NCBI GenBank assembly: GCA_043809315.1
Contig: JAZDDX010000010.1
Coordinates: 16,019 to 80,018, forward strand
Source: Pseudomonadota bacterium
GTDB lineage: Bacteria; Bdellovibrionota_G; JALEGL01; DATDPG01
Length of the DNA stretch: 64,000 nucleotides
Reading direction: 5' to 3'
Position numbers and translations under genes: made by a program. Within the stretch, counting starts at the first letter, position 1. Each line of letters begins with the position of its first letter. Positions 1 to 64,000 of the stretch are shown here, one piece after another. Under the pieces are notes generated by a model. That model saw only the letters and a program-made list of their open reading frames with translations, was not told where the DNA came from and searched no databases.

Positions 1-19
1 CGACCCAAACCAATGCCGT

Positions 20-961
20 TCACGCAATGGCCCGTGCTCTTTCGACGAGCATCACCGGGATGTCGTCCACAATTTCATAACGAAGGCTGCACTGGACACA
101 ATCGAGTGCGGGGAGATCCCTCCGGTGTCGCAAACCCGACTTGCACCGCGGGCAAGCGAGGCTTTCGAAAGGATCATCCGGCCCGGCCGGCGACGTCGGC
201 CCCTCCCCCGCCGGTTTTCGGGCCACGGCATAGACGATTGCGCCCCAGAAGAACGGAAAAAAGCGCGAAACGGTCGATTCGAGAAACAGGAACGTCGTCA
301 CGAGGGAACTAACTGCGGGGGAGAGACGAAAGAAGTCGTCCGTTCGTTTCTTCCTGAGCCGCTTCCAGAGTCGAAGCCCGAGAATCGAGAAGAATGTAAC
401 GGGAAGGAGATACCGTTTCTCCAACAGTTCGAAACCGTTCGCCCGGAGTTTCCCGACAAGGTCCCGGCGAGAATACCGGCGGAAATGACCCACCACCTCG
501 TCATGAGATCCCCACAACAGTTGATGCGCCGGTGCCGTTACGATGCAGATCCCTCCGGGGCGTAAAACTCGCGACGCTTCCGAGAAGACCTTCCGGTCCT
601 CTCGCACGTGCTCGGCAACGTCGAGCATGACGACGAAGTCCAGACTCCCCGATTTGAGAGAGATCTCGCTCGCGTCGGAGACGAAAACCTGTGCCCCGGA
701 AACCACCCGGGCGGTCCGGAGCGCTTCCAGATCGAGATCGGATCCGAAACAACGGATCCAGTGCGGAAGCCCACGCAGACAGTTTCCCGGACCGCACCCC
801 AGATCCAGCAGATCGACCCGACGTTCGCAACGGGCGTGCGCCGCCGAGAACCTCCGCAGAAGCCACCGGGTCAGGGAATACCGGACTTCGAGCCAGAAAT
901 ACTCCGGCCCGACCGACTCAAAACGCTCCTGGATCTCCGTCGGGTTCACGGAGACCGCCAT
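20..961 (-). CDS. Class I SAM-dependent methyltransferase with C-terminal Trm112-like zinc-ribbon domain
   Basis: LLDLGCGPG motif I, DVAEH, VLRPGG. C-terminal LACPRCK...LDCVQC...YEIVDDIPVML is Trm112/YcaR-like. ATG at 961 chosen because the ORF-track extension overlaps ino1. Confidence 0.8.
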   Translation of the reverse strand: MAVSVNPTEIQERFESVGPEYFWLEVRYSLTRWLLRRFSAAHARCERRVDLLDLGCGPGNCLRGLPHWIRCFGSDLDLEALRTARVVSGAQVFVSDASEISLKSGSLDFVVMLDVAEHVREDRKVFSEASRVLRPGGICIVTAPAHQLLWGSHDEVVGHFRRYSRRDLVGKLRANGFELLEKRYLLPVTFFSILGLRLWKRLRKKRTDDFFRLSPAVSSLVTTFLFLESTVSRFFPFFWGAIVYAVARKPAGEGPTSPAGPDDPFESLACPRCKSGLRHRRDLPALDCVQCSLRYEIVDDIPVMLVERARAIA

Positions 962-987
962 GTCACGCCGCTTCGACGGACGGACGC

Positions 988-2307
988 TCAATCGTAATAC
1001 TCGCGCCCGAGGTGCGTGATGAGGTCCTCCCCCTTCACGAACCGGAGCGTGTTCTTGAGCTTCATCAGCTGGATGAAGAGATCGTGCTCGGGATACAGAC
1101 CCTCGGCGGCCTGCGGGCTCTTGAAGTAGAACGAGAGCCACTCCTGGATCCCGCTGAACCCGCAGCGCTTCGCGAAGTCCATAAAGAGCGCGAGGTCGAG
1201 AACGATCGGCGCGGCCAGGATTGAATCCTTGCAGAGGAAGTCGATCTTGATCTGCATCTTGTAGTCCAGCCAGCCGAAGATATCGATGTTGTCCCAGCTC
1301 TCCTTGTTGTCCCCCCGCGGCGGGTAATAATTGATCCGGACCTTGTGATAGAGGTCCTTGTAGAGCTGCGGATAGAGATGCGGCTGGAAGATCGAGTGAA
1401 GAACCGACAGCTTCGATTCCTCCTTCGTCTTGAAGTTTTCCGGGGCGTCCAGAACCTCGCCGTCCCGGTTTCCCAGAATGTTCGTCGAGAACCAGCCGCT
1501 GACCCCCAGGAGACGGGCTTTGAGTCCCGGCGCGATGATCGTTTTCATCAGCGTCTGACCCGTCTTGAAATCTTTCCCCATGATCGGGACCTTGTGCTCT
1601 TTCGCCAGTTGCCGGATCGCGGGGATGTCGACGGTCAGGTTCGGCGCTCCGTTCGCGAACGGAACCCCCGACATGATCGCCGCGTAGGCGTAGACCATGC
1701 TCGGCGCGATCGTCGGGTCGTTCGCGAGAAGTGCCTTCTCGAACGCCTCGATCGATTGGTGGGCCGGTCCCGGCTCCATGTAAGCTTCCGTGGAGGCACA
1801 CCAGACCATCACCATCCGGCTGAGTTTTTTCTCCTCCTTGAATCGGGCGATGTCGTCCATCAACTGCTTCGCCAGTTCCATCTTGTTCTTACCGGTCTTG
1901 ACGTGCGTCCCGTGAAGTCGGGAGACATACGCCGGATCGAAGACCGCCTTCCACGGCTTGATCCCTTCGATGTCCTCCCGAACCTGCTCGACCAACTGCT
2001 TGAAGATGACGTTCGAGCGGATCGCCGCCTCATAAACGTTGTCCTCGAAGATGTCCCATCCGCCGAACTCCAGATCTTTCAAGTTCGCCAGAGGGACGAA
2101 CTCCTTGATGAGCGGGCTCCGGTTGTCGGTCCGTTTTCCCAGACGGATCGTCCCCATCTGGGTCAAGGAACCGATCGGACTTCCCAAGCCCCGCTGAATA
2201 GCTCGCACCCCGACGATGAACGTCGTCGCCACCGCACCTAATCCAGGGATCAGAATCCCGAGTTTGCCGTCTGCCGGCTGAATCTGAACTTTGTTCGTGT
2301 CTGACAT
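988..2307 (-). CDS. ino1: myo-inositol-1-phosphate synthase
   Basis: GLGAVATT, GGWDIF, FANGAP, GKDFKTGQT, STNILGNRDG and DSILAAP motifs; GGAGG RBS. Confidence 0.95.
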   Translation of the reverse strand: MSDTNKVQIQPADGKLGILIPGLGAVATTFIVGVRAIQRGLGSPIGSLTQMGTIRLGKRTDNRSPLIKEFVPLANLKDLEFGGWDIFEDNVYEAAIRSNVIFKQLVEQVREDIEGIKPWKAVFDPAYVSRLHGTHVKTGKNKMELAKQLMDDIARFKEEKKLSRMVMVWCASTEAYMEPGPAHQSIEAFEKALLANDPTIAPSMVYAYAAIMSGVPFANGAPNLTVDIPAIRQLAKEHKVPIMGKDFKTGQTLMKTIIAPGLKARLLGVSGWFSTNILGNRDGEVLDAPENFKTKEESKLSVLHSIFQPHLYPQLYKDLYHKVRINYYPPRGDNKESWDNIDIFGWLDYKMQIKIDFLCKDSILAAPIVLDLALFMDFAKRCGFSGIQEWLSFYFKSPQAAEGLYPEHDLFIQLMKLKNTLRFVKGEDLITHLGREYYD

Positions 2308-2371
2308 CTTTTAAAAACCTCCGAACGGAAGGCTCTATATCTCCCGGAAAGAAAAGTCTAGCAGACGGCGT

Positions 2372-3931
2372 TCAATCGTTTCGTAGGTAATGGCACCCGC
2401 GGCTCTGCCGATTGCGACGGGCGGCCGTCAGAATCAGGTGCGCGCAAAAGACGCCGTTCCGCAGACCGATGAGTTCGTCCGACAGGACCGAGTGAGCATA
2501 GAAACGCTCCACCTCGTCCGAGAGCGATCGGAGGATCCGCTGCGCACGATCCAATCGTTTCGGGGTCCGGATCAGACCAACGTAGTTCCACATCGTGTGC
2601 TTGATCGTCATCCAATCCTGCGCCAGGAGATCCCGGTCGACCGGTTCCGTCTCGTCCTGCCAGGGGCGGATTTCCGGAAACCGGTACTTCGCCCCTTTGA
2701 CCCGCCGCCCGATATCCCGCCCCGCACGGACCCCCCAGACGAGGTCCTCGAGGAGCGACGTACTCGCCAGCCGGTTCGCCCCGTGCACCCCCGAACAGGC
2801 GACCTCCCCGACCGCTTTCAGGTTCTCGATCGTCGTCGACCCGTCCAGATCGACCGCCACGCCACCGCAGGAATAATGGGCTGCCGGAACCACGGGGATC
2901 GGTTCCTTGGTGATGTCGATCCCCTGTTTGAGGCACTCGCCGTGCGCCCAGGGGAATCGAGTACGGATCCAGTCGGCGGGCTTGTGGGAGATATCCAGGA
3001 AGACCCACTGGACCCCCTCGCGCAGCATCTCGTCGTGGATCCCTCGCGCCACGATATCCCGTGCGGCGAGCGCCCCCCTCGGGTCGTACCGCTTCATGAA
3101 CTCCTCACCTGCGTGATTCAGGAGACGCGCCCCCTCCCCCCGGAGAGATTCCGAGATGAGCGGCCGCTCACTGGTTCGCCGGTACAGGGCGGTCGGGTGA
3201 AACTGGATGTATTCCAGGTTCATGATCCGGGCGCCGGTCCGGTATGCCATTGCGACACCGTCGCCACGTGCACCCAACGGGTTCGTCGTGTGAAGATAGA
3301 GCTGGCCCAATCCCCCGGTCGCAAGAACCGTCTCCCTCGCCAGGATCGGCTTCACCTGCCTCTTTTTCTGGTCGAGAACGAACGCTCCGAAGCAGCGGGG
3401 AGGCTTGTAGAACTCCTGCCGGTCGATCGCGTGGTGCGCCAATGTCAGGAGATCGACCGCCGTGTGTTCGGTCAGAATCGCGATCTCTTTCCGCTTCTTC
3501 AGATGATTCAGGAACGCCGACTCCAGGTCGGCTCCGGTCTGATCGCCCATATGAAGGATCCGCGGCACGCTATGCGCCGCCTCTTCCGTGAACTCGACCT
3601 CCCCGGATTTCGTCCGGTCGAAGTTCACCTGGAGACGCTCGATCAGGATCTCCCGGACGAGACTGGGTCCGTCGCGCGCGAGAAGCTCGACCGCTTCCAC
3701 CTTGCAAAGTCCCGCCCCCGCTTCCACGATGTCGCGGACTAGTTTCTCCGGCTTCTCCCCCTCGGCCCGGTAGACGATCCCCCCTTGGGCCATCGCGCTT
3801 GCGGTGTCGGCCGGCTCTTTCGCCCGCGTGATCATCGTGACCGCGAGACCGGCATCGACCATTTCGAGCGCCGCGGAACAGCCGGCCAGCCCGCTCCCGA
3901 TCACCAGGCAGTCGGTCTCGAATCCCTTCAC
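2372..3931 (-). CDS. nadB: L-aspartate oxidase
   Basis: GSGLAG FAD motif, AQGGI, EAAHS..RILH, QFHPT, SESLRGEG, HYSCGG, GVHGANRLASTSL; adjacent to nadC. Confidence 0.93.
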   Translation of the reverse strand: MKGFETDCLVIGSGLAGCSAALEMVDAGLAVTMITRAKEPADTASAMAQGGIVYRAEGEKPEKLVRDIVEAGAGLCKVEAVELLARDGPSLVREILIERLQVNFDRTKSGEVEFTEEAAHSVPRILHMGDQTGADLESAFLNHLKKRKEIAILTEHTAVDLLTLAHHAIDRQEFYKPPRCFGAFVLDQKKRQVKPILARETVLATGGLGQLYLHTTNPLGARGDGVAMAYRTGARIMNLEYIQFHPTALYRRTSERPLISESLRGEGARLLNHAGEEFMKRYDPRGALAARDIVARGIHDEMLREGVQWVFLDISHKPADWIRTRFPWAHGECLKQGIDITKEPIPVVPAAHYSCGGVAVDLDGSTTIENLKAVGEVACSGVHGANRLASTSLLEDLVWGVRAGRDIGRRVKGAKYRFPEIRPWQDETEPVDRDLLAQDWMTIKHTMWNYVGLIRTPKRLDRAQRILRSLSDEVERFYAHSVLSDELIGLRNGVFCAHLILTAARRNRQSRGCHYLRND

Positions 3932-4755
3932 GACGGGAGAACCTCGAAGCTCAAATCAGCGGCGGGGGCCGAGTGCGTCAGCGCCCCCACGGAGATGTAG
4001 TCGACACCGATCTTGGAAAGACGAGCCACTCGCTCCCGCGTGATCCCCCCCGAAACCTCGATCTCGACTCGGCCGCGTGCCAGGGCAACCGCGCATTCGA
4101 CCTGGGGGTCCGCCATGTTGTCCAGCAGAAGGCGAGTTGCACCCGCCCCGATCGCCGGCTCGACCTCCTCGACCCGCGTGACCTCCACCGTGATCGGTTT
4201 TTTTCCGCATTTCTTCTTCATCTTCCGGACGGCTTCCGCCACATCCCCTTTGCAGGCCGCTATGTGATTGTCTTTGATCAGGACCGCATCCGACAGCCCG
4301 AACCGGTGGTTCGAGCCTCCCCCCATCCGGACGGCGTACTTTTCCAGATGTCGGACGAGCGGCGTCGTCTTCCGGGTGTCGAGGATCTTGGTTTTCGTCC
4401 CCTCGGTCCGCAGGACGAAACTTCGGGTGAGGGTTGCGACCCCGCAGAGTCTTTGCAGAAAGTTGAGCGCCACCCGTTCCCCCCGCAGCAGATTCCGATA
4501 GAACCCCGCGATCTCCGCAACACGGGTCCCGGCCGGGACTGAGTCACCGTCCCAGGCGAGCTTCCGGATCTTCGTGGTCGGATCGATCGAGAGGAAGACC
4601 CCGAACGCGACCCCGAGGCCGGCCAGAACGAGATCCTGTTTCGCCAGGATCACCCCTCGTCCCGCAAGCGTCTTCGGCACGACGGCATCGGAGGTGATGT
4701 CTCCGGAGCCGGAGTCTTCCTCGAGGGCGAGTCTGATCAGGTCGCTTGTGAACAC
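3928..4755 (-). CDS. nadC: Nicotinate-nucleotide diphosphorylase (carboxylating)
   Basis: ALEED..GDITS, ERVALN, DTRKTTP, HRFGLSD, KDNH, LLDN, SGGI. GTG start at 4755 inferred. Confidence 0.93.
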   Translation of the reverse strand: MFTSDLIRLALEEDSGSGDITSDAVVPKTLAGRGVILAKQDLVLAGLGVAFGVFLSIDPTTKIRKLAWDGDSVPAGTRVAEIAGFYRNLLRGERVALNFLQRLCGVATLTRSFVLRTEGTKTKILDTRKTTPLVRHLEKYAVRMGGGSNHRFGLSDAVLIKDNHIAACKGDVAEAVRKMKKKCGKKPITVEVTRVEEVEPAIGAGATRLLLDNMADPQVECAVALARGRVEIEVSGGITRERVARLSKIGVDYISVGALTHSAPAADLSFEVLPS

Positions 4756-4768
4756 CGTCGAGCTGTTC

Positions 4769-5425
4769 CTAAAGAGGTACCTTTTTGTGGAGGACCCACT
4801 TCCCGAGAGAGAGCGTGATCTCGATCTGGTTCCCCTGCCCGTCGGATTCCTCCCTCTTGCGCACCTTGTCGAATGTGATCGATTGCTCGAAACTGTTCGC
4901 CCCAACCTTCAGGGAAAAATCCAACGTCGGCGATTGTTTCGCTTTCTTTTCGGTCGGGACCTCCCGTTTCAAGGCATCGCGCAACGCTTCGAGTTCCTCC
5001 CCTTCGACCTGAACGGTTTGATCGGTCCGCCACTCCGCTTCGAGCGTCCCCATGTGACGATCGGGGGCCGAAACCTTCGCGTCCCCCTCCGCCACGACGA
5101 CGTCGAGACGATGGTCGCCAATCGTGATGTGATCTCCCACCGAAAGGACATGAACGTCGACCCTCTGGCCGTTCACGAAGATCCCGTTCTCACTCTGTTG
5201 ATCTTCCAACACGAAGCCGTTCTTCGAGGCGACGATCCGCGCGTGCGACCGGGAAACCTGCGGGTCGTCCAAAACGACGTGGTTTTCGGCCATCCGGCCG
5301 ATGTACGTCACCTCGGGGTCGAGGCGGACCGTCTGCAACAGTTCTTTGCCCAGGGAGACCCGCAATGCCATCGACACGACCTTGACTTTGGCGTCGATCA
5401 CGGCGTCCCAAACATCGCTTGGCAT
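4769..5425 (-). CDS. FHA domain protein with uncharacterised C-terminal region
   Basis: IGR..EN..LDDPQVSRSHA..SENGIFVNG retains the pThr-binding G-R, S-x-x-H and N-G residues. Confidence 0.85.
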   Translation of the reverse strand: MPSDVWDAVIDAKVKVVSMALRVSLGKELLQTVRLDPEVTYIGRMAENHVVLDDPQVSRSHARIVASKNGFVLEDQQSENGIFVNGQRVDVHVLSVGDHITIGDHRLDVVVAEGDAKVSAPDRHMGTLEAEWRTDQTVQVEGEELEALRDALKREVPTEKKAKQSPTLDFSLKVGANSFEQSITFDKVRKREESDGQGNQIEITLSLGKWVLHKKVPL

Positions 5426-5460
5426 GCCCCTATGGTAGGTTAGAATGACCGAACTGTGAA
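5419..5460. promoter_or_regulatory. Overlapping divergent sigma70-type promoters, both near-leaderless
   Basis: Minus strand: TTCACA-17-TACCAT-6nt-ATG(5425). Plus strand: TTGGCA-16-TAGAAT-9nt-GTG(5456). Confidence 0.55.
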
Positions 5461-5947
5461 TCTCTTCCGCTGGATCCGAAAGGAACACGCGCTGCGGGCT
5501 TCCAACCGGCTCTCCCGGCGCGGGAACGCGGCGGCAGCCCTGGATCTCATCGATCAAGCCTTGACCGAAAATCCGGGCTCGCCCGATCTGTGGATTCAGA
5601 AGAGCTGGGCCCTCTCCGACCTCAAGCGGTATGACGAGGCACTGGCCGCCGTCGCTCAGGGGCTCGGGAACGATCCCGAAAACGGGATTCTCGAACTGAT
5701 CCGGGGGGAGGCTCTCTACGCCACGGGACGTTACGAAGAGAGCAAGGCGGCCCTTCACCGGGCCCTCGATTTGTCCGGAGACAACCTCCGAATCGAACAC
5801 TCCCTGGGAATCACGTACGTGGCACTCGGAGAAATGGAACCAGCGGCTCGATATCTGGAGTCGAGCGTCCGGTACGACAAATCGTTGGTACAGGCCAGGC
5901 TCCTGGCGATGGCGGAACGGTATTTATTCGAACATCGCCCGAGATGA
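5456..5947 (+). CDS. Tetratricopeptide repeat protein
   Basis: Repeated helical A..L...P.N pattern, about 4 TPRs; overlaps the next gene by ATGA. Confidence 0.8.
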   Translation: MNLFRWIRKEHALRASNRLSRRGNAAAALDLIDQALTENPGSPDLWIQKSWALSDLKRYDEALAAVAQGLGNDPENGILELIRGEALYATGRYEESKAALHRALDLSGDNLRIEHSLGITYVALGEMEPAARYLESSVRYDKSLVQARLLAMAERYLFEHRPR

Positions 5948-6726
5948 TGATGGACGATCTTGCGCGATACGCACTGAAGGCGCCCAGGGACACCGTCATT
6001 TTCCGGGAGGGGGATGCGGGGGACGTCATGTTCTTCATCCACGCCGGACGCGTGCGGATCGAAAGGACGATAGAGACAAAAACCGACGTGATGGCGATCT
6101 TGGAAAAAGGGGATTTCTTCGGGGAGATGTCCCTTCTCGATCACGTCCCCCGCACCGCTACCGCCGTGGTGGAGGAAGACGCCGAGCTCTTGAAAGTCGA
6201 CGCCGCCAATTTCCAGAAGCTGGTCTTCGGAAATATCGAAATCGCGATCCGGATGATCCGGAAATACTCAGCCCGCCTGCGCGATGCGAACGACAAGCTG
6301 GCGAGTCTCTTGAAGGATCGCTCGCAAATGGACCAGGAGATTGCCGAGATCCTCCAGTCGGTGAAGGCCCCCATCCGACCTGCGGAAACCGAATCGCAGG
6401 AGCTGGCGCTCTTAACGGGAGAAGGCCCGGAAGCGGTCAGCCATTCGATCCGAAAGGAATGCGTCCTGATCGGCCGGCAGGACCCGGTCACCAACCTGTC
6501 CCCCGACATCGATCTCACCTCATCCGACCGGGAGCGGGGCACGTCTCGCCGACACGCCCGCTTGAAGCGCATGGACGGGCAGTTCCTTCTATTCGAGGAA
6601 CCGGGGGTTCCGAACGGAACGTTCGTAAACGGTCAAAGGATCACGCCGGGACAGCCGGTTCTGATCCGGAACGGCGACCGCGTGAGCTTCGGAAAAGTCC
6701 CTTTCACCTTCCGGACGAAGGGCTGA
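5944..6726 (+). CDS. Cyclic-nucleotide-binding domain plus FHA domain protein
   Basis: IFREGD.GD.MF and FFGEMSLL..PRTATA phosphate-binding cassette; C-terminal IGRQD..SRRHA..NGTFVNG FHA in place of an HTH. Confidence 0.88.
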   Translation: MMMDDLARYALKAPRDTVIFREGDAGDVMFFIHAGRVRIERTIETKTDVMAILEKGDFFGEMSLLDHVPRTATAVVEEDAELLKVDAANFQKLVFGNIEIAIRMIRKYSARLRDANDKLASLLKDRSQMDQEIAEILQSVKAPIRPAETESQELALLTGEGPEAVSHSIRKECVLIGRQDPVTNLSPDIDLTSSDRERGTSRRHARLKRMDGQFLLFEEPGVPNGTFVNGQRITPGQPVLIRNGDRVSFGKVPFTFRTKG

Positions 6727-6733
6727 CGACTCG

Positions 6734-7855
6734 ATGGATTTCCATACCCTTCCACCGGAACGCCTGATTCACTTCATCGTCCGGACGCGGAAGTTCGACG
6801 TCGAACGGTACGAGGATTACCTCCACTCCCTTCTTCTGAACGTCCTTTCCGACTTGAACGAGTTCGTCCCTTCCGAAGGGATTCTCATGCTGGTCGACGA
6901 CCCGATCCGGAAACGGGAAGGAAAAGGGGAACGCGAACTCACGTACGTGGCCGTATCGGGAAAGAACTCGGCGTCGCTGCTCGGCAAGAGAATGGCCGCC
7001 ACTTCCGGCGTCGCGGGGGAGATCTACACGCTCGGAAAATCGATGGTGCGCAAAGCCGATCGGACGGAGCGACTCGTGATCGACAAAGCCAACCTGCCCC
7101 AGGAGGCGATCGGTCTCGTGGGAGTGCCGCTGCGGGTTGAAACGACCATTGTCGGTGCGCTGATCGCTTACAACAAGAAAGACCCGATCGGGTACACGAT
7201 GCGGGACCTAAAGCTCGTCGAGATTTTCGCTGGGTATCTCTCCACCGCGCTCCAAAACGCGATCGACGCCCGCAAAAGCAAGGAGCTGACGAAGCGGGAC
7301 GACCTGACCGGTCTCTACAACGATCGGTTCTTCCACGTGCAGCTGGAAACCGAGGTCCGGAAGGCGGACGAACAGCGCCACCCCCTGACCCTCCTCTTTC
7401 TCGACTTGGATCACTTCAAAAACGTGAACGACGCTCACGGCCACCTCGTCGGAAGCCAGACGCTCCGAGAGATCGGTTTCGTCCTGACCGAGGCGATCGA
7501 CCTGGAAGGGGCGTTCCTCGCCCGGTACGGCGGAGACGAGTACGTCGTGATCCTCCCGGGGATCGACCTGATCCGGGCGGTCGAGATCGCCGAGAGGACC
7601 CGGATGATGATCGCCGGGAAGCTCTTCATGATCGATCAGGGGGAGCACGACGGGTCGTTCATCAATTTCAAAGGGCTGATCTCCGCGAGCTTCGGCGTGG
7701 CATCCCTGCACGATCACGTCCCGACGGGAGGGACGGTCAAAGACCGGAAGAACTTCCTGGTCCGCCTCGCCGACGCCGCCATGTACCGGGCCAAAGAGGC
7801 GGGGAAGAACTGCGTCTGCGTCGCCGACCCGACGCTGATCCGCCCCAAGCCGTGA
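6734..7855 (+). CDS. GAF-GGDEF dinucleotide cyclase, Hypr-type signature (candidate 3',3'-cGAMP synthase)
   Basis: GAF (VPLRV..IVGALIAYNK), DDLTGLYN, DLDHFKNVNDAHGHLVGS, RYGGDEY, ADAAMYRAK. Confidence 0.88.
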   Translation: MDFHTLPPERLIHFIVRTRKFDVERYEDYLHSLLLNVLSDLNEFVPSEGILMLVDDPIRKREGKGERELTYVAVSGKNSASLLGKRMAATSGVAGEIYTLGKSMVRKADRTERLVIDKANLPQEAIGLVGVPLRVETTIVGALIAYNKKDPIGYTMRDLKLVEIFAGYLSTALQNAIDARKSKELTKRDDLTGLYNDRFFHVQLETEVRKADEQRHPLTLLFLDLDHFKNVNDAHGHLVGSQTLREIGFVLTEAIDLEGAFLARYGGDEYVVILPGIDLIRAVEIAERTRMMIAGKLFMIDQGEHDGSFINFKGLISASFGVASLHDHVPTGGTVKDRKNFLVRLADAAMYRAKEAGKNCVCVADPTLIRPKP

Positions 7856-8628
7856 TGCGGATCGCCCTCGCCCAGCTCTCTTCCGGCGACAACTGGCGGA
7901 TCAACCTATGCAAGATCGAAGCCTTGATCGCCTCCGCCGCTCGCAAAAAGGCCAAGGCCATCCTCTTCCCCGAGTACTGCTTCTACCGTGGAGACCTCTG
8001 TTCCCTTCGAACCATTTCCAGGGAAATCCACCGCGCGCTACCCTGGGCCGCCCTTTCCGATCTGGCAAAGCAACATGGCATCGCGATCCTTCTTGGCGGA
8101 GTTCCCGAGTTCCAACGGGGATCAAAAAAAGTGTTCAACACGGCCATCTGGATCGACGAACGCGGAAAGATCTTGGCCCGGTACCGGAAGATCCATCTCT
8201 TCGATGCGACGGTCGGGGGGAAGAGATATCGCGAGTCAAAATATTTCCTCCCCGGCGCCCGCCCCGTCGTCTTCCGCTGGAACGGGATCAAGATCGGGAT
8301 CGCGATCTGTTACGACCTTCGCTTCCCGGAACAGTTCCGGAAGATGGCGAAGAGCGGCGCCGACTGGATCCTCCTCCCCTCCGCCTTTACAAGAAAGAAC
8401 GGAGAGGCTCACTGGCACACGTTGCTTCGGGCACGAGCGATCGAGAACCTCGCGACCGTGCTGGCCCCCGCCCAGACCGGCGGCGACACATTCGGCCATT
8501 CAGCCATCTTTGGCCCCTGGGGCGAGGCACTGCTCCGCACCGGTCGCAAGCCCGGACTCTTCTTCGCGGATGTCGATCCGAGCGCCGGCCGCGCTCTTCG
8601 CCGCAGGTTCCCCTTCTTGAAGGGTTGA
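7852..8628 (+). CDS. Carbon-nitrogen hydrolase (Nit1-like amidase)
   Basis: Catalytic triad motifs LFPE, YRKIHLFD and ICYDLRFPE; RARAIEN. Confidence 0.92.
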   Translation: MMRIALAQLSSGDNWRINLCKIEALIASAARKKAKAILFPEYCFYRGDLCSLRTISREIHRALPWAALSDLAKQHGIAILLGGVPEFQRGSKKVFNTAIWIDERGKILARYRKIHLFDATVGGKRYRESKYFLPGARPVVFRWNGIKIGIAICYDLRFPEQFRKMAKSGADWILLPSAFTRKNGEAHWHTLLRARAIENLATVLAPAQTGGDTFGHSAIFGPWGEALLRTGRKPGLFFADVDPSAGRALRRRFPFLKG

Positions 8629-8645
8629 TCCCCGGCGAGTATAAG
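8617..8645 (+). promoter_or_regulatory. sigma70-type promoter for the lipA/dehydrogenase operon
   Basis: TTGAAG-17-TATAAG, 12 nt upstream of ATG 8658. Confidence 0.45.
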
Positions 8646-8657
8646 GTCGCCTCGACC

Positions 8658-9575
8658 ATGCCGTTCCAACCCAAACCGGAGTGGATCAAGGTGCGCGCCC
8701 CCGGCGGGTCGGTGACCAACCGGATCTCCACCCTCCTGCGCAAGCGGAACCTCCACACCGTCTGCGAGGAGGCGCTCTGCCCCAACATGGGAGCCTGCTG
8801 GAAGAGTGGAACCGCCACCCTTCTTCTGATGGGAGGGGTCTGCACCCGCGGGTGCCGCTTCTGCTCCATCCAAAGCGGCAAGCCGCTCCCCCTCGACCCC
8901 TCCGAACCAGAAAAAACGGCTGAGACTGTTAAACTCATGAACCTTCGGTACGTCGTCCTGACCTCGGTCGACCGCGACGACCTCGAAGATCAGGGTTCCA
9001 ATCACTTCGCCCGCGTCATCGAAACGATTCACGAACACTGCCCCGACGTTCTCGTCGAAGCACTGATCCCCGACTTCCAAGGACGCACGGACCTTCTCTC
9101 CCGAATCCTCACCGCCCGACCCGATGTCCTCGGCCACAACATCGAAACCGTCGAGCGATTGACCCCCACCGTGCGCGACCGCCGTTGCGGCTACCGGCAA
9201 TCACTCGACGTTCTCGCCGAGATGAAACGCCAGCGTCCGGAACAGTGGACCAAATCGTCCCTCATGTTGGGGCTTGGCGAGACCCGGGACGAGATCCGGA
9301 CCGCCTTCGCCGACCTTCTCTCGGTGGGGGTTGATTTCCTGACGTTGGGCCAGTATCTCCAGCCGACGAAGAAGCATCTCCCGGTCGTCGAGTTCGTCCG
9401 GCCGGAGAAGTTCGAAGAACTGCGCCGCGAGGGGGAAGAGATCGGGTTCCGATACGTCGCTTCGGCCCCTCTCGTCCGGAGTTCGTACAAAGCCGGGGAA
9501 TTTTTCATCGAGACCGTGGTACGAAACCATCCACGAAACGGAGGATCCGATGTCGTTCGAATTCAAGCTTCCTGA
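8658..9575 (+). CDS. lipA: Lipoyl synthase
   Basis: TVCEEALCPNMGAC, CTRGCRFC, TSVDRDDL, LVRSSY. Confidence 0.96.
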   Translation: MPFQPKPEWIKVRAPGGSVTNRISTLLRKRNLHTVCEEALCPNMGACWKSGTATLLLMGGVCTRGCRFCSIQSGKPLPLDPSEPEKTAETVKLMNLRYVVLTSVDRDDLEDQGSNHFARVIETIHEHCPDVLVEALIPDFQGRTDLLSRILTARPDVLGHNIETVERLTPTVRDRRCGYRQSLDVLAEMKRQRPEQWTKSSLMLGLGETRDEIRTAFADLLSVGVDFLTLGQYLQPTKKHLPVVEFVRPEKFEELRREGEEIGFRYVASAPLVRSSYKAGEFFIETVVRNHPRNGGSDVVRIQAS

Positions 9576-10722
9576 GATCGGTGAAGGGATTAAAGAGGGG
9601 GAAGTCGTCCGCTGGCTCGTCAAACGCGGCGACCGTGTCGCCGAAGACCAGCCGATCGTGGAAGTGTTGACCGACAAAGCGACGGTTGAGATCTCCTCCC
9701 CCAAGAGCGGGAAGATCGCGCAGCTCCTCGTGAAAGAAGGGGAGATGGTGAAGGTCGGAAAAGGGCTCGTGACGATCGAAGGCAACGGCTCCGGGAAAAC
9801 CGAATTTCAAACCACCCGCACACCGGGTGTCTCCCCTCCTCCTTCGAGCACCCTCCTCGCTTCCCCCGCCACGCGAAAGCTGGCGCGCGAGATGGGGGTC
9901 GACCTGCGCTCGATCCGCGGAAGCGGCCCGCAAGGACGGATCACGCAGAAAGATCTCGAAAAGACATCGCCCGTTCCGAATGTAACCGCCCCGGTGCCGA
10001 CGATCTCGAAAGGTGGCGAGGAACGCATTCCGTTGCGCGGCATCCGGAAACGGATTGCCGAGCACATGGTCCTTTCGAAGCGCACCGTCGCCGACTTCAC
10101 GCACGTCGATGAAGTCGACATGACCGAAGTCGTTTCGCTCCGGGAGTCGCTCAAATCGAAGGCGGAGGCGCGCGGAGTGAAACTCACCTACCTTCCTTTC
10201 GTCGTCCGCGCGGTCTCCCTCGCGCTCGATCCATTCTCCCGGCTCAATTCCTCTCTCGATGAGGACAAAGGGGAGATTGTCGTCAAACGGTACGTCAACA
10301 TCGGCTTTGCCGTGAACAATCGCGAGAATGATCTGGTCGTTCCGGTGATCAAGGGGGCCGATCAGAAATCGATCCTTCAGATCGCCGCCGAGATCTCTTC
10401 TTTGACGGAGAAAGCGCAGACGAACCAACTCACCCCTTCCGATCTCACGGGGGGAACGTTCACGATCACCAGCATCGGGAACATCGGCGGGCTCTTTGCG
10501 ACCCCGATCGTGAACTACCCGGAGGTAGCGATCTTGGGGTTCTACCGAATCACCGACCAGCCGGTCGTTCGGAACGGCCAGATCGTCATCCGGAAGATGG
10601 CGCATCTTTCCGTTACGATCGACCATCGGGTTGTCGACGGCGCGATGGCGGCCTCGTTCGTCGAGGCGGTCAAACGGAATCTCGAGGACCCCAAACTGCT
10701 CTTCAACTTGTTGGACGCGTAA
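9550..10722 (+). CDS. Dihydrolipoamide acyltransferase (E2)
   Basis: Single lipoyl domain (TDKAT), E3-binding ASPATRKLA, catalytic DHRVVDG. Confidence 0.94.
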   Translation: MSFEFKLPEIGEGIKEGEVVRWLVKRGDRVAEDQPIVEVLTDKATVEISSPKSGKIAQLLVKEGEMVKVGKGLVTIEGNGSGKTEFQTTRTPGVSPPPSSTLLASPATRKLAREMGVDLRSIRGSGPQGRITQKDLEKTSPVPNVTAPVPTISKGGEERIPLRGIRKRIAEHMVLSKRTVADFTHVDEVDMTEVVSLRESLKSKAEARGVKLTYLPFVVRAVSLALDPFSRLNSSLDEDKGEIVVKRYVNIGFAVNNRENDLVVPVIKGADQKSILQIAAEISSLTEKAQTNQLTPSDLTGGTFTITSIGNIGGLFATPIVNYPEVAILGFYRITDQPVVRNGQIVIRKMAHLSVTIDHRVVDGAMAASFVEAVKRNLEDPKLLFNLLDA

Positions 10723-10738
10723 GCGCAGGAGTTTCCAG

Positions 10739-12172
10739 ATGGCTTCCAAAGCGAAAAAAAAAGATGTCGTGGTGATCGGTGGCGGCCCGGGCGGATACGT
10801 CGCCGCGATCCGACTGGGGCAGCTCGGAAAATCGGTCGCCCTGATCGAGAAAGAGAGCCTCGGCGGGGTCTGCCTCAACTGGGGGTGCATCCCGTCCAAA
10901 GCGCTGATCCAGGCTGCAAAGCTGTATTCCGAGATCCGGGCCGCTTCCGACCTCGGGATCACCGTCAAAGGGGTGACCCTCGATCTCAAGAAAACGCAGG
11001 CCTGGAAGCAGGAGATCATCAAGAAGTTGACGGGTGGAATCGCCCAACTGGCGAAGGCGGCCGGTGTCGAGGTTCTCAAAGGGACAGCGGAGTTCGAGAC
11101 ACGGAATCGGATCGCCGTGAAGGGGAACGAGACCGACGCCGTCGAGTTCGACCACGCGATCGTCGCCGTCGGATCGAAGCCGATCGAGATTCCCGGCTTT
11201 GCGATCGACGGGAAGTCGGTGTTCGACTCCAAAGACGCCCTCGACTGGACTTCGGCTCCGAAAAAACTCCTGGTGATCGGCGGGGGGGTCATCGGCCTCG
11301 AGATCGGGATGTTGTTCCAAAAGTTCGGAAGCGACTTGACGGTCGTGGAGCTGACCGACCAGCTGGTGCCCGGCGTCGACAGAGAGATCGCCCAGGCGAT
11401 GGAGCGGGTCTGCCGGCAGAAAAAAATCGCCGTCCATCTCTCCTCGAAAGCGCTCGGGTATTTCAAGAAAAAGGGTGGGATCACGGTGGAGGTCCAGACG
11501 CCGAAGGGGAAGCAAGAGATCCCGTGCGACGCGATTCTACTCGCCGTCGGCCGCCGTCCGGACGGAACCGGTCTCGGGCTCGAAAAGATCGGAGTCGAGA
11601 TCGCGCAGGGGATGATTCCGGTAAACTCCAAGCTTCAAACGAACGTTCCGCATATCTATGCGATCGGGGACGTGGCCGGCCCCCCCCTTCTTGCCCATAA
11701 GGCTTCGAAGGAAGGGATCGTGGCGGCGGAAGCGATCGCCGGACATCCGGTCGAATACGACGTGAAGGCGATGCCGGCCGCGACCTTCACCGACCCGGAG
11801 ATCGCGACGGTCGGACTCACCGAATCGGAGGCGAAAGCAAAAGGGATCGAAGTGATCACCGGGAAGTTCCCGTTTGCCGCTTCGGGACGGGCGATGGCAG
11901 CCAAATCCACCGATGGATTCGTCAAGGTGGTCGCGGAGAAGACGACCAAGCTGCTCCTGGGCGTCCAGATCATCGGTCCTTTCGCATCTGACCTGATCGC
12001 CGAGGCGACGCTTGCGCTCGAGCTGGGGGCCACCGTCGAGGATCTCGCCCTTACCGTCCATGCCCATCCCACTTTTTCGGAAGCGGTCATGGAAGCGGCC
12101 GAGGGAGCCCTGGGACGGGCGATCCACATGCTCAACCGCTCCGCATCGCCTCGAGGGAAAGAAACGAAGTGA
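10739..12172 (+). CDS. lpdA: Dihydrolipoyl dehydrogenase (E3)
   Basis: GGGPGGY, GGVCLNWGCIPSK, HAHPTFSE. Confidence 0.96.
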   Translation: MASKAKKKDVVVIGGGPGGYVAAIRLGQLGKSVALIEKESLGGVCLNWGCIPSKALIQAAKLYSEIRAASDLGITVKGVTLDLKKTQAWKQEIIKKLTGGIAQLAKAAGVEVLKGTAEFETRNRIAVKGNETDAVEFDHAIVAVGSKPIEIPGFAIDGKSVFDSKDALDWTSAPKKLLVIGGGVIGLEIGMLFQKFGSDLTVVELTDQLVPGVDREIAQAMERVCRQKKIAVHLSSKALGYFKKKGGITVEVQTPKGKQEIPCDAILLAVGRRPDGTGLGLEKIGVEIAQGMIPVNSKLQTNVPHIYAIGDVAGPPLLAHKASKEGIVAAEAIAGHPVEYDVKAMPAATFTDPEIATVGLTESEAKAKGIEVITGKFPFAASGRAMAAKSTDGFVKVVAEKTTKLLLGVQIIGPFASDLIAEATLALELGATVEDLALTVHAHPTFSEAVMEAAEGALGRAIHMLNRSASPRGKETK

Positions 12173-13122
12173 ACGCCGCGCTCAAGCGGAAGATGTTCCA
12201 CTTAATGGCCAAGACTCGGGCGCTCGAAGAGCGCCTGCTCAAGATGGCGAAATCGGAAGACAGCCATTTCTGGATCGGAGGGCCCGGCGAGGAGGCGTTC
12301 CAGGTGGCCCTCGGTCTGCAGGTCAAGAAAGGACAGGGTCCCGAGTACGACTACCTCCACCTCCACTACCGGAGCGCCGGGGTGTTGGTCGCCATGGGAC
12401 TCGGCATGGCCGATGCGATCCGCCATGCCGCCGCGAAAGCAACCGATCCGTTCACCGGAGGACGCGTGTTCTTAAACCACTATGCGATTCCGAAGTGGAA
12501 CGTTCTTCCGATCACCTCTCCGGTCCAGATTCAATTTTCGATCGCCCCCGGAACGGCGCTGGCACAACTCCGCCACGGAGGGGACGCCGCGACGATCGTC
12601 GTCGGCGGGGAGAGCGGCACGGCGGAAGCCGATTTCGCCACCTGCCTCAACTGGGCCAGCATCGCAGGCCAAGAGCTTCCCATGCTCATGGTGATCACGA
12701 ACAACCAGTACGGGATCTCGACTCCGATTGGTGAGCTCCGGGAAGAGCGGGCGATCGTCCAGCGGGCCGCGACGTACGGGATTCACTGGGGGATCATCGA
12801 CGGGAATGACCCCGTGGGATCGTACGAGGCGCTTGAAAAAGCGTTCCAGCATGTCCGGAAGACGCGCAAGCCGATCTGTCTGGAGGCGTTCGTCTCGCGT
12901 CTCCACGGACACTCCTCCTCGTCCGACACGACGTTTGATACGAAACAGGTCGATTGTTTAGCGAAGTTTGAAAGCGAGCTTGAGCGAGAGAAGATCCTAA
13001 CGAAAAAGGAGTGTGCGGAGGTACGGAAGAAATACGAAGACGAGGCGTTCGAAGCTTTGAAGAAAGTGCGGGGAGAGCCGCAACCGGACCCGGCGACCGT
13101 GATGAACCACATTTTCGCCTAA
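12169..13122 (+). CDS. 2-oxoacid dehydrogenase E1 alpha (probably branched-chain)
   Basis: TPP motif GES...NNQYGIS and RLHGHSSS; sits in the E2/E3/E1beta cluster. Confidence 0.85.
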   Translation: MNAALKRKMFHLMAKTRALEERLLKMAKSEDSHFWIGGPGEEAFQVALGLQVKKGQGPEYDYLHLHYRSAGVLVAMGLGMADAIRHAAAKATDPFTGGRVFLNHYAIPKWNVLPITSPVQIQFSIAPGTALAQLRHGGDAATIVVGGESGTAEADFATCLNWASIAGQELPMLMVITNNQYGISTPIGELREERAIVQRAATYGIHWGIIDGNDPVGSYEALEKAFQHVRKTRKPICLEAFVSRLHGHSSSSDTTFDTKQVDCLAKFESELEREKILTKKECAEVRKKYEDEAFEALKKVRGEPQPDPATVMNHIFA

Positions 13123-13125
13123 CCG

Positions 13126-14181
13126 ATGGCCACTCTTGCACAAGCGATCCGCCTTGCTCTTCACGTCGGGGAGACCCGTCTGGGGGTCCAAGAGATCTTC
13201 GGGGAGGATGTCGGTCCGCCGCTCGGCGGAGTCTTCACCTGTACCCAGGGGTTGAAGACCGCCTGGAACACGCCGCTCGACGAACGAGGGATCGTCGGAA
13301 TGGCGCTCGGTCTTGCGCTGGCCGGGTCGCGCCCCGTCGCGGAGATCCAGTTTTCCGATTACATCTTCAACACGATCGATTTGATGAAGCTCGTCGGGAA
13401 CACCCGCTGGTGTTCCCATGGGGCGTTCGAGGTGCCTTTGGTCCTGATGACCCCCTGCGGAGGGGGGATCCATGGCGGCCCCTACCATTCGCACTCGTTC
13501 GAGGCGATGGCGACGCACATCCCGGGATGGAAGATCGTCCTTCCGTCCACCCCTCTCGATGCGTACGGTCTCATGATCTCCTCGATCAAGGACCCGAATC
13601 CGGTTCTCTTCCTGATCCCGAAGGCGCTTCTCCGAAGCCCGGGGGACGAGAAGATCCCGGGGGAGCCGGACGATCCGAAAGAGTTGGCCGTCATGATCAA
13701 CGCCCCGATCGGAGACCGGAGCCGGTGGAAACCGAAGTGGCCCAAACTTCCCGATTTCGAGATCTCGATCGGGCCGGCGAAGACAGTCCGCACCGGGGAG
13801 CATGTGACCGTCGTCACGTACGGCCGGATGGTCCAAGCCTGCACGAATGCCGCTGACCGAACGGCGGCCGATCGGGTGACCTGCGACGTGATCGATCTCC
13901 GGACGATCTTCCCGTACGACTTCGATGCGATCCGGGCGTCGGTGGAAAAGACCGGGAGGGTCCTTGTCGTCAACGAGGATACCGAGGTGACGAACTTCGG
14001 CGAACACCTGATCCGCCGGATCGTTGAGGAGTGTTTTTACAAACTGAAAGCCCCGCCCCGTCTTTTGGCCGGACTCAATACGCCGTGCGTGGCGATGGCT
14101 TGGAGCCTGGAACGGGCACAGATCCCGCAGCCGATCGATATCGAGAAAGCGATCCGAGAGATCGCCGGAATTGAACCGTAG
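13126..14181 (+). CDS. 2-oxoacid dehydrogenase E1 beta
   Basis: FGEDV..GGVF, NTPLDE.GI, EIQFSDY, HSHSFE, DLRTI.P. Confidence 0.92.
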   Translation: MATLAQAIRLALHVGETRLGVQEIFGEDVGPPLGGVFTCTQGLKTAWNTPLDERGIVGMALGLALAGSRPVAEIQFSDYIFNTIDLMKLVGNTRWCSHGAFEVPLVLMTPCGGGIHGGPYHSHSFEAMATHIPGWKIVLPSTPLDAYGLMISSIKDPNPVLFLIPKALLRSPGDEKIPGEPDDPKELAVMINAPIGDRSRWKPKWPKLPDFEISIGPAKTVRTGEHVTVVTYGRMVQACTNAADRTAADRVTCDVIDLRTIFPYDFDAIRASVEKTGRVLVVNEDTEVTNFGEHLIRRIVEECFYKLKAPPRLLAGLNTPCVAMAWSLERAQIPQPIDIEKAIREIAGIEP

Positions 14182-14205
14182 CCTCTTTCGCTCTAGACTC
14201 TGTTC
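14171..14205 (+). promoter_or_regulatory. sigma70-type promoter, leaderless
   Basis: TTGAAC-17-TAGACT-6nt-ATG(14206); no SD. Confidence 0.55.
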
Positions 14206-14559
14206 ATGATCGCATACCTTCTCCTGGGCGTTGCCGCCGGTGTCTTCGCGGGGTTCTTTGGTCTCGGCGGAGGAATCATTCTCGTCCCCGCCCTCTTCTG
14301 GCTCTTCCAGATGAGCCAACACCAAGCCCAAGGGATGTCGCTGGTCGCGCTCATTCTCCCGGTCGGGATTCTCGGCGCCTGGACCTACTACCGGGCGAAC
14401 CCGTTTCCGATCAAACCGGCCCTGATCCTGGCACTCGGTCTATTCATTGGCGCCTATTTCGGCGGCCTGCTGGCCCAACAGGTTCCCGAAAAGAACCTCC
14501 GGATCGCGTTCGGAGTTCTCCTAGTTGTCGTAGGTCTGAAAACGATCTGGGGAAGATGA
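14206..14559 (+). CDS. Half-size TauE/SafE (TSUP) family membrane protein
   Basis: AGFFGLGGGIILVP, QHQAQGMSL; 4 TM helices. Confidence 0.85.
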   Translation: MIAYLLLGVAAGVFAGFFGLGGGIILVPALFWLFQMSQHQAQGMSLVALILPVGILGAWTYYRANPFPIKPALILALGLFIGAYFGGLLAQQVPEKNLRIAFGVLLVVVGLKTIWGR

Positions 14560-14574
14560 GCGAACGATTCGACG

Positions 14575-14892
14575 CTACTTCTTGGTAATCCGCTCGGCGT
14601 TCCGGGCGTCGCGGACGAGATCGGGGTTCTTCGGGGCGAGCTCGGCGGCGCGTTTCAAATGCTCGACCGCCTCCCCCTGGCGAACGGTCCCCTGCAGGAA
14701 CTTCCCAAGGTGCGACGCCGCGATCGGGTCCTCCGGTTCCATCCCCCGGGCCCGACGAAGGATCTCCTCGGCCGACTTCACGTTCCGTTCCGGGTTCAGG
14801 TGGTAGGCCGCCCACCCGAGGTGCGCGACGTACGACGGCTTTCGCGTATCGATGTCGATCGCGTATTCGAAGAACTCGATCGCTTGTCCCAT
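14575..14892 (-). CDS. Short TPR protein, possibly the C-terminal remnant of a larger gene
   Basis: TPR-like helices (HLGWA.Y, HLGK, A.ELAP.N); GGAGG upstream. Confidence 0.6.
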   Translation of the reverse strand: MGQAIEFFEYAIDIDTRKPSYVAHLGWAAYHLNPERNVKSAEEILRRARGMEPEDPIAASHLGKFLQGTVRQGEAVEHLKRAAELAPKNPDLVRDARNAERITKK

Positions 14893-15000
14893 TCGTCACC
14901 TCCCCTTTGGAGACCTCGAGCTTCCCGGTTACACGGGTCCGAACCAACTCCCAGAGGAGTTGGGGAAACAGGGTCTGGGAGCAATCTCCCTTTATGTTTC
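14893..15000 (-). pseudogene. Possible DUF4388-like N-terminal fragment, out of frame with the TPR ORF
   Basis: Translates NIKGDCSQTLFPQLLWELVRTRVTGKLEVSKGEVT, resembling the start of DUF4388 domains. Confidence 0.4.
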
Positions 15001-15507
15001 TCAGGCTGGTTTCTGCAAGGCATCGACGCTGAAGGAGAACGTGCAATCGACGTCCTGCGTGGAGATCCGGCCGGTCATTCGTTCCTCTCCCGTCCCCTTA
15101 AAACTCGTCGCATCGGTAAAGTTGCCATTCAGATGAACCATCCGGAGGATATTGTCGGCTCCTTCCACGGTGACCACCGCCGCTCCGCCGACCTCGAACC
15201 GACTATCGATCTGAATCCCCCCTCGAAGCGTGACGGAGTCGAGCGACGCGAGCGTGAGCGCTCCGTCTTCCTGCGTGACGACGACATCGACTTGGCTGAC
15301 CTTCCCCACCACCGGCACGTCGAGTGCCGCGACGTTCGCGCACCCGGCCGACGTGATCGTCACTCGCACGGTATAGGTGGCCGTATAGCCGTTTCCCGCG
15401 GCATTTCCCGCCGGGATCGAAACGACATCCCCGAACTCGATCGTCCCTCCTCCGCAACTCAGAACGATCCCGAATAGCCCGAATGTCAACCAACGAAGAG
15501 TCTTCAT
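15001..15507 (-). CDS. Hypothetical lipoprotein, beta-strand rich
   Basis: Signal peptide with VLSC lipobox; upstream TTTACA-17-TACGGT-6nt-ATG. Confidence 0.7.
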   Translation of the reverse strand: MKTLRWLTFGLFGIVLSCGGGTIEFGDVVSIPAGNAAGNGYTATYTVRVTITSAGCANVAALDVPVVGKVSQVDVVVTQEDGALTLASLDSVTLRGGIQIDSRFEVGGAAVVTVEGADNILRMVHLNGNFTDATSFKGTGEERMTGRISTQDVDCTFSFSVDALQKPA

Positions 15508-15559
15508 GGGAAAACCGTAAATTTGGCGCGGCCCAATGTAAAGGAGATTAGGGACGCCC

Positions 15560-15982
15560 CTACTCGCCGATCATTTGGATCAGCAGCTCCCGTGTGCGGG
15601 AAGCGGTGTCAAAATCGATCACCACCAGCTGCTGCCAGCGTCCCAGGCTCGGCACTCCGTCGTTGAACGGCACGGTTACCGAATGTCCCTGCAGCTGTCC
15701 CCGGAGATGGCTGTGACCGTTCGTTTCCCCCGCATTGCGGACGTTGTGTTGTAAACCGCGATCACTCGGGATCATCCTCTCCCAGGCCGCGATCGTGTCC
15801 GCCCGAATCCCCGGTTCATCCTCGATGATCATCACGGAGGCGGTGGTGTGCTTCACGAAGACCGTGAAGATCCCCCACCTAAGTCCGCTTCCTGCCACGG
15901 TTTCCTGCACAAGCTTCGTGATGTTCACGATCTGCCCCGCCCCGGCCATTTCCAGCCTAAGCGGCACGCTCTTGACTGTCAT
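15560..15982 (-). CDS. yjbQ: YjbQ/UPF0047 family protein
   Basis: HTTAS...E.EP, NGHSHL, LGRWQ....DFD. Confidence 0.9.
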   Translation of the reverse strand: MTVKSVPLRLEMAGAGQIVNITKLVQETVAGSGLRWGIFTVFVKHTTASVMIIEDEPGIRADTIAAWERMIPSDRGLQHNVRNAGETNGHSHLRGQLQGHSVTVPFNDGVPSLGRWQQLVVIDFDTASRTRELLIQMIGE

Positions 15983-16857
15983 GCGACCCCCGTTCGAAGT
16001 CCGCGCAACATCCGCACCTCGTTGGCGGTGAGAACCCTTCCCCTCGCCTCCGCCAAGATCCCGTCGAACCGCCCCTCGGCCGCCATCTCCCGCAACGTCG
16101 AAACCACCGTTTCGCTCAGAATCCCCTCCTGCGTGAGTTCCGCGAGGTACGCGAACGCCTCCGACAGCGTCTCCTTTTGGCGGGTGTAATAGTCGCTGCC
16201 GCGTTGCCGGTTGTTGTACGCCTCGAACTGCTCACAGGCGACGAGGATCTCTCCAAGCTGCCGCACCCAGGGCTTCACGTTCGAGAGCTTCTCCGGGTAG
16301 TAGTAGTACAGCATCACGATTTCCATCCAGGGTTTCCATCGAATCCCCATCCGGGTGAGCTGTGGTCGAATCGATCGAAGACAGCGGCCGAGCCGCCCGG
16401 CGTACCCCAACCTCATCTCCACCTGCTCGCAGGCCCACTCGTCCATGACGATTCCCGCCGCCGCAAGTTCCGCCCCGTAGCGGACGATGAATGCTTCTGT
16501 CTCGTGTCCGTACGGCGTGTGCGGATGGACGGCCCGCCATTCCCTCGGACGCGTGGGGATTTCCCGTTCCCTCGCCCATGACCAGATCTCCCCGAAGAGC
16601 TTCCGGTCGAGACCGGCCCTTCCCAGGTCATGGAGGAGACATGCGATCTGAAAATGCGTCACCCGATCGGCATCGTGCCCGAGACGCAGAGCCACGTCGG
16701 CGCAAAGGCGAGCCGTTCGCAAGGCGTGAAAACGGTCGTAGCCGCGGATCATCTTCCCAGGCCGGCGCGGGTCGGGATAATCGTAGAGCTTCAGCAGCTG
16801 GCGAGCCAGCGGCTTGGGTATGAGAAGCGGTGTTTTTCGGTCGAATCGATGAGGCAT
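15979..16857 (-). CDS. HD-domain protein, degenerate HD-GYP-like
   Basis: HALRTA and LLHDLGR present; the later HHE and AD.FDA positions appear as YYY and CEQFEA. Confidence 0.7.
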
Positions 16858-16878
16858 CCGAGCTTCCGGGGGGGGATT

Positions 16879-16907
16879 TGTCTATCATTGGCCGTGCGCC
16901 GTGTCAA
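16879..16907 (-). promoter_or_regulatory. sigma70-type promoter for the HD-yjbQ pair
   Basis: TTGACA-17-TAGACA with TG extension. Confidence 0.55.
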
Positions 16908-16962
16908 CCCACCCCTTTTTGCTGCCGCGAAACCCCCGAAAGCCGCTATCATCGGCCCCCCT

Positions 16963-18000
16963 ATGCCTACCGACGACATCATCGATCTTCGAAGCGATAC
17001 GGTCACGCGACCGACCCAAGCCATGTTCCGAGCCATGACGGAGGCAGAGCTCGGCGATGACGTTCTCGGAGACGATCCGACCGTGATTCGCCTGCAAGAG
17101 AAGGTTGCATCGCTTCTGGGAAAAGAGGCAGGGCTCTTCGTCCCTTCCGGGACAATGGCGAATCAGATCGCCATTCGGACACAGACCGAAGCCGGCGACG
17201 AGGTCATCATGGAGGCGAGCGCCCACCCGTTCCTCTTTGAGTCGGGTGCCTTGGGCGGGATCTGCGGCGTGCAGGCCAATCTTCTTCCCGGACGACGTGG
17301 GTTGTTGGAAGCGGCTCAAATCGAGGCTGCGATTCGCCCGCGTGCGGCTCATTTCCCTCCGAGCCGACTGATCCTCCTGGAGAACACGCACAACCAAGGG
17401 GGGGGCACGGTCTGGTCGCTGGAAAAGATCCGTGAGATCCGCGCCGTCGCCGACCGTCACGATCTCCGGATGCACATGGACGGCGCTCGATTGTGGAACG
17501 CCTGTATCGCGTCGGGACGGCCCCCCCGAGAGTTCGCCGAACCGTTCGACAGCGTCTCCGTATGCCTTTCCAAAGGGCTCGGCGCGCCGGTCGGATCGGT
17601 CGTCGCCGGATCTCGGAGTTTCATCGACCGAGCCCGCCGTTTCCGGAAGATGTTCGGAGGGGCCATGCGACAGTCAGGGATTCTGGCGGCCGCCGGGATC
17701 TATGCCCTCGATCATCACTACGAACGTCTCCGAGAGGATCACGAGAGCGCCCAACAATTTGCCCACGAGCTTGCGAAAATCCGAAAGATTCGGATCGATC
17801 CCCGGGAGGTGGAGACCAACCTGGTCTTCTTCGGCATCGAGGGACGAACACCCCAATGGGTGGAGCAGGAACTGAAGAGTCGGGGGGTTTGGCTCTTTGC
17901 GGAGCGCCCCGGGGACGTGCGCGCCGTCACCCATCTGGATGTCGATCGTGCAAAGATCGACCGAGCCCTCTCCATCATCGCCGAAGTCGCGGCCCGATGA
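16963..18000 (+). CDS. ltaE: Low-specificity L-threonine aldolase
   Basis: [42 protein letters not shown]. Confidence 0.94.
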
Positions 18001-18785
18001 CCAAGCTCAAGATGAAACTCGGCGAGCTTCTCGTCGAAGCGGGGCTGGCAAACCGTCGGGAGATCGACAACGCACTTCAGGCCCAGCTGATCTTCGGCGA
18101 CCGCCTGGGAACCAACCTGATCGAACTCGGAGTGATCGACGCCGACACGTTAGCCGGCTTTCTCTCCCGCCAGTTCGGCGTTCCGCGCGTGACGCGCGAG
18201 GAGTTCGAGGGAATTTCCGGTGAGATCATCTGCCTCATCCCCCATCCCGCCGCCGCGCGCCTTTGTCTCGTCCCCCTTCGTAAAGAGAACGGACGTCTCG
18301 TCGTCGCGATGCTCGACCCGGGGGAGCAGCGGATCCTCGACCGGATCGCCAAGAACGTCGGGATGCCGGTCGAACCGCGCGTCGCAACCGAATTGGAGAT
18401 CCGATATTACCTCGAGCAGTATTACAAGATCCCGCGGGAGGCGCGCCAGATCGCCCTGATGAGAGCGGGACTCGGACGCCGAGAGATGGGGGAGCCGTCG
18501 TTTCGGAATCTCGCCAAACATCTCGACCGTCATGGAACCGCTGCAGAGACAATTCGATTCTACTTCGACGAGATCCGTTCCCTCGATCGGATCCCGGTTC
18601 GGAACACGGCGCACGACTTACGAAAATACGACCTCACCCCTGAGCTGACGTTCGTCCTCCATCACATTGACGGTTATTCGAGCCTCCGGGAAATCCTGAT
18701 GGCGAGTGTCTTCTCCCGAATTGCCACGCTCCAGGCGATCGTGTACTTCGCCAAGATCGCTCTCGTCCGTTTCGAGGAGGTATGA
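17997..18785 (+). CDS. Stand-alone MshEN (T2SSE_N) domain protein without ATPase
   Basis: [11 protein letters not shown]...ALQAQ plus [12 protein letters not shown]...[12 protein letters not shown]; no Walker motifs. Confidence 0.82.
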
Positions 18786-18786
18786 A

Positions 18787-19278
18787 ATGAAATTCGCGGC
18801 AGCCGTCTTTCTGTTGATCTCCGGAGCCGTCTGGGCCGCCCCCGCGACGATCTCCGAGAAGGTCGAGAGTGTCGAAAAACAGCTCCGGACGTTCGACTGT
18901 CCGTTTCTGATTCAGGCATACCACCCGACCGATCCGAAGGTGAGCCAGCTCGGGTTTTGCCTCTACCCTCTCTCCGTCACGCAGGGGATCTTCGCTCAGA
19001 CCGCCTGCGTCGGGGTTTTGGTCGAACCGGACACCGGTACCCGAAACGCCTTCTACGGGCGGAACGGTCACTGGGGGATCGAGGGGATGTGCGAAAAATC
19101 CGCGATTCGGAAGAAGTTCGAAGATCCCGAGATCGACAAGACGGTGAACCCGATCACCTCCCTCCGGATCAAACGACAGGAAGGGATCAAACTCAAACTC
19201 CTTCGCGACGATTTCGGCATCTGGGATCTTTTCATGAAACGGACGGAACCGGCCCAGGTCGCGGGCAAACGAAAATGA
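18787..19278 (+). CDS. Hypothetical secreted protein with 4 Cys
   Basis: GAGGAGG RBS, signal peptide MKFAAAVFLLISGAVWA. Confidence 0.7.
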   Translation: MKFAAAVFLLISGAVWAAPATISEKVESVEKQLRTFDCPFLIQAYHPTDPKVSQLGFCLYPLSVTQGIFAQTACVGVLVEPDTGTRNAFYGRNGHWGIEGMCEKSAIRKKFEDPEIDKTVNPITSLRIKRQEGIKLKLLRDDFGIWDLFMKRTEPAQVAGKRK

Positions 19279-19367
19279 ACGTCCGGCCGTGGGACAAAGA
19301 CGGGGCAAAACTCTCGCCCCTTGTCTCATGTGACGACATTTAATTGGTTGGTTTTATTGGATATATT

Positions 19368-19384
19368 TTGGCACACCCCCTGCA
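19368..19384 (+). promoter_or_regulatory. sigma54 (-24/-12) promoter
   Basis: TTGGCACACCCCCTGCA with GG-N10-GC; AT-rich tract and inverted repeat upstream. Confidence 0.65.
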
Positions 19385-19412
19385 CAATCTCGCCGGATTC
19401 CAAGGAGATGAC

Positions 19413-20045
19413 ATGAAGAACGTTCTTGCCCTATGGGTCGTCGGCCTCATCCTCGCTCCGGGCAGCCTGCTCGCCCAAAACGAAACGTTTTCTTGTCAGC
19501 TCAACCATCCGGAAAAGGTGAATGTCAAAGAAGCGCGAGCTTTGGCCGCCGGCTACCTTTTGGCGGAGTTCGATGCTCAGGCAAAGGTCGAGAAAGATCC
19601 GCTCAATCAGTTGGACCTCGATTCGATCCGGAACGACCTGAAATCAGGCCAGGGAGACTGGCCGGACGCGGAGGAAGATGACGGACAGGAGTTGTTCGAC
19701 CAAGTAATGGAGATCACGACCGTTCTCGCAGATTATCCGGACACGGTAGTCGACATGAACAAGGTTCCGGACGATTTCCACGATCACGATTACTGTGTTC
19801 CCCTTTCGTTTCTGAAAGCTCTTTTGACCGATCGAATGAAGATGGCGACGACGGAACGAGACCTGGCCAGACTTCAACAGGAAGTTGAAAACACAGGGAT
19901 TTTAATCGGCAGCCGGACCTGGCGGGAGGTCTGCACCTTCGAGGACCAGGATCAAGGGTGCATGATTTACACCGCAGGCCGGGAGCGGCTTAAGGATGCA
20001 GTACAGCCGATGTTCGATCGGTTCCCGTTCGAAACCTTTAACTAA
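19413..20045 (+). CDS. Hypothetical secreted acidic protein
   Basis: AAGGAG RBS, signal peptide MKNVLALWVVGLILAPGSLLA. Confidence 0.72.
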   Translation: MKNVLALWVVGLILAPGSLLAQNETFSCQLNHPEKVNVKEARALAAGYLLAEFDAQAKVEKDPLNQLDLDSIRNDLKSGQGDWPDAEEDDGQELFDQVMEITTVLADYPDTVVDMNKVPDDFHDHDYCVPLSFLKALLTDRMKMATTERDLARLQQEVENTGILIGSRTWREVCTFEDQDQGCMIYTAGRERLKDAVQPMFDRFPFETFN

Positions 20046-20053
20046 GAAATTCG

Positions 20054-20539
20054 TTACTCCCGGTAGTTCGTGAACTGAAGCGGAAGGGGGTACTCCTTGC
20101 TGCGGAGGAGAGCGATCGCGTCCTGGAGGTCGTCCTTCTTCTTCCCGCTGACCCGGACGCTGTCCCCCTGGATCGCCACTTGGACCTTGAGCTTGGAATC
20201 CTTGATCTCTTTCACCAACTGCCGTGCGAGCTCGATCTCGATCCCGTCTTTGAGGTCGATCGTCTGTCGCGCCCTTCCCTTGGCCGATGGCTCGATCTTG
20301 CCGGGGTTGAGACTCTTCAAATTCACGCCGCGCTTGACGAGCTTCGTCTGAAAGACGTCGAGCGCCGCCTTTACCTTGTAGTCATCCGCCGAGTCGAGCG
20401 TCACTTTCTTCTCTTCCCGGACCAGCGTCGTATCGGTTCCCTTGAAATCGAACCGCTGGGTGAGTTCCTTCACCGCCTGCATGACGGCGTTGTCGACTTC
20501 GTTGAAATCGAGTTTTGAGACGACATCAAAGGAAGGCAT
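20054..20539 (-). CDS. yajQ: YajQ family nucleotide/c-di-GMP-binding protein
   Basis: MPSFDVVS, RFDFKG, IQGDSVRVSGKKKDDLQ, LQFTNYR. Confidence 0.96.
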   Translation of the reverse strand: MPSFDVVSKLDFNEVDNAVMQAVKELTQRFDFKGTDTTLVREEKKVTLDSADDYKVKAALDVFQTKLVKRGVNLKSLNPGKIEPSAKGRARQTIDLKDGIEIELARQLVKEIKDSKLKVQVAIQGDSVRVSGKKKDDLQDAIALLRSKEYPLPLQFTNYRE

Positions 20540-20553
20540 GTTGGCAGAGAATC

Positions 20554-21042
20554 TTAATTAAAGGTGTTCCGGTGATCCAGATAGATCCGTCCGCTCCCGA
20601 CCTTTACTTTGTCCTCGAAAATCTGGAGCTTCAGGTAGTAATAAATCGTCGACCCGCCCACATATTGGTCGTACTGCGGATCGAGCTTCGCGGAGATTCG
20701 CACCCTCGGGTCGATACCGTCCGGAAAGCGGCAGGTACTGCTTTTGAACTTGAAACTGTCGATCTCTTCGATCACAAACGCACAATCCAAGTCGTTGTGC
20801 CGAACGGAGCGGAGTACGTCCTTGAGATTCATCCAACCGGAGAAACCGACGGTTTGAACCGGTTCCTTTTTGGCCTTATCTGCCTGGTGAATGGGCGCAC
20901 TGAACGTGATCCGGACGGAAACGGTCTGACGATTGCCCAAATCGATGTCAACTAACGCCTTATCATCTGCCAGCAATAAGGCAGGCGATAGGGTCGAAAA
21001 TATGGCAACCACCAGTCCCGGGGTCAGCTGTCGTGAGGCCAT
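20554..21042 (-). CDS. Hypothetical secreted protein
   Basis: Hydrophobic N-terminus; upstream TTGACG-17-TATAGG-10nt-ATG. Confidence 0.6.
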   Translation of the reverse strand: MASRQLTPGLVVAIFSTLSPALLLADDKALVDIDLGNRQTVSVRITFSAPIHQADKAKKEPVQTVGFSGWMNLKDVLRSVRHNDLDCAFVIEEIDSFKFKSSTCRFPDGIDPRVRISAKLDPQYDQYVGGSTIYYYLKLQIFEDKVKVGSGRIYLDHRNTFN

Positions 21043-21139
21043 GTCGGTGGGCCCTATACCTCATTTGGGCCAACGCGTCAATGTCGGGTCGCGATCTCCG
21101 CTTGCCCCCCGAACCCGCGACCGCTAGGCTCCGCCCCTC

Positions 21140-21898
21140 ATGTTGATCGACCTGACAGGAAAAGTGGCGCTCGTGACCGGAGGTTCGCGCGGAATCGGCG
21201 CGGCGATCTCCCTCGCACTGGGCGGATCGGGGGCCCGCGTCGCGGCGAACTACATGAGCGATCACAGGTCAGCGCAGGCGTTTGCGCGAAAAATGCAGCA
21301 AAAAAAACTCGTCTCGTCTCTGGTTGCCGGAGATGTCGGGGATTTTCTCGAGGCGGAGTCGGTCGTCCGTCAGGTGATCGACCGGTTCGGGCGGCTCGAC
21401 ATCGTCGTCAACAATGCCGGGATCTGGGAGCCGAACCCGATCGATCATCCTCGCTCGGAAGAGAGTTGGGATCGGATGATCCGGACCAACCTCAAAGGGG
21501 CGTTCAACATCTGCACCCATGCCCTTCCCTATCTCACCAAGGCGAAGGGAAGGATCGTCAACATCGCATCGACCGCCGGACAGCGGGGGGAACCGGCGTT
21601 CTCGCACTACGCAGCTTCCAAAGGTGGAGTGATCGCTTTCACGAAGTCGCTGGCAGCGGAACTGGGGCCGTATCAGGTTCTCGTCAACGCCGTCTCGCCC
21701 GGTTGGATCTGGACCGACATGTCGATGAAACACCTCTCGAAACCGGTGAACCGGAAAGAGGCGCTCCGGCAGATTCCGCTCGGGAAGTTCGGTCAGCCGG
21801 AGGATGTCGCGAACGCAGTTTTGTTTCTGGTCTCTCCTCTCGCCACGCACATCACCGGCGAGGTTTTGAACGTCAACGGCGGGTCGGTATTACAATAA
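21140..21898 (+). CDS. Short-chain dehydrogenase/reductase, FabG-like
   Basis: TGGSRGIG, NNAG, YAASK, PG; upstream TTGCCC-17-TAGGCT-9nt-ATG. Confidence 0.92.
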   Translation: MLIDLTGKVALVTGGSRGIGAAISLALGGSGARVAANYMSDHRSAQAFARKMQQKKLVSSLVAGDVGDFLEAESVVRQVIDRFGRLDIVVNNAGIWEPNPIDHPRSEESWDRMIRTNLKGAFNICTHALPYLTKAKGRIVNIASTAGQRGEPAFSHYAASKGGVIAFTKSLAAELGPYQVLVNAVSPGWIWTDMSMKHLSKPVNRKEALRQIPLGKFGQPEDVANAVLFLVSPLATHITGEVLNVNGGSVLQ

Positions 21899-21955
21899 AC
21901 GCGTCCGGATTCCGGACCCCTCCCCTCTTCAGATCAAATAAAGGTGGGATTCAGT

Positions 21956-21972
21956 CTGGCATGATCCCTGCT
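21956..21972 (+). promoter_or_regulatory. sigma54 promoter
   Basis: CTGGCATGATCCCTGCT with GG-N10-GC; palindrome GTCCGGA-T-TCCGGAC at 21903-21917. Confidence 0.55.
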
Positions 21973-21997
21973 TAGGGTTGTCGTAAGGAGATACCTC

Positions 21998-22378
21998 ATG
22001 ATAGACGACCCGAAGATGCATTCCGGAGAAATAACTAACTCCATCCCCGTCAGCCAGCAGCAGTTTCACGCTGCAATGGGTGAAATCGACAAGCGGTTTG
22101 AAGCCCTGGATCAAAAGATCGACGACCGATTTGGAAGCCTCCGACATGAGATGATCGATGGCTTCGAAGCGTTCAGACAGGAGATGGCGAAACAGCACGA
22201 GGACTCCCGCCGCTATCTGGGAATCCTCCATGAAGAACTCCGGGACAAGATCGATATCGTTTTGGAACAGTCGGCCCCTTCCACCGACCGAATTTCGGAT
22301 CACGAGAGACGATTGAGCGCCGTAGAGACCGACGTAGCTGTCCTGAAACTCTCCGTTCGTTCCGGCCGGACGCGATAA
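21998..22378 (+). CDS. Hypothetical coiled-coil protein
   Basis: TAAGGAG RBS; heptad-like IDKRFEALDQKIDDRF and HERRLSAVE. Confidence 0.7.
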   Translation: MIDDPKMHSGEITNSIPVSQQQFHAAMGEIDKRFEALDQKIDDRFGSLRHEMIDGFEAFRQEMAKQHEDSRRYLGILHEELRDKIDIVLEQSAPSTDRISDHERRLSAVETDVAVLKLSVRSGRTR

Positions 22379-22391
22379 CACCGGCCTCAGT

Positions 22392-23783
22392 TCACGGATT
22401 CCGGCCCGTCATCCCTTCAGGGTTCAGAAGTTCATCCAGTTCCCGCTCCGACAGCACTTTCTTTTTCCGCGCGACTTCCCGGACCGTTTTCCCCGTCTTG
22501 TACGCCTCTTTGGCAATCTCGGCCGCCTCGTCATACCCGATCTTCGGCACCAGCGCCGTGCACAGGGCGAGACTCTTTTCGATCATCTCCCTGCACCGCT
22601 CCTCATCCGCTTCGATTCCGTCTACACACTTCTCACGGAACGTTTCCACGGCATTGGAGAGCAATTCGATCGACTCGAGGATTGAAAAGATCATCACCGG
22701 CATTCCCGTTGAGAGCTCGAAATTCGAGAGGTTCGACGCCGCCACGACCGTGGCGTCATTCCCGACCACTTTCGCGCAAACCTGAAGTAGGGCCTCCGGA
22801 ATTACCGGATTCACCTTTCCCGGCATGATCGACGACCCCGGTTGAACCGCCGGCAATCGGATCTCGCCGAGTCCGCAACGCGGCCCCGAAGCCAACCACC
22901 GGATGTCGTTCGCGATCTTCGTGAGAGCCAGCGCCGTCGTCCGGAGCGCCCCGCTCGTCTCGATCAACCCATCCTTAGCACCCTGGGCCGAGAAATGGTT
23001 CGAGGTTTCACGAAGCCGCAACCCGGTACTCTTCGACAGCCCCGCAATCACTTCGGCTGCGAACCCTTTCGGCGCGTTGATCCCGGTCCCGACCGCCGTT
23101 CCCCCGAACGGAAGTTCCAGGAGGGGAACCGCAGATCTCCGCAGCCTCTCGACCGATTCCGCAACCTGCGCCCGGTATCCCGAAAAAACCTGCCCCAGAC
23201 GGATCGGGGTGGCGTCCTGCAGATGCGTCCGCCCGATCTTCACGATCCGGTCGAACGACTTAGCTTTCTTTTTAAGAGAGACCGCCAACTTCGAAAGCGA
23301 AGGGATCAGCCCCTCGTGGAGCGCCAAGAGAACTGAAACGTGCATCGCGGTCGGGAAGACGTCGTTCGACGACTGACCGAAGTTCACGTGATCGTTCGGA
23401 TGGACCTTCTTCGAACCCCGTTTCCCCCCCATCATCTCCCCAGCCCGGTTCGCGATCACCTCGTTCGCGTTCATGTTCGTCGACGTCCCCGATCCGGTCT
23501 GGAAGACATCCACCACGAATTGATCGTCCCACTTCCCTTCGACGACCTCTTGCGCGGCTTTCGCAATCGCCTTTGCCATCGTCGGATCGATCCATTTATG
23601 CTTACCGCTCACCTCCGCCGCCGACCGTTTGACCAGACCGAGCGCCTCGAGGAAGACCCGAGGAAGCCGATATGGACTGATCCGGAAATTCTCCACCGCC
23701 CTCTGCGTGGAGGCCCCATAATAAGAGTCCGCAGGGACCTTCATCTCCCCCATCGAGTCCTTTTCGATCCGGAAATCAGGCAT
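22392..23783 (-). CDS. fumC: Class II fumarate hydratase
   Basis: QTGSGTSTNMNANE, HPNDHVN, GRTHLQDATP, GSSIMPGKVNP. Confidence 0.95.
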   Translation of the reverse strand: MPDFRIEKDSMGEMKVPADSYYGASTQRAVENFRISPYRLPRVFLEALGLVKRSAAEVSGKHKWIDPTMAKAIAKAAQEVVEGKWDDQFVVDVFQTGSGTSTNMNANEVIANRAGEMMGGKRGSKKVHPNDHVNFGQSSNDVFPTAMHVSVLLALHEGLIPSLSKLAVSLKKKAKSFDRIVKIGRTHLQDATPIRLGQVFSGYRAQVAESVERLRRSAVPLLELPFGGTAVGTGINAPKGFAAEVIAGLSKSTGLRLRETSNHFSAQGAKDGLIETSGALRTTALALTKIANDIRWLASGPRCGLGEIRLPAVQPGSSIMPGKVNPVIPEALLQVCAKVVGNDATVVAASNLSNFELSTGMPVMIFSILESIELLSNAVETFREKCVDGIEADEERCREMIEKSLALCTALVPKIGYDEAAEIAKEAYKTGKTVREVARKKKVLSERELDELLNPEGMTGRNP

Positions 23784-23941
23784 TTGCACCTCGTTTGCGG
23801 GCCATCCTACGGTTTACCGCCGGCTGCGCCAAGGGGGAGCGCACGTAGACAAATGTTAACAGTTTTTTCCATTTCGTTAACTTTAGGGTGGCCCCGGACC
23901 ACCTCGGTTTCATATCCTGAAGATGAGAAAGGATACCGACC

Positions 23942-25819
23942 ATGAAACGTCTCCTATTCGCCCTTCTGACCCTCCCCCTTCTGTCCGCTTGCGATACCCC
24001 CCGAACTCAGCCCAAGGACCTCGGGGATATTCAGCTTCGGAAGTTCGGCTCCTGCGCCGAGATTCAGAAGGCCCGGACGATGGTGTTACGCCCGGTCAGC
24101 GAAGGAGTGGCGTACGGCGCCCCTTCCGACACTTCGGGTTCGAAGTCGAATGCGAGCGCCCCTCTCGGCGAAACCAACATTCAAGTGGCCGGTGTCGACG
24201 AGTTGGACATCGCCAAAGCAGACGGAGAGTTCATCTTTCGCACCGGCACGGCTTACGGCACCAACCAGATCGAGGTGTTGAAACGTTCGCCTGCTTCCTC
24301 TGCCGCGATCGTTCAAAAGATCGATCTGGGGAATCTGACCGTCCTGGGACTCTTTCTCACTCCGGACAAGTTGATCGCCATCACCGAAGACTTCACGTAT
24401 GGCTCCCCCCCTCTTACTGGGCTTTTGAGTGTGGCGGCTCCCGTTCCGGAACAATCTCGCCAGTCCATCCATATCCTCTTCTTTGCGCGATCTTCGGACG
24501 GGACCCTTTCGAAGACGGACGAGCGGACGATCTCGGGACAGGTGCAAACGGCCCGCCTGATCGGTAACCGGATGCACCTCGTCCTCACTCAGTACCTCGG
24601 CTGGATCTACCCCGACGAACCCACCCCGGAACCCCTTTCTCTTCCGGCCATCGGCGTGGCAAAATCGACGGAAACGAAGTTCGCCTGCAATTGTGACGGC
24701 ATCTGGTACGAGCCGATCGCGGGGGATCCCTCCAATTTCGAATACCCGATTATCGACTCCCTTCTCGGGGTTCTCACCCTGAACATCGATGATCCCGACA
24801 GCGATCCGCAAGGGGAGTGGATCGCCGGTGCGAGCGCATCGGTCATCTATGCCTCCGAGAACAATCTCTTTCTCGCGAGCGGCGGCTGGTCCGACACCCT
24901 TCCGATTCACCAGTTCCAACTCGGGACTGCGGATCGTAAAACCCAATACGTCGGATCGGCCCTCGTGGAAGGGACTCTGATCAACCAGTTCGCCATGGAT
25001 GAAAACAAAGGGCATCTCCGCGTCGCTACGACATTCCACGGCGAGGAGAATTTCGCCCGCGGGGTCTATGGCACGTCGCAGAGCGAGGTGTCGGTCTTCC
25101 GACTGGGCAAGGGAAACCTGGAACGGGTCGGACAGGTCGCTGGCCTCGGCAAGGGGGAGACGATCTACGCCGTCCGTTTCCTAGGGGACGTCGGGTACGT
25201 CGTGACGTTCAAAAAGGTGGATCCGCTCTATGTCGTCGACCTCAAAGACCCGACCAACCCGGTTGTGAGAGGCGAACTCAAGATCCCCGGCTACTCCTCG
25301 TATCTCCATCCGATGAAAGAAGGATATCTCCTTGCCGTCGGTAAAGATGCCGAGGCGGCGCTCGAATCGGACGATTTTGCCTGGTACCAGGGGATGGCGA
25401 TGTCGATCTTCGATGTCCGCGATCTCGACAATCCGAAGCTGGTTCAGAAGATCGGAATTGGAAGCCGCGGAACGAACTCGGAAGCGCTCTACGATCACAA
25501 GGCGTTCCGCTACATCCCAGAGAAGAACCTCGTCGTCCTCCCGATCGACCTGTACGAGGACAGCATCGGACAGTGGAACTACGGAACGTGGACCTTCTCC
25601 GGATTCCAGATTTACAGCGCGACCGTCGAAAGCGGCTTTTCCCTCGTGGGAAAGTCGGCGTTCAAGAGCCAGTATGGATTCTCCACCTGGGGTTTTTCAG
25701 GCGGCGGAAACCGGTCCTTCTACAAGGATGGCGTGATGTCGCTCATCGGAGGCGGGGAGATGGTGTTGCGGTCGGCGGATGCACCGGACGTCGACCTTGC
25801 CCGCCTGGCGATCGACTAG
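23942..25819 (+). CDS. Beta-propeller domain lipoprotein
   Basis: LSAC lipobox; TNIQVAGVDE.DI.K, NQFAMDE, IYAVRF, KVDPLYV, KIPGYSSYLH. Confidence 0.88.
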   Translation: MKRLLFALLTLPLLSACDTPRTQPKDLGDIQLRKFGSCAEIQKARTMVLRPVSEGVAYGAPSDTSGSKSNASAPLGETNIQVAGVDELDIAKADGEFIFRTGTAYGTNQIEVLKRSPASSAAIVQKIDLGNLTVLGLFLTPDKLIAITEDFTYGSPPLTGLLSVAAPVPEQSRQSIHILFFARSSDGTLSKTDERTISGQVQTARLIGNRMHLVLTQYLGWIYPDEPTPEPLSLPAIGVAKSTETKFACNCDGIWYEPIAGDPSNFEYPIIDSLLGVLTLNIDDPDSDPQGEWIAGASASVIYASENNLFLASGGWSDTLPIHQFQLGTADRKTQYVGSALVEGTLINQFAMDENKGHLRVATTFHGEENFARGVYGTSQSEVSVFRLGKGNLERVGQVAGLGKGETIYAVRFLGDVGYVVTFKKVDPLYVVDLKDPTNPVVRGELKIPGYSSYLHPMKEGYLLAVGKDAEAALESDDFAWYQGMAMSIFDVRDLDNPKLVQKIGIGSRGTNSEALYDHKAFRYIPEKNLVVLPIDLYEDSIGQWNYGTWTFSGFQIYSATVESGFSLVGKSAFKSQYGFSTWGFSGGGNRSFYKDGVMSLIGGGEMVLRSADAPDVDLARLAID

Positions 25820-26754
25820 CGATCGGGCTTGTGCCGCTCGGCTTGATACACGCGCGAGGCGATCGCGTGGTTTAGGAACCGTTCGATCCGGCCGGAGGTT
25901 TGAATCAGCTTCTCCAGGGTCAGATTGGTCCGGATCCCCATCCCTTCCAGGACATAAACGACATCCTCCGTCGCCACGTTCGCCGGAGCGCCGGCGGCGT
26001 GCGGACAGACCCCCAACCCCCCGATCGAAGTTTCGAACACCCGAACGTCGGCCCCGGCCGCAGCTAAGATGTTGGAAATCGCCATTCCGTACGTGTCGTG
26101 GAAATGTCCCGCAAACGCCGAAGCGGGCGCCTTCTTCAAGAGCCGGTCGAACACCTTCCAGACCATCTTCGGTGTCGCACGTCCGGTCGTGTCGCTGATC
26201 GCGATCTCGTAACACCCGAGATCAAAGAGACGCCCGGCAATCTCCACCACCCGCCGGGGATCGATCTTCCCCTCGAACGGACATACGAACGCGGAGGAGA
26301 TCACTCCGCGAAACTGCAGTCGGTGTTTCCGGGCCAGCGCAACGATCTCCCACAGGGAGCCGATCCGCTCCTCAGTCGTCTGTTTCGTGGCGTGCCGTTG
26401 GGAGCCGTCCGAGGCTGCCACCCCGATCGCCACCTCGCCGATCCCGGCGACCAGAGCCCTCTCCATCCCCCTGGAATCTTCCACCCAGGCGGAATAGGTC
26501 ACGTCGTCCCGACGCGGGAGCTGGCGGGCGACATCCTCGGCATCCGCCAGCTGCGGATAGGTCTCCGGATCGGCAAACCCGACCGCCTCGATGAGGGACT
26601 GCCCGGCATCGACCAGGGACCGAATCAATGCGAGTTTCGTCAACGCCGGAAGGATCACCACCTCGTTCTGAAAGCCATCCCTCGGCCCCACCTCCCGAAG
26701 GAAGACAACCTTCGGGACCGACCCGCGCCAAGTGATCTTCTTGGACCGCGGCAT
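25816..26754 (-). CDS. Hydroxymethylglutaryl-CoA lyase
   Basis: EVGPRDGFQNE, HFHDTYG, GLGVCP..A.NVATED; start position uncertain. Confidence 0.88.
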   Translation of the reverse strand: MPRSKKITWRGSVPKVVFLREVGPRDGFQNEVVILPALTKLALIRSLVDAGQSLIEAVGFADPETYPQLADAEDVARQLPRRDDVTYSAWVEDSRGMERALVAGIGEVAIGVAASDGSQRHATKQTTEERIGSLWEIVALARKHRLQFRGVISSAFVCPFEGKIDPRRVVEIAGRLFDLGCYEIAISDTTGRATPKMVWKVFDRLLKKAPASAFAGHFHDTYGMAISNILAAAGADVRVFETSIGGLGVCPHAAGAPANVATEDVVYVLEGMGIRTNLTLEKLIQTSGRIERFLNHAIASRVYQAERHKPDR

Positions 26755-26871
26755 GCTGCCCCGACGTCGTTCCAGGGATTTGAGCTTCGGTTCCGCCGGC
26801 ATCGAAAGGCGAACCGTATCCTTTATTGGTCTGCACCTCAAAATTCGTGCTAATCAAATTGGATCCGCCGC

Positions 26872-29800
26872 ATGAACCCGAACGGCCTGAACCGATCCGT
26901 CCCGTTGGCGATTCTCCTCTTCGCCGGCCTCTTGGGCGTCGGGGCCTATGCCAAGTTCCATCACGAGGCGTTCCGGTCCGCCGCGTTGGATCTCAAGATC
27001 ACACGCTCGGAGGCCCTTCGAAACGCGAAGGAGTTTCTGACCTCGAACGGTTTCTCGATTGACGGCGCTGAATCATCGGCCGCTTTCTTTTCCCACGACG
27101 ACTCAATTCTCTACCTCGAGAAGAACATGGGGACCTCCGAAGCCAACCGATGGCTTCGCGGGGGGGGCCTTCCGGTCTGGGGGTGGGAGGTTCGCTTCTT
27201 CTGGCCGCTCGAGAAAGAGGAATACCATGTCTGGTGGGCCCCCGACGGGGCTCTGCTGGGATTCCGTCACGACCTGATCCGAGAAAAGGCGAAACCGACC
27301 CTCTCGCAGTCGCAGGCCCTTTCGCTCGCGACCTCATTCGCGAAGAGCCGGCCCGAGTTCTCCCTCACCGACTATCGCCTGGTCGAACGCTCCAGCACCG
27401 AAGGGGCGCACCGAACCGATCATTTTTTCACCTGGAAATCGAAATCCAACCTCCTGGACGCCCGGCTCTACCTCCGAACCACGGTCTCCGGAAACGAGGT
27501 GAGCGCGTTCCGCAAGGAAATCGCGGTCCCCCGCTCCTTCGCACGGGCGGAGGAAGAGATCGGGTCGCGCCGGGAACTGCTCTCCCTGATCGCGAACCGG
27601 ATCGATTGGGTCTTGAGCCTAACGATCTTCCTCTTCCTCCTCGGCGCCTGGAAGCGGCGATGGCTCCGGTGGAAACCAGCCCTGTTCCTGGTCGGAGCCG
27701 TGGCCACGGTCGAGTTGATCAACCTCCTAAACGGCCTTCCCCTCGTCTGGCACGACTACTCCACGCAAGAGACGGTCTCGGCGTTCTGGCTCAATCGGAT
27801 CGGGGTTGCACTGCTCGGTCTGCTCGCGAGCACAGCCTGGTGGGTCTTTCCGTACGGCTCCGCAGACGCCATGGGGAGAACGCTTCCCGGTTCGGAGTAT
27901 TCCCTGGGGGAAATCCCGCGCCGCACGTTTTTCCGCTCCCGGCCGTTCGCGATCGCCACGCTCGCCGGTTTGGGGGCTGCGGGGATCCAGTTGGGATTCG
28001 TGGCCCTTTTCTATGTGCTGGGAAAACGGTTCTTCGGCTTCTACGCTCCGATGGACGTCCCTTACAGCGATCTCCTCACCTCGACGGTCCCGTGGATCCA
28101 GCCGCTCCTGATCGGTCTCTCGACCGCGCTTCAGGAGGAGACCGTCTACCGCCTCTTCGCGATCCCCCTGCTTTTCCGATTCACCCGGCGGAGATGGATC
28201 GCCCTTCTTGTGCCGGCGCTTCTCTGGGGGTTCCTGCACAGCGGCTACTACGTCGAGCCGATCTTCGTGCGGGGACTCGAGCTTACGGTCGTCGGGATCT
28301 TCTTCGGCCTCGTCTTTCTCCGGTTCGGCATCTGGGCCACGATCGTGGCCCACTACACCTACAACGCGGCGATCAGCTCCTCGATCTTCTGGAGTTCCGG
28401 CTCGCCGGCTCTCGTTCTCTCCTCTCTCGTCGTCGTCGGGATCCTCGCGATTCCGCTTCTCTTGAGTGCCTGGCAGCGCACTCGGAAACGGGAGTCGTTC
28501 CATCCCGTTCCGTTTAAGCCGATCGACTGGCTTCCCGCCGGACCGGCGCCGTGGCAAGGGGGTTCCGACCGCCGGAAAGCCTCGCAGCGGGAGAACCCTC
28601 TGCCGATTCTTCCCCCGATTGCGGCCATGTTGGCCGTCACCCTGACATTCGTCTTCCTTCCCCCAAAATCGGCCCCTCCCCCGATGACGCTCGACCGGAG
28701 CGAGGCGATCGCGGCAGCCCGAAGGAATCTCGAGGAACTCGGGTATCACCTCGATCGACACCTCACCTCCGCCGCGATCTATCAGACCTACCCCGGGTTG
28801 GCCGCGTCGTACCTGCGCACCCGGTCCGATGCCGCCGAGGCGGAGGCGTACCTCACGAGATTCCAGCCGAACCGATCGTACTGGTCGGTTCGGTTCGTAT
28901 CCCCCGGCCGGCCTGATGAGTGCACGGCGGAAGTCGGATCGGACGGAACCATTCCGAGTTTCTCGTGTGAGATCGGAGAGGAGGCCCCCGGCTCGAAAAT
29001 GACCGCGGCGGACGCTCGTGCCTTGGCAGAAACCTATCTCCGAGGCCGCGATTTCCGATCGGGCACCGTGCAATATATCGGCGCCTCCGAGCACGACCGC
29101 CCGAACCGGAAGGACTTCACGCACCGATGGATCGACGTCCGAGCCATTTTCGGCGAACTCCGGAGGTACATCGAGGTCGATACGGGGGGGGGCCGCGTAA
29201 CGTCGTTCGACACGTACCTCCAGGTCCCGGAAACGTTTAAACGGAAGGAGTCGGAACGAACCACTTGGGAGGTAATCCGGAACATCCTCCGGGCACTCGC
29301 TCTTCTGGCCACCGCCGGGCTCGTGCTCCGGGCCCTGTTCGACCCGAAAGTAACCGCCTCGCTCCTGTCCCCTCTTCCCCTTCAGGCGGCCCTCGTCGGC
29401 GGACTCCTCTCCCTCCTCGACGCGGGAAACGCCTTTCCGCAGTTCTGGTCGGCGTATGAATCGACCAGCCCCCTTCCGGTCTATCTCGCTCTCAAGGTTC
29501 TTTCGATCTTCGGCGGCGCCGCCACCGCGGCGATCGCAGCGTACCTCGCCACCCTTCTGTTCCTTACGCTGGCTCCGCAGGTCTTCCCGACCGCTCCGAC
29601 CGAGGAGGATATGAGGATCGTCTCCCACCGCCCCCCCTGGCGATGGCGAGAATCCCGCGTCAGCTTCCTCTGGGCCCTGGCCATCGTGTCGACCCAAATC
29701 CTGATCCGGCATCTCTCCGATCTCACCGTGGGGAATACCAACTCCGACCCGGTCGGCATCAACCTGGCGGTCTTCACAAATTACCTACCGATCGTTTCAG

Positions 29801-30189
29801 GCTTCGGTGCGTTCTGGAGTGCGCTGGTCTTCTGGGCCGCTTTCGCCGCGCTGGTCGCGGCCGGGCAGAAATATCTCCGGGCGACCGCCGGAACCGCCAC
29901 GCTCATCTTTGTCACGTGGGTCGCGCTCCTCATCCGCGGGAACACCGTAACCGACGCATTTCCGCACCTGGTGAATTTCCTGATCCTGATGTTTCTCGTC
30001 CTTCGGAGAGTTCGATTTCATCTGCCGTTCTACGTCTGGTACGCATTCCTCTCCACGCTCATCCCCTTCCTCCCTTGGATCTTCGCCGAACACCGACATT
30101 TCCAATTTCAGGCTTTTCTGGCGGCCGGGGCGATTCTCTGGATCGTGGCGACACTCTTCCGAAGATCGGATATAATGATCCGGTCTTGA
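26872..30189 (+). CDS. Large CPBP (CAAX/Abi) intramembrane metalloprotease with a duplicated extracytoplasmic module
   Basis: EETVYR, WGFLH and AHYTYN motifs; many TM helices; internal repeat. Confidence 0.82.
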   Translation: MNPNGLNRSVPLAILLFAGLLGVGAYAKFHHEAFRSAALDLKITRSEALRNAKEFLTSNGFSIDGAESSAAFFSHDDSILYLEKNMGTSEANRWLRGGGLPVWGWEVRFFWPLEKEEYHVWWAPDGALLGFRHDLIREKAKPTLSQSQALSLATSFAKSRPEFSLTDYRLVERSSTEGAHRTDHFFTWKSKSNLLDARLYLRTTVSGNEVSAFRKEIAVPRSFARAEEEIGSRRELLSLIANRIDWVLSLTIFLFLLGAWKRRWLRWKPALFLVGAVATVELINLLNGLPLVWHDYSTQETVSAFWLNRIGVALLGLLASTAWWVFPYGSADAMGRTLPGSEYSLGEIPRRTFFRSRPFAIATLAGLGAAGIQLGFVALFYVLGKRFFGFYAPMDVPYSDLLTSTVPWIQPLLIGLSTALQEETVYRLFAIPLLFRFTRRRWIALLVPALLWGFLHSGYYVEPIFVRGLELTVVGIFFGLVFLRFGIWATIVAHYTYNAAISSSIFWSSGSPALVLSSLVVVGILAIPLLLSAWQRTRKRESFHPVPFKPIDWLPAGPAPWQGGSDRRKASQRENPLPILPPIAAMLAVTLTFVFLPPKSAPPPMTLDRSEAIAAARRNLEELGYHLDRHLTSAAIYQTYPGLAASYLRTRSDAAEAEAYLTRFQPNRSYWSVRFVSPGRPDECTAEVGSDGTIPSFSCEIGEEAPGSKMTAADARALAETYLRGRDFRSGTVQYIGASEHDRPNRKDFTHRWIDVRAIFGELRRYIEVDTGGGRVTSFDTYLQVPETFKRKESERTTWEVIRNILRALALLATAGLVLRALFDPKVTASLLSPLPLQAALVGGLLSLLDAGNAFPQFWSAYESTSPLPVYLALKVLSIFGGAATAAIAAYLATLLFLTLAPQVFPTAPTEEDMRIVSHRPPWRWRESRVSFLWALAIVSTQILIRHLSDLTVGNTNSDPVGINLAVFTNYLPIVSGFGAFWSALVFWAAFAALVAAGQKYLRATAGTATLIFVTWVALLIRGNTVTDAFPHLVNFLILMFLVLRRVRFHLPFYVWYAFLSTLIPFLPWIFAEHRHFQFQAFLAAGAILWIVATLFRRSDIMIRS

Positions 30190-31421
30190 ATCGACGCACT
30201 TCGATCTTTGCCCTCGCCGTTTCGTTGTCGTTCCTCCTTCCGAACCTGGCTCGGGCTCAGGCGATTGCTATCGCAAACGACAACGGCGTCATGGTTTTCG
30301 CCGAGGCGAAAAGTTCGGCCGATGTCCTCGTGACGCTCTCCAAGGGGAAAAAGATCAGCGTCACCGGCCAGCGCGGGGAGTTCTACCAGGTGAAAATCCA
30401 GCTCCCGGACGGTTTTGTCCTCGACGGCTTCACCCCGGTTCACATGCTCACGATCGTTTCCGGGTATGTGGCACCTCCGGTGCAGGCGGAGCCCCGTCCC
30501 TCCTCGGCCCCGGCCTGGGCCGCTCCGGAATCGAATTATCCCTCTCCTTCGAGGTCGGCTCCGCGACCGCCCCCCCCATCCCGATCCTCTGGATCGAGTT
30601 CCTCCGATTCGTACGACGATAGTTCCTCGTCCTCCTCCGACTTCGGGGAGCTGAAAGACCGCTTCCGTCTCCGGGCGGGCCCGGGGATCTTGATCTACAG
30701 TTACAAGTTTTTGACGGCCGGGGCGAAACCCGGACAGCTCTTCACCTATAACTTGAGCGGCCTGGCGGCCAACATTGAATTCACCGGTTGGGTCTTCGAG
30801 GGATCCGATCGGACGTTCCGCATCGGCTTGACCGGCGGGTACGAACACGCCTTCTTCCGGACCAAGACCAACGTCTCCTCCGCAAGCGCGTCGGGCAACT
30901 CCAAGACGGCCGCCAACTCGATCGACGACATGTCCGGAGGGCTAGTGCTCGAGTACCGGTTCGAGCCGCAGCCGAACTCCCTCACGGTGGGAGTCAAGGG
31001 GGGATACCGCTGGTTCAAGTTCACCGGAGACGACTTGACCGACGCGGCCGGGAAGCGCCTCAACATCTACGTCAGCCAGACCGTGTCGAGCATCCTGGGC
31101 GGTCCGTATGTTGTGATCCCGCTCGACAAAGGAAAGAGCTTTCTCGCGTCCTTGGGGATCGATCTCTTGCTCAAGAATACCGTCAAGGAGAGTCCGGCCG
31201 GAACCTCGGGAGCCACGCCGAAAGGGAAGTTCGGATATGTCCCGTCGCTCTTCTTGACCTACGGTTTCTCCGCCCGTCACTGGGCCGACCTCGGGTACCG
31301 GATGTACGTTCAGAACTTCAGCTACAGCGGGTTGGCCAGCCGCGCCTCGAACAACGTGACCGACGGAACGGCCAAAACGCTCCTCCACGAATTCCGGCTG
31401 TCGTACGAGTACCGCTTCTAG
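30186..31421 (+). CDS. SH3-like domain plus outer-membrane beta-barrel protein
   Basis: Signal peptide, SH3b-like region, Pro/Ser linker, alternating strands, terminal YEYRF; TATAAT 9 nt before the TTG start. Confidence 0.7.
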   Translation: MNRRTSIFALAVSLSFLLPNLARAQAIAIANDNGVMVFAEAKSSADVLVTLSKGKKISVTGQRGEFYQVKIQLPDGFVLDGFTPVHMLTIVSGYVAPPVQAEPRPSSAPAWAAPESNYPSPSRSAPRPPPPSRSSGSSSSDSYDDSSSSSSDFGELKDRFRLRAGPGILIYSYKFLTAGAKPGQLFTYNLSGLAANIEFTGWVFEGSDRTFRIGLTGGYEHAFFRTKTNVSSASASGNSKTAANSIDDMSGGLVLEYRFEPQPNSLTVGVKGGYRWFKFTGDDLTDAAGKRLNIYVSQTVSSILGGPYVVIPLDKGKSFLASLGIDLLLKNTVKESPAGTSGATPKGKFGYVPSLFLTYGFSARHWADLGYRMYVQNFSYSGLASRASNNVTDGTAKTLLHEFRLSYEYRF

Positions 31422-31432
31422 TCCGGGCCACG

Positions 31433-32971
31433 ATGAACTTCGGCCCGTTCAGCGCCAGGTCCCGAGAGGAGATGCTCACGACCTGCGCGGCCCAGCCTCT
31501 CGACCTCGTCGTCATCGGCGGGGGGATCACCGGCGCCGGAATTCTGCGCGATGCGACCTTGCGCGGGTTTCGCTGCGCTCTGTTCGAAAAGGATGACTTT
31601 GCTTCCGGAACCTCCAGCCGTTCATCCAAGCTGATCCACGGCGGGATCCGCTACCTCGAGACCGGCCAGATCCCGCTCGTTTTCGAGGGACTCCGGGAAC
31701 GTCGACTCCTTCTGAACCTCGCCCCCCAGTTTGTGAAGCCGCTGTCGTTCGTCTTTCCGGTCTATCGCGGGCAGGCAAGATCTCTCCCGACCGTAGCCGC
31801 CGGGGTGTACCTCTATCATTTTCTCTCCCTCTTCCGGGATATCGATCGCCCCCGCGTGATGCTTACCAAAAGGACACTCACGCTGGAACCGATGCTCCGA
31901 TCGGAGGGTCTTACCGGTTCGGTGGTTTATTACGATGGTGTCACCGACGATTCGGCGCTCACGTTGGCCACCGTCCGTTCTGCGTGGGAACACGGCGGCA
32001 TCGCCGTCAACCACGCGGAGGTGATCTCCCTTCTCGAGGAAAAGAACCGCGCCGCAGGGGTCCGGGTCCGGGACCGTCTTCGCGGCGGGGAGTATGAAAT
32101 CCGCGCCCGCTGGATCATCAATGCCACTGGCCCGTGGTCCGATCGATTCCGCCGGGGGGCCGCTCTCGACCGGCCGATCCTCCGTCCGACCAAAGGGGTT
32201 CATCTGGTTCTGGACCGCACACGCTTGCGGATTTCGAACGCGATCGTGATGCTCCACCCCATCGATGGTCGCGTCACGTTTGTGATCCCGTGGAGAGGCA
32301 TGCTCCTCGTCGGCACAACCGATACTGATTATCCAGGAAACCCCGACCAGCCGGAAGTCCTGCCTGCCGACGTCCGGTACCTTCTGGAAGCCGTCAACCA
32401 CTATTTCCCGTTGGCCCGTCTCCAGCCGGCTCATGTCGTCAGCACGTTCGCCGGCGTCCGCCCTCTCCTTGCGGGACGGAAACCCCCGGAAAAGGTCAAA
32501 CCGTCCGCCCTTTCCCGCGATCACCGGATCTTCGAGGAACGTCCCGGGTTCTGGAGCGTCGCCGGCGGCAAACTCACATCGTTCCGAAGGATGGCCGAAG
32601 AGACGCTCGACCGCGTGATGCGCGCCGATCCGGAGTGGCGATCTCGCTTCCGGGAGCATCCGACCCGGTACATGCCGTACAGCCGGGACGTCAAGCCTCC
32701 CGGAAAGGACGGGGAGATCATCGCCGGCACCGGGATCCGCTGGTCCGACATCGTCCGTGCCATCGACGACGGGATGGCCGCCACCGTGGAAGATGTCCTG
32801 GAACGGCGGACGCCGCTTTCCCTGCTGGATCGACGTCACGGAGCCGATCTGGTACATCGGGTCGCGCAGCTGCTCACGGAGCGCCTGGGACCTCTTCCCG
32901 GTTCTCCAAGTCAGCTCGGGAATTATCATGAAACGATCCGCCGCGCCGAAGAAGGCCTCGAACGCTCCTGA
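31433..32971 (+). CDS. glpD: FAD-dependent glycerol-3-phosphate dehydrogenase/oxidase
   Basis: GGGITGAG, GTSSRSSKLIHGGIRYL, KGVHLV, GTTD, GVRPL, GGKLT. Confidence 0.9.
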   Translation: MNFGPFSARSREEMLTTCAAQPLDLVVIGGGITGAGILRDATLRGFRCALFEKDDFASGTSSRSSKLIHGGIRYLETGQIPLVFEGLRERRLLLNLAPQFVKPLSFVFPVYRGQARSLPTVAAGVYLYHFLSLFRDIDRPRVMLTKRTLTLEPMLRSEGLTGSVVYYDGVTDDSALTLATVRSAWEHGGIAVNHAEVISLLEEKNRAAGVRVRDRLRGGEYEIRARWIINATGPWSDRFRRGAALDRPILRPTKGVHLVLDRTRLRISNAIVMLHPIDGRVTFVIPWRGMLLVGTTDTDYPGNPDQPEVLPADVRYLLEAVNHYFPLARLQPAHVVSTFAGVRPLLAGRKPPEKVKPSALSRDHRIFEERPGFWSVAGGKLTSFRRMAEETLDRVMRADPEWRSRFREHPTRYMPYSRDVKPPGKDGEIIAGTGIRWSDIVRAIDDGMAATVEDVLERRTPLSLLDRRHGADLVHRVAQLLTERLGPLPGSPSQLGNYHETIRRAEEGLERS

Positions 32972-33884
32972 ACGGACGTTCGACATCGTCGGGATCGGCC
33001 GCAATTCATGGGACCGTCTCGTCGTGGTCGCGAATTACCCCCCCGCCGACGCCAAAGTCGAAGCGTCGACCCTCGACATCCAGCCCGGTGGACAGGTTGC
33101 GACCGCCCTCGTCGCGGCGTCCCGTCTCGGCGCAAGAACGCGATATCTGGGAAAATTCGGAGACGACGCCGGAGGGCGGGCGGTTCGTGCCTCCCTTTCC
33201 CGCGAGGGGATCGATCTTTCCGGATGCCGGGTGTTGACCGGCGTCTCGAACCAATCGGCGTTCATCGTCGTCGACCGCAAACATCACACGAGAAACGTCT
33301 TTTCCCACGGCGATCCGCGCCTGCGCATCGAATCGGATGATTTTCCGCACGAAGCGGTGACTTCCGGCCGGATTCTTTATCTCGGGGGGAGGAACCCCCG
33401 CGAGATGATCGGATACGCCCGAACCGGGCGGAAAGCGGGGTGCGTCGTCACGGTCGACGCCGACTCGGCCGCCGACGGGGCCGCGGAGCTGTTGGCACAC
33501 GCTCACGTCGTCATCTGCAGCGAGCCTTTCGTCGCCGAACAGACCGGGGAACGGTCGATTCGAAAAGGGCTCCGCGAAATTTCGAAACTGGGTCCGGAGT
33601 TCGTCAGCGTGACGCGCGGATCGCGGGGGGCGATCGCACTCTATCGCGACCGGTTCTTCGAACAGCCCGCTTTTTCAGTCGATGTGGTCGACACGACCGG
33701 GGCCGGGGACGTTTTTCACGGCGCCCTTCTCGTCGGGATCCTCGAACGGCGTCCGATCCCCGATCTCCTCCGCCTCGCCAATGCGGCCGCAGCACTCAAG
33801 TGCCGTTGCCTCGGCGGGCAGAAGGGGATCGCGAAGCGCACGGATGTCAACCGCTTCCTCGCATCCCATCCAGCGAATCCCTGA
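32928..33884 (+). CDS. PfkB/ribokinase family kinase
   Basis: PGGQVATA...RLG, DTTGAGDVFHG. Confidence 0.9.
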   Translation: MKRSAAPKKASNAPERTFDIVGIGRNSWDRLVVVANYPPADAKVEASTLDIQPGGQVATALVAASRLGARTRYLGKFGDDAGGRAVRASLSREGIDLSGCRVLTGVSNQSAFIVVDRKHHTRNVFSHGDPRLRIESDDFPHEAVTSGRILYLGGRNPREMIGYARTGRKAGCVVTVDADSAADGAAELLAHAHVVICSEPFVAEQTGERSIRKGLREISKLGPEFVSVTRGSRGAIALYRDRFFEQPAFSVDVVDTTGAGDVFHGALLVGILERRPIPDLLRLANAAAALKCRCLGGQKGIAKRTDVNRFLASHPANP

Positions 33885-33932
33885 TTCGCCTACTTGACGT
33901 CGCAAACAGATATGCTTTTGTAATCGCCACTT

Positions 33933-34949
33933 ATGGCAATCCATGTTGGTTTGATGGGGTTCGGCCGGATCGGGCGGAACATCTTCCGCATCCTGTACGG
34001 CCAGGATGACATTCAGGTCGTGGCGATCTCCGACATCGTCGATCCGCCGGCCTTGGAGTACTTACTGCAGTTCGACACGGTTCACGGTCGGTTTCCCGAG
34101 CCGGTCACGGCAAAGGGGGACACGCTGTACGTCAAAGGACGGCAGGTAAAACTCGTCCAAGGCAAAGAGCCCAAAGACGTCCCGTGGAAGGATCTCGGGG
34201 TCGACATCGTCATCGAGGCCTCCGCGCGCGGCAGAACCCGGGCTTCTTTGGAAGATCACCTCAAACAAGGTGCGAAGCGGGTCGTCTTGACCGTTCCGGC
34301 GCACGATCCGGTCGATGCCGTGATCGTCCGCGGCGTGAACGACGAAGTGTTGAACGCCAAACACCGGATCATCTCGGCGGCATCGATCACGACGAACTGC
34401 GCCGGCTTGATGCTCAAAATCCTCAACAATGCCTTCGGCGTCGAGCGGGCCTTCATGACGACGATCCACGCCTACACCAACGCCCAGCGCCTGGCCGACG
34501 TCCCCCACACCGACCTCCGGCAGTGCCGGGCGGCAGCGGAAAACATCATCCCGACCGAGACGCACGTCACCGAAGCGATCGGGGAGATCATCCCGGAACT
34601 GAAGGGCAAGTTCGCCGGGATGGCGATGAACGTGCCCGTACCGGACGGATCGAACGTCGACCTCGTGACCGAGACGAAGCAGCCGGTCACCGTGGAATCG
34701 GTGAACGAGATTTTCCGGAGCGCGGCTGGTTCGATTTACAAGGGGATCGTTTCGTACATGGACGACCCGATCGTATCGAGCGACGTGATCGGCGACTCCC
34801 ACTCCGTGGTCTTTGACTCGCTCGCGACCATGACCCTGGGGGACCGAATGGTCAAAACGCTCGGCTGGTACGACAACGGTTGGGGATACGCCCACCGGGT
34901 CGTGGAACTGGTCCAACGTATGTCGAAGTTCGAAGGAGGTGCGCGATGA
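33933..34949 (+). CDS. GAPDH-family protein lacking the catalytic cysteine
   Basis: GFGRIGR and WYDNGWGY present; active site reads SAASITTNC instead of SNASCTTNC. Confidence 0.88.
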   Translation: MAIHVGLMGFGRIGRNIFRILYGQDDIQVVAISDIVDPPALEYLLQFDTVHGRFPEPVTAKGDTLYVKGRQVKLVQGKEPKDVPWKDLGVDIVIEASARGRTRASLEDHLKQGAKRVVLTVPAHDPVDAVIVRGVNDEVLNAKHRIISAASITTNCAGLMLKILNNAFGVERAFMTTIHAYTNAQRLADVPHTDLRQCRAAAENIIPTETHVTEAIGEIIPELKGKFAGMAMNVPVPDGSNVDLVTETKQPVTVESVNEIFRSAAGSIYKGIVSYMDDPIVSSDVIGDSHSVVFDSLATMTLGDRMVKTLGWYDNGWGYAHRVVELVQRMSKFEGGAR

Positions 34950-35947
34950 CCATTCGGATCGGAATCAACGGCTTCGGCCGGATCGGGCGGGCGGTCTACC
35001 GCCTGGTTGCCGACCGGAAAGACATTCAGGTCGTGGCGGTCAACGACATCACCGCACCCGAAACGCTCGTCTATCTACTCAAGTTCGACACGATCTTCGG
35101 AATCTTTCCCCACTCGACCGCCTTGGTGGACGGCATCCTGACCACCGCGAACCAGAAGACGAAGATGTTCCGAGAGAACGATCCGACGAAGCTTCCGTGG
35201 AAAGACCTCGGCGTCGACATCGCGATCGAATCGACGGGGAAGTTCACGAAACGGGCCGATGTCGAGAAACACCTTGCGGCGGGAGCGAAAAAGGTGATTT
35301 TGACCGTCCCCCCGAAAGATCCTTTGGACGCGATGGTCGTCATCGGCGTGAACGACGGGATCCTGAACAAGGATCATCGATTGGTTTCGAACGCCTCCTG
35401 CACGACCAACTGCCTGGCGCCGATGGTGAAGGTGTTGAACGACAACTTTGGAATCGAGCGCGGCTTCATGACGACCGTCCACTCGTACACCAACGACCAG
35501 CGCCTGAGCGATCAGTATCACAAGGACCTCCGCCGAGCGCGGGCGGCGAACGAGAATATCATCCCGACAACGACCGGAGCAGCCCGGGCGGTCGGGAAGA
35601 TCCTGCCGGAGCTGGCCGGGAAACTGGACGGGACCGCGATGCGGATCCCTCTCCCGGACGGATCGATCGTCGATCTCGTGTCGGTCTTGAAAAAGAAGAC
35701 GACCGCCGAGGAGATCAATCGAACGATGAAAACCGCCAGCGAGACATACCTGAAGGGGATCCTCCAATACTCGGAAGACCCGATCGTTTCAAGCGACATC
35801 ATCGGGAACACGCACTCGTCGATCTTCGATGCCCCGTTCACGAAGGTGATCGGCGGGAACTACGTCAAGACCGTGGCGTGGTACGACAACGAGTGGGGGT
35901 ATTCCTGCCGCGTGGTCGACCTGATCGCGAAGCTAGCTTCGCTGTAA
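34946..35947 (+). CDS. gap: Type I glyceraldehyde-3-phosphate dehydrogenase
   Basis: GINGFGRIGR, SNASCTTNCLAP, IIPTTTGAA, WYDNEWGY; GGAGGT RBS. Confidence 0.96.
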   Translation: MTIRIGINGFGRIGRAVYRLVADRKDIQVVAVNDITAPETLVYLLKFDTIFGIFPHSTALVDGILTTANQKTKMFRENDPTKLPWKDLGVDIAIESTGKFTKRADVEKHLAAGAKKVILTVPPKDPLDAMVVIGVNDGILNKDHRLVSNASCTTNCLAPMVKVLNDNFGIERGFMTTVHSYTNDQRLSDQYHKDLRRARAANENIIPTTTGAARAVGKILPELAGKLDGTAMRIPLPDGSIVDLVSVLKKKTTAEEINRTMKTASETYLKGILQYSEDPIVSSDIIGNTHSSIFDAPFTKVIGGNYVKTVAWYDNEWGYSCRVVDLIAKLASL

Positions 35948-36796
35948 GAGCGATCGAAGTTTTTTCAAATTCTCCCGGTCCTCGTGGAGATCGTCCGACT
36001 TCGGCGTCTCGATCACCATCGGGTGATCCTTGAACCTCGAATCATTCAAAAGAAACCGGAACGGCTCGAGGCCGAGCTCCCCTTTGCCGATATGCTCGTG
36101 GCGATCCACGCGGCAGTCGAGCCCTTTCTTTGAATCATTGACGTGAAATGCCCACAGATGCTTCAACCCCGCGACGCGATCGAACTCCTTCATCGTCGCT
36201 TCATACGTCTCCTTTGTCCGAAGATCGTACCCGGCGGCAAACGCATGGCAGGTATCGAAACAGAAACCCACCCTCTTCTTCTCCTCCACCGCGTCGCGAA
36301 TCATCGAAAGTTCCTCGAACTTCCGTCCGACCGTCGTCCCTTGACCGGCGCAGTTCTCCAACAAGAGAAGAACCTTCTGATCCTTCCTTTCGCCGGTCAA
36401 CCGGTTGAGCGCGTCCGAGAGCCGCTTCGCCCCTTTTTCGATCCCCTCCCCCATGTGCGCCCCCGGGTGAAAGATCAGGAAATCGAGCCCAAGGGCCTCT
36501 GCCCGATCCATCTCTTCCCCGAACGCCCGGACCGACTTCTCCCATAACGCAGGGTCGGGAGAGGCCATGTTGATCAGGTACGAGTCGTGCGCGAAGACGA
36601 ACTTGAGCCCCGCCTCCTCTTTCGCTGTCCGAAACCGGTCAGGCTCCTCCGCCGTCATTCTTTTCGCCGCCCACTGGTTCGAACTCTTCGTGAAGATCTG
36701 GAGCGCCTCGATTTCAACCGTCTTTCCCCGCTCCACCGCCTTGTCGAAACCACCCGCGATCGACATATGCGCACCTAAATAGGGTCCTCGTTTCAT
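35933..36796 (-). CDS. nfo: Endonuclease IV
   Basis: GAHMSIAGG, HDSYLIN, FHPG, LEN.AGQG, DTCHAFAAG, DRHEHIG. Confidence 0.95.
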   Translation of the reverse strand: MKRGPYLGAHMSIAGGFDKAVERGKTVEIEALQIFTKSSNQWAAKRMTAEEPDRFRTAKEEAGLKFVFAHDSYLINMASPDPALWEKSVRAFGEEMDRAEALGLDFLIFHPGAHMGEGIEKGAKRLSDALNRLTGERKDQKVLLLLENCAGQGTTVGRKFEELSMIRDAVEEKKRVGFCFDTCHAFAAGYDLRTKETYEATMKEFDRVAGLKHLWAFHVNDSKKGLDCRVDRHEHIGKGELGLEPFRFLLNDSRFKDHPMVIETPKSDDLHEDRENLKKLRSLLQRS

Positions 36797-36893
36797 CCGG
36801 GGGAACTTCGCATATTTTGCATACCTTGTTGAAAAAATTGCGGTTTTTGTACCTTTTTAGACAAACCGAACTTAATGATTTCAACTTCTTACC

Positions 36894-36910
36894 GTGGCAC
36901 CCCTTTTGCT
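36894..36910 (+). promoter_or_regulatory. sigma54 promoter, near consensus
   Basis: GTGGCACCCCTTTTGCT; upstream AT-rich region with IHF-like TTTCAActtcTTA. Confidence 0.75.
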
Positions 36911-36937
36911 CTATATCCGTCCCTGGAGGTTACAAGA

Positions 36938-37558
36938 ATGTCGCGAACCCCTGTCTTAAGCCTTCTTTTCTCAACTCTTCTCCTTGTCGGGTGCGGCAAC
37001 GGAATGGGCGCCTTCTCGTTCATCGGTCTGGACCAGAAATTGGAGCTTACCGGTGGAACGAACGGAAGTGCCCCCGACTTAACCGCGGGTGAACCGACGA
37101 TCCTCGGCGATGCCGAAAGTGGCGGGGAGTTCACCGGCACGATGCCGGATCCCCCAGAGTCTCATCCGGTCGTTCCTTCGGGGGATGAAGGCACGGGTGG
37201 CAACCCCGATCCGACCAAGGATGATGACGGCGATGGGATCAATAATGACGAAGACGAACTACCCGGGGTCTGCACGGAGATGGTGGTCGTCAGCACCGGC
37301 ACCTCCTCGGCTGTGATTTCCCTGAATGGCGAGGAGATCTTCGTCCAGAGCGACTTCAAGAATAAGGACGTGACGCTCACGAAGGCGATCAACCTCAAAG
37401 ACGGGTCGAACGCTCTTTCGATCCGAATCGCCGGATCGCCGGGGGATCAGCTCCTGGTTCAAATTTATAACTGCTCGACCGATCCTTCGACGAAGTTGTT
37501 CGAAACGGTCGTGACCCGGACCAAGGGCTCGCCGAATACAGGGGGCGGAAGCTTCTAA
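36938..37558 (+). CDS. Hypothetical lipoprotein with acidic Ca-binding-like loop
   Basis: GGAGG RBS, LVGC lipobox, DDDGDGINNDED. Confidence 0.72.
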   Translation: MSRTPVLSLLFSTLLLVGCGNGMGAFSFIGLDQKLELTGGTNGSAPDLTAGEPTILGDAESGGEFTGTMPDPPESHPVVPSGDEGTGGNPDPTKDDDGDGINNDEDELPGVCTEMVVVSTGTSSAVISLNGEEIFVQSDFKNKDVTLTKAINLKDGSNALSIRIAGSPGDQLLVQIYNCSTDPSTKLFETVVTRTKGSPNTGGGSF

Positions 37559-38007
37559 GGCGAAGTTTCCGCGCGAGGCACCTGGGCGTCGAGCTCCGTA
37601 AGTTCGACGCCCAGTTTTTTTGCGACCTCGAAAATCCGCTCGTCCCGGTAGAATTCACCGTAAAAGATCTTCTTGATCCCCGCGTTCACGATCATCTTGA
37701 AGCAGGACCAGCAGGGGCTCGCGGTGGCGTAGATCGTCCCTCCGTGGATGTTCACGCCGTTCCTGGCCGCCTGGATGATCGCGTTCGCCTCGGCGTGGAT
37801 CGTGGCGACACAGTGGCCGTTCTCCATCATGTGCCCCATCTCCGAGCAGTGAGGCATTCCACGGACCGAGCCGTTGTATCCGGTCGAAAGGATCATCTTG
37901 TCCCGAACGATGACCGCTCCGACGTACCGCCGGTCGCAGGTGGAGCGCGTCGCCACCTGCTCCGCGATCTTCATGAAGTAGGCGTCCCAGCCGATCCGTT
38001 CGGGCAT
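37555..38007 (-). CDS. dCMP deaminase (ComEB family)
   Basis: RSTCDRRYVGA, TGYNG, HAEANA, PCWSC. Confidence 0.92.
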   Translation of the reverse strand: MPERIGWDAYFMKIAEQVATRSTCDRRYVGAVIVRDKMILSTGYNGSVRGMPHCSEMGHMMENGHCVATIHAEANAIIQAARNGVNIHGGTIYATASPCWSCFKMIVNAGIKKIFYGEFYRDERIFEVAKKLGVELTELDAQVPRAETSP

Positions 38008-38017
38008 CCGCGTGTCC

Positions 38018-39049
38018 TTACATCCGGAAGATGATCTTGCCGCTCTTCCCCGACTCCATCAGCGCCATCGCCTCGGCGAACTTCTCCATCGGGATGTAAT
38101 GCGTGATCACCTTCGTCAGATCGATCTTCTTGGAATCGACCAGCTCCCGCCCCTGCGCCCAGGTCTTGTAGATCTCCCGGCCGTAGATCCCGTAGACCTT
38201 GGTCCCTTTGAGGACGAGATAGTTCGAGAAATCGAACTTGATCGGCGCGCTGGGAAGGCCCAGGAGCACCGCCGTCCCGCCGTTCCGGAGGAGCTTGAAG
38301 CCGTCCTCCATCGCCGCCGGGGATCCCGACATTTCGAGCAGAACGTCAAAGCCGAGACCGTGCATGGCGTCCTTCAACTGATCGAAGTGCGCCGGGTCTT
38401 TTGCGTTGTACACGGCGGTCGGCCCCATCTGCCGGGCCAGCTGTAACCGATAGTCACTGATGTCGGTCCCGTAGATCGCGGAGGCTCCCATCGCCTTGGC
38501 GACTCCGATCGCCATCACCCCGATCGGGCCGCACCCGGAGACAAGGACTGTTTTCCCGTTCACCCCTTCCCCCGCATTCACCGTGTGTACGGCATTTCCG
38601 TACGGTTCGAGGACCGAGCCGACTTCCCACGGAAGCTCGTCGCTGTTCACCCAGGCGTTCCGCGCGGGGAGGCAGATGTATTCGGTGAACGCCCCGGGAC
38701 GATCGATCCCGACCACCTTCACGTTCTGGCAGACGTGCTCCTGCCCGTGGGTGCACTGGTAACAGGTTTCGCACGCGATGTGCGTCTCCACCGAGACATG
38801 CGCGCCGACTTTCAGGTTCTTGACGTTCTTCCCGACCTCGACCACTTCGCCGGAGCACTCGTGTCCGAAAACAAGAGGGGTCTTGATCCGGGAGGCGGCC
38901 CATTCGTCCCAGTGGTAGATGTGGACGTCGGTCCCGCAGATCGACGTGGCTTTCACCTTGATGAGCGCATCTTCAGGTCCCGGCTTCGGAACCTCGACGT
39001 TTCCCAGCTCAGCACCCGCAGCAGATCGGACCTTCATCAATGCACGCAC
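38018..39049 (-). CDS. tdh: L-threonine 3-dehydrogenase
   Basis: SICGTDVHIY.WD.WA, GHE, ETHIAC..C..C, GIYGR; GTG start after AGGAG. Confidence 0.92.
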   Translation of the reverse strand: MRALMKVRSAAGAELGNVEVPKPGPEDALIKVKATSICGTDVHIYHWDEWAASRIKTPLVFGHECSGEVVEVGKNVKNLKVGAHVSVETHIACETCYQCTHGQEHVCQNVKVVGIDRPGAFTEYICLPARNAWVNSDELPWEVGSVLEPYGNAVHTVNAGEGVNGKTVLVSGCGPIGVMAIGVAKAMGASAIYGTDISDYRLQLARQMGPTAVYNAKDPAHFDQLKDAMHGLGFDVLLEMSGSPAAMEDGFKLLRNGGTAVLLGLPSAPIKFDFSNYLVLKGTKVYGIYGREIYKTWAQGRELVDSKKIDLTKVITHYIPMEKFAEAMALMESGKSGKIIFRM

Positions 39050-39175
39050 AGCTCTTCTCCTCTCGGGCGCGGAGTATAGCACTCGCCTTCCCCATCGCAA
39101 TGACGTACGGCCTCCCATCTGAAGCCGTTTTCAGGTATGGTTACCCCCTCTTTCGTAAGGGGGAATTCTCGCAGC

Positions 39176-40642
39176 ATGCATCGGTTGTTTTTGGGACTGT
39201 CACTTTCGATCGCTTTCGTTCTGCCCGCAATCCATTCGTCCGCCCAGACCCCCCCCACCGAGCCTGAGGTCCAGGTCTTGGGGTGTAACACTGACTTCCC
39301 CTGCCCCGAACGCCTCCTTCCCGTCGTACGAGGCTGGATCCGATTCTTCACCACCCCGGACAGCATCGCTCTGATTCATGACTCCTCGATCGTCCAGAGG
39401 GTTTATTCGTCCGTCAAGATCCCTTCCCGAACGGATTTGGAGAAACGCATCCAAGAAATGGAAAGGGACGAGGACAAGAAAAAGGCTCGAGAGCGGTGGG
39501 CCAGGGAAAAGGAACAATTGGTCGGGAACGCTAAGAAAGAAAAATGGGACCTCCTCCAGACAACGGCGCGGAAGCTTCAGAAAGGTTCCACCACGTGGAC
39601 GAACGACGAGCTTGAGATCCGGAAGCTCGTCCGATCCGACAACCCCTCCTTCTTCCGCGAAGCGGCCAACCGCATCGTAGGGCGGGAGGGACTTCTCAAC
39701 GAGTTTCTGGAACGTCTTCCGGCATGGGCGGGTGATCTGCCGATGGTATGGGACAAGATCGACAGCCGTAACCTCCCCTGCGACGTGACTTACATTTCCC
39801 TCGCGGAATCGGTTTACCACCTGTATGCGCTGTCGAGTGCCGGGGCCAAGGGGCCGTATCAGATCATGCCGTCGACGGCCCGGGACTACGGGGGAAACCG
39901 ATGCAAGGGGGTGGACGAGTGCTTCGATCCGGAGGACGCTTCGGAGATCACCCTCGATTTCCTCAGTGATTCGTACCAACTGGTACTCGAGGCGCTTCAG
40001 TCCGTTGAAGAGAAAGCTGGGCGAGAACTCGCCGGCCCCTTCGTGATCACGGCATACAACGCCGGCCCCGGGCGCGTGAGCAACGCCATCAAGAGAATCC
40101 ACTCCACCGATTTCGTCGACGTTCTCTGGACGTACATCGACCCGTATTGGGGAATTGCCGTGCAGAATTATTATGCGACGTTCCTCGCCGCCCGGCATGT
40201 CGCCCTGAGTCTCGATCTCCCTGCGGCGGCTCCGTTCACTGCCGGGAAGGAACGGTTCCGTCTCGAGAAGGCGGTTTCGGCCGCGCGCGTCGCCTCCCTT
40301 CTTGGCATCGGCCTGGACCTCCTGCACGAGATGAACCCGGGCATGCGGATCCCCGGAACGAAGGAGAAGTGGACGACGATTCTTCCCAAGAACTACAACC
40401 TCCGGATCCCAGCACTCGACGAGGCTGCGCGAAAGACATTTCTGGCGGAATTGCAAAAGCCCGTTAAGGCGCGCAAGAAACCGCCAGCCAGGTTGTATAC
40501 GGTGGCCGTCGGGGACACGCTTTCGTCGATCGCAAGTAAGCACCAAATCTCGATCGACGAGCTTCTCGCGGCGAATCAAAACCTTCATCTGGACAAACCC
40601 GTCCGAGTCAGACAGAAGTTAGTGATCCCGAAAGCCAATTGA
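39176..40642 (+). CDS. Lytic transglycosylase with LysM domain (MltD-like)
   Basis: Signal peptide, AES, GPYQIMPSTA, AYNAGPG, C-terminal YTVAVGDTLSSIA. Confidence 0.85.
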   Translation: MHRLFLGLSLSIAFVLPAIHSSAQTPPTEPEVQVLGCNTDFPCPERLLPVVRGWIRFFTTPDSIALIHDSSIVQRVYSSVKIPSRTDLEKRIQEMERDEDKKKARERWAREKEQLVGNAKKEKWDLLQTTARKLQKGSTTWTNDELEIRKLVRSDNPSFFREAANRIVGREGLLNEFLERLPAWAGDLPMVWDKIDSRNLPCDVTYISLAESVYHLYALSSAGAKGPYQIMPSTARDYGGNRCKGVDECFDPEDASEITLDFLSDSYQLVLEALQSVEEKAGRELAGPFVITAYNAGPGRVSNAIKRIHSTDFVDVLWTYIDPYWGIAVQNYYATFLAARHVALSLDLPAAAPFTAGKERFRLEKAVSAARVASLLGIGLDLLHEMNPGMRIPGTKEKWTTILPKNYNLRIPALDEAARKTFLAELQKPVKARKKPPARLYTVAVGDTLSSIASKHQISIDELLAANQNLHLDKPVRVRQKLVIPKAN

Positions 40643-42786
40643 TGAACCACCGAATTCTTTCTCTCCTCGCGCTGGCCGCGATCGGCCTTCGGGCAGCTCA
40701 AGCAGCCGTGTCCCCAAGCCCCTCGCCTTCCCCGGCCGCGGCAGCCAAACCGGACCTGACCTGCAACGATCCCTTCCCGTGTCCCCCGGAACTTCGGGAC
40801 CGGATCCTGTTCTGGGCCGACGTCTTCGGAAAATGGGGAGCGAACCAGAGGATCCTGCACGGCAACCAGACCCCCGAGAGGGTCTACTCCGTTCTCGAAA
40901 CGTCGATCCCGTGCGGGAAGCGCAGGCACTCCCGTCGCGTGCGGAGTGAGAACAACGTGATCGAAACGGAACGGAAGAAGCTTAAGGCTCAACTTTTCGA
41001 CCTCGCTGACCGCCTGGATAGGGCGGAAAAGACCGTTCCCGAGTGGTCGTCGGAAGACCAGAAGATTCTCGCGCTGTTTCCCGCGCCGAACGGACTGACC
41101 CTCCGAGACGCCGCGGAGAACATCCGGTGCCAGGAAGGGAACCGGGATCGGTTCAAGGAAGGGGTCAAATCGTACGCTCGATATAAAGATATGGTGGTCG
41201 CGGAACTCGAGAAGGCAAAGCTGCCGACCGATCTTCAGTATCTTCCGTTCGTCGAATCTTCCTACAACCCGAGAGCTCTCTCCCGACTGAATGCTGCCGG
41301 AATGTGGCAGTTCATGCCCCGAGCAGCGCGCCTTTTCGGCCTCAAGGTCAAGAATACGCTGGACGAGCGGTTCGATCCGGAGAAATCGACGATAGCTGCA
41401 ACCAAGTATTTTAAGATGTCCTACGGAGATTTGGGGCCCGTTGCCGCACGCCTCGACCCCGAGCTCGAAAGAACCTCCCGAGAGAACCCCGCGACGATGC
41501 TCAATCGGCTCGGTCCGTTCGTCGTCACGTCGTACAACTACGGCCTCGCCGGAGTCCGCCGGGCCATGACGGAGGAGGGAACCGATTTCGTCCGGGTTCT
41601 CTTCAACTACAGCGGGCGGAGGTTCCGGACCGCGGTTCAGAATTTCTATGCCTCGTTTCTCGCAGCCCGGCACGTCGCCACGAAGATGACCGCCGCTCTC
41701 CCAACGACTCCATCGCAGGATCTCGCGCGATTCGAACTGCCCAAGAAGATCTCCGCCAAGAAGCTTTCTGAGCAACTGAACGTTCCCATCGACCAACTTC
41801 AGACTCTCAACCCCGCGCTCACCCGGGCGGTCTGGAGGGGGCGGCTTCCGATCCCCGAAGGATACACACTCCATCTTCCCAAGCGCGAAGGGGGATGGGA
41901 TCCGCTCCTCGCCTCGCTACTCCAAATGCCGATGGAGGTCACCGCCACCGAGGAATCGTATCGCGTGAAGGCGGGGGATACGCCGTGCGGAATCGCCCGG
42001 GACTATTCGGTGTCGTGCCAGACGCTGATCGCGGCCAACGACCTCGACGCCTCTGCGACGATCCGCGCGGGACAGATCCTCTTCATCCCGGCCCCAAAAC
42101 AGACCCCGACTTCGGCGTCCGCTCCGACCGAAGCGCCGAAGGTTGCGTTGGCTTCGACACCGCTGCCGACCCAGCCCCCGAAACCGGCCCCGACGGCGAG
42201 CCCCTTGCCGACCGCGGCGCCGGCGAAGACCCCCATACCGACGCCGTCGCCGAGCGCAACGCAGGTCGCGGAAACCAAGGTGGCGGCGGCCGAGACCTCC
42301 CGGGCGTTCGGAGCCGGTCAGGATCTCGCCGTGCATGAATCGAAAAAAGAGACCGCCAAGCTCTACGAGATCGTCGTGGAACCGGACGAGACGATCGGGC
42401 ACTACGCCGAGTGGCTGGCGTTCGACAACACGAGATCGATTCGGGCTTTGAACCGCCTCCAGAGCGGGGAGTCGGTCCAGCTCGGCCGGAAGATCCGTCT
42501 CCCGATCGGAACGGAGGAGATGAGAACGACGTTCGAGCGGCGCCGGATCGAGTACCACCGGACTCTCGAGGACGAATTCCACCAGCGGTACGAGGTGATC
42601 GGAACCGAGCCGTACACGATCAAGGCGGGGGACAGCGAATGGACGATCTCCTCCAACGAAGAGGTTCCGCTCTGGCTCCTCAAACGATTCAACCCCGAGC
42701 TCTTAAAAAAACCGCTCCGGATCGGCGACATCCTGACCCTTCCGATGATTCAGGAGAAAGTCGCTCCAAACGGCAGCCCGAAGTAA
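40642..42786 (+). CDS. Lytic transglycosylase with multiple LysM domains (MltD-like)
   Basis: VESSYNP, GMWQFMP, SYNYG, several LysM-like repeats, Pro/Thr linker. Confidence 0.9.
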   Translation: MNHRILSLLALAAIGLRAAQAAVSPSPSPSPAAAAKPDLTCNDPFPCPPELRDRILFWADVFGKWGANQRILHGNQTPERVYSVLETSIPCGKRRHSRRVRSENNVIETERKKLKAQLFDLADRLDRAEKTVPEWSSEDQKILALFPAPNGLTLRDAAENIRCQEGNRDRFKEGVKSYARYKDMVVAELEKAKLPTDLQYLPFVESSYNPRALSRLNAAGMWQFMPRAARLFGLKVKNTLDERFDPEKSTIAATKYFKMSYGDLGPVAARLDPELERTSRENPATMLNRLGPFVVTSYNYGLAGVRRAMTEEGTDFVRVLFNYSGRRFRTAVQNFYASFLAARHVATKMTAALPTTPSQDLARFELPKKISAKKLSEQLNVPIDQLQTLNPALTRAVWRGRLPIPEGYTLHLPKREGGWDPLLASLLQMPMEVTATEESYRVKAGDTPCGIARDYSVSCQTLIAANDLDASATIRAGQILFIPAPKQTPTSASAPTEAPKVALASTPLPTQPPKPAPTASPLPTAAPAKTPIPTPSPSATQVAETKVAAAETSRAFGAGQDLAVHESKKETAKLYEIVVEPDETIGHYAEWLAFDNTRSIRALNRLQSGESVQLGRKIRLPIGTEEMRTTFERRRIEYHRTLEDEFHQRYEVIGTEPYTIKAGDSEWTISSNEEVPLWLLKRFNPELLKKPLRIGDILTLPMIQEKVAPNGSPK

Positions 42787-42789
42787 ACC

Positions 42790-43758
42790 TCACCCCTCGG
42801 CCCGCAGTTCAGCCAGCGCAAATTCCAACTCGTTTGGTAGATTACTATCAAATGATTTAAACGAGTTGTTTGGCAATACCTCGAGTTCTAGTTTATGGGC
42901 ATGGAGGAAGTGCCGGTCGAGACGGATCCGGTCGATCTGTCGTTCCTTGGGCGTTTGATAAAGCCGGTCCCCTGCCAACGGGTGCCCAATCGAACTCAAG
43001 TGGACCCGGACCTGGTGCATTCGGCCGGTCTTCGTTCGTACCCGGAGAAGCGTGTACCCGATGAACCTCTCGACCGGCTCATAGGCCGTCCCGGCTTCGC
43101 GAACTTTCGATCGGTGGGGGATCTTCCCCGTCCCTTCCGGCGGGACGGCCACCATCTTCCTCGGGTTCGTCGCATGGTGCGCAAGCGGCGTTACGACCTC
43201 CCCTTTCGCTGAGACTTCCCCCAGAACGAGCGCCAGGTAGGTCTTCTTGACCTTCCTCTCGTCGAACTGCTGCCGCAGATGACGAAACGCCTCCTGCGTC
43301 CGGGCCACGGCCAAGAGCCCCGACGTGTCGGTGTCAAGGCGGTGGACGATACCGGGCCGGAGCGGATCCTCCCCGACTTCGACCAATCCCGGAAAACGAC
43401 CGACCAGAGCGTTTGCGAGCGTTTCCTTGTCTGTGAAATCGTTCGGATGCGTCGGCAGCCCCGCCGGCTTGTCGACGACGAGCATCTGGGGCGACTGCCA
43501 GACGATCGTTACCGGAATGTCCGGGTTCGGATCGATCCGGCGTTCCTCGGGGCGCTGGAACGGCTCCACCTCCACGCGGTCCCCCCTTCCCAGGGTGACC
43601 CCTTTCCGGCATTTCTTCCCGTTGACGGTCACGATCCCCAGCGCGATCAGCTCGGCAACGTAGGCCCGGGAGAGTCCTCTCAAACGATCGACCAGGAAGC
43701 GATCCAGGCGGATCGGTGACGTGTCGTCGTAAACGAGAATCTCGCGCTCCGTCGGCAT
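42790..43758 (-). CDS. RluA/RluD family pseudouridine synthase
   Basis: S4 domain (RLDRFL), DKPAG, HRLDTDTSG, TGRMHQVRVH, GDRLY. Confidence 0.93.
   Translation of the reverse strand: MPTEREILVYDDTSPIRLDRFLVDRLRGLSRAYVAELIALGIVTVNGKKCRKGVTLGRGDRVEVEPFQRPEERRIDPNPDIPVTIVWQSPQMLVVDKPAGLPTHPNDFTDKETLANALVGRFPGLVEVGEDPLRPGIVHRLDTDTSGLLAVARTQEAFRHLRQQFDERKVKKTYLALVLGEVSAKGEVVTPLAHHATNPRKMVAVPPEGTGKIPHRSKVREAGTAYEPVERFIGYTLLRVRTKTGRMHQVRVHLSSIGHPLAGDRLYQTPKERQIDRIRLDRHFLHAHKLELEVLPNNSFKSFDSNLPNELEFALAELRAEG
42826..42871 (+). terminator. Inverted repeat in an AT-rich patch, possible terminator between convergent genes
   Basis: CAACTCGTTT(42826-35) pairs with AAACGAGTTG(42859-68), followed by TTT. 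Confidence 0.3.
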
Positions 43759-43793
43759 CTCCTTTACACTAAGCGAATTCGGGGAGGTTTTCG

Positions 43794-44558
43794 ATGACGA
43801 TTCGAAAGTTGGTTCTTTTGCTTGTGCTGCTCGCGCCGGTCGCGAGGACGTTGGCCGATCCTCCGGTGACGGGGACCGCCACACCCGTCGCGTCTCCCAC
43901 CGTGGCACCGATCGTCGAGACGACTCCGATTCCCTCGCCAGCGGACGCAGCCGCGGCGACCCCGGCCCCCTCTCCGGAAACGACCGTAACCGCGACCCCC
44001 GTCCCGACAGCGACCGAGTCGCAGGTCGAGATCCAGGCGACCCCAGAGCCCGCCGAAAGAACCGAGCATGCTTCCCAGGAGACTGGCCACGTTGTGACCC
44101 CCGCAGATTTTCGCGAGATCTCCCTCTCGCTGCGCCCGGGATATGTCCGCGTTCAGACCGGCCCGGCCGGGTGGAGCGACCAGTCGCTCGGGCTCACGAC
44201 CGAGATTTCGATGTTCCTTCTCCCTCGTTTCGGCCTGAACGCCACGTATACCTATGTGCGATACGAGGCTCCGACCGCCGCCCACGAGCTCGGAGGGGGG
44301 CCGGTTTTTCGGTATCTCGAGACCGCCCATGTACGCGGATCGATCGGCGTTAACGCCCTGTGGGTAAACGTCCGCAACGGGAATCATCTCGGATGGAACG
44401 CCCTCGTGGATCTCATGGTCGGCTCCCGGCGCGCCACGTACCGTCCCTTCTTCGGTCCCTTCTTCCGGTACGACGACACGCTCCTTCCTGGGAAGGATGT
44501 CCGAGGATACACGATCGGCGCCGGATTCACGCTGACCGGTCTGGCGGACTGGGAATAA
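43794..44558 (+). CDS. Secreted/outer-membrane protein with Pro/Thr-rich stalk and small beta-barrel-like domain
   Basis: GGAGG RBS, signal peptide, P/T-rich tract, amphipathic strands. Confidence 0.65.
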   Translation: MTIRKLVLLLVLLAPVARTLADPPVTGTATPVASPTVAPIVETTPIPSPADAAAATPAPSPETTVTATPVPTATESQVEIQATPEPAERTEHASQETGHVVTPADFREISLSLRPGYVRVQTGPAGWSDQSLGLTTEISMFLLPRFGLNATYTYVRYEAPTAAHELGGGPVFRYLETAHVRGSIGVNALWVNVRNGNHLGWNALVDLMVGSRRATYRPFFGPFFRYDDTLLPGKDVRGYTIGAGFTLTGLADWE

Positions 44559-44603
44559 TCTCCGAACCGTTGACCGCTTCTCTCTCCGGGCGGTACCATA
44601 TGA

Positions 44604-45860
44604 ATGTTGTCCCGCACGCCGTACCCACTCCTGGGAGTCGTTCTCGCCATTCTCATCGCCGTCTGGACCCTTCCGGGCGAACGGGCGATCTCGCTCGAAG
44701 GGGCGGCCAAAGTCGAGTACCTGTTGCGGGCTCTCGAGACCGGCGGTGATTTTAAGGTTCGGATCGCGGCGGCCGACGGCCTAGGGAAGATCGCCGACGG
44801 CACCGTAGCCGACTGGATGGTTCGCGCTTTTCGCCAGGAGACGAACCCGGCGGTTCGTCTGGCGATCCTGTATGCCGTCGGCGCGATCCCGGATCACCGG
44901 ATCCTCCCCCCTGTTCTCGAGGTGGCGAACGAGGAGGTTCTGAGCGACGTGGAGTTCCTTGCGATCGAACGGATCCTCTGGAACTTCCGCGCGGCGTTCG
45001 CGGTCAACGAGTGGGAACGGACGGCAATCTATTCGACCGATCGGTCGGAGCGGGCGACCGCGGCCTGGCTCCTGGGAATCGCCGGAAGACCCTCGAGTCT
45101 CCACACCCTGCTTCTCGCGTTGACCGATCGCGAAGCGTACGTACGCCTCCGGGCGGTTCAGGGGATCACACGCCTCGGGATGAAAGAGGGACAGCCGGCC
45201 TGTGCCCGTGCCGCGCGAGCGGACCCGGACATCGTCGTCCGGCGCGAAGCCGCGAACTGCATCACGATGATCGGGCTGATGAATACGGGCCGACTTCCGG
45301 ACGATCGGAACCACCGAGTCAATCTGAAATCCGACTTGAGCGGGCTCGAAACCGCCGCCGTAACTCCCGAAACGTTCCGGAGTTACCTCAAGAAGAACGT
45401 GAACCCGCGCGCCGTGGACGTCGCCGCGGCCGCGCTCCGGCCGAACCAGGTGGAGGAACGGAAGGATCGGACGATTCCGCTCGTGACCGACGAGAGGATC
45501 CGCGACACGTTCAAGCTCGACGCAAGCGTCATCACGGCCTACCTCTTCCGAACCTCCGAGCTGAACCGGCTCCGTGAAACGGTCCGAGAACAGGCGGGAT
45601 CGGTGAATCAATGCTATCTCCGGGGGCTTGCCAAGCACCCGCACCTCGGCGGGAGCGTCACCCTCCGGTTCCGGGTTCTCGCGACGGGGGTCGTTTCCGA
45701 GGTCGAGGTTCCGGCATCGACTCTTCCAGATGAGGAAGTCACCGCCTGCATTGCCGGGAAGGTGAAAGAGATCCGCTTCCCTTCCATTCCGCTCGCGTTC
45801 GTGACGATGAACTACACGTACACCTTCGCCCCGCCGAAGGACGAAAAGATCGAATTCTAA
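44604..45860 (+). CDS. HEAT-repeat protein with AgmX/PglI-type (TonB-C-like) C-terminal domain
   Basis: VR..AA..LG repeats; C-terminal QCY...L.G.V.LRF.V...G.V......ST.....V..CI......RFP. Confidence 0.75.
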   Translation: MLSRTPYPLLGVVLAILIAVWTLPGERAISLEGAAKVEYLLRALETGGDFKVRIAAADGLGKIADGTVADWMVRAFRQETNPAVRLAILYAVGAIPDHRILPPVLEVANEEVLSDVEFLAIERILWNFRAAFAVNEWERTAIYSTDRSERATAAWLLGIAGRPSSLHTLLLALTDREAYVRLRAVQGITRLGMKEGQPACARAARADPDIVVRREAANCITMIGLMNTGRLPDDRNHRVNLKSDLSGLETAAVTPETFRSYLKKNVNPRAVDVAAAALRPNQVEERKDRTIPLVTDERIRDTFKLDASVITAYLFRTSELNRLRETVREQAGSVNQCYLRGLAKHPHLGGSVTLRFRVLATGVVSEVEVPASTLPDEEVTACIAGKVKEIRFPSIPLAFVTMNYTYTFAPPKDEKIEF

Positions 45861-46417
45861 TCGCTGGTTTGAATCGTCGCTGAAAGGTCAGCACAGAGAG
45901 CTTTGCATTTCTCGAGCTTGGCGGGATCTCGGCTCGCGGTTTCGAGTGCCGCGCGGAGTTCGTCCACCTTGCTCTTTTGGGCCACTCCCCGTGCCGCAAG
46001 TTGCTCGATCAACGCACTCAACGAATCGAAGAACTCCCGGAATTCGTCGCGACTCCTCACCTTGTCGAGCGGCTTGAGCTTCCCCCCCTCCGCGATCTCC
46101 TCGAGATACTTCCGGACCCGGAACATCGGCCCGGCGATCCGGTGCGTGAGAAGAACTCCCAAGACCACGAGGCTCGCGATCTGAAGGATGAAAACCCCGA
46201 TCAGGTACCAGAGGACGTGGTAGTCCTGCGCCTGCACCAGGCCGAGGGCATCCAGGTTCTGGATCTTGAGAATCTCCGTGCGGGCCAACTCCCCTTTGTA
46301 GAGCTGGTAGCCGAAGATGATGAACAGCAAGCTCGAAACCGCTACCACCATCCCCGTGTACTTCATCTGAAAGCGACGATCGACCAGGTATTGTCGTTTC
46401 CGGATTTCGTCAGCCAT
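45857..46417 (-). CDS. Small 2-TM membrane protein with HAMP-like segment
   Basis: RKRQYLVDRRFQMKY, THRIAGP..R, R.RDEF. Confidence 0.7.
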   Translation of the reverse strand: MADEIRKRQYLVDRRFQMKYTGMVVAVSSLLFIIFGYQLYKGELARTEILKIQNLDALGLVQAQDYHVLWYLIGVFILQIASLVVLGVLLTHRIAGPMFRVRKYLEEIAEGGKLKPLDKVRSRDEFREFFDSLSALIEQLAARGVAQKSKVDELRAALETASRDPAKLEKCKALCADLSATIQTSD

Positions 46418-47738
46418 CGGTCGTCTCCTTTCTGCGGGTTGTCTCTTTTCGTCCCGTACCGATCAGCGTGGGCCGGGAGAAAAACGAGTCGAGGATCTCG
46501 CGGGAAAGTTGTGCGGGTTTGACGCGCCAGATCCGATGGTGAACCAGAACCATGCCGATCGCGATGGAGCGGTTCGGCCCGGCGGCATACCCCACGAACC
46601 AGAGGTTCTTTCCCGGAGGGTTCTGGCCCGTCAGCGATCCGGTCTTCCCGCCGATATCGAGCCGACCTAGAACCCGGTCATTCTCCAGACGACGGAACCC
46701 GCGGTGCGCCGTCCCTCCGCGCGCGATCGTCTTGGCCATCATCAGGCGAAGTTCTCGCGCCGTCTCTTCGCTCATCGGGCGCGTCCAGACGGTGGAACCG
46801 GACCGATACACCTCCGTTCCCGCGTCGTCGGTCACCCGTTGCACGATGCGCGGGGTCACCATCCTGCCGCCGTTCACGACGGCCGATGCGATGAGCGCGC
46901 CATGGAGCGGGCTTAGGGTGGCGCCTCGAAAGCCCGCCGCCATCCGCGCCGAGTCGACGGCATCCTCGTCTTCATCCGTCTCCTCGGTGTCCGAGGAACC
47001 GGCCAGGCTCACGCCGATCGCAAGCTCGAACGGGATCCTCGCGTTGAACCCGAAGCGCCCGGCATATTCCAGGAGCGTTGCCCCCCCCACCCGGAGCCCG
47101 AGCTGCCCGAACACCTTGTTTTCCGATTTCGCGAACGCCTGTTCCACGGTCGCGACGTTGTTCCCGCCCGGTTTCGAAATGTCCGACGGGCGGATCGTCC
47201 CCTCATCCCGGCGCGAGCGGAGCCGGTAGGCGATGGACGACGTCCTTCCGACGAGATTCTGATCCAGCGCCGCCGTCGCGGTCACGATCTTGAAGATGGA
47301 TGCGGCCGGAAACGTCGCACGCAACGCCAGGGGACCTGCCCCCGCCTCTTTCTCCGAATGGGATGCCAGGGCCAAGACCTCTCCGGTACCGGAATCGATC
47401 ACCGCAACCCCGCCCCAATCGACCCGGTAGGCCCGGAGTTTCTTCTGAATGAACCGCTGGAGCTCCGTATCCAGAGAAAGCGTCGCCCTGAAACGCTTCA
47501 AACCGTGGTTCACCGTGACTTCGGTGACCGGCTGGGAAAGGATTTCCGGCGTCAAAGCGTTAAGGAGCTCGACCGAATCGAACGGCAGCGCCGACGGGAT
47601 CTCCGGATCCGGATTCGAGCGGTAAAGAGTCAAGAGAGCGGGGATCGAAACCGCCATGAGGAGGAGCCCGAGAAGCACCCCCCTCGGGATCCGAAACGGC
47701 CATGACTTCTTGCGCTGTTGATATTCTTTCCAGCTCAC
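46410..47738 (-). CDS. Penicillin-binding transpeptidase, compact class B-like
   Basis: SxxK (ASIFK), SxN (SEN) and KTG motifs; single N-terminal TM; GTG start inferred. Confidence 0.88.
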   Translation of the reverse strand: MSWKEYQQRKKSWPFRIPRGVLLGLLLMAVSIPALLTLYRSNPDPEIPSALPFDSVELLNALTPEILSQPVTEVTVNHGLKRFRATLSLDTELQRFIQKKLRAYRVDWGGVAVIDSGTGEVLALASHSEKEAGAGPLALRATFPAASIFKIVTATAALDQNLVGRTSSIAYRLRSRRDEGTIRPSDISKPGGNNVATVEQAFAKSENKVFGQLGLRVGGATLLEYAGRFGFNARIPFELAIGVSLAGSSDTEETDEDEDAVDSARMAAGFRGATLSPLHGALIASAVVNGGRMVTPRIVQRVTDDAGTEVYRSGSTVWTRPMSEETARELRLMMAKTIARGGTAHRGFRRLENDRVLGRLDIGGKTGSLTGQNPPGKNLWFVGYAAGPNRSIAIGMVLVHHRIWRVKPAQLSREILDSFFSRPTLIGTGRKETTRRKETTDG

Positions 47739-47787
47739 AGGCGGTGCTACTCTCGAGCGAAAGAGTAACACAACTGAAGGGAATCCC

Positions 47788-49149
47788 CTAGCGAGCGGCC
47801 CGCGCAACCGCGCGAAATCTTTTCCAGATTAGGAAAACCGGAATCCCGGAGAGCAAGACGAGAGAACCGACCGCCGCCTGTGAAAAAGACCGGATGCAGA
47901 TGTTCCCAAGCAAGGCCGCCGTACCTCCGGCGAACACGATCGAGGTGAACGGATGCCCCCAGGCGCGATATCGCTCCGGTGAAACATCCGCCTTCCGTCG
48001 GAGGCAAACGAGAGCGAGCACCGCCCCGAGGTGGAAGAGGAGCGAGACGAAGATGTAGCAAGTCACGATCTCCGCGAGACTCCAGAACCAGATGAGGGGG
48101 ATCGCCAGCAGCGCCTGGATCACGTTCGCCGCGATCGGCGTCCGGACCGCGGTTTCCACCCGCCGCGCCCAGGAGAAAAAATTCCCGTCCACCGCCATCG
48201 TGAAAAAAAGCCTCGACCCAGCCAGCGCCGTGGAGTTGAGAGCCCCGAAGGTCGCCACGACGAGGAGCGCCGCCATCAAGATCCCTCCAAACGGCCCCAG
48301 AAGGCGCACCATCACGTCGGACGCCACATGCCTCGATCCTGCCACCCCCGGAACCGAGAGGACGTTAAGAAACGCGATGTTCACCAGCAAATAGAGAGCC
48401 GTCACCCCGGCGCATCCGAGAATCAAGGAACGGTGGATCGTTTTTCCCGGGGTTTCGATCTCCCCTGCCACCATCGAGAGCTCGCTCCACCCGTCGTACG
48501 TCCAATAAATCATCACCAGCGCCGCTCCCATCGCGCTCAAGCCGGATCGGTCCCACACGAATCGATCGATCGCCCCCGGAGGATGAAACCCTGATCCTCC
48601 TGCGACTAGGAGCGCACTAACGACGATCAGAAGGAGCGCCGCGACCTTGACGACGGTCAGACGGTTCTGCAGCTTCCCCTTTACCTGGACCCCGACGGAG
48701 GTGACGATCGAAGCGGCGAGGATCGCACAGATCGCGATCAGCGCCCCGGTCGAGCCCCCATCCGGCGGGAGGAAATACTCCATGTAGTCGGCGAAAACGA
48801 TCGCGATCACCGCCAGCCACGCCGGTCGGACGATGAGGAGCTGCCCCCATCCAAACAAAAAGCTGGTGAGCGGGCCGAAACATTCCCGGAACGAGACATA
48901 GATTCCGCCCGTTCGAGGCCAGGCGGATGCCAGCTCGGCATGGATGAGGGAGCCGAGAAAGGACATCCCACCTCCCAAGGCCCAAACGAGAAGAATCGGG
49001 CCGACGGCGCCGAGCTCCCGCGCCACCTCGGTCGGGATCCGGAAGATCCCCACACCGACCATCACGCCGGTCACCAGCGCCACAGAGTCGCGTACATCGA
49101 GCATTCGCGTGAGCTTCGGGCGAATCTCTGCACTCGGGACGTTCAACAC
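47788..49149 (-). CDS. APC family amino acid permease
   Basis: VGVGIFRIP, AELASAWP.TGG.Y, YDGW...AGE; about 12 TM. Confidence 0.9.
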   Translation of the reverse strand: MLNVPSAEIRPKLTRMLDVRDSVALVTGVMVGVGIFRIPTEVARELGAVGPILLVWALGGGMSFLGSLIHAELASAWPRTGGIYVSFRECFGPLTSFLFGWGQLLIVRPAWLAVIAIVFADYMEYFLPPDGGSTGALIAICAILAASIVTSVGVQVKGKLQNRLTVVKVAALLLIVVSALLVAGGSGFHPPGAIDRFVWDRSGLSAMGAALVMIYWTYDGWSELSMVAGEIETPGKTIHRSLILGCAGVTALYLLVNIAFLNVLSVPGVAGSRHVASDVMVRLLGPFGGILMAALLVVATFGALNSTALAGSRLFFTMAVDGNFFSWARRVETAVRTPIAANVIQALLAIPLIWFWSLAEIVTCYIFVSLLFHLGAVLALVCLRRKADVSPERYRAWGHPFTSIVFAGGTAALLGNICIRSFSQAAVGSLVLLSGIPVFLIWKRFRAVARAAR

Positions 49150-49237
49150 GTCTCCTTTCCTGTACGGGGAAGCAGCCCGATTATCTTCGCGACCGGAATT
49201 AAATACAAACCTTTCCGCATCCGGATTATGAATACCG

Positions 49238-50962
49238 ATGATGAAGAGGTGGATCTTCGTTCCGGCGTTCGGGATCGCGCTGGGGCTTATGGTTTCGTGG
49301 ATCGACTTCCCGTTCCAGGGACTCTTCTACAACCTCATGATGCGGGTCCGCGGCGTCCAACCGGTCGACCCGGCGATCGTTCTCGCAATGCTCCCTACCT
49401 CTGATTCTCCTGTGGAAACCGAGGACTCCTGGGTTCTGCCCCTCCACCAATTCCTCTTGAAGCTCAAATCGAGAAACCCCCGCGCCGTGGTTCTGGACTT
49501 CCACCTCGACGGGCCCGAACGAGAGTTACTGAAGCCGGATGAACTGCCGTACCCCGTCCTCTGGAACCGCGAGATCCCCCGGCGATCGGCCGAACCCCGA
49601 GTCCTCCGGCTCATCGCTTCCCCCGGTTCGGGTGAGTTCTGGGAATCGTCTCTTTCGGGAAAGGGCTCCTCGTTCGGATCGTTCGATTCCCATCTCATAT
49701 CCCTGATCGCACCGGACAAGGTCGCCAAGCTTTCCCCGGAACGTCTCTACCTGATCAATGTCGCCGGCCCTCCGGGAACCTACCGGCGCATCGAGATCGA
49801 GGAGGCGCTCCGGAGCGCGCTCACTCTTCAGGAACTCTCGGGATCCCTGATCCTCATCCCTCCCCCCCCAAGCCGGCAGCACGCGTACCTGGGCGGGGCC
49901 CCGTTCTATTCGCGGCGGGGGTCGGTCGGAGCCAGCGCCACGGAGCTCGATGCGAATGCGATCGACTCGCTCCTGCGGGACCGTTTCATCCGCGTCTCGC
50001 GAGCGCGCGTCACGATCGCCATGACGATCCTCGTTTCAATCGTCACGACCGCGGGACTTTTTTCCCCGGTCCCGCTCTTGGGGATCCTAACGGTCATCTT
50101 CGTCCTGGCGGGGTTGGTTCTCGTCGGCGTGATCGGCCTGAGCCACTTCATCTATCTCGACATCTCCCGCCCGATTTTCGCGATCGCGATCGCCTACTAC
50201 TTCCTCCTGCCGTACCGTCTGATCGTCGAGTACAAAGGGAGGTGGCGATACCAGGAGGAGGCGCGTCTCCTGTCCGAAGTCGAAACGCTCAAGGACAACT
50301 TCATGTCCCTCGTTTCCCACAACCTGAAGACCCCGATCGCCCGGATCCAGGGGATCGTCGAGATGCTCCTGGCGGCAAAGGAACAGAATCCGAAGAACCT
50401 CCGCCTCGAGTTGGAGAAGATCCTGCGGTCGGGGGAAGACCTGCACCGATTCGTGTCAAGGATTCTCACCTTGACCCGCGTGGAGCGGCCGGAATTCCAG
50501 CTCAAGATGGCGAACAAGGACGTCAACGCGATGATCGAGCGCCTCGTGGAGGCCCATCGGTCCAGCGCGATCGATAAACACGTCGCGATCAAGACGAAGC
50601 TCGAGCCGCTCTTCCCTCTCCTGATGGACGGGGATCTGATCCAGGAATCGGCGGCCAACTTGATCGAGAACGCCGTTAAATACACACCGGCCGGCGGGAC
50701 GGTGGAGATCTCGACCTCGGAATCCGGTTCGTGGGTGAAGATCGACGTGGCCGATTCGGGGCCAGGGATCCGTCCCGAAGACCGCGAGCGGATTTTCCAG
50801 AAGTTCTATCGCGGGCAGGAAGCCCGGAATCAGGGGGTCCGCGGAAGCGGCCTCGGTCTCTATCTCGTCAAGTACTTCGTCGGCCTTCACGGCGGGTTGG
50901 TCTCCGTCGGGGACCGCGAAGGGGGCGGCAGCGTCTTCTCGATTCAGCTCCCGCGGAAGTAG
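49238..50962 (+). CDS. CHASE2-like sensor histidine kinase
   Basis: SHNLKTP H-box, NLIENAVKY, DSGPGI, IFQKFYR, GSGLGL; 3 TM after the sensor domain; no adjacent response regulator. Confidence 0.88.
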   Translation: MMKRWIFVPAFGIALGLMVSWIDFPFQGLFYNLMMRVRGVQPVDPAIVLAMLPTSDSPVETEDSWVLPLHQFLLKLKSRNPRAVVLDFHLDGPERELLKPDELPYPVLWNREIPRRSAEPRVLRLIASPGSGEFWESSLSGKGSSFGSFDSHLISLIAPDKVAKLSPERLYLINVAGPPGTYRRIEIEEALRSALTLQELSGSLILIPPPPSRQHAYLGGAPFYSRRGSVGASATELDANAIDSLLRDRFIRVSRARVTIAMTILVSIVTTAGLFSPVPLLGILTVIFVLAGLVLVGVIGLSHFIYLDISRPIFAIAIAYYFLLPYRLIVEYKGRWRYQEEARLLSEVETLKDNFMSLVSHNLKTPIARIQGIVEMLLAAKEQNPKNLRLELEKILRSGEDLHRFVSRILTLTRVERPEFQLKMANKDVNAMIERLVEAHRSSAIDKHVAIKTKLEPLFPLLMDGDLIQESAANLIENAVKYTPAGGTVEISTSESGSWVKIDVADSGPGIRPEDRERIFQKFYRGQEARNQGVRGSGLGLYLVKYFVGLHGGLVSVGDREGGGSVFSIQLPRK

Positions 50963-51534
50963 CTGGTCGCCACGAAAAAGATCTCTCTGCTCTCCGCCCG
51001 GGAAGCTTTTGGTTTTTGGATCTTCGCCGTCTGAAACGATCTTTGCAGCGAAACGAGGAACTCCTTACTCTCTTCCCCCTGATACATTTTGCAAACAAAC
51101 GAACCTCCCGGAACGAGCAGGTCGTTCGCCAGGGCGAACGCGCAACGGCAAAGCTCGACCGAGCGGGCGTGATCCCCTTCATGATCGCCGGTCGTCTGTG
51201 GGGCGAGATCGCTGATAAGACCATCGAAACTCCCGAACTCTTCTTTTAACTCTGTACTTGATACGGCCAACACATCCGCCTGAAGAACACGACAGTTGGC
51301 CGGAACCTGCGTGCGAAGAGGATTTCGATCGATCGCAACGACCAGCCCCTTCTCCCCTACTCGCTCTGATACGTACTGCATCCACGATCCTGGGGCGGCG
51401 CCCAGATCGAGGATCTTCTGCCCCGCGCGGAAGAGTTTGTACTTCCGATCCAGCTCCTCGAGCTTGAAGACCGACCTCGCCGCGAACCCTTCCGTTTTCG
51501 CCTTGCGATAGTAGCTGTCGGTCTGCTTGGCCAT
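50944..51534 (-). CDS. rlmE: 23S rRNA Um2552 methyltransferase
   Basis: D.YY.KAK..G..ARS.FKL, DLGAAPGSW, SDLAP, KPKASRAES.E. Confidence 0.93.
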   Translation of the reverse strand: MAKQTDSYYRKAKTEGFAARSVFKLEELDRKYKLFRAGQKILDLGAAPGSWMQYVSERVGEKGLVVAIDRNPLRTQVPANCRVLQADVLAVSSTELKEEFGSFDGLISDLAPQTTGDHEGDHARSVELCRCAFALANDLLVPGGSFVCKMYQGEESKEFLVSLQRSFQTAKIQKPKASRAESREIFFVATSYFRGS

Positions 51535-54500
51535 CACCAATTGTACCCGAGCCAGATTCCGATCCTTTTCCGTCCGAGAAACCCCTGGCTTAGACGGAAG
51601 TTCAAACCCAAGAACGTCGGCGCGTTCACGAAGTACCCCACCGAGTGAACCACCTTCGGGTGAGTTCCGTTGTACCAGACCGATCCCACGTCGGCGTAGA
51701 TCCCTCCGCGGATATCGAAATAGCGAATCAAAAAGCCGATCGCCTGATCGAGCGGATCGAAGAACTTCCCTCCGAGGAAATCGAAAATCGGGAGACGGAG
51801 ATCCTCGCTCACGACCCAATAGTTCTGACCGATCAGCTCGTCGAACCCGACCCCCCGGAACGATAGGTTCCCCCCGACGAGAAAAACGCTCGGCAGATTC
51901 CCCTGGCTCGTCCCCGCCGAAACCCTGTGAGCGAGACCGAACCTGGGGAGAAACCGGTTGTACCAGCGGAAGTCGACATTGGCGTCGACGTTCCCGAACG
52001 TCGGTTTCCCCGGGTCCCCTCCGGTCTCCGCCTTGAAGAAGAGCCGGCTCCCAGCGATCGGGCCGTGGCGATCCCAGACCGTCTCGTCATAAGCGAAGAC
52101 CGCCCCCCCTTTCAGCAGATGGAACGTCCGGTTTTGCACGTCCGGCGTGACGAAGCTCGCCGTGTCGACGGTCGGCAAACCGTACTCCTGGATCTCGAGA
52201 TCGCCGTAGAGACGAATCTCCCGGTACCGATCGAGCGTGAACGTCTTCGAGATCTCCGTGCCGTAATCCCGGATCTCGTCCCGAAAATTATAGAACCCGG
52301 CATACGACATCCCATGTCGGAGATCGGCGTATCCCGCCGTGCCGAACCGGGATCCCCCCAGAAAGACGGCATCGACAAAGATCCCGCGATCGCTGAAAAG
52401 GTTGTCGGCGAATCCGCTCACGAGGAATCGGGCGCTCTCGCCGTCGTACCCCACCGCCGCGACCAGCGATCGGACGTGGAAGGCTTCGGGTGCCGGCTTC
52501 GCACTCAAGGTGCGAGGCTGATACGGCTCCTCCGGCGGTCGGGAAGGGATCTTCTCTTTCGGTTTTTCGACCGCCTCGATCGCAACCGCGGTCCCTTCCA
52601 TCTTGGGACTGACGAGATCGTATCCGGCGAGTGTTACGCGATTCGCCTGTTTCGGATCGGAAAGCGGGGCGTCGCGAAGTTCCCAACCGTTCCGGTCCCC
52701 CGTCACCCAGACGAGCCGTCCGCCGACGACCTCCGGCTCGACGGCGTTTCCGGTCGACTCGGTCAGCTTCCGGGTCCGCCCCGAAGCCAAAGCGTACGAG
52801 AAAAGCTCGAAGTTCGGTCCGGAGGGAGCGCTGTAGATCAGTTCCCCCTCCGCTGCGGCATACCCGGCGTTCTCCGTCGCCAACGTCGTCGTGGTACCCG
52901 ACTTCTGATTCCAGAGGACGAGGGGCTCCTCACCGCGAAGAAGGATCGACCCCCCTTTCATCTTTTCTCCGGTCACCATCCGATGGATTGGGTATTTGAT
53001 CCCGTCCTGGACAGCCCATTCCAAAACCTCCTTCGATCCGGCGACGGTTTCCGTGTAGTTGAGATACTTCCCCCGAAACGCGAGGAACGGATACGAAACG
53101 CCCCCTTCCACCACCGGATTCAGCGCCGCGTTTTTCGGATTCCAGAGCAGAAGCTTCTCAGGCACTCTCGGCCGCTTCTTCGGCCGACCCCGGATCACAA
53201 TCGATCCGCTTTCCGGATCGACCGCACCGAAAACCGCTTCCAGATCCGTTTCATGCGGGATCAGGATCTTCGATTCGAGGACGTTGGCTGGGGAGATCGT
53301 CTGAGCCCACCAGTTCCGTCTCCCTCCTGCGAACAGGAGGAGGCGGCCGTCTCTCAGGAAGTCGAACGCCAGGACACCGTTGGTCTCGAGCCCGTGTAGG
53401 GAAAAATCATGTCCATTTTCATAGCCGAACAGCGCCCGCCGGCTCGCCCAGACCACCCGTCGCCGGTCGGGAGAGATGCGGAAGCCGTCCGCATCGCGGG
53501 AAACATCATCGAAGGTCCGTTTCGTCCGATCGTAGATCAAGAGAACGAACGGCCCGTTCGGCTCCTCCGAAACGGCCAACAGGATCCGATGGTCGGCGAG
53601 AAATGCCACCCATTGGATCGGCGTGGAGAGGTCCCGTCCCGGCCCCTCCGGAAGCTCCTCGATCTTCCCGCTTTCGACGTCGAAAACCACGATCCCGGTT
53701 TCCGGCTTCCGGTCGAACCGTTCCGCCTCGCGCGCGAGACGATTGTTGACCAGCAAGAGACAATTCCGGCCATCGGTCGAGACCCATCCGTCGACCACCG
53801 GACGGCCGTCCAGGAGCGGCGTGATCCGGCTCATGAGCGACGGTGGGATCCACCGCCGATCGACCATCTTTGATTCGAGCGAAGTCAGCGCGGTCCCGTC
53901 CCACTCCCAGTAGTGCGCCTTCGAATCCGCCCGGGCTTTCTTGAGATCAGGATCTCCCGCTCTTCCCCGAAACAAGAACCCTTTCGGGAGAACCGCGAAA
54001 CCGTCTACGCCGTAGACCTCCTCCTGTTCGGCCAGTTTCGCCTTCCGATCGGTGAAAAAAAGGCCCGTTCCCGTTGCGGGGCTCGCGTTCGGTTTCTCCG
54101 TCGGTGCCGGTGCCGGCGCCAGGCGCCCCTCCGTCAGGAGTAGCCGTTCCGGCTTTCCGACCGGCCAGCTGGCCTGCAGCTGATCCACCGCGCTCGGCAT
54201 CGGGACCCGGAAAATCGAAGGGGCGAGCTTCATCGGGGAAACGAAGAGGAGGAAGTTCCCGTCGCCGAACTGCGGCCTCTTCGCCCCGATCTTCATCCGG
54301 GTGAGACGCCGGCTCTCGCGCCGATCGAGATCGAGGATCATCAGGTCATACGTCCCGTCCGGATCGGCGACATAAAGGATCCGCTTCCCGTCCGAAGAAA
54401 AGCGAGGCTCTTCCTCCCGAACCGATCGAGTGTCGGTCAGTCGTTCCGCCTGTCGCGTATCAAGATGGAATAGATAAAGATTCCGGTTGTACCGGAGACG

Positions 54501-55988
54501 GTTCGGGGCCCGCTCTTCCTCCTTCGAGTACACCAGTGACTTGGCCGCGTCGGAAAAATCCAGACCGCTCAAGTGCTCCCGGCGGTCTGTCAACCGATCG
54601 AGCCGCCCCGAGCCCCGATCGAAAAGATAGAGGTCCGAATACCCGCCGGCATACCCGATGAACGCGATCCGGCTGGGACCGGCCGGGACCGGATCGACGA
54701 TCGAATCGATCCCGGGCCACGAATGTTTCTCTGTCTTCCCGAGACTGAACTTCCGATTTTTCAGTGTAAACGTGTACGGCACGATCCGGAGTTCGTCCCG
54801 CCCGGATCGCTTGATGGAATAGACGATCTGACGATCGTCCAGCGACCCCCCTTTCCGGAAATAATCGAGCGACTCGTTCCGGAACTCGCGGTCTGCGACG
54901 ATCTTCTTCCGAACGACGCTCCCGTCGAGCGCCGTGAAGTTCACGTACAGGGCGTTCCTCGGACCCGACAGCCCCCCGGAGAGGAAGAAGGGTCCCCGGG
55001 CGTGGAGGAGTACCTCCGTCTCGGCCAGCCGCTGCGCTGTTTCCGCAAGATCTTTTCTCGTCAGAAGATCCGAGTACCGCGTCGAAAGTGCGGCGCTCAC
55101 TTTCTCGTCCAGCTTCTCCGGCGTCCAGCCGAGAGAGGATTTCAGGTTCTCCTCGAAGCTGTCGCTTCGTGCCCGATCGAAGATCTTTCGAAACCCTGGC
55201 TCCCCGAACTCGTCCCAGAGGACGTTCGAAATGAAGTTCCCTTCCTTGTACATGAGCCAGGTCCCCTCGATCTGCCAAAGATCGTCGGTCCGGTAGAAAA
55301 ACCCGTTCACATACGCGTCGCGGATCGCCATCTCGGCATCGGCATCCCAATAGATGGAGTTCGTCTCGGCCGACCCCTCGACGAACCAGAGCGGGAGGCG
55401 GCGAACCCCTTTCGCGATCTGGTAGACGTGTGTCCCCTCGTGTTTCGCCACGTGCTCGAATTTCTGCCGTTCCCCCTCGAACGGGAAGGTCACCCGCTTC
55501 CAGGCGAACAGTTCCGTCAACCCCCCCAACGCCTCCGGGACCGGTCCGCCGATCACGTTCGTCTGTTCGAACTCCTGCCGCGTTTGATAGAAAATGACCG
55601 GCACTTTCTTCGTGAAGCGCGCATCGACGCCGAAGATCCGGTTGTTCCGGACCCACTCCTCCTCGAAATACCTCGTGAGATCGGGAAGAGTCGACTCTCC
55701 CTTCGGGTAGACGAGAAAATCGAAGTGATCCGACTCGAATTTGCGCCAACGGAACCGCTCGTACTGCGGTTTTTTCTCCCCCCAATCGGGGTCGGGCAAG
55801 AACATCGTCCGCCGTTCCCTCCCCGAGATCGGGAACAGAAAACGGGTGAACTGTTCGACCAGATCCTCTCCTTGGGCGTAATACGTCTGTCCGGCGACCG
55901 ACTCCCCCTTCGGCCCGACCGCATTCCCGGCCCACGAACCCGGTGAAATCGTGAGAACCGCGAGGATCAGGGCCCTCCGAAGCTTCAT
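51534..55988 (-). CDS. Gluzincin peptidase, PD40/TolB-like propellers and Omp85-type barrel in one protein
   Basis: Signal peptide; HEGTH...WFVEG; EEEPRFSSDGKRI repeats; FRG loop motif; terminal IWLGYNW. Confidence 0.8.
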   Translation of the reverse strand: MKLRRALILAVLTISPGSWAGNAVGPKGESVAGQTYYAQGEDLVEQFTRFLFPISGRERRTMFLPDPDWGEKKPQYERFRWRKFESDHFDFLVYPKGESTLPDLTRYFEEEWVRNNRIFGVDARFTKKVPVIFYQTRQEFEQTNVIGGPVPEALGGLTELFAWKRVTFPFEGERQKFEHVAKHEGTHVYQIAKGVRRLPLWFVEGSAETNSIYWDADAEMAIRDAYVNGFFYRTDDLWQIEGTWLMYKEGNFISNVLWDEFGEPGFRKIFDRARSDSFEENLKSSLGWTPEKLDEKVSAALSTRYSDLLTRKDLAETAQRLAETEVLLHARGPFFLSGGLSGPRNALYVNFTALDGSVVRKKIVADREFRNESLDYFRKGGSLDDRQIVYSIKRSGRDELRIVPYTFTLKNRKFSLGKTEKHSWPGIDSIVDPVPAGPSRIAFIGYAGGYSDLYLFDRGSGRLDRLTDRREHLSGLDFSDAAKSLVYSKEEERAPNRLRYNRNLYLFHLDTRQAERLTDTRSVREEEPRFSSDGKRILYVADPDGTYDLMILDLDRRESRRLTRMKIGAKRPQFGDGNFLLFVSPMKLAPSIFRVPMPSAVDQLQASWPVGKPERLLLTEGRLAPAPAPTEKPNASPATGTGLFFTDRKAKLAEQEEVYGVDGFAVLPKGFLFRGRAGDPDLKKARADSKAHYWEWDGTALTSLESKMVDRRWIPPSLMSRITPLLDGRPVVDGWVSTDGRNCLLLVNNRLAREAERFDRKPETGIVVFDVESGKIEELPEGPGRDLSTPIQWVAFLADHRILLAVSEEPNGPFVLLIYDRTKRTFDDVSRDADGFRISPDRRRVVWASRRALFGYENGHDFSLHGLETNGVLAFDFLRDGRLLLFAGGRRNWWAQTISPANVLESKILIPHETDLEAVFGAVDPESGSIVIRGRPKKRPRVPEKLLLWNPKNAALNPVVEGGVSYPFLAFRGKYLNYTETVAGSKEVLEWAVQDGIKYPIHRMVTGEKMKGGSILLRGEEPLVLWNQKSGTTTTLATENAGYAAAEGELIYSAPSGPNFELFSYALASGRTRKLTESTGNAVEPEVVGGRLVWVTGDRNGWELRDAPLSDPKQANRVTLAGYDLVSPKMEGTAVAIEAVEKPKEKIPSRPPEEPYQPRTLSAKPAPEAFHVRSLVAAVGYDGESARFLVSGFADNLFSDRGIFVDAVFLGGSRFGTAGYADLRHGMSYAGFYNFRDEIRDYGTEISKTFTLDRYREIRLYGDLEIQEYGLPTVDTASFVTPDVQNRTFHLLKGGAVFAYDETVWDRHGPIAGSRLFFKAETGGDPGKPTFGNVDANVDFRWYNRFLPRFGLAHRVSAGTSQGNLPSVFLVGGNLSFRGVGFDELIGQNYWVVSEDLRLPIFDFLGGKFFDPLDQAIGFLIRYFDIRGGIYADVGSVWYNGTHPKVVHSVGYFVNAPTFLGLNFRLSQGFLGRKRIGIWLGYNW

Positions 55989-56860
55989 GACCGCACCTGC
56001 CACCAAACGAGGCTGGAGATGATCAGTCCCCCTCCCAATACCGTGCCCGCGCCGATCGTCTCCCCCAACAAGGCGAAGCCGAAGAGCGCTCCGAAGAACG
56101 GTTGGAGCAAAAGGCTCAATGCCGCTTGCTGGACCTGCGCCCGCTTGAGCACCCAGTACCAGAGGGTGTACGAGAACACCGAACAGGCGACTGCCAGAAA
56201 GAGCACGGATAACCAGGCTCGCACGGAAAGGGTCGAATACGAAATGCGCGAGATCGTCGGAAAGTTCACGATCGAGCCGACCAGGAAACCGGCGATCATC
56301 ATCCATGCAACCGAGTGAATCGCACCGTACCTTCGGGCGTACGTCTTCCCGGCGACCGAATAGGTCGCTTCCCCCGCAAGAGAAAGGAGAAACAAAAGGT
56401 TTCCAAGGAGGCGGAGCGGGTTGATGCCGGCCTGCAGGGTCATGGTCCCTTTCGAGAGAAGAACCATTCCCACCATTCCGATCGGCAGCGCGATCCAGGT
56501 CCGCCGCGTGGGACGCTCTCGGATCACGAGCGCGGCCAACAGAATCGTCAGAAGCGGCTCGAAGACCACCAGGATCGACGCGTCGACCGCCTGGGTGAAC
56601 TTAAGCGCCTGAACCTGAAGGACCTGAGCCAGGAAGAAATCCAAAACCCCGACCCCTCCCATGATCAAGGTGTCTCGGAGGGTGAATTTCGGGGGACGCC
56701 GAAAAAGCCAGTAGGTGAGGAAGATAACGGAAACGATGCCGTACCGGAGGAAAACGACGGCCGCCACTGGCATCTCCGCCAGCGCATATTTCATCGCGAC
56801 ATACGAGCCCGCCCAGAGCATCTGAGCCAAAGCAAGCCATATCGGGATCGAAAGATTCAC
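55985..56860 (-). CDS. DMT (EamA) transporter
   Basis: LWAGSY, about 10 TM, two EamA repeats, LLGE. Confidence 0.9.
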   Translation of the reverse strand: MNLSIPIWLALAQMLWAGSYVAMKYALAEMPVAAVVFLRYGIVSVIFLTYWLFRRPPKFTLRDTLIMGGVGVLDFFLAQVLQVQALKFTQAVDASILVVFEPLLTILLAALVIRERPTRRTWIALPIGMVGMVLLSKGTMTLQAGINPLRLLGNLLFLLSLAGEATYSVAGKTYARRYGAIHSVAWMMIAGFLVGSIVNFPTISRISYSTLSVRAWLSVLFLAVACSVFSYTLWYWVLKRAQVQQAALSLLLQPFFGALFGFALLGETIGAGTVLGGGLIISSLVWWQVRS

Positions 56861-57456
56861 CTTGAGCGGATCAATTTCTCGACGTTCCAGTCGACCGGGA
56901 TCCGAACCCGTTCCCCCGTCCTCTCGAAAAAGAGCTCCCCTGTCTTGCTGCCGTGCAAAAACAGATCCCGGGTGACCTCCACGTCCTTTTTGCAGTATTC
57001 CCGGACGAGATCGAACTTCCCTTCCTTCACCCAGCGGAGCGACTGCATTCCGTCGGCGCTCTTCGCCTGCCCGAGCGTCGACCTGACGATCGAGTCGAGC
57101 TTCAGACGGTGGCCCAGGATCCGGGTCACTTCTTCCAGAATGTCGAAGTTGGGAAGCGACCGGAGATCGGCCTTCGAATACCCGGCGAGAACTTCGTAAT
57201 CGAACCGTACATGATTGAACCCGACGACGAGATCGGCGCGTTTCAGGTGTGCGATCAGCCCCTCGACCTCTATTTCGTCGTAGACGTGGAACTGACCGTC
57301 GCGGCTGTCAAAGCAGACTCCGCACGCCATTCCCATCCCGCGGATATTGGACCATCCTCCGACCTCGTCGGCGCCTCGCAGGGTCTCCAGATCGAAGTAG
57401 ACGACGTTCGGACCGTCGACTTTGCGCGGTGTGAGAAGCGAAAGTTGCTCGACCAT
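56857..57456 (-). CDS. RNase H-like DEDD 3'-5' exonuclease (YprB/MrfB-like), stand-alone
   Basis: YFDLET, GFNHVRFD, KLDS, YCKKDV. Confidence 0.85.
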   Translation of the reverse strand: MVEQLSLLTPRKVDGPNVVYFDLETLRGADEVGGWSNIRGMGMACGVCFDSRDGQFHVYDEIEVEGLIAHLKRADLVVGFNHVRFDYEVLAGYSKADLRSLPNFDILEEVTRILGHRLKLDSIVRSTLGQAKSADGMQSLRWVKEGKFDLVREYCKKDVEVTRDLFLHGSKTGELFFERTGERVRIPVDWNVEKLIRSR

Positions 57457-57467
57457 GGCGCGGGACT

Positions 57468-57968
57468 TTACCACATCTTTCCCGCCAGCCGGGAAGCCCC
57501 TTCCCGGGCCCGCTGATTCACCGAATCGGCTTTCAGCGCCTCCTCGAACGCCCCCCTCGCTTCCGGTATCTTCCCCGACCGTTCAAAACTCTCCCCTCGG
57601 TATGCGAGCGCTTCCGCGCGCCAGTCCGCCGCGTCGGCGAAAAGTCCGGCCGACCGTATGAACAGCTCGGCCGCCTCCTCCAGCCGGTTCGCCCGGAACC
57701 GGACTACCCCCAGATAGAAATAGGCGTACGGGTTGCCGGGATCGACCTCGAGTCCCCGCGCCAGTTTCTCGGCGGCCCTTTCGAGCCGTCCCGCTTCGAG
57801 ATCGGTTCGAGCCGCATCGACCATCCGCAAGGAGGCCGCGCGCCTTGGATCGGACGATTCGCGGGCGATGATTTCACTCATGGGGGCCGATTCCGGAGAC
57901 GGAGCCGGCTTGATCGGAGCACACCCGCCGATCCAGAAGACCATCCACAGAGCGAATACCCGGTTCAT
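57468..57968 (-). CDS. TPR lipoprotein, LpoP-like
   Basis: IGGC lipobox, TPR helices; ATGA-coupled to PBP1B. Confidence 0.75.
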   Translation of the reverse strand: MNRVFALWMVFWIGGCAPIKPAPSPESAPMSEIIARESSDPRRAASLRMVDAARTDLEAGRLERAAEKLARGLEVDPGNPYAYFYLGVVRFRANRLEEAAELFIRSAGLFADAADWRAEALAYRGESFERSGKIPEARGAFEEALKADSVNQRAREGASRLAGKMW

Positions 57969-60217
57969 CGGCATTTCGAAGGCTCCGTACCCGGAAGGAA
58001 CGCTTCCCGCAACTGCTCGCCCGAACCGACGCACCCCTTCTCCCGGCGGATCTCCTTCCATACGATCGCGCGCGGGACGTGAAACGAATCCGTCGCAAGA
58101 AATCGTCGACTCTTCTGCATGAATCGGATCCAGAGCTGGAGAGCCCCCGAGGCCCCCGTCAGATGCGTCGGCGTCCCATCGTCGAACCCGACCCAAACGA
58201 CCGTCAGAAGAGAGGGGGAAAAACCGACGAACCAGCTGTCCTTCCCCTCATCGGTCGTCCCTGTCTTCCCCGCGAGATCCCCGTCGAGCCCTGCCTTCCG
58301 GGCGCTCGCCGCGGTCCCGCGGTCGATCACGCCGCGAAGAAGGTTCGTCACGAGAAACGAAACCTCCTCGGAAAGAACTCTCTCCACCTTCCCCGATCGC
58401 TGATCGAGACGGTGCCCGCTCGCATCGACGACGGCGGAAATCCCGATCGGCTCGCTCCGCAAACCGCCGTTCAAGAACGGGGTATACGCACGCGCCAGGG
58501 AAAGCGGCGTCACCTCGATCGTCCCGAGTACAGCGGAGGGAAGTTCGGAGACATTCTCAAATCCAGCCTTCCGCATCAGCTCGACGACCGAGGGAAGCCC
58601 CGTCCGGATGGCGAGATTCACCGTTGCCGTATTGAGCGACTTCTCGAGTGCGGTCCGAACCGTCGCCTCTCCCAGATACTGCCCTTCGTAGTTGCGTGGA
58701 CTCCATTCCCTTCCCGAGAAAGCGAACGTCGTCAAACGGTCGTCCAGAAGCGTGGCAGCCGTCGCGGCGGGAGTTCCCCCGTCCTTCGGCGATAGTGCAG
58801 CCGCGACGACGAACGGCTTGACGGCCGAGCCGGGTTGCCGCACCGCCAGGATGGCCCGGTTGAACTGCGAGTCGGCGTAATCCCGTCCCCCGACGAACGC
58901 CTTGATCACACCGGTTTGCGGTTGCAGGGCAACCAGCGCAGCCTGCAGGTGCTTCGACGGATCGATCCCCTTCATCAATTTGCGAACTCGCGCTTCGAGG
59001 TGTTTCGTCATCTCCGTGACTGAAATCGCGGCCGCTTCCTGCAGGTCGACGTCCAGGTTCGTAAAGACCCGAAGCCCGTCCTGGGTCAGTTGATCGGTCG
59101 AGAAGCGCTCCGAAAGTTCTCTCCGGGCGAAGTCGATGAAGTACGGTGCGCGGTCCGGAGTTCCCAACTTCCCGCGCGGTTCGATCCGTTCGCGGAGTGC
59201 CGACGCGAACGCTTCGTTCGTGATCTTTTCCTGAGCCAGGAGGAGCTTGAGAACGAGGTCCCTCCGGGCCCTGGCCCTCTCGATGCTGTTGTAGGGGGAG
59301 AACTGCCCGGGCGAACTGATCAGACCGACGAGAAGCGCCTGCTCTCCCAACGTCGTCAGGGCCAGCGGCTTTCCGAAATAGAACTTCGATGCCTCCCCGA
59401 AGCCGTGAATCGAAGCCGGTCCCTGCTGTCCGAGGTAGATCTCGTTTACGTACGCCTCGAAGATCTGATCTTTCGAGTAGAGCGTCTCCGCGACCAACGT
59501 CATGATCGCCTCTCGAACCTTCCTGGACAGGGTTCGGTCCGGTTTCAGGAAGAAGTTCTTCATCAGCTGCTGCGTGAGCGTGCTCCCCCCCTGAACGACT
59601 CTCATCCCGCGGAAATCGGTCCAGAGGGCGCGGAGCGTCCCGCGAAGGCTCAGGCCGTGATGCTGATAGAAGAAACGGTCCTCCATCAGGATGACTCCGT
59701 CCCGCAACGGCTGGGGAACTTCGCTCAAACGAACGAGAGTCCGCTCCTGCCTTTTGGAGTTGAAGAACTCCCCGAGCGGTTCCGGTTCAAGACCGACGGT
59801 AAAGAGCTCTTCCCCCCCGTCCCCTTTTTCGATCCGGGTGATCTGTTTGTCGGAATATCGGACGACGATTCGTTCCGCGGCCCGGTCTCCCGAAAGATCG
59901 CGGAACGCGCGCAAGCCGATTTCCACCTCTCCCGGCACCGCAGAAAAAAGACCGGTCTCGACCGGACGCCGCCTCGTCGGTTGATACCCGAGACGCCGAA
60001 GGTAGGCACACAACGATTCCTCCGGGTAGGTGGAGCCGGGGTAGAGAACCGGCGCGGCCGAATACAGGCGGGAGGGAAGCTCCCAGGTCCGGCCGGTCAT
60101 GCGGGAGGTGACTTCGTAGGCGGAGTCGAGCGCATAGGCGAAAACCGCCAGGATCGGCCCCCCCAACAACAAAAGGATGATCCAGGCCCGGAGTCGGTCT
60201 TTTCCCCTTTTTCCCAT
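57965..60217 (-). CDS. mrcB: Class A penicillin-binding protein 1B
   Basis: UB2H-like region, EDRFFYQHHG, GGSTLTQQL.KN, RKVREA, SAVK, SLN, KTGT. Confidence 0.9.
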   Translation of the reverse strand: MGKRGKDRLRAWIILLLLGGPILAVFAYALDSAYEVTSRMTGRTWELPSRLYSAAPVLYPGSTYPEESLCAYLRRLGYQPTRRRPVETGLFSAVPGEVEIGLRAFRDLSGDRAAERIVVRYSDKQITRIEKGDGGEELFTVGLEPEPLGEFFNSKRQERTLVRLSEVPQPLRDGVILMEDRFFYQHHGLSLRGTLRALWTDFRGMRVVQGGSTLTQQLMKNFFLKPDRTLSRKVREAIMTLVAETLYSKDQIFEAYVNEIYLGQQGPASIHGFGEASKFYFGKPLALTTLGEQALLVGLISSPGQFSPYNSIERARARRDLVLKLLLAQEKITNEAFASALRERIEPRGKLGTPDRAPYFIDFARRELSERFSTDQLTQDGLRVFTNLDVDLQEAAAISVTEMTKHLEARVRKLMKGIDPSKHLQAALVALQPQTGVIKAFVGGRDYADSQFNRAILAVRQPGSAVKPFVVAAALSPKDGGTPAATAATLLDDRLTTFAFSGREWSPRNYEGQYLGEATVRTALEKSLNTATVNLAIRTGLPSVVELMRKAGFENVSELPSAVLGTIEVTPLSLARAYTPFLNGGLRSEPIGISAVVDASGHRLDQRSGKVERVLSEEVSFLVTNLLRGVIDRGTAASARKAGLDGDLAGKTGTTDEGKDSWFVGFSPSLLTVVWVGFDDGTPTHLTGASGALQLWIRFMQKSRRFLATDSFHVPRAIVWKEIRREKGCVGSGEQLREAFLPGTEPSKCR

Positions 60218-60321
60218 TACGCTACGCACAATTTTCTGCCCACCTGCCGTGGTTGCAGCACCTTTTCACCCCCCGTCTATTCCCATATATCTGATATTAC
60301 AAGATAATTTTTGACCGACCC

Positions 60322-60338
60322 CTGGAACAGTCGTTGCT
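60322..60338 (+). promoter_or_regulatory. sigma54 promoter
   Basis: CTGGAACAGTCGTTGCT with GG-N10-GC; AT-rich upstream. Confidence 0.6.
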
Positions 60339-60351
60339 AACCTAAGGTCTA

Positions 60352-60825
60352 ATGGCTCTTTGCCACCGCCGGCACCCTAGGTTGCCTTTTCGCGTTCCGA
60401 TCGAGTATCGCGATTTCGAACGCTTCAATCCCGATGCCACGTTGAACGTGAGCGCCGACGGTCTCTTCATCCTGACCCCGAACCCCTTCCCCGTGGGACG
60501 ACGGTTCGCACTCCGTTTCGAAATCCCGGTGCTCAAGCTCTCCATCGACGTCTGGGGGCACGTGGTCTGGGCCTCCGATCCGGAGACGTACACCCCCGCC
60601 CGCCGTCATCCGACCGGCATGGCGATCGAGTTCGAGAACCTCGACCCGGATTTCCGTGCCGTTCTCGATCAGTTCGTCACGGTGAGCCTAGGCCTCGCAT
60701 CGATCGACCCGCGGATCGGGAAAGAGCTTCCCCCACGCCTTCAGCTCGAACTCCCGCATCCAGACGCGGAAACGACCGTCCCTTCCCTTGAACTCGACCT
60801 CCTGGTTCCGCCCGATTATCCGTAA
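60352..60825 (+). CDS. PilZ domain protein
   Basis: RRHPR (RxxxR) and NVSADG ([D/N]xSxxG); GMAIEF. Confidence 0.88.
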   Translation: MALCHRRHPRLPFRVPIEYRDFERFNPDATLNVSADGLFILTPNPFPVGRRFALRFEIPVLKLSIDVWGHVVWASDPETYTPARRHPTGMAIEFENLDPDFRAVLDQFVTVSLGLASIDPRIGKELPPRLQLELPHPDAETTVPSLELDLLVPPDYP

Positions 60826-60840
60826 GAACGGACGGCCGAA

Positions 60841-61980
60841 CTATTCCAGCACGTGGATGTTCTTCTTCCGGCACATCTCCTTGAGGATCTTCGGCCACAC
60901 CGTGACACTCACTTCGCCCAGGTGCGCGGTCCGGAGAAGGTACATCACCGTCCGAGCCTGCCCGATGCCGCCTCCGATCGAAAGCGGGAGATCGTTTGTC
61001 ACGATCCCCTGGTGGTACGGCATCTTCAAGAGATGGAGCTGGTTGGTGAGCTCGAGCTGCTTCCGCAACGTCTCCGCGTTCACTCGGACGCCCATCGAGG
61101 AGAGTTCGTGCCGGCGTTTGGTAATCGGGTTCCAGACGAGGATGTCGCCGTTCAACCCGTGCATCGGTTTTCCGTCCTTCGACTTCGTCTCGGTGACCCA
61201 ATCGTCATAGTCGGCTGCGCGCATCTCGTGCGGATAGCCGTCCTTCAAGGTCCAGCCGATCCCGTAGATGAAAACCGCCGGGTATTTCTGAAGGATCGCG
61301 GTTTCACGTTGTTTGCGCGGGAGATCGGGGAACATGTCGAGGATCTCCTCGGCATGCAGGAAGGTGAGCTTCTCCGGAATCGCCGGGTGTTTGCTCGCCG
61401 CAAGCTTCGGGAACTCTTTGCGCGCGTATTCGCCGGCGCCGTAGATGACTTCCCACAGTTTCTCGACCGTCTGGGTCAGATAGTTGAGGTTCCGATCCGG
61501 GGCGTTGATCGCCTGTTCCCAGTCCCATTGATCGACATAGGCGCTGTGATCGTGATCGAGGAAGTAATCCTTCCTTACGGCGCGCATGTCGGTGACGAGA
61601 CCTTCGCCTGGCTTCATGCCAAACTGTTTGAGCGCCACCCGCTTCCACTTCGTCGCGGCCTGCACGACCTGGGCATCGATCGGGTTCTTGTTGTAGTCGT
61701 TGGAGATGTGGAACTGAATCGGCGTGAGAGAGCCGTCGCGGTCGAGCATGTCGTTGACACCGCTCTCGACGTCGACGATCAGGGGAACCTCGACGCGGAT
61801 CAGGTTCAGCTTCTTGCAAAGATTGTCCTCGATGTGCCGCTTGACGGCAGTGATCGCCATCTGGGTCTCTTTCGAATTGAGCAACGGTTTGTAGTCGGTC
61901 GGTAACGCTTTCTCGAGCTCCTCGTAGTTCCCGATGCCGGGTCCTGCCAGGTCCGCCTTCTTGTCTGCTTTCTGAGTCAT
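60841..61980 (-). CDS. asnA: Aspartate--ammonia ligase
   Basis: KWKR, HSAYVDQWDWE, RAADYDDW, LNGDI, ELSSMG.RV, SIGGGIGQ.R. Confidence 0.94.
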   Translation of the reverse strand: MTQKADKKADLAGPGIGNYEELEKALPTDYKPLLNSKETQMAITAVKRHIEDNLCKKLNLIRVEVPLIVDVESGVNDMLDRDGSLTPIQFHISNDYNKNPIDAQVVQAATKWKRVALKQFGMKPGEGLVTDMRAVRKDYFLDHDHSAYVDQWDWEQAINAPDRNLNYLTQTVEKLWEVIYGAGEYARKEFPKLAASKHPAIPEKLTFLHAEEILDMFPDLPRKQRETAILQKYPAVFIYGIGWTLKDGYPHEMRAADYDDWVTETKSKDGKPMHGLNGDILVWNPITKRRHELSSMGVRVNAETLRKQLELTNQLHLLKMPYHQGIVTNDLPLSIGGGIGQARTVMYLLRTAHLGEVSVTVWPKILKEMCRKKNIHVLE

Positions 61981-62083
61981 ATCCACTCCTAATCCAGAGT
62001 TAGGGAAAAGGTGCGGCGTTTTTTATCACCGGAAACCTGTCTGGACAAGAAACGGGGCAGACGCATAGACTCCCCGCGGAACC

Positions 62084-63088
62084 ATGGCCGACGAACTCTC
62101 CTATCTGCAACCGATCCCCCTGCGGGCGATTTCCGACCGCGAGCAGCGCGCGAAAGATCTCCTCGTCGAGGAAATCCAGGAACTCAAGCGCAGGAAGCGT
62201 GCCTTCGTCCTCTGCCACAATTACCAGGCCCCCGAAGTCCACCGCATCGCGGATTCGGTCGGCGATTCGTACGGCCTTTCGGTCGCCGCCAAAAAGGCCG
62301 ACTGCGACCTCATCGTATTCTGCGGCGTCCGATTCATGGCCGAGACCGCGTACATCCTGAACCCCACGAAAAAGGTCCTTCTCCCCGAGGAAATGGCCGG
62401 ATGCGCCTTGTCCGACACCATCACCGCCGAGCAGCTCCGCACGTGGAAGAAGCGGTACCCCGGCGCGCCGGTCGTCATGTACGTCAACTGCAGCGCCGAG
62501 GTGAAGGCAGAGAGCGACGTAATCTGCACCAGTTCCAACGCACTCCATATCGTCGACTCGATCGAGGGGGATCCGGTCCTCTTCGGCCCGGACGCCAATC
62601 TGGCGAGTTTCGTCAAGGCCCGGACCCGGAAGAAGGTGATCGCATGGGACGGCTACTGCCCGGTCCATAAAGCGGTGACGCGTGAGATGCTGGAGAAGAC
62701 GATCGAGCGGTACCCGGACGCCGTGGTGATCGTACATCCGGAATGCAACCCCGACGTCGTCGACCTCGCCGACGAGGTGTTGAGCACGAGCCAGATGATC
62801 GACGTGATCGGAAAGCGTCCCGAAAGACAGTTCATCGTCGGGACCGAGATCGGTTTGATCCAAAAAGCGCAGGAGTTGTACCCCCAGAAAGAGATTCATC
62901 CAATCTACGAGCACAAGAGCTGCGATCAGTCGTGTGCCTGCCCGTATATGAAGGTGAACTCCCTGGAGAGCGTCTTGAGGTCCCTACAGACGGAAACCCA
63001 TGTTATTTCAGTGCCGGAACACCTCCGGACCAGGGCGTTGAAGGCGGTCGAGCGAATGCTGTCGATTGGTCTCCCGCGTTCACTGTGA
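62084..63088 (+). CDS. nadA: Quinolinate synthase
   Basis: HNYQ, GDS, FCGVRFMAE, AGC, YVN, CTSSNA, GYCPVH, HPEC, CPYMK. Confidence 0.96.
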   Translation: MADELSYLQPIPLRAISDREQRAKDLLVEEIQELKRRKRAFVLCHNYQAPEVHRIADSVGDSYGLSVAAKKADCDLIVFCGVRFMAETAYILNPTKKVLLPEEMAGCALSDTITAEQLRTWKKRYPGAPVVMYVNCSAEVKAESDVICTSSNALHIVDSIEGDPVLFGPDANLASFVKARTRKKVIAWDGYCPVHKAVTREMLEKTIERYPDAVVIVHPECNPDVVDLADEVLSTSQMIDVIGKRPERQFIVGTEIGLIQKAQELYPQKEIHPIYEHKSCDQSCACPYMKVNSLESVLRSLQTETHVISVPEHLRTRALKAVERMLSIGLPRSL

Positions 63089-63189
63089 CCTCCAGAAAGA
63101 CCCGGAACCCCCGTTGACAACAGGCAAAAATGATGCAATACAGCATTTTCTACTCAACTGCGAACGACCTGTGACTCCCAGAAAGACCC
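63083..63189 (+). repeat. 21-bp imperfect direct repeat flanking the intergenic region
   Basis: ctgtgacctccagaaagaccc (63083-63103) vs ctgtgactcccagaaagaccc (63169-63189), 19/21 identical. Confidence 0.7.
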
Positions 63190-64000
63190 CCACCTTCACC
63201 TTCCTTCTCTTTTTCAACACCGTTTTCGCCCTTTCGGCCTGCGTGGTCACCAACCAGGCGAAAGAGGGGACCGGAAACCTCGTCACGAACGCTACATTGA
63301 CGACGATCCAGGTCAATCCGGTGAATCCGTTCGTCATGAAGGGGTTAACCCAGTTATTCAGGGCTACCGGGATCTATTCGGACGGATCCGAACAGGACGT
63401 AACGGGCAGCGCGATATGGGTCGCCTCCGATCCATCCGTCGCAGCGTTTAGCACGACAGCCGGCTCCGAAAGCCTTGCTTCCGCCCTCGCGGTCGGTTCG
63501 ACGACCATCACAGCTATCTTTCAGTCGATTTCCGGCGCGACAACGCTGAACGTTACAAACCCACCATCGGCATCGAAAGAGATCACGCAGTTCACGATCC
63601 TCGGCGTCGATGGAACGATCGGGCCGAACACCGTCGCTTTAACCATGCCTTTTGGCACCGATGTCACAGCACTTACGCCGATCATCAACACAACCGGGGT
63701 GAATATCAACCCAGCCAACGGTGTCGCGCAGAATTTCACGAACCCCATTGTTTATACGGTGACCGCGGCAGACGGTTCCACCAAGACCTACATCGTTACG
63801 GTAAACGTGGCTCTCAACAGCGCCAAGAACATCACGGCCTTTGAAATCATGGGAATCCCCGCCGACACGATCGGCGTGAATACGATCGTCCTGACCCTTC
63901 CGTTCGGTACGCCGGTGACGTCCCTTACGCCGACGACCATCACCATCACCGGCGCAAGCGTAACTCCGGGCGTCGGCGAGCCTCGGGACTTTACCAACCC
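63171..64000 (+). CDS. Surface lipoprotein with Big_2 Ig-like domain and DUF5018-like repeats, truncated by the window end
   Basis: Manual translation from GTG 63171: LSAC lipobox, ATGIYSDGSEQDVT..A.W.ASD, KEITQF...P.GTDVT.L.P...NFTNP..YTVTAADGS; no stop before 64000. Confidence 0.8.
   Translation, partial: MTPRKTPTFTFLLFFNTVFALSACVVTNQAKEGTGNLVTNATLTTIQVNPVNPFVMKGLTQLFRATGIYSDGSEQDVTGSAIWVASDPSVAAFSTTAGSESLASALAVGSTTITAIFQSISGATTLNVTNPPSASKEITQFTILGVDGTIGPNTVALTMPFGTDVTALTPIINTTGVNINPANGVAQNFTNPIVYTVTAADGSTKTYIVTVNVALNSAKNITAFEIMGIPADTIGVNTIVLTLPFGTPVTSLTPTTITITGASVTPGVGEPRDFTN

What the first reader, a model, noticed from the sequence alone, without database searches (positions are those of the whole stretch)
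33933..35947. Pseudo-enzyme GAPDH translationally coupled to an active GAPDH
Seen: the first copy is full length but has Ile (ATC, 34386-34388; two bases from TGC) at the nucleophilic Cys. It also has IIPTETHV for IIPTTTGA and MAMNVP for TAMRIP, losing phosphate-binding residues, while the NAD motif, catalytic His and second Cys remain. Its stop overlaps the gap start (ATGA). Known: both GapA and Epd need this Cys. Inference: coordinated loss in an intact frame points to a retained non-catalytic role, such as an NAD(H)- or redox-sensing subunit of a heterotetramer, or to a new chemistry.
Basis: partly seen in the sequence, partly recalled or inferred. Interest (0 to 1): 0.8.

Follow-up and report, generated by a model that had tools for sequence, protein, structure and literature searches.

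The report
Cysteine-less GAPDH paralog coupled to gap
Directly in front of this bacterium's only real GAPDH gene, and overlapping it, lies an old, well-preserved sister gene that has lost the enzyme's reactive cysteine and phosphate-binding arginines, so it most likely encodes a non-catalytic partner subunit that I could not find described for this much-studied enzyme.

Summary
The window carries gapX (33933-34949, 338 aa) overlapping a canonical gap (34946-35947) by ATGA. GapX has Ile for Cys149, Asn for Arg231, Gln for Arg195, Gly for Glu314 and TETHV for TTTGA. It keeps the NAD motif and His176.

This is not recent decay.
- All 4 of 4 other genomes of the same family carry the same Cys-less copy upstream of gap.
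- Its dN and dN/dS equal those of the real enzyme.

GapX belongs to a monophyletic family defined by Asn231 and Gly314, found in many mostly uncultured phyla. In 49 of the 53 copies examined a canonical gap follows directly downstream; the other 4 loci cannot be judged. Stop and start overlap in 37 of the 49 pairs.

Most of the sequences retrieved keep Cys149 (98 of the 119 nearest hits). The cysteine changed state at least 7 times on the tree, so "dead" fits this lineage, not the whole family.

My best reading is a non-catalytic, NAD-binding subunit that assembles with Gap. A complex model passes its controls, but that pass may reflect solved GAPDH homotetramers. Binding is not shown.

Six full-text searches found no paper on this. 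The scan has already reported this family on at least seven other genomes.

The parts
33933..34949 (+). gapX: 338-aa GAPDH-fold paralog without the catalytic Cys (P0001)
   Evidence: ORF and translation. Pfam Gp_dh_N and Gp_dh_C both match. TIGR01534 scores 365.8 bits, just under its cut-off of 367.2.
34386..34388 (+). ATC = Ile152, at the place of the nucleophilic Cys149
   Evidence: Sequence, pairwise alignment and family alignment.
34521..34523 (+). CAG = Gln197, at the place of Arg195 (DLRQCRA against DLRRARA)
34554..34568 (+). TETHV in place of the TTTGA phosphate (Pi) loop
   Evidence: These positions are relaxed across the gapX family.
34629..34631 (+). AAC = Asn233, at the place of Arg231. 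This is a family hallmark.
   Evidence: Asn in 110 of the 119 nearest hits and in 90% of the gapX rows on the tree.
34878..34880 (+). GGT = Gly316, at the place of Glu314 (WYDNGWG against WYDNEWG). This is a family hallmark.
   Evidence: Gly in 119 of 119 hits, against Glu in 100% of canonical gaps.
34934..34939 (+). AGGAGG Shine-Dalgarno sequence for gap, inside the 3' end of gapX
   Evidence: Sequence. An SD-like motif precedes gap in 44 of 49 pairs from other loci.
34946..34949 (+). ATGA: the gap start codon overlaps the gapX stop codon
   Evidence: Sequence. A 4-nt overlap occurs in 12 and a 1-nt overlap in 25 of 49 pairs elsewhere.
34946..35947 (+). gap: canonical type I GAPDH (P0002), the only one in the genome
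   Evidence: TIGR01534 scores 434.2 bits against a cut-off of 367.2. Cys152, His, TTTGA, Arg and WYDNEWG are all present. The genome has only two Gp_dh_C matches, this pair.
32928..33884 (+). Upstream PfkB-family sugar kinase (context only; the start codon is uncertain)
   Evidence: Pfam PF00294, E = 2e-43.
31433..32971 (+). Upstream FAD-dependent glycerol-3-phosphate dehydrogenase-like gene (context only)
   Evidence: Pfam DAO, with a weaker DAO_C match just under its cut-off. A homolog lies upstream in 3 same-family loci, L085-L087.

Best explanation
GapX is a GAPDH-derived pseudoenzyme in this lineage. It keeps the GAPDH fold, the Rossmann NAD(H) site and the subunit interface. It has lost the thiol nucleophile (Cys149 to Ile) and the anion sites for the substrate phosphate and inorganic phosphate (Arg231 to Asn, Arg195 to Gln, TGA loop to THV).

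It is transcribed with the cell's single real gap and translationally coupled to it: an AGGAGG lies inside gapX and the stop and start codons overlap as ATGA. The two proteins would therefore be made together.

My proposal is that they co-assemble into a mixed GAPDH oligomer, most simply an A2B2 tetramer, in which GapX supplies interfaces and an NAD(H)-binding but non-turnover site. That would tune the activity, cooperativity or stability of Gap.

Shown here:
- the gene anatomy and the loss of catalytic residues;
- purifying selection equal to that on Gap;
- obligate, ordered linkage across phyla;
- preferential conservation of the modelled interface.

Inferred, not shown: physical binding, stoichiometry, NAD(H) binding and any effect on Gap.
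For: 1. Linkage. 189 fetched loci hold 53 gapX-type ORFs. Of these, 49 have a canonical gap directly downstream on the same strand, always in the order gapX then gap. The other 4 cannot be judged: 3 sit at contig ends and 1 is a frameshifted region. Spacing is a 4-nt overlap in 12 pairs, a 1-nt overlap in 25 and 2-134 nt in 12. An SD-like motif precedes gap in 44 of 49.

2. No other neighbour is conserved. The best neighbour family is shared by 5 of 50 loci. Where neighbours are informative they are glycolytic: iPGM, pgk and class-II aldolase in Desulfobacterales, and GlpD and PfkB here.

3. P0002 is the sole other GAPDH homolog in the genome. All 4 of 4 same-family genomes and 1 further genome of the phylum carry the pair; the other 11 of the phylum's 17 genomes have no second, gapX-type match (10 a single canonical gap, one 74%-complete genome no match at all).

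4. Selection. Among the five same-family genomes gapX dN is 0.19-0.29 and gap dN is 0.19-0.28. dN/dS is 0.15-0.17 against 0.13-0.17 in the 3 of 10 same-family pairs per gene where dS is not saturated. Across the same 42 genomes, mean column identity is 64% for gapX and 66% for gap.

5. The cysteine is dispensable for the family's function. The gapX clade is monophyletic (72 leaves, support 99). Residue 149 is C in 38, I in 13, S in 10, V in 7 and P, A, N in 1 each. At least 7 changes between Cys and non-Cys are needed on two trees. All 97 canonical gaps have Cys.

6. Pattern of constraint.
- Conserved in at least 94% of gapX rows (most in 97-100%): GxGRxGR, Asp32, Ser148, Thr150, His176, Thr179, Arg194, Arg197 and Asn313.
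- Relaxed: pocket positions 149, 153, 206, 209, 210 and 213.
- Family-wide switches: Arg231 to Asn and Glu314 to Gly.

7. Complex model of P0002 with P0001. ipSAE was 0.69, 0.67 and 0.69, against a best control of 0.00 (3 controls). The mark was reached by 58 of 80 solved complexes and 2 of 110 mismatched pairs. The runs share at least 99% of contacts and partner pLDDT is 92. GAPDH homotetramers are solved, so the pass may show likeness only.

8. The modelled interface residues are more conserved in gapX than the rest of its catalytic domain: entropy 0.85 against 1.35, Mann-Whitney p = 0.0015. In Gap the two are equal, 0.83 against 0.84.
Against: - No experiment or structure shows binding. The complex model cannot tell a Gap-GapX heteromer from two separate homotetramers, because the modelled interface is the ordinary symmetric GAPDH dimer interface.
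- No true gapX-gap fusion protein was found. Three of 105 longer hits join the two, but gapX homology stops at residues 238-287 in each, as a frameshift error would give.
- Most retrieved family members keep Cys149 (98 of 119 nearest hits), and His176, Ser148, Thr150 and Thr179 are conserved almost throughout. The ancestral or majority protein may therefore still do chemistry, and the active-site region may bind a ligand.
- Interface residues are usually more buried and more conserved in any oligomer.
- The related sequences are not independent samples.
- Expression of gapX is not shown. The read mapping was uninformative.
Confidence: 0.55

Rival explanations
1. GapX is an independent enzyme with changed chemistry or substrate. 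One example would be an NAD-dependent dehydrogenase that uses His176 as a base on a non-phosphorylated or differently charged substrate. It would be linked to gap only because it works in the same pathway.
For: - The NAD motif, Asp32, Asn313, His176, Ser148, Thr150 and Thr179 are conserved in 94-100% of gapX rows.
- Arg231 to Asn and Glu314 to Gly are fixed switches, not random decay.
- 98 of the 119 nearest hits keep Cys149.
- Residue 209 is usually aromatic: W in 57, H in 35, F in 14 and Y in 7 of 119.
Against: - The nucleophile position changed state at least 7 times, to chemically unlike residues (I, V, S, P, A, N), without loss of the gene or of its conservation.
- Ten or so members have no Cys at either 149 or 153.
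- The loop lining the substrate and phosphate pocket (206, 209, 210, 213) is among the least conserved parts of gapX. A shared new substrate would predict the opposite.
- Pathway neighbours are not normally kept in a fixed order with overlapping stop and start codons in 37 of 49 loci while every other neighbour varies.
Confidence: 0.15
2. GapX is a stand-alone homo-oligomeric NAD(H)- or metabolite-binding protein derived from GAPDH. It acts on something other than Gap, for example on another glycolytic enzyme, RNA or a regulator. It is co-expressed with gap only for co-regulation.
For: The NAD site and the oligomer interface are conserved. The modelled interface is the symmetric one, which a homodimer would also use. 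GAPDH is known for moonlighting (own knowledge).
Against: In 49 of 53 copies a canonical gap lies directly downstream; the other 4 cannot be judged. The partner gaps form their own lineage together with gapX: the clade has 102 leaves and holds only 4 rows that are neither gapX nor a listed partner - P0099, which falls inside the gapX clade, and 3 gaps at contig starts. No other conserved neighbour could serve as a target.
Confidence: 0.2
3. GapX is a recently inactivated duplicate on its way to loss (a pseudogene in an intact frame).
For: Catalytic residues are lost. TIGR01534 scores just under its cut-off.
Against: - The frame is intact in 5 of 5 genomes of the family, which are only 65-73% identical to one another in this protein.
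- dN/dS is about 0.16, the same as for gap.
- All 17 closest database relatives (65-86% identity) share the Cys-less state.
- The family spans many phyla.
Confidence: 0.02

Closest known systems
Type I phosphorylating GAPDH (GapA; TIGR01534, EC 1.2.1.12), e.g. Geobacillus stearothermophilus 1GD1
   Same: Same two Pfam domains and the same length, with a gap-free alignment. The gapX profile hits 1GD1 at E = 2.5e-129. The NAD motif, Asp32, His176, Ser148, Thr150, Thr179 and Asn313 are kept.
   Different: No Cys149 here. No Arg231 or Glu314 almost anywhere in the family. The Pi loop is altered. The score is just under the NCBIfam cut-off. All the top solved structures are canonical enzymes or engineered Cys149 mutants (1NQ5, 1NPT). 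Nothing in the listed hits looks like a natural gapX-type structure (60 of 140 hits listed, names only).
Chloroplast GapA/GapB A2B2 GAPDH (own knowledge; structures such as 2PKQ and 7Q53 appear)
   Same: Two GAPDH paralogs form one heterotetramer, and the second subunit adds regulation.
   Different: Both chloroplast subunits are catalytic, and GapB regulates through a C-terminal extension (recalled). GapX has no such extension (it ends about 5 residues after the homologous end) and lacks catalytic residues. The hetero-oligomer is only inferred here.
Non-catalytic paralog subunits encoded beside the active enzyme: GlgD with GlgC (Bacillus ADP-glucose pyrophosphorylase), PyrC' with PyrB (Pseudomonas ATCase), HisZ with HisG. 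All recalled from memory; none tested here.
   Same: This is the logic proposed: a dead paralog, adjacent and often overlapping the active gene, is needed for or modulates the active oligomer.
   Different: Different folds and enzymes. For GAPDH I found no such partner in print.
Erythrose-4-phosphate dehydrogenase (Epd/GapB of E. coli) and ArsJ-associated GAPDH
   Same: Specialised GAPDH paralogs of similar length.
   Different: Both need the Cys (review PMC12041015, passages read). P0001 scores far below their cut-offs: NF010058 309.6 against 539, TIGR01532 308.6 against 530.55, NF033735 318.3 against 450.

Membership tests
Type I GAPDH (TIGR01534, EC 1.2.1.12) | Gp_dh_N and Gp_dh_C domains over the full length | tested here: met
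   PF00044 at 109.5 bits and PF02800 at 189.8 bits.
Type I GAPDH (TIGR01534, EC 1.2.1.12) | Equivalog score at or above the curated cut-off | tested here: not met
   365.8 bits against a cut-off of 367.2. The neighbour P0002 scores 434.2.
Type I GAPDH (TIGR01534, EC 1.2.1.12) | Nucleophilic Cys149 (thiohemiacetal; role as stated in PMC12041015, passages read) | tested here: not met
   Ile152 (ATC 34386-34388). The residue is Cys in 97 of 97 canonical gaps on the tree.
Type I GAPDH (TIGR01534, EC 1.2.1.12) | Arg231, which takes part in both phosphate sites (PMC12041015, passages read) | tested here: not met
   Asn233 (AAC 34629-34631).
Type I GAPDH (TIGR01534, EC 1.2.1.12) | His176 and the NAD-binding GxGxxG, Asp32 and Asn313 | tested here: met
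   All are present in P0001 and conserved in 94-100% of gapX rows.
Type I GAPDH (TIGR01534, EC 1.2.1.12) | G3P-oxidising, phosphorylating activity | not testable with these tools
   Needs an enzyme assay.
Erythrose-4-phosphate dehydrogenase (Epd) | NCBIfam equivalog score, and the catalytic Cys | tested here: not met
   NF010058 309.6 against 539 and TIGR01532 308.6 against 530.55. No Cys.
ArsJ-associated GAPDH (NF033735) | Model score, and an arsJ neighbour | tested here: not met
   318.3 against 450. The neighbours are a PfkB kinase, gap and an AP endonuclease, not arsJ.
gapX family (defined here; unnamed in the libraries used) | A non-Arg residue (usually Asn) at 231 and Gly at 314, in a monophyletic clade | tested here: met
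   P0001 has Asn233 and Gly316 and falls inside the 72-leaf clade with support 99.
gapX family (defined here; unnamed in the libraries used) | Directly upstream of a canonical gap on the same strand, with close or overlapping stop and start codons | tested here: met
   ATGA overlap here. 49 of 53 copies elsewhere show the arrangement and the other 4 are undecidable.
A2B2 hetero-oligomeric GAPDH (chloroplast GapA/GapB type) | Both subunits catalytic, and a regulatory C-terminal extension on the second (recalled) | tested here: not met
   P0001 lacks the Cys and ends about 5 residues after the homologous end, with no extension.
A2B2 hetero-oligomeric GAPDH (chloroplast GapA/GapB type) | Physical hetero-oligomer of the two paralogs | tested here: inconclusive
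   The complex model scores ipSAE 0.69 against a best control of 0.00. The mark was reached by 58 of 80 solved complexes and 2 of 110 mismatched pairs. The pass may reflect solved GAPDH homotetramers.

The most novel reading that the evidence does not exclude
In these bacteria, spread over many mostly uncultured phyla, glycolytic GAPDH is not the textbook homotetramer. It is an obligate two-gene enzyme: a catalytic Gap plus a GAPDH-derived, NAD(H)-binding, non-turnover GapX subunit. The GapX site would act as a built-in sensor of NADH/NAD+ or of a metabolite and set the activity or cooperativity of the catalytic sites. Lineages that still keep Cys149 in GapX would be an intermediate, possibly redox-responsive, state.
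Probability: 0.4. Interest if true: 0.8.

Novelty: new variant of a known kind. Interest (0 to 1): 0.65.

Why it matters
GAPDH is one of the best-studied enzymes and is treated as a homotetramer in bacteria. A conserved, translationally coupled paralog without the phosphate-binding arginine, and in several lineages without the catalytic cysteine, would mean two things. Central carbon metabolism in a wide set of environmental bacteria may use a two-subunit GAPDH. It would also add a clear bacterial case of a pseudoenzyme that regulates its active sister.

There is a practical consequence too. Public annotation calls these proteins 'type I glyceraldehyde-3-phosphate dehydrogenase'; one example is the Cys-less relative MFH1017948.1. 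Counts of gap copy number in metagenome-assembled genomes, and pathway inferences built on them, are therefore inflated.

Tried and rejected
- Public reads. Only small shares of the stretch were held (0.15, 0.06, 0.06). What mapped at 90-95% likeness was mostly conserved gap segments of other organisms. One 189-nt DNA contig bridges the gapX-gap junction. Nothing can be said about expression or co-transcription.
- Promoter and terminator scan. No promoter-like site, and 4 terminator-like sites against 5.6 expected. Uninformative.
- Fused forms. Three of 105 longer proteins (P0407-P0409) carry gapX-type then gap-type parts. In each, gapX homology stops at residues 238-287 and an unalignable stretch follows. 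I read them as frameshift artefacts, not fusions, so they give no Rosetta-stone support.
- Conserved neighbours. None beyond gap. My longest-ORF gene calling in this GC-rich DNA is crude and missed, for example, the PfkB gene in the window.
- Representative-library search. It returned only canonical or more distant GAPDHs at 58% identity or less and added nothing. Multi-domain hits such as P0122 all carry canonical Cys motifs.
- Metagenome scan for close relatives with DNA, for a cleaner dN/dS. The best hit was 63% identical. dS is therefore saturated in 12 of 15 gapX pairs and in 10 of 15 gap pairs.
- Relocation of the nucleophile to the Cys four residues on (Cys153). That Cys is kept in all members of the window's clade. 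Other Cys149-less lineages have Ala or Val there, so this is not a general solution.
- Literature on Glu314. Nothing relevant, so I assign no role to the Glu314-to-Gly switch.
- A search for a cultured carrier through Desulfobacterales relatives. Every one of the 120 best hits that carries an organism name comes from a MAG.
- I did not run a separate structure prediction or fold search. Sequence already places the protein in the GAPDH fold, and the complex model gave a pLDDT of 92.
Full report
**1. What is in the window**

Two GAPDH-like genes lie head to tail on the + strand.
- gapX runs 33933-34949 and encodes 338 aa (P0001).
- gap runs 34946-35947 and encodes 333 aa (P0002).
- The proteins are 51% identical (169 of 333) with no gap in the alignment.
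- The gapX TGA stop overlaps the gap ATG (ATGA, 34946-34949). An AGGAGG (34934-34939) sits 6 nt before that ATG, inside gapX.

P0002 has every canonical feature: SCTTNC, TVHSYT, RRARA, IIPTTTGA, AMRIP and WYDNEWG. It passes the NCBIfam equivalog for type I GAPDH with 434.2 bits against a cut-off of 367.2.

P0001 differs from it as follows.

| Canonical residue | In P0001 | Window coordinates |
|---|---|---|
| Cys149 | Ile (ATC) | 34386-34388 |
| Arg195 | Gln | 34521-34523 |
| TTTGA loop | TETHV | 34554-34568 |
| Arg231 | Asn | 34629-34631 |
| Glu314 | Gly | 34878-34880 |

P0001 keeps GFGRIGR, the Asp of AISD, the active-site His, Ser148, Thr150, Thr179, Asn313 and the Cys four residues after the lost one. 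It scores 365.8 bits, just under the same cut-off. Both Pfam GAPDH domains are present.

The roles of these residues come from passages of the review PMC12041015, read in find mode:
- Cys149 forms the thiohemiacetal.
- His176 activates it.
- Arg231 takes part in both phosphate sites.

The genome is 2.42 Mb and 96% complete. It has no other Gp_dh_C homolog, so P0002 is its only real GAPDH.

**2. Not recent decay**

All 4 of 4 other genomes of the same family, each a different genus, carry the same pair. Their gapX is 66-70% identical to P0001 and has Ile or Val at 149. Their gap is 66-69% identical to P0002. A sixth genome of the phylum, in another family, has the pair with Val at 149.

The phylum holds only 17 genomes. 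The other 11 show a single canonical gap or, in one 74%-complete genome, none.

Among the five same-family genomes:
- gapX dN is 0.19-0.29 and gap dN is 0.19-0.28;
- where dS is not saturated (3 of the 10 same-family pairs per gene), dN/dS is 0.15-0.17 for gapX and 0.13-0.17 for gap.

All 17 closest database relatives (65-86% identity) also lack the Cys.

**3. A wide family, always in front of gap**

The 119 best database hits to P0001 (59-86% identity) are all closer to it than its own neighbour P0002 is. They share these states:
- Gly314 in 119 of 119;
- a non-Arg residue at 231 in 118 of 119 (Asn 110, Cys 8);
- His176, Asn313 and Asp32 in 119 of 119.

I fetched 189 loci from species-representative genomes, metagenomes and relatives and classified every GAPDH-like ORF. 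There were 53 gapX-type ORFs, 184 canonical ones and 3 fragments.

Of the 53 gapX-type ORFs:
- 49 have a canonical gap immediately downstream on the same strand, and never in the reverse order;
- 3 sit at contig ends;
- 1 lies in a frameshifted region.

Spacing is a 4-nt overlap in 12 pairs, a 1-nt overlap in 25 and 2-134 nt in 12. An SD-like motif precedes gap in 44 of 49 pairs.

By record title the carriers are MAGs of Acidobacteriota (including Thermoanaerobaculia), Eisenbacteria, Krumholzibacteriia, Desulfobacterales, Multivoradales, Planctomycetota and Actinomycetota, plus unclassified bacteria.

No other neighbour is conserved; the best is shared by 5 of 50 loci. Where neighbours are informative they are glycolytic: iPGM, pgk and class-II aldolase in Desulfobacterales. 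In the window's family the upstream genes are a GlpD-like gene and, in the window itself, a PfkB kinase.

**4. Phylogeny and the fate of the cysteine**

The tree set was cut from 346 to 169 rows. I kept only full ORFs of 300-380 aa and database hits of 320-350 aa. I then removed near-duplicates at 75-90% identity.

On this tree:
- gapX is one clade of 72 leaves with FastTree support 99;
- it nests within the grade of its partner gaps;
- together they form a 102-leaf clade;
- that clade holds only 4 rows that are neither gapX nor a listed partner: P0099, which falls inside the gapX clade, and 3 gaps at contig starts;
- mean path length from the common node is 1.05 substitutions per site for gapX and 0.51 for the partners.

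Residue 149 in the 71 gapX rows is C in 38, I in 13, S in 10, V in 7 and P, A, N in 1 each. All 97 canonical gaps have Cys. At least 7 changes between Cys and non-Cys are needed, both on this tree and on an IQ-TREE quick tree of 84 rows.

Two conclusions follow.
- The function that keeps gapX does not need the nucleophile.
- 'Cys-less' describes particular lineages, including the window's, and not the family. 98 of the 119 nearest hits keep Cys149. In the large Acidobacteriota-type group the Cys is nearly always kept, which suggests it still has some use there.

**5. What is and is not constrained**

*Across gapX rows*
- Conserved in at least 94% of rows: the NAD-binding glycines and arginines, Asp32, Ser148, Thr150, His176, Thr179, Arg194, Arg197 and Asn313.
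- Relaxed relative to canonical gaps: 149, 153, the Pi loop (206, 209, 210, 213), Asn31 and the Gly of ESTG.

*Between gapX and its partners*
- Only four positions are fixed differences: 173 Ala against Gly, 233 Asn against Arg, 316 Gly against Glu, and 320 Ala against Ser.

*Overall*
- Conservation equals that of the partner: 64% against 66% mean column identity over the same 42 genomes.

A variable pocket inside an otherwise tightly kept protein argues against a shared new substrate.

**6. Does it bind Gap?**

A complex model of P0002 with P0001, using my own alignments A2 and A1, gave the following:
- ipSAE of 0.69, 0.67 and 0.69, against a best control of 0.00 over 3 controls;
- the mark was reached by 58 of 80 solved complexes and 2 of 110 mismatched pairs;
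- the runs agree in at least 99% of contacts, and partner pLDDT is 92.

The interface is the symmetric GAPDH dimer interface (residues 172-310). GAPDH homotetramers are solved, so the pass may be memory. It cannot separate a heteromer from two homomers.

The modelled interface residues are more conserved in gapX than the rest of its catalytic domain: entropy 0.85 against 1.35, Mann-Whitney p = 0.0015. In Gap the two classes are equal, 0.83 against 0.84. Buried interface residues do tend to be conserved anyway.

No true fusion of the two genes was found.

**7. Reading**

The most likely reading (0.55) is that GapX is a non-catalytic, probably NAD(H)-binding subunit made together with Gap and assembled with it.

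| Rival | Confidence | Main argument against |
|---|---|---|
| Independent enzyme with altered chemistry | 0.15 | Repeated loss of the nucleophile and a variable pocket |
| Stand-alone NAD(H)- or metabolite-binding protein acting elsewhere | 0.20 | Exclusive, ordered coupling to gap |
| Decaying duplicate | 0.02 | Refuted |

**8. What is known**

Six full-text searches found no description of a natural Cys-less or Arg231-less bacterial GAPDH paralog, nor of a GAPDH pseudoenzyme. These were search listings only. The one paper I read in passages was PMC12041015, which uses 'pseudoenzyme' only for ALDH16. Supplements were not consulted.

The closest solved structures are canonical GAPDHs, led by 1GD1 at E = 2.5e-129.

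Public annotation names these proteins 'type I glyceraldehyde-3-phosphate dehydrogenase' or 'GAPDH NAD-binding domain-containing protein'.

Functional analogues such as GlgD, PyrC', HisZ and chloroplast GapA/GapB are recalled from memory, not tested.

This scan has reported the same family on at least seven other genomes. My results show that any blanket statement that the family is Cys-less would be wrong.

**9. Verdict**

- This is a real, conserved feature that I could not find described in print: a new variant of a known kind (the GAPDH family, and pseudoenzyme partners of active paralogs).
- Binding and function need the bench.

Noticed in passing
L005, L008, L019 (Desulfobacterales MAG loci), around 2159-9681: In these loci the pair sits inside a glycolytic operon: iPGM, gapX, gap, pgk, class-II fructose-bisphosphate aldolase. 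In L006-type loci a glycerate-kinase-like gene (DUF4147 + MOFRL) follows gap instead.
   Followed up: partly
window 31433-33884: A GlpD-like FAD dehydrogenase and a PfkB-family kinase lie upstream of gapX on the same strand, and the two ORFs appear to overlap by about 44 nt. A GlpD homolog is also upstream in 3 same-family loci (L085-L087). This may link the pair to glycerol or C3 metabolism.
   Followed up: partly
protein P0099 (database hit, 340 aa): This member falls inside the gapX clade with Val at 149 and Gly314, but it keeps Arg at 231. It is the only one of 119 hits to do so.
   Followed up: no
gapX family alignment: There is a reciprocal pattern of the two helix cysteines. The large Acidobacteriota-type group is Cys149 with Ala153. 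The window's clade is Ile or Val at 149 with Cys153 (Cys153 in all its leaves). The Desulfobacterales type keeps both. About ten members have neither.
   Followed up: partly
L072:4985-7708: In one Thermoanaerobaculia MAG the gapX C-terminus and the start of gap are out of frame. This is either a frameshift or an assembly error.
   Followed up: no
proteins P0122 (2089 aa), P0144 (1455 aa), P0126 (509 aa): These are very long predicted proteins with two to four canonical GAPDH active-site motifs each. They are probably tandem genes merged by gene calling.
   Followed up: partly
window 26872-30189: A 1105-aa ORF with many hydrophobic stretches (a large membrane protein) lies upstream of the region. 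I did not examine it.
   Followed up: no
window 35933-36796 (-): An AP-endonuclease-2 / xylose-isomerase-like TIM-barrel gene (nfo-like) converges on gap, and its end overlaps the gap stop by about 15 nt.
   Followed up: no
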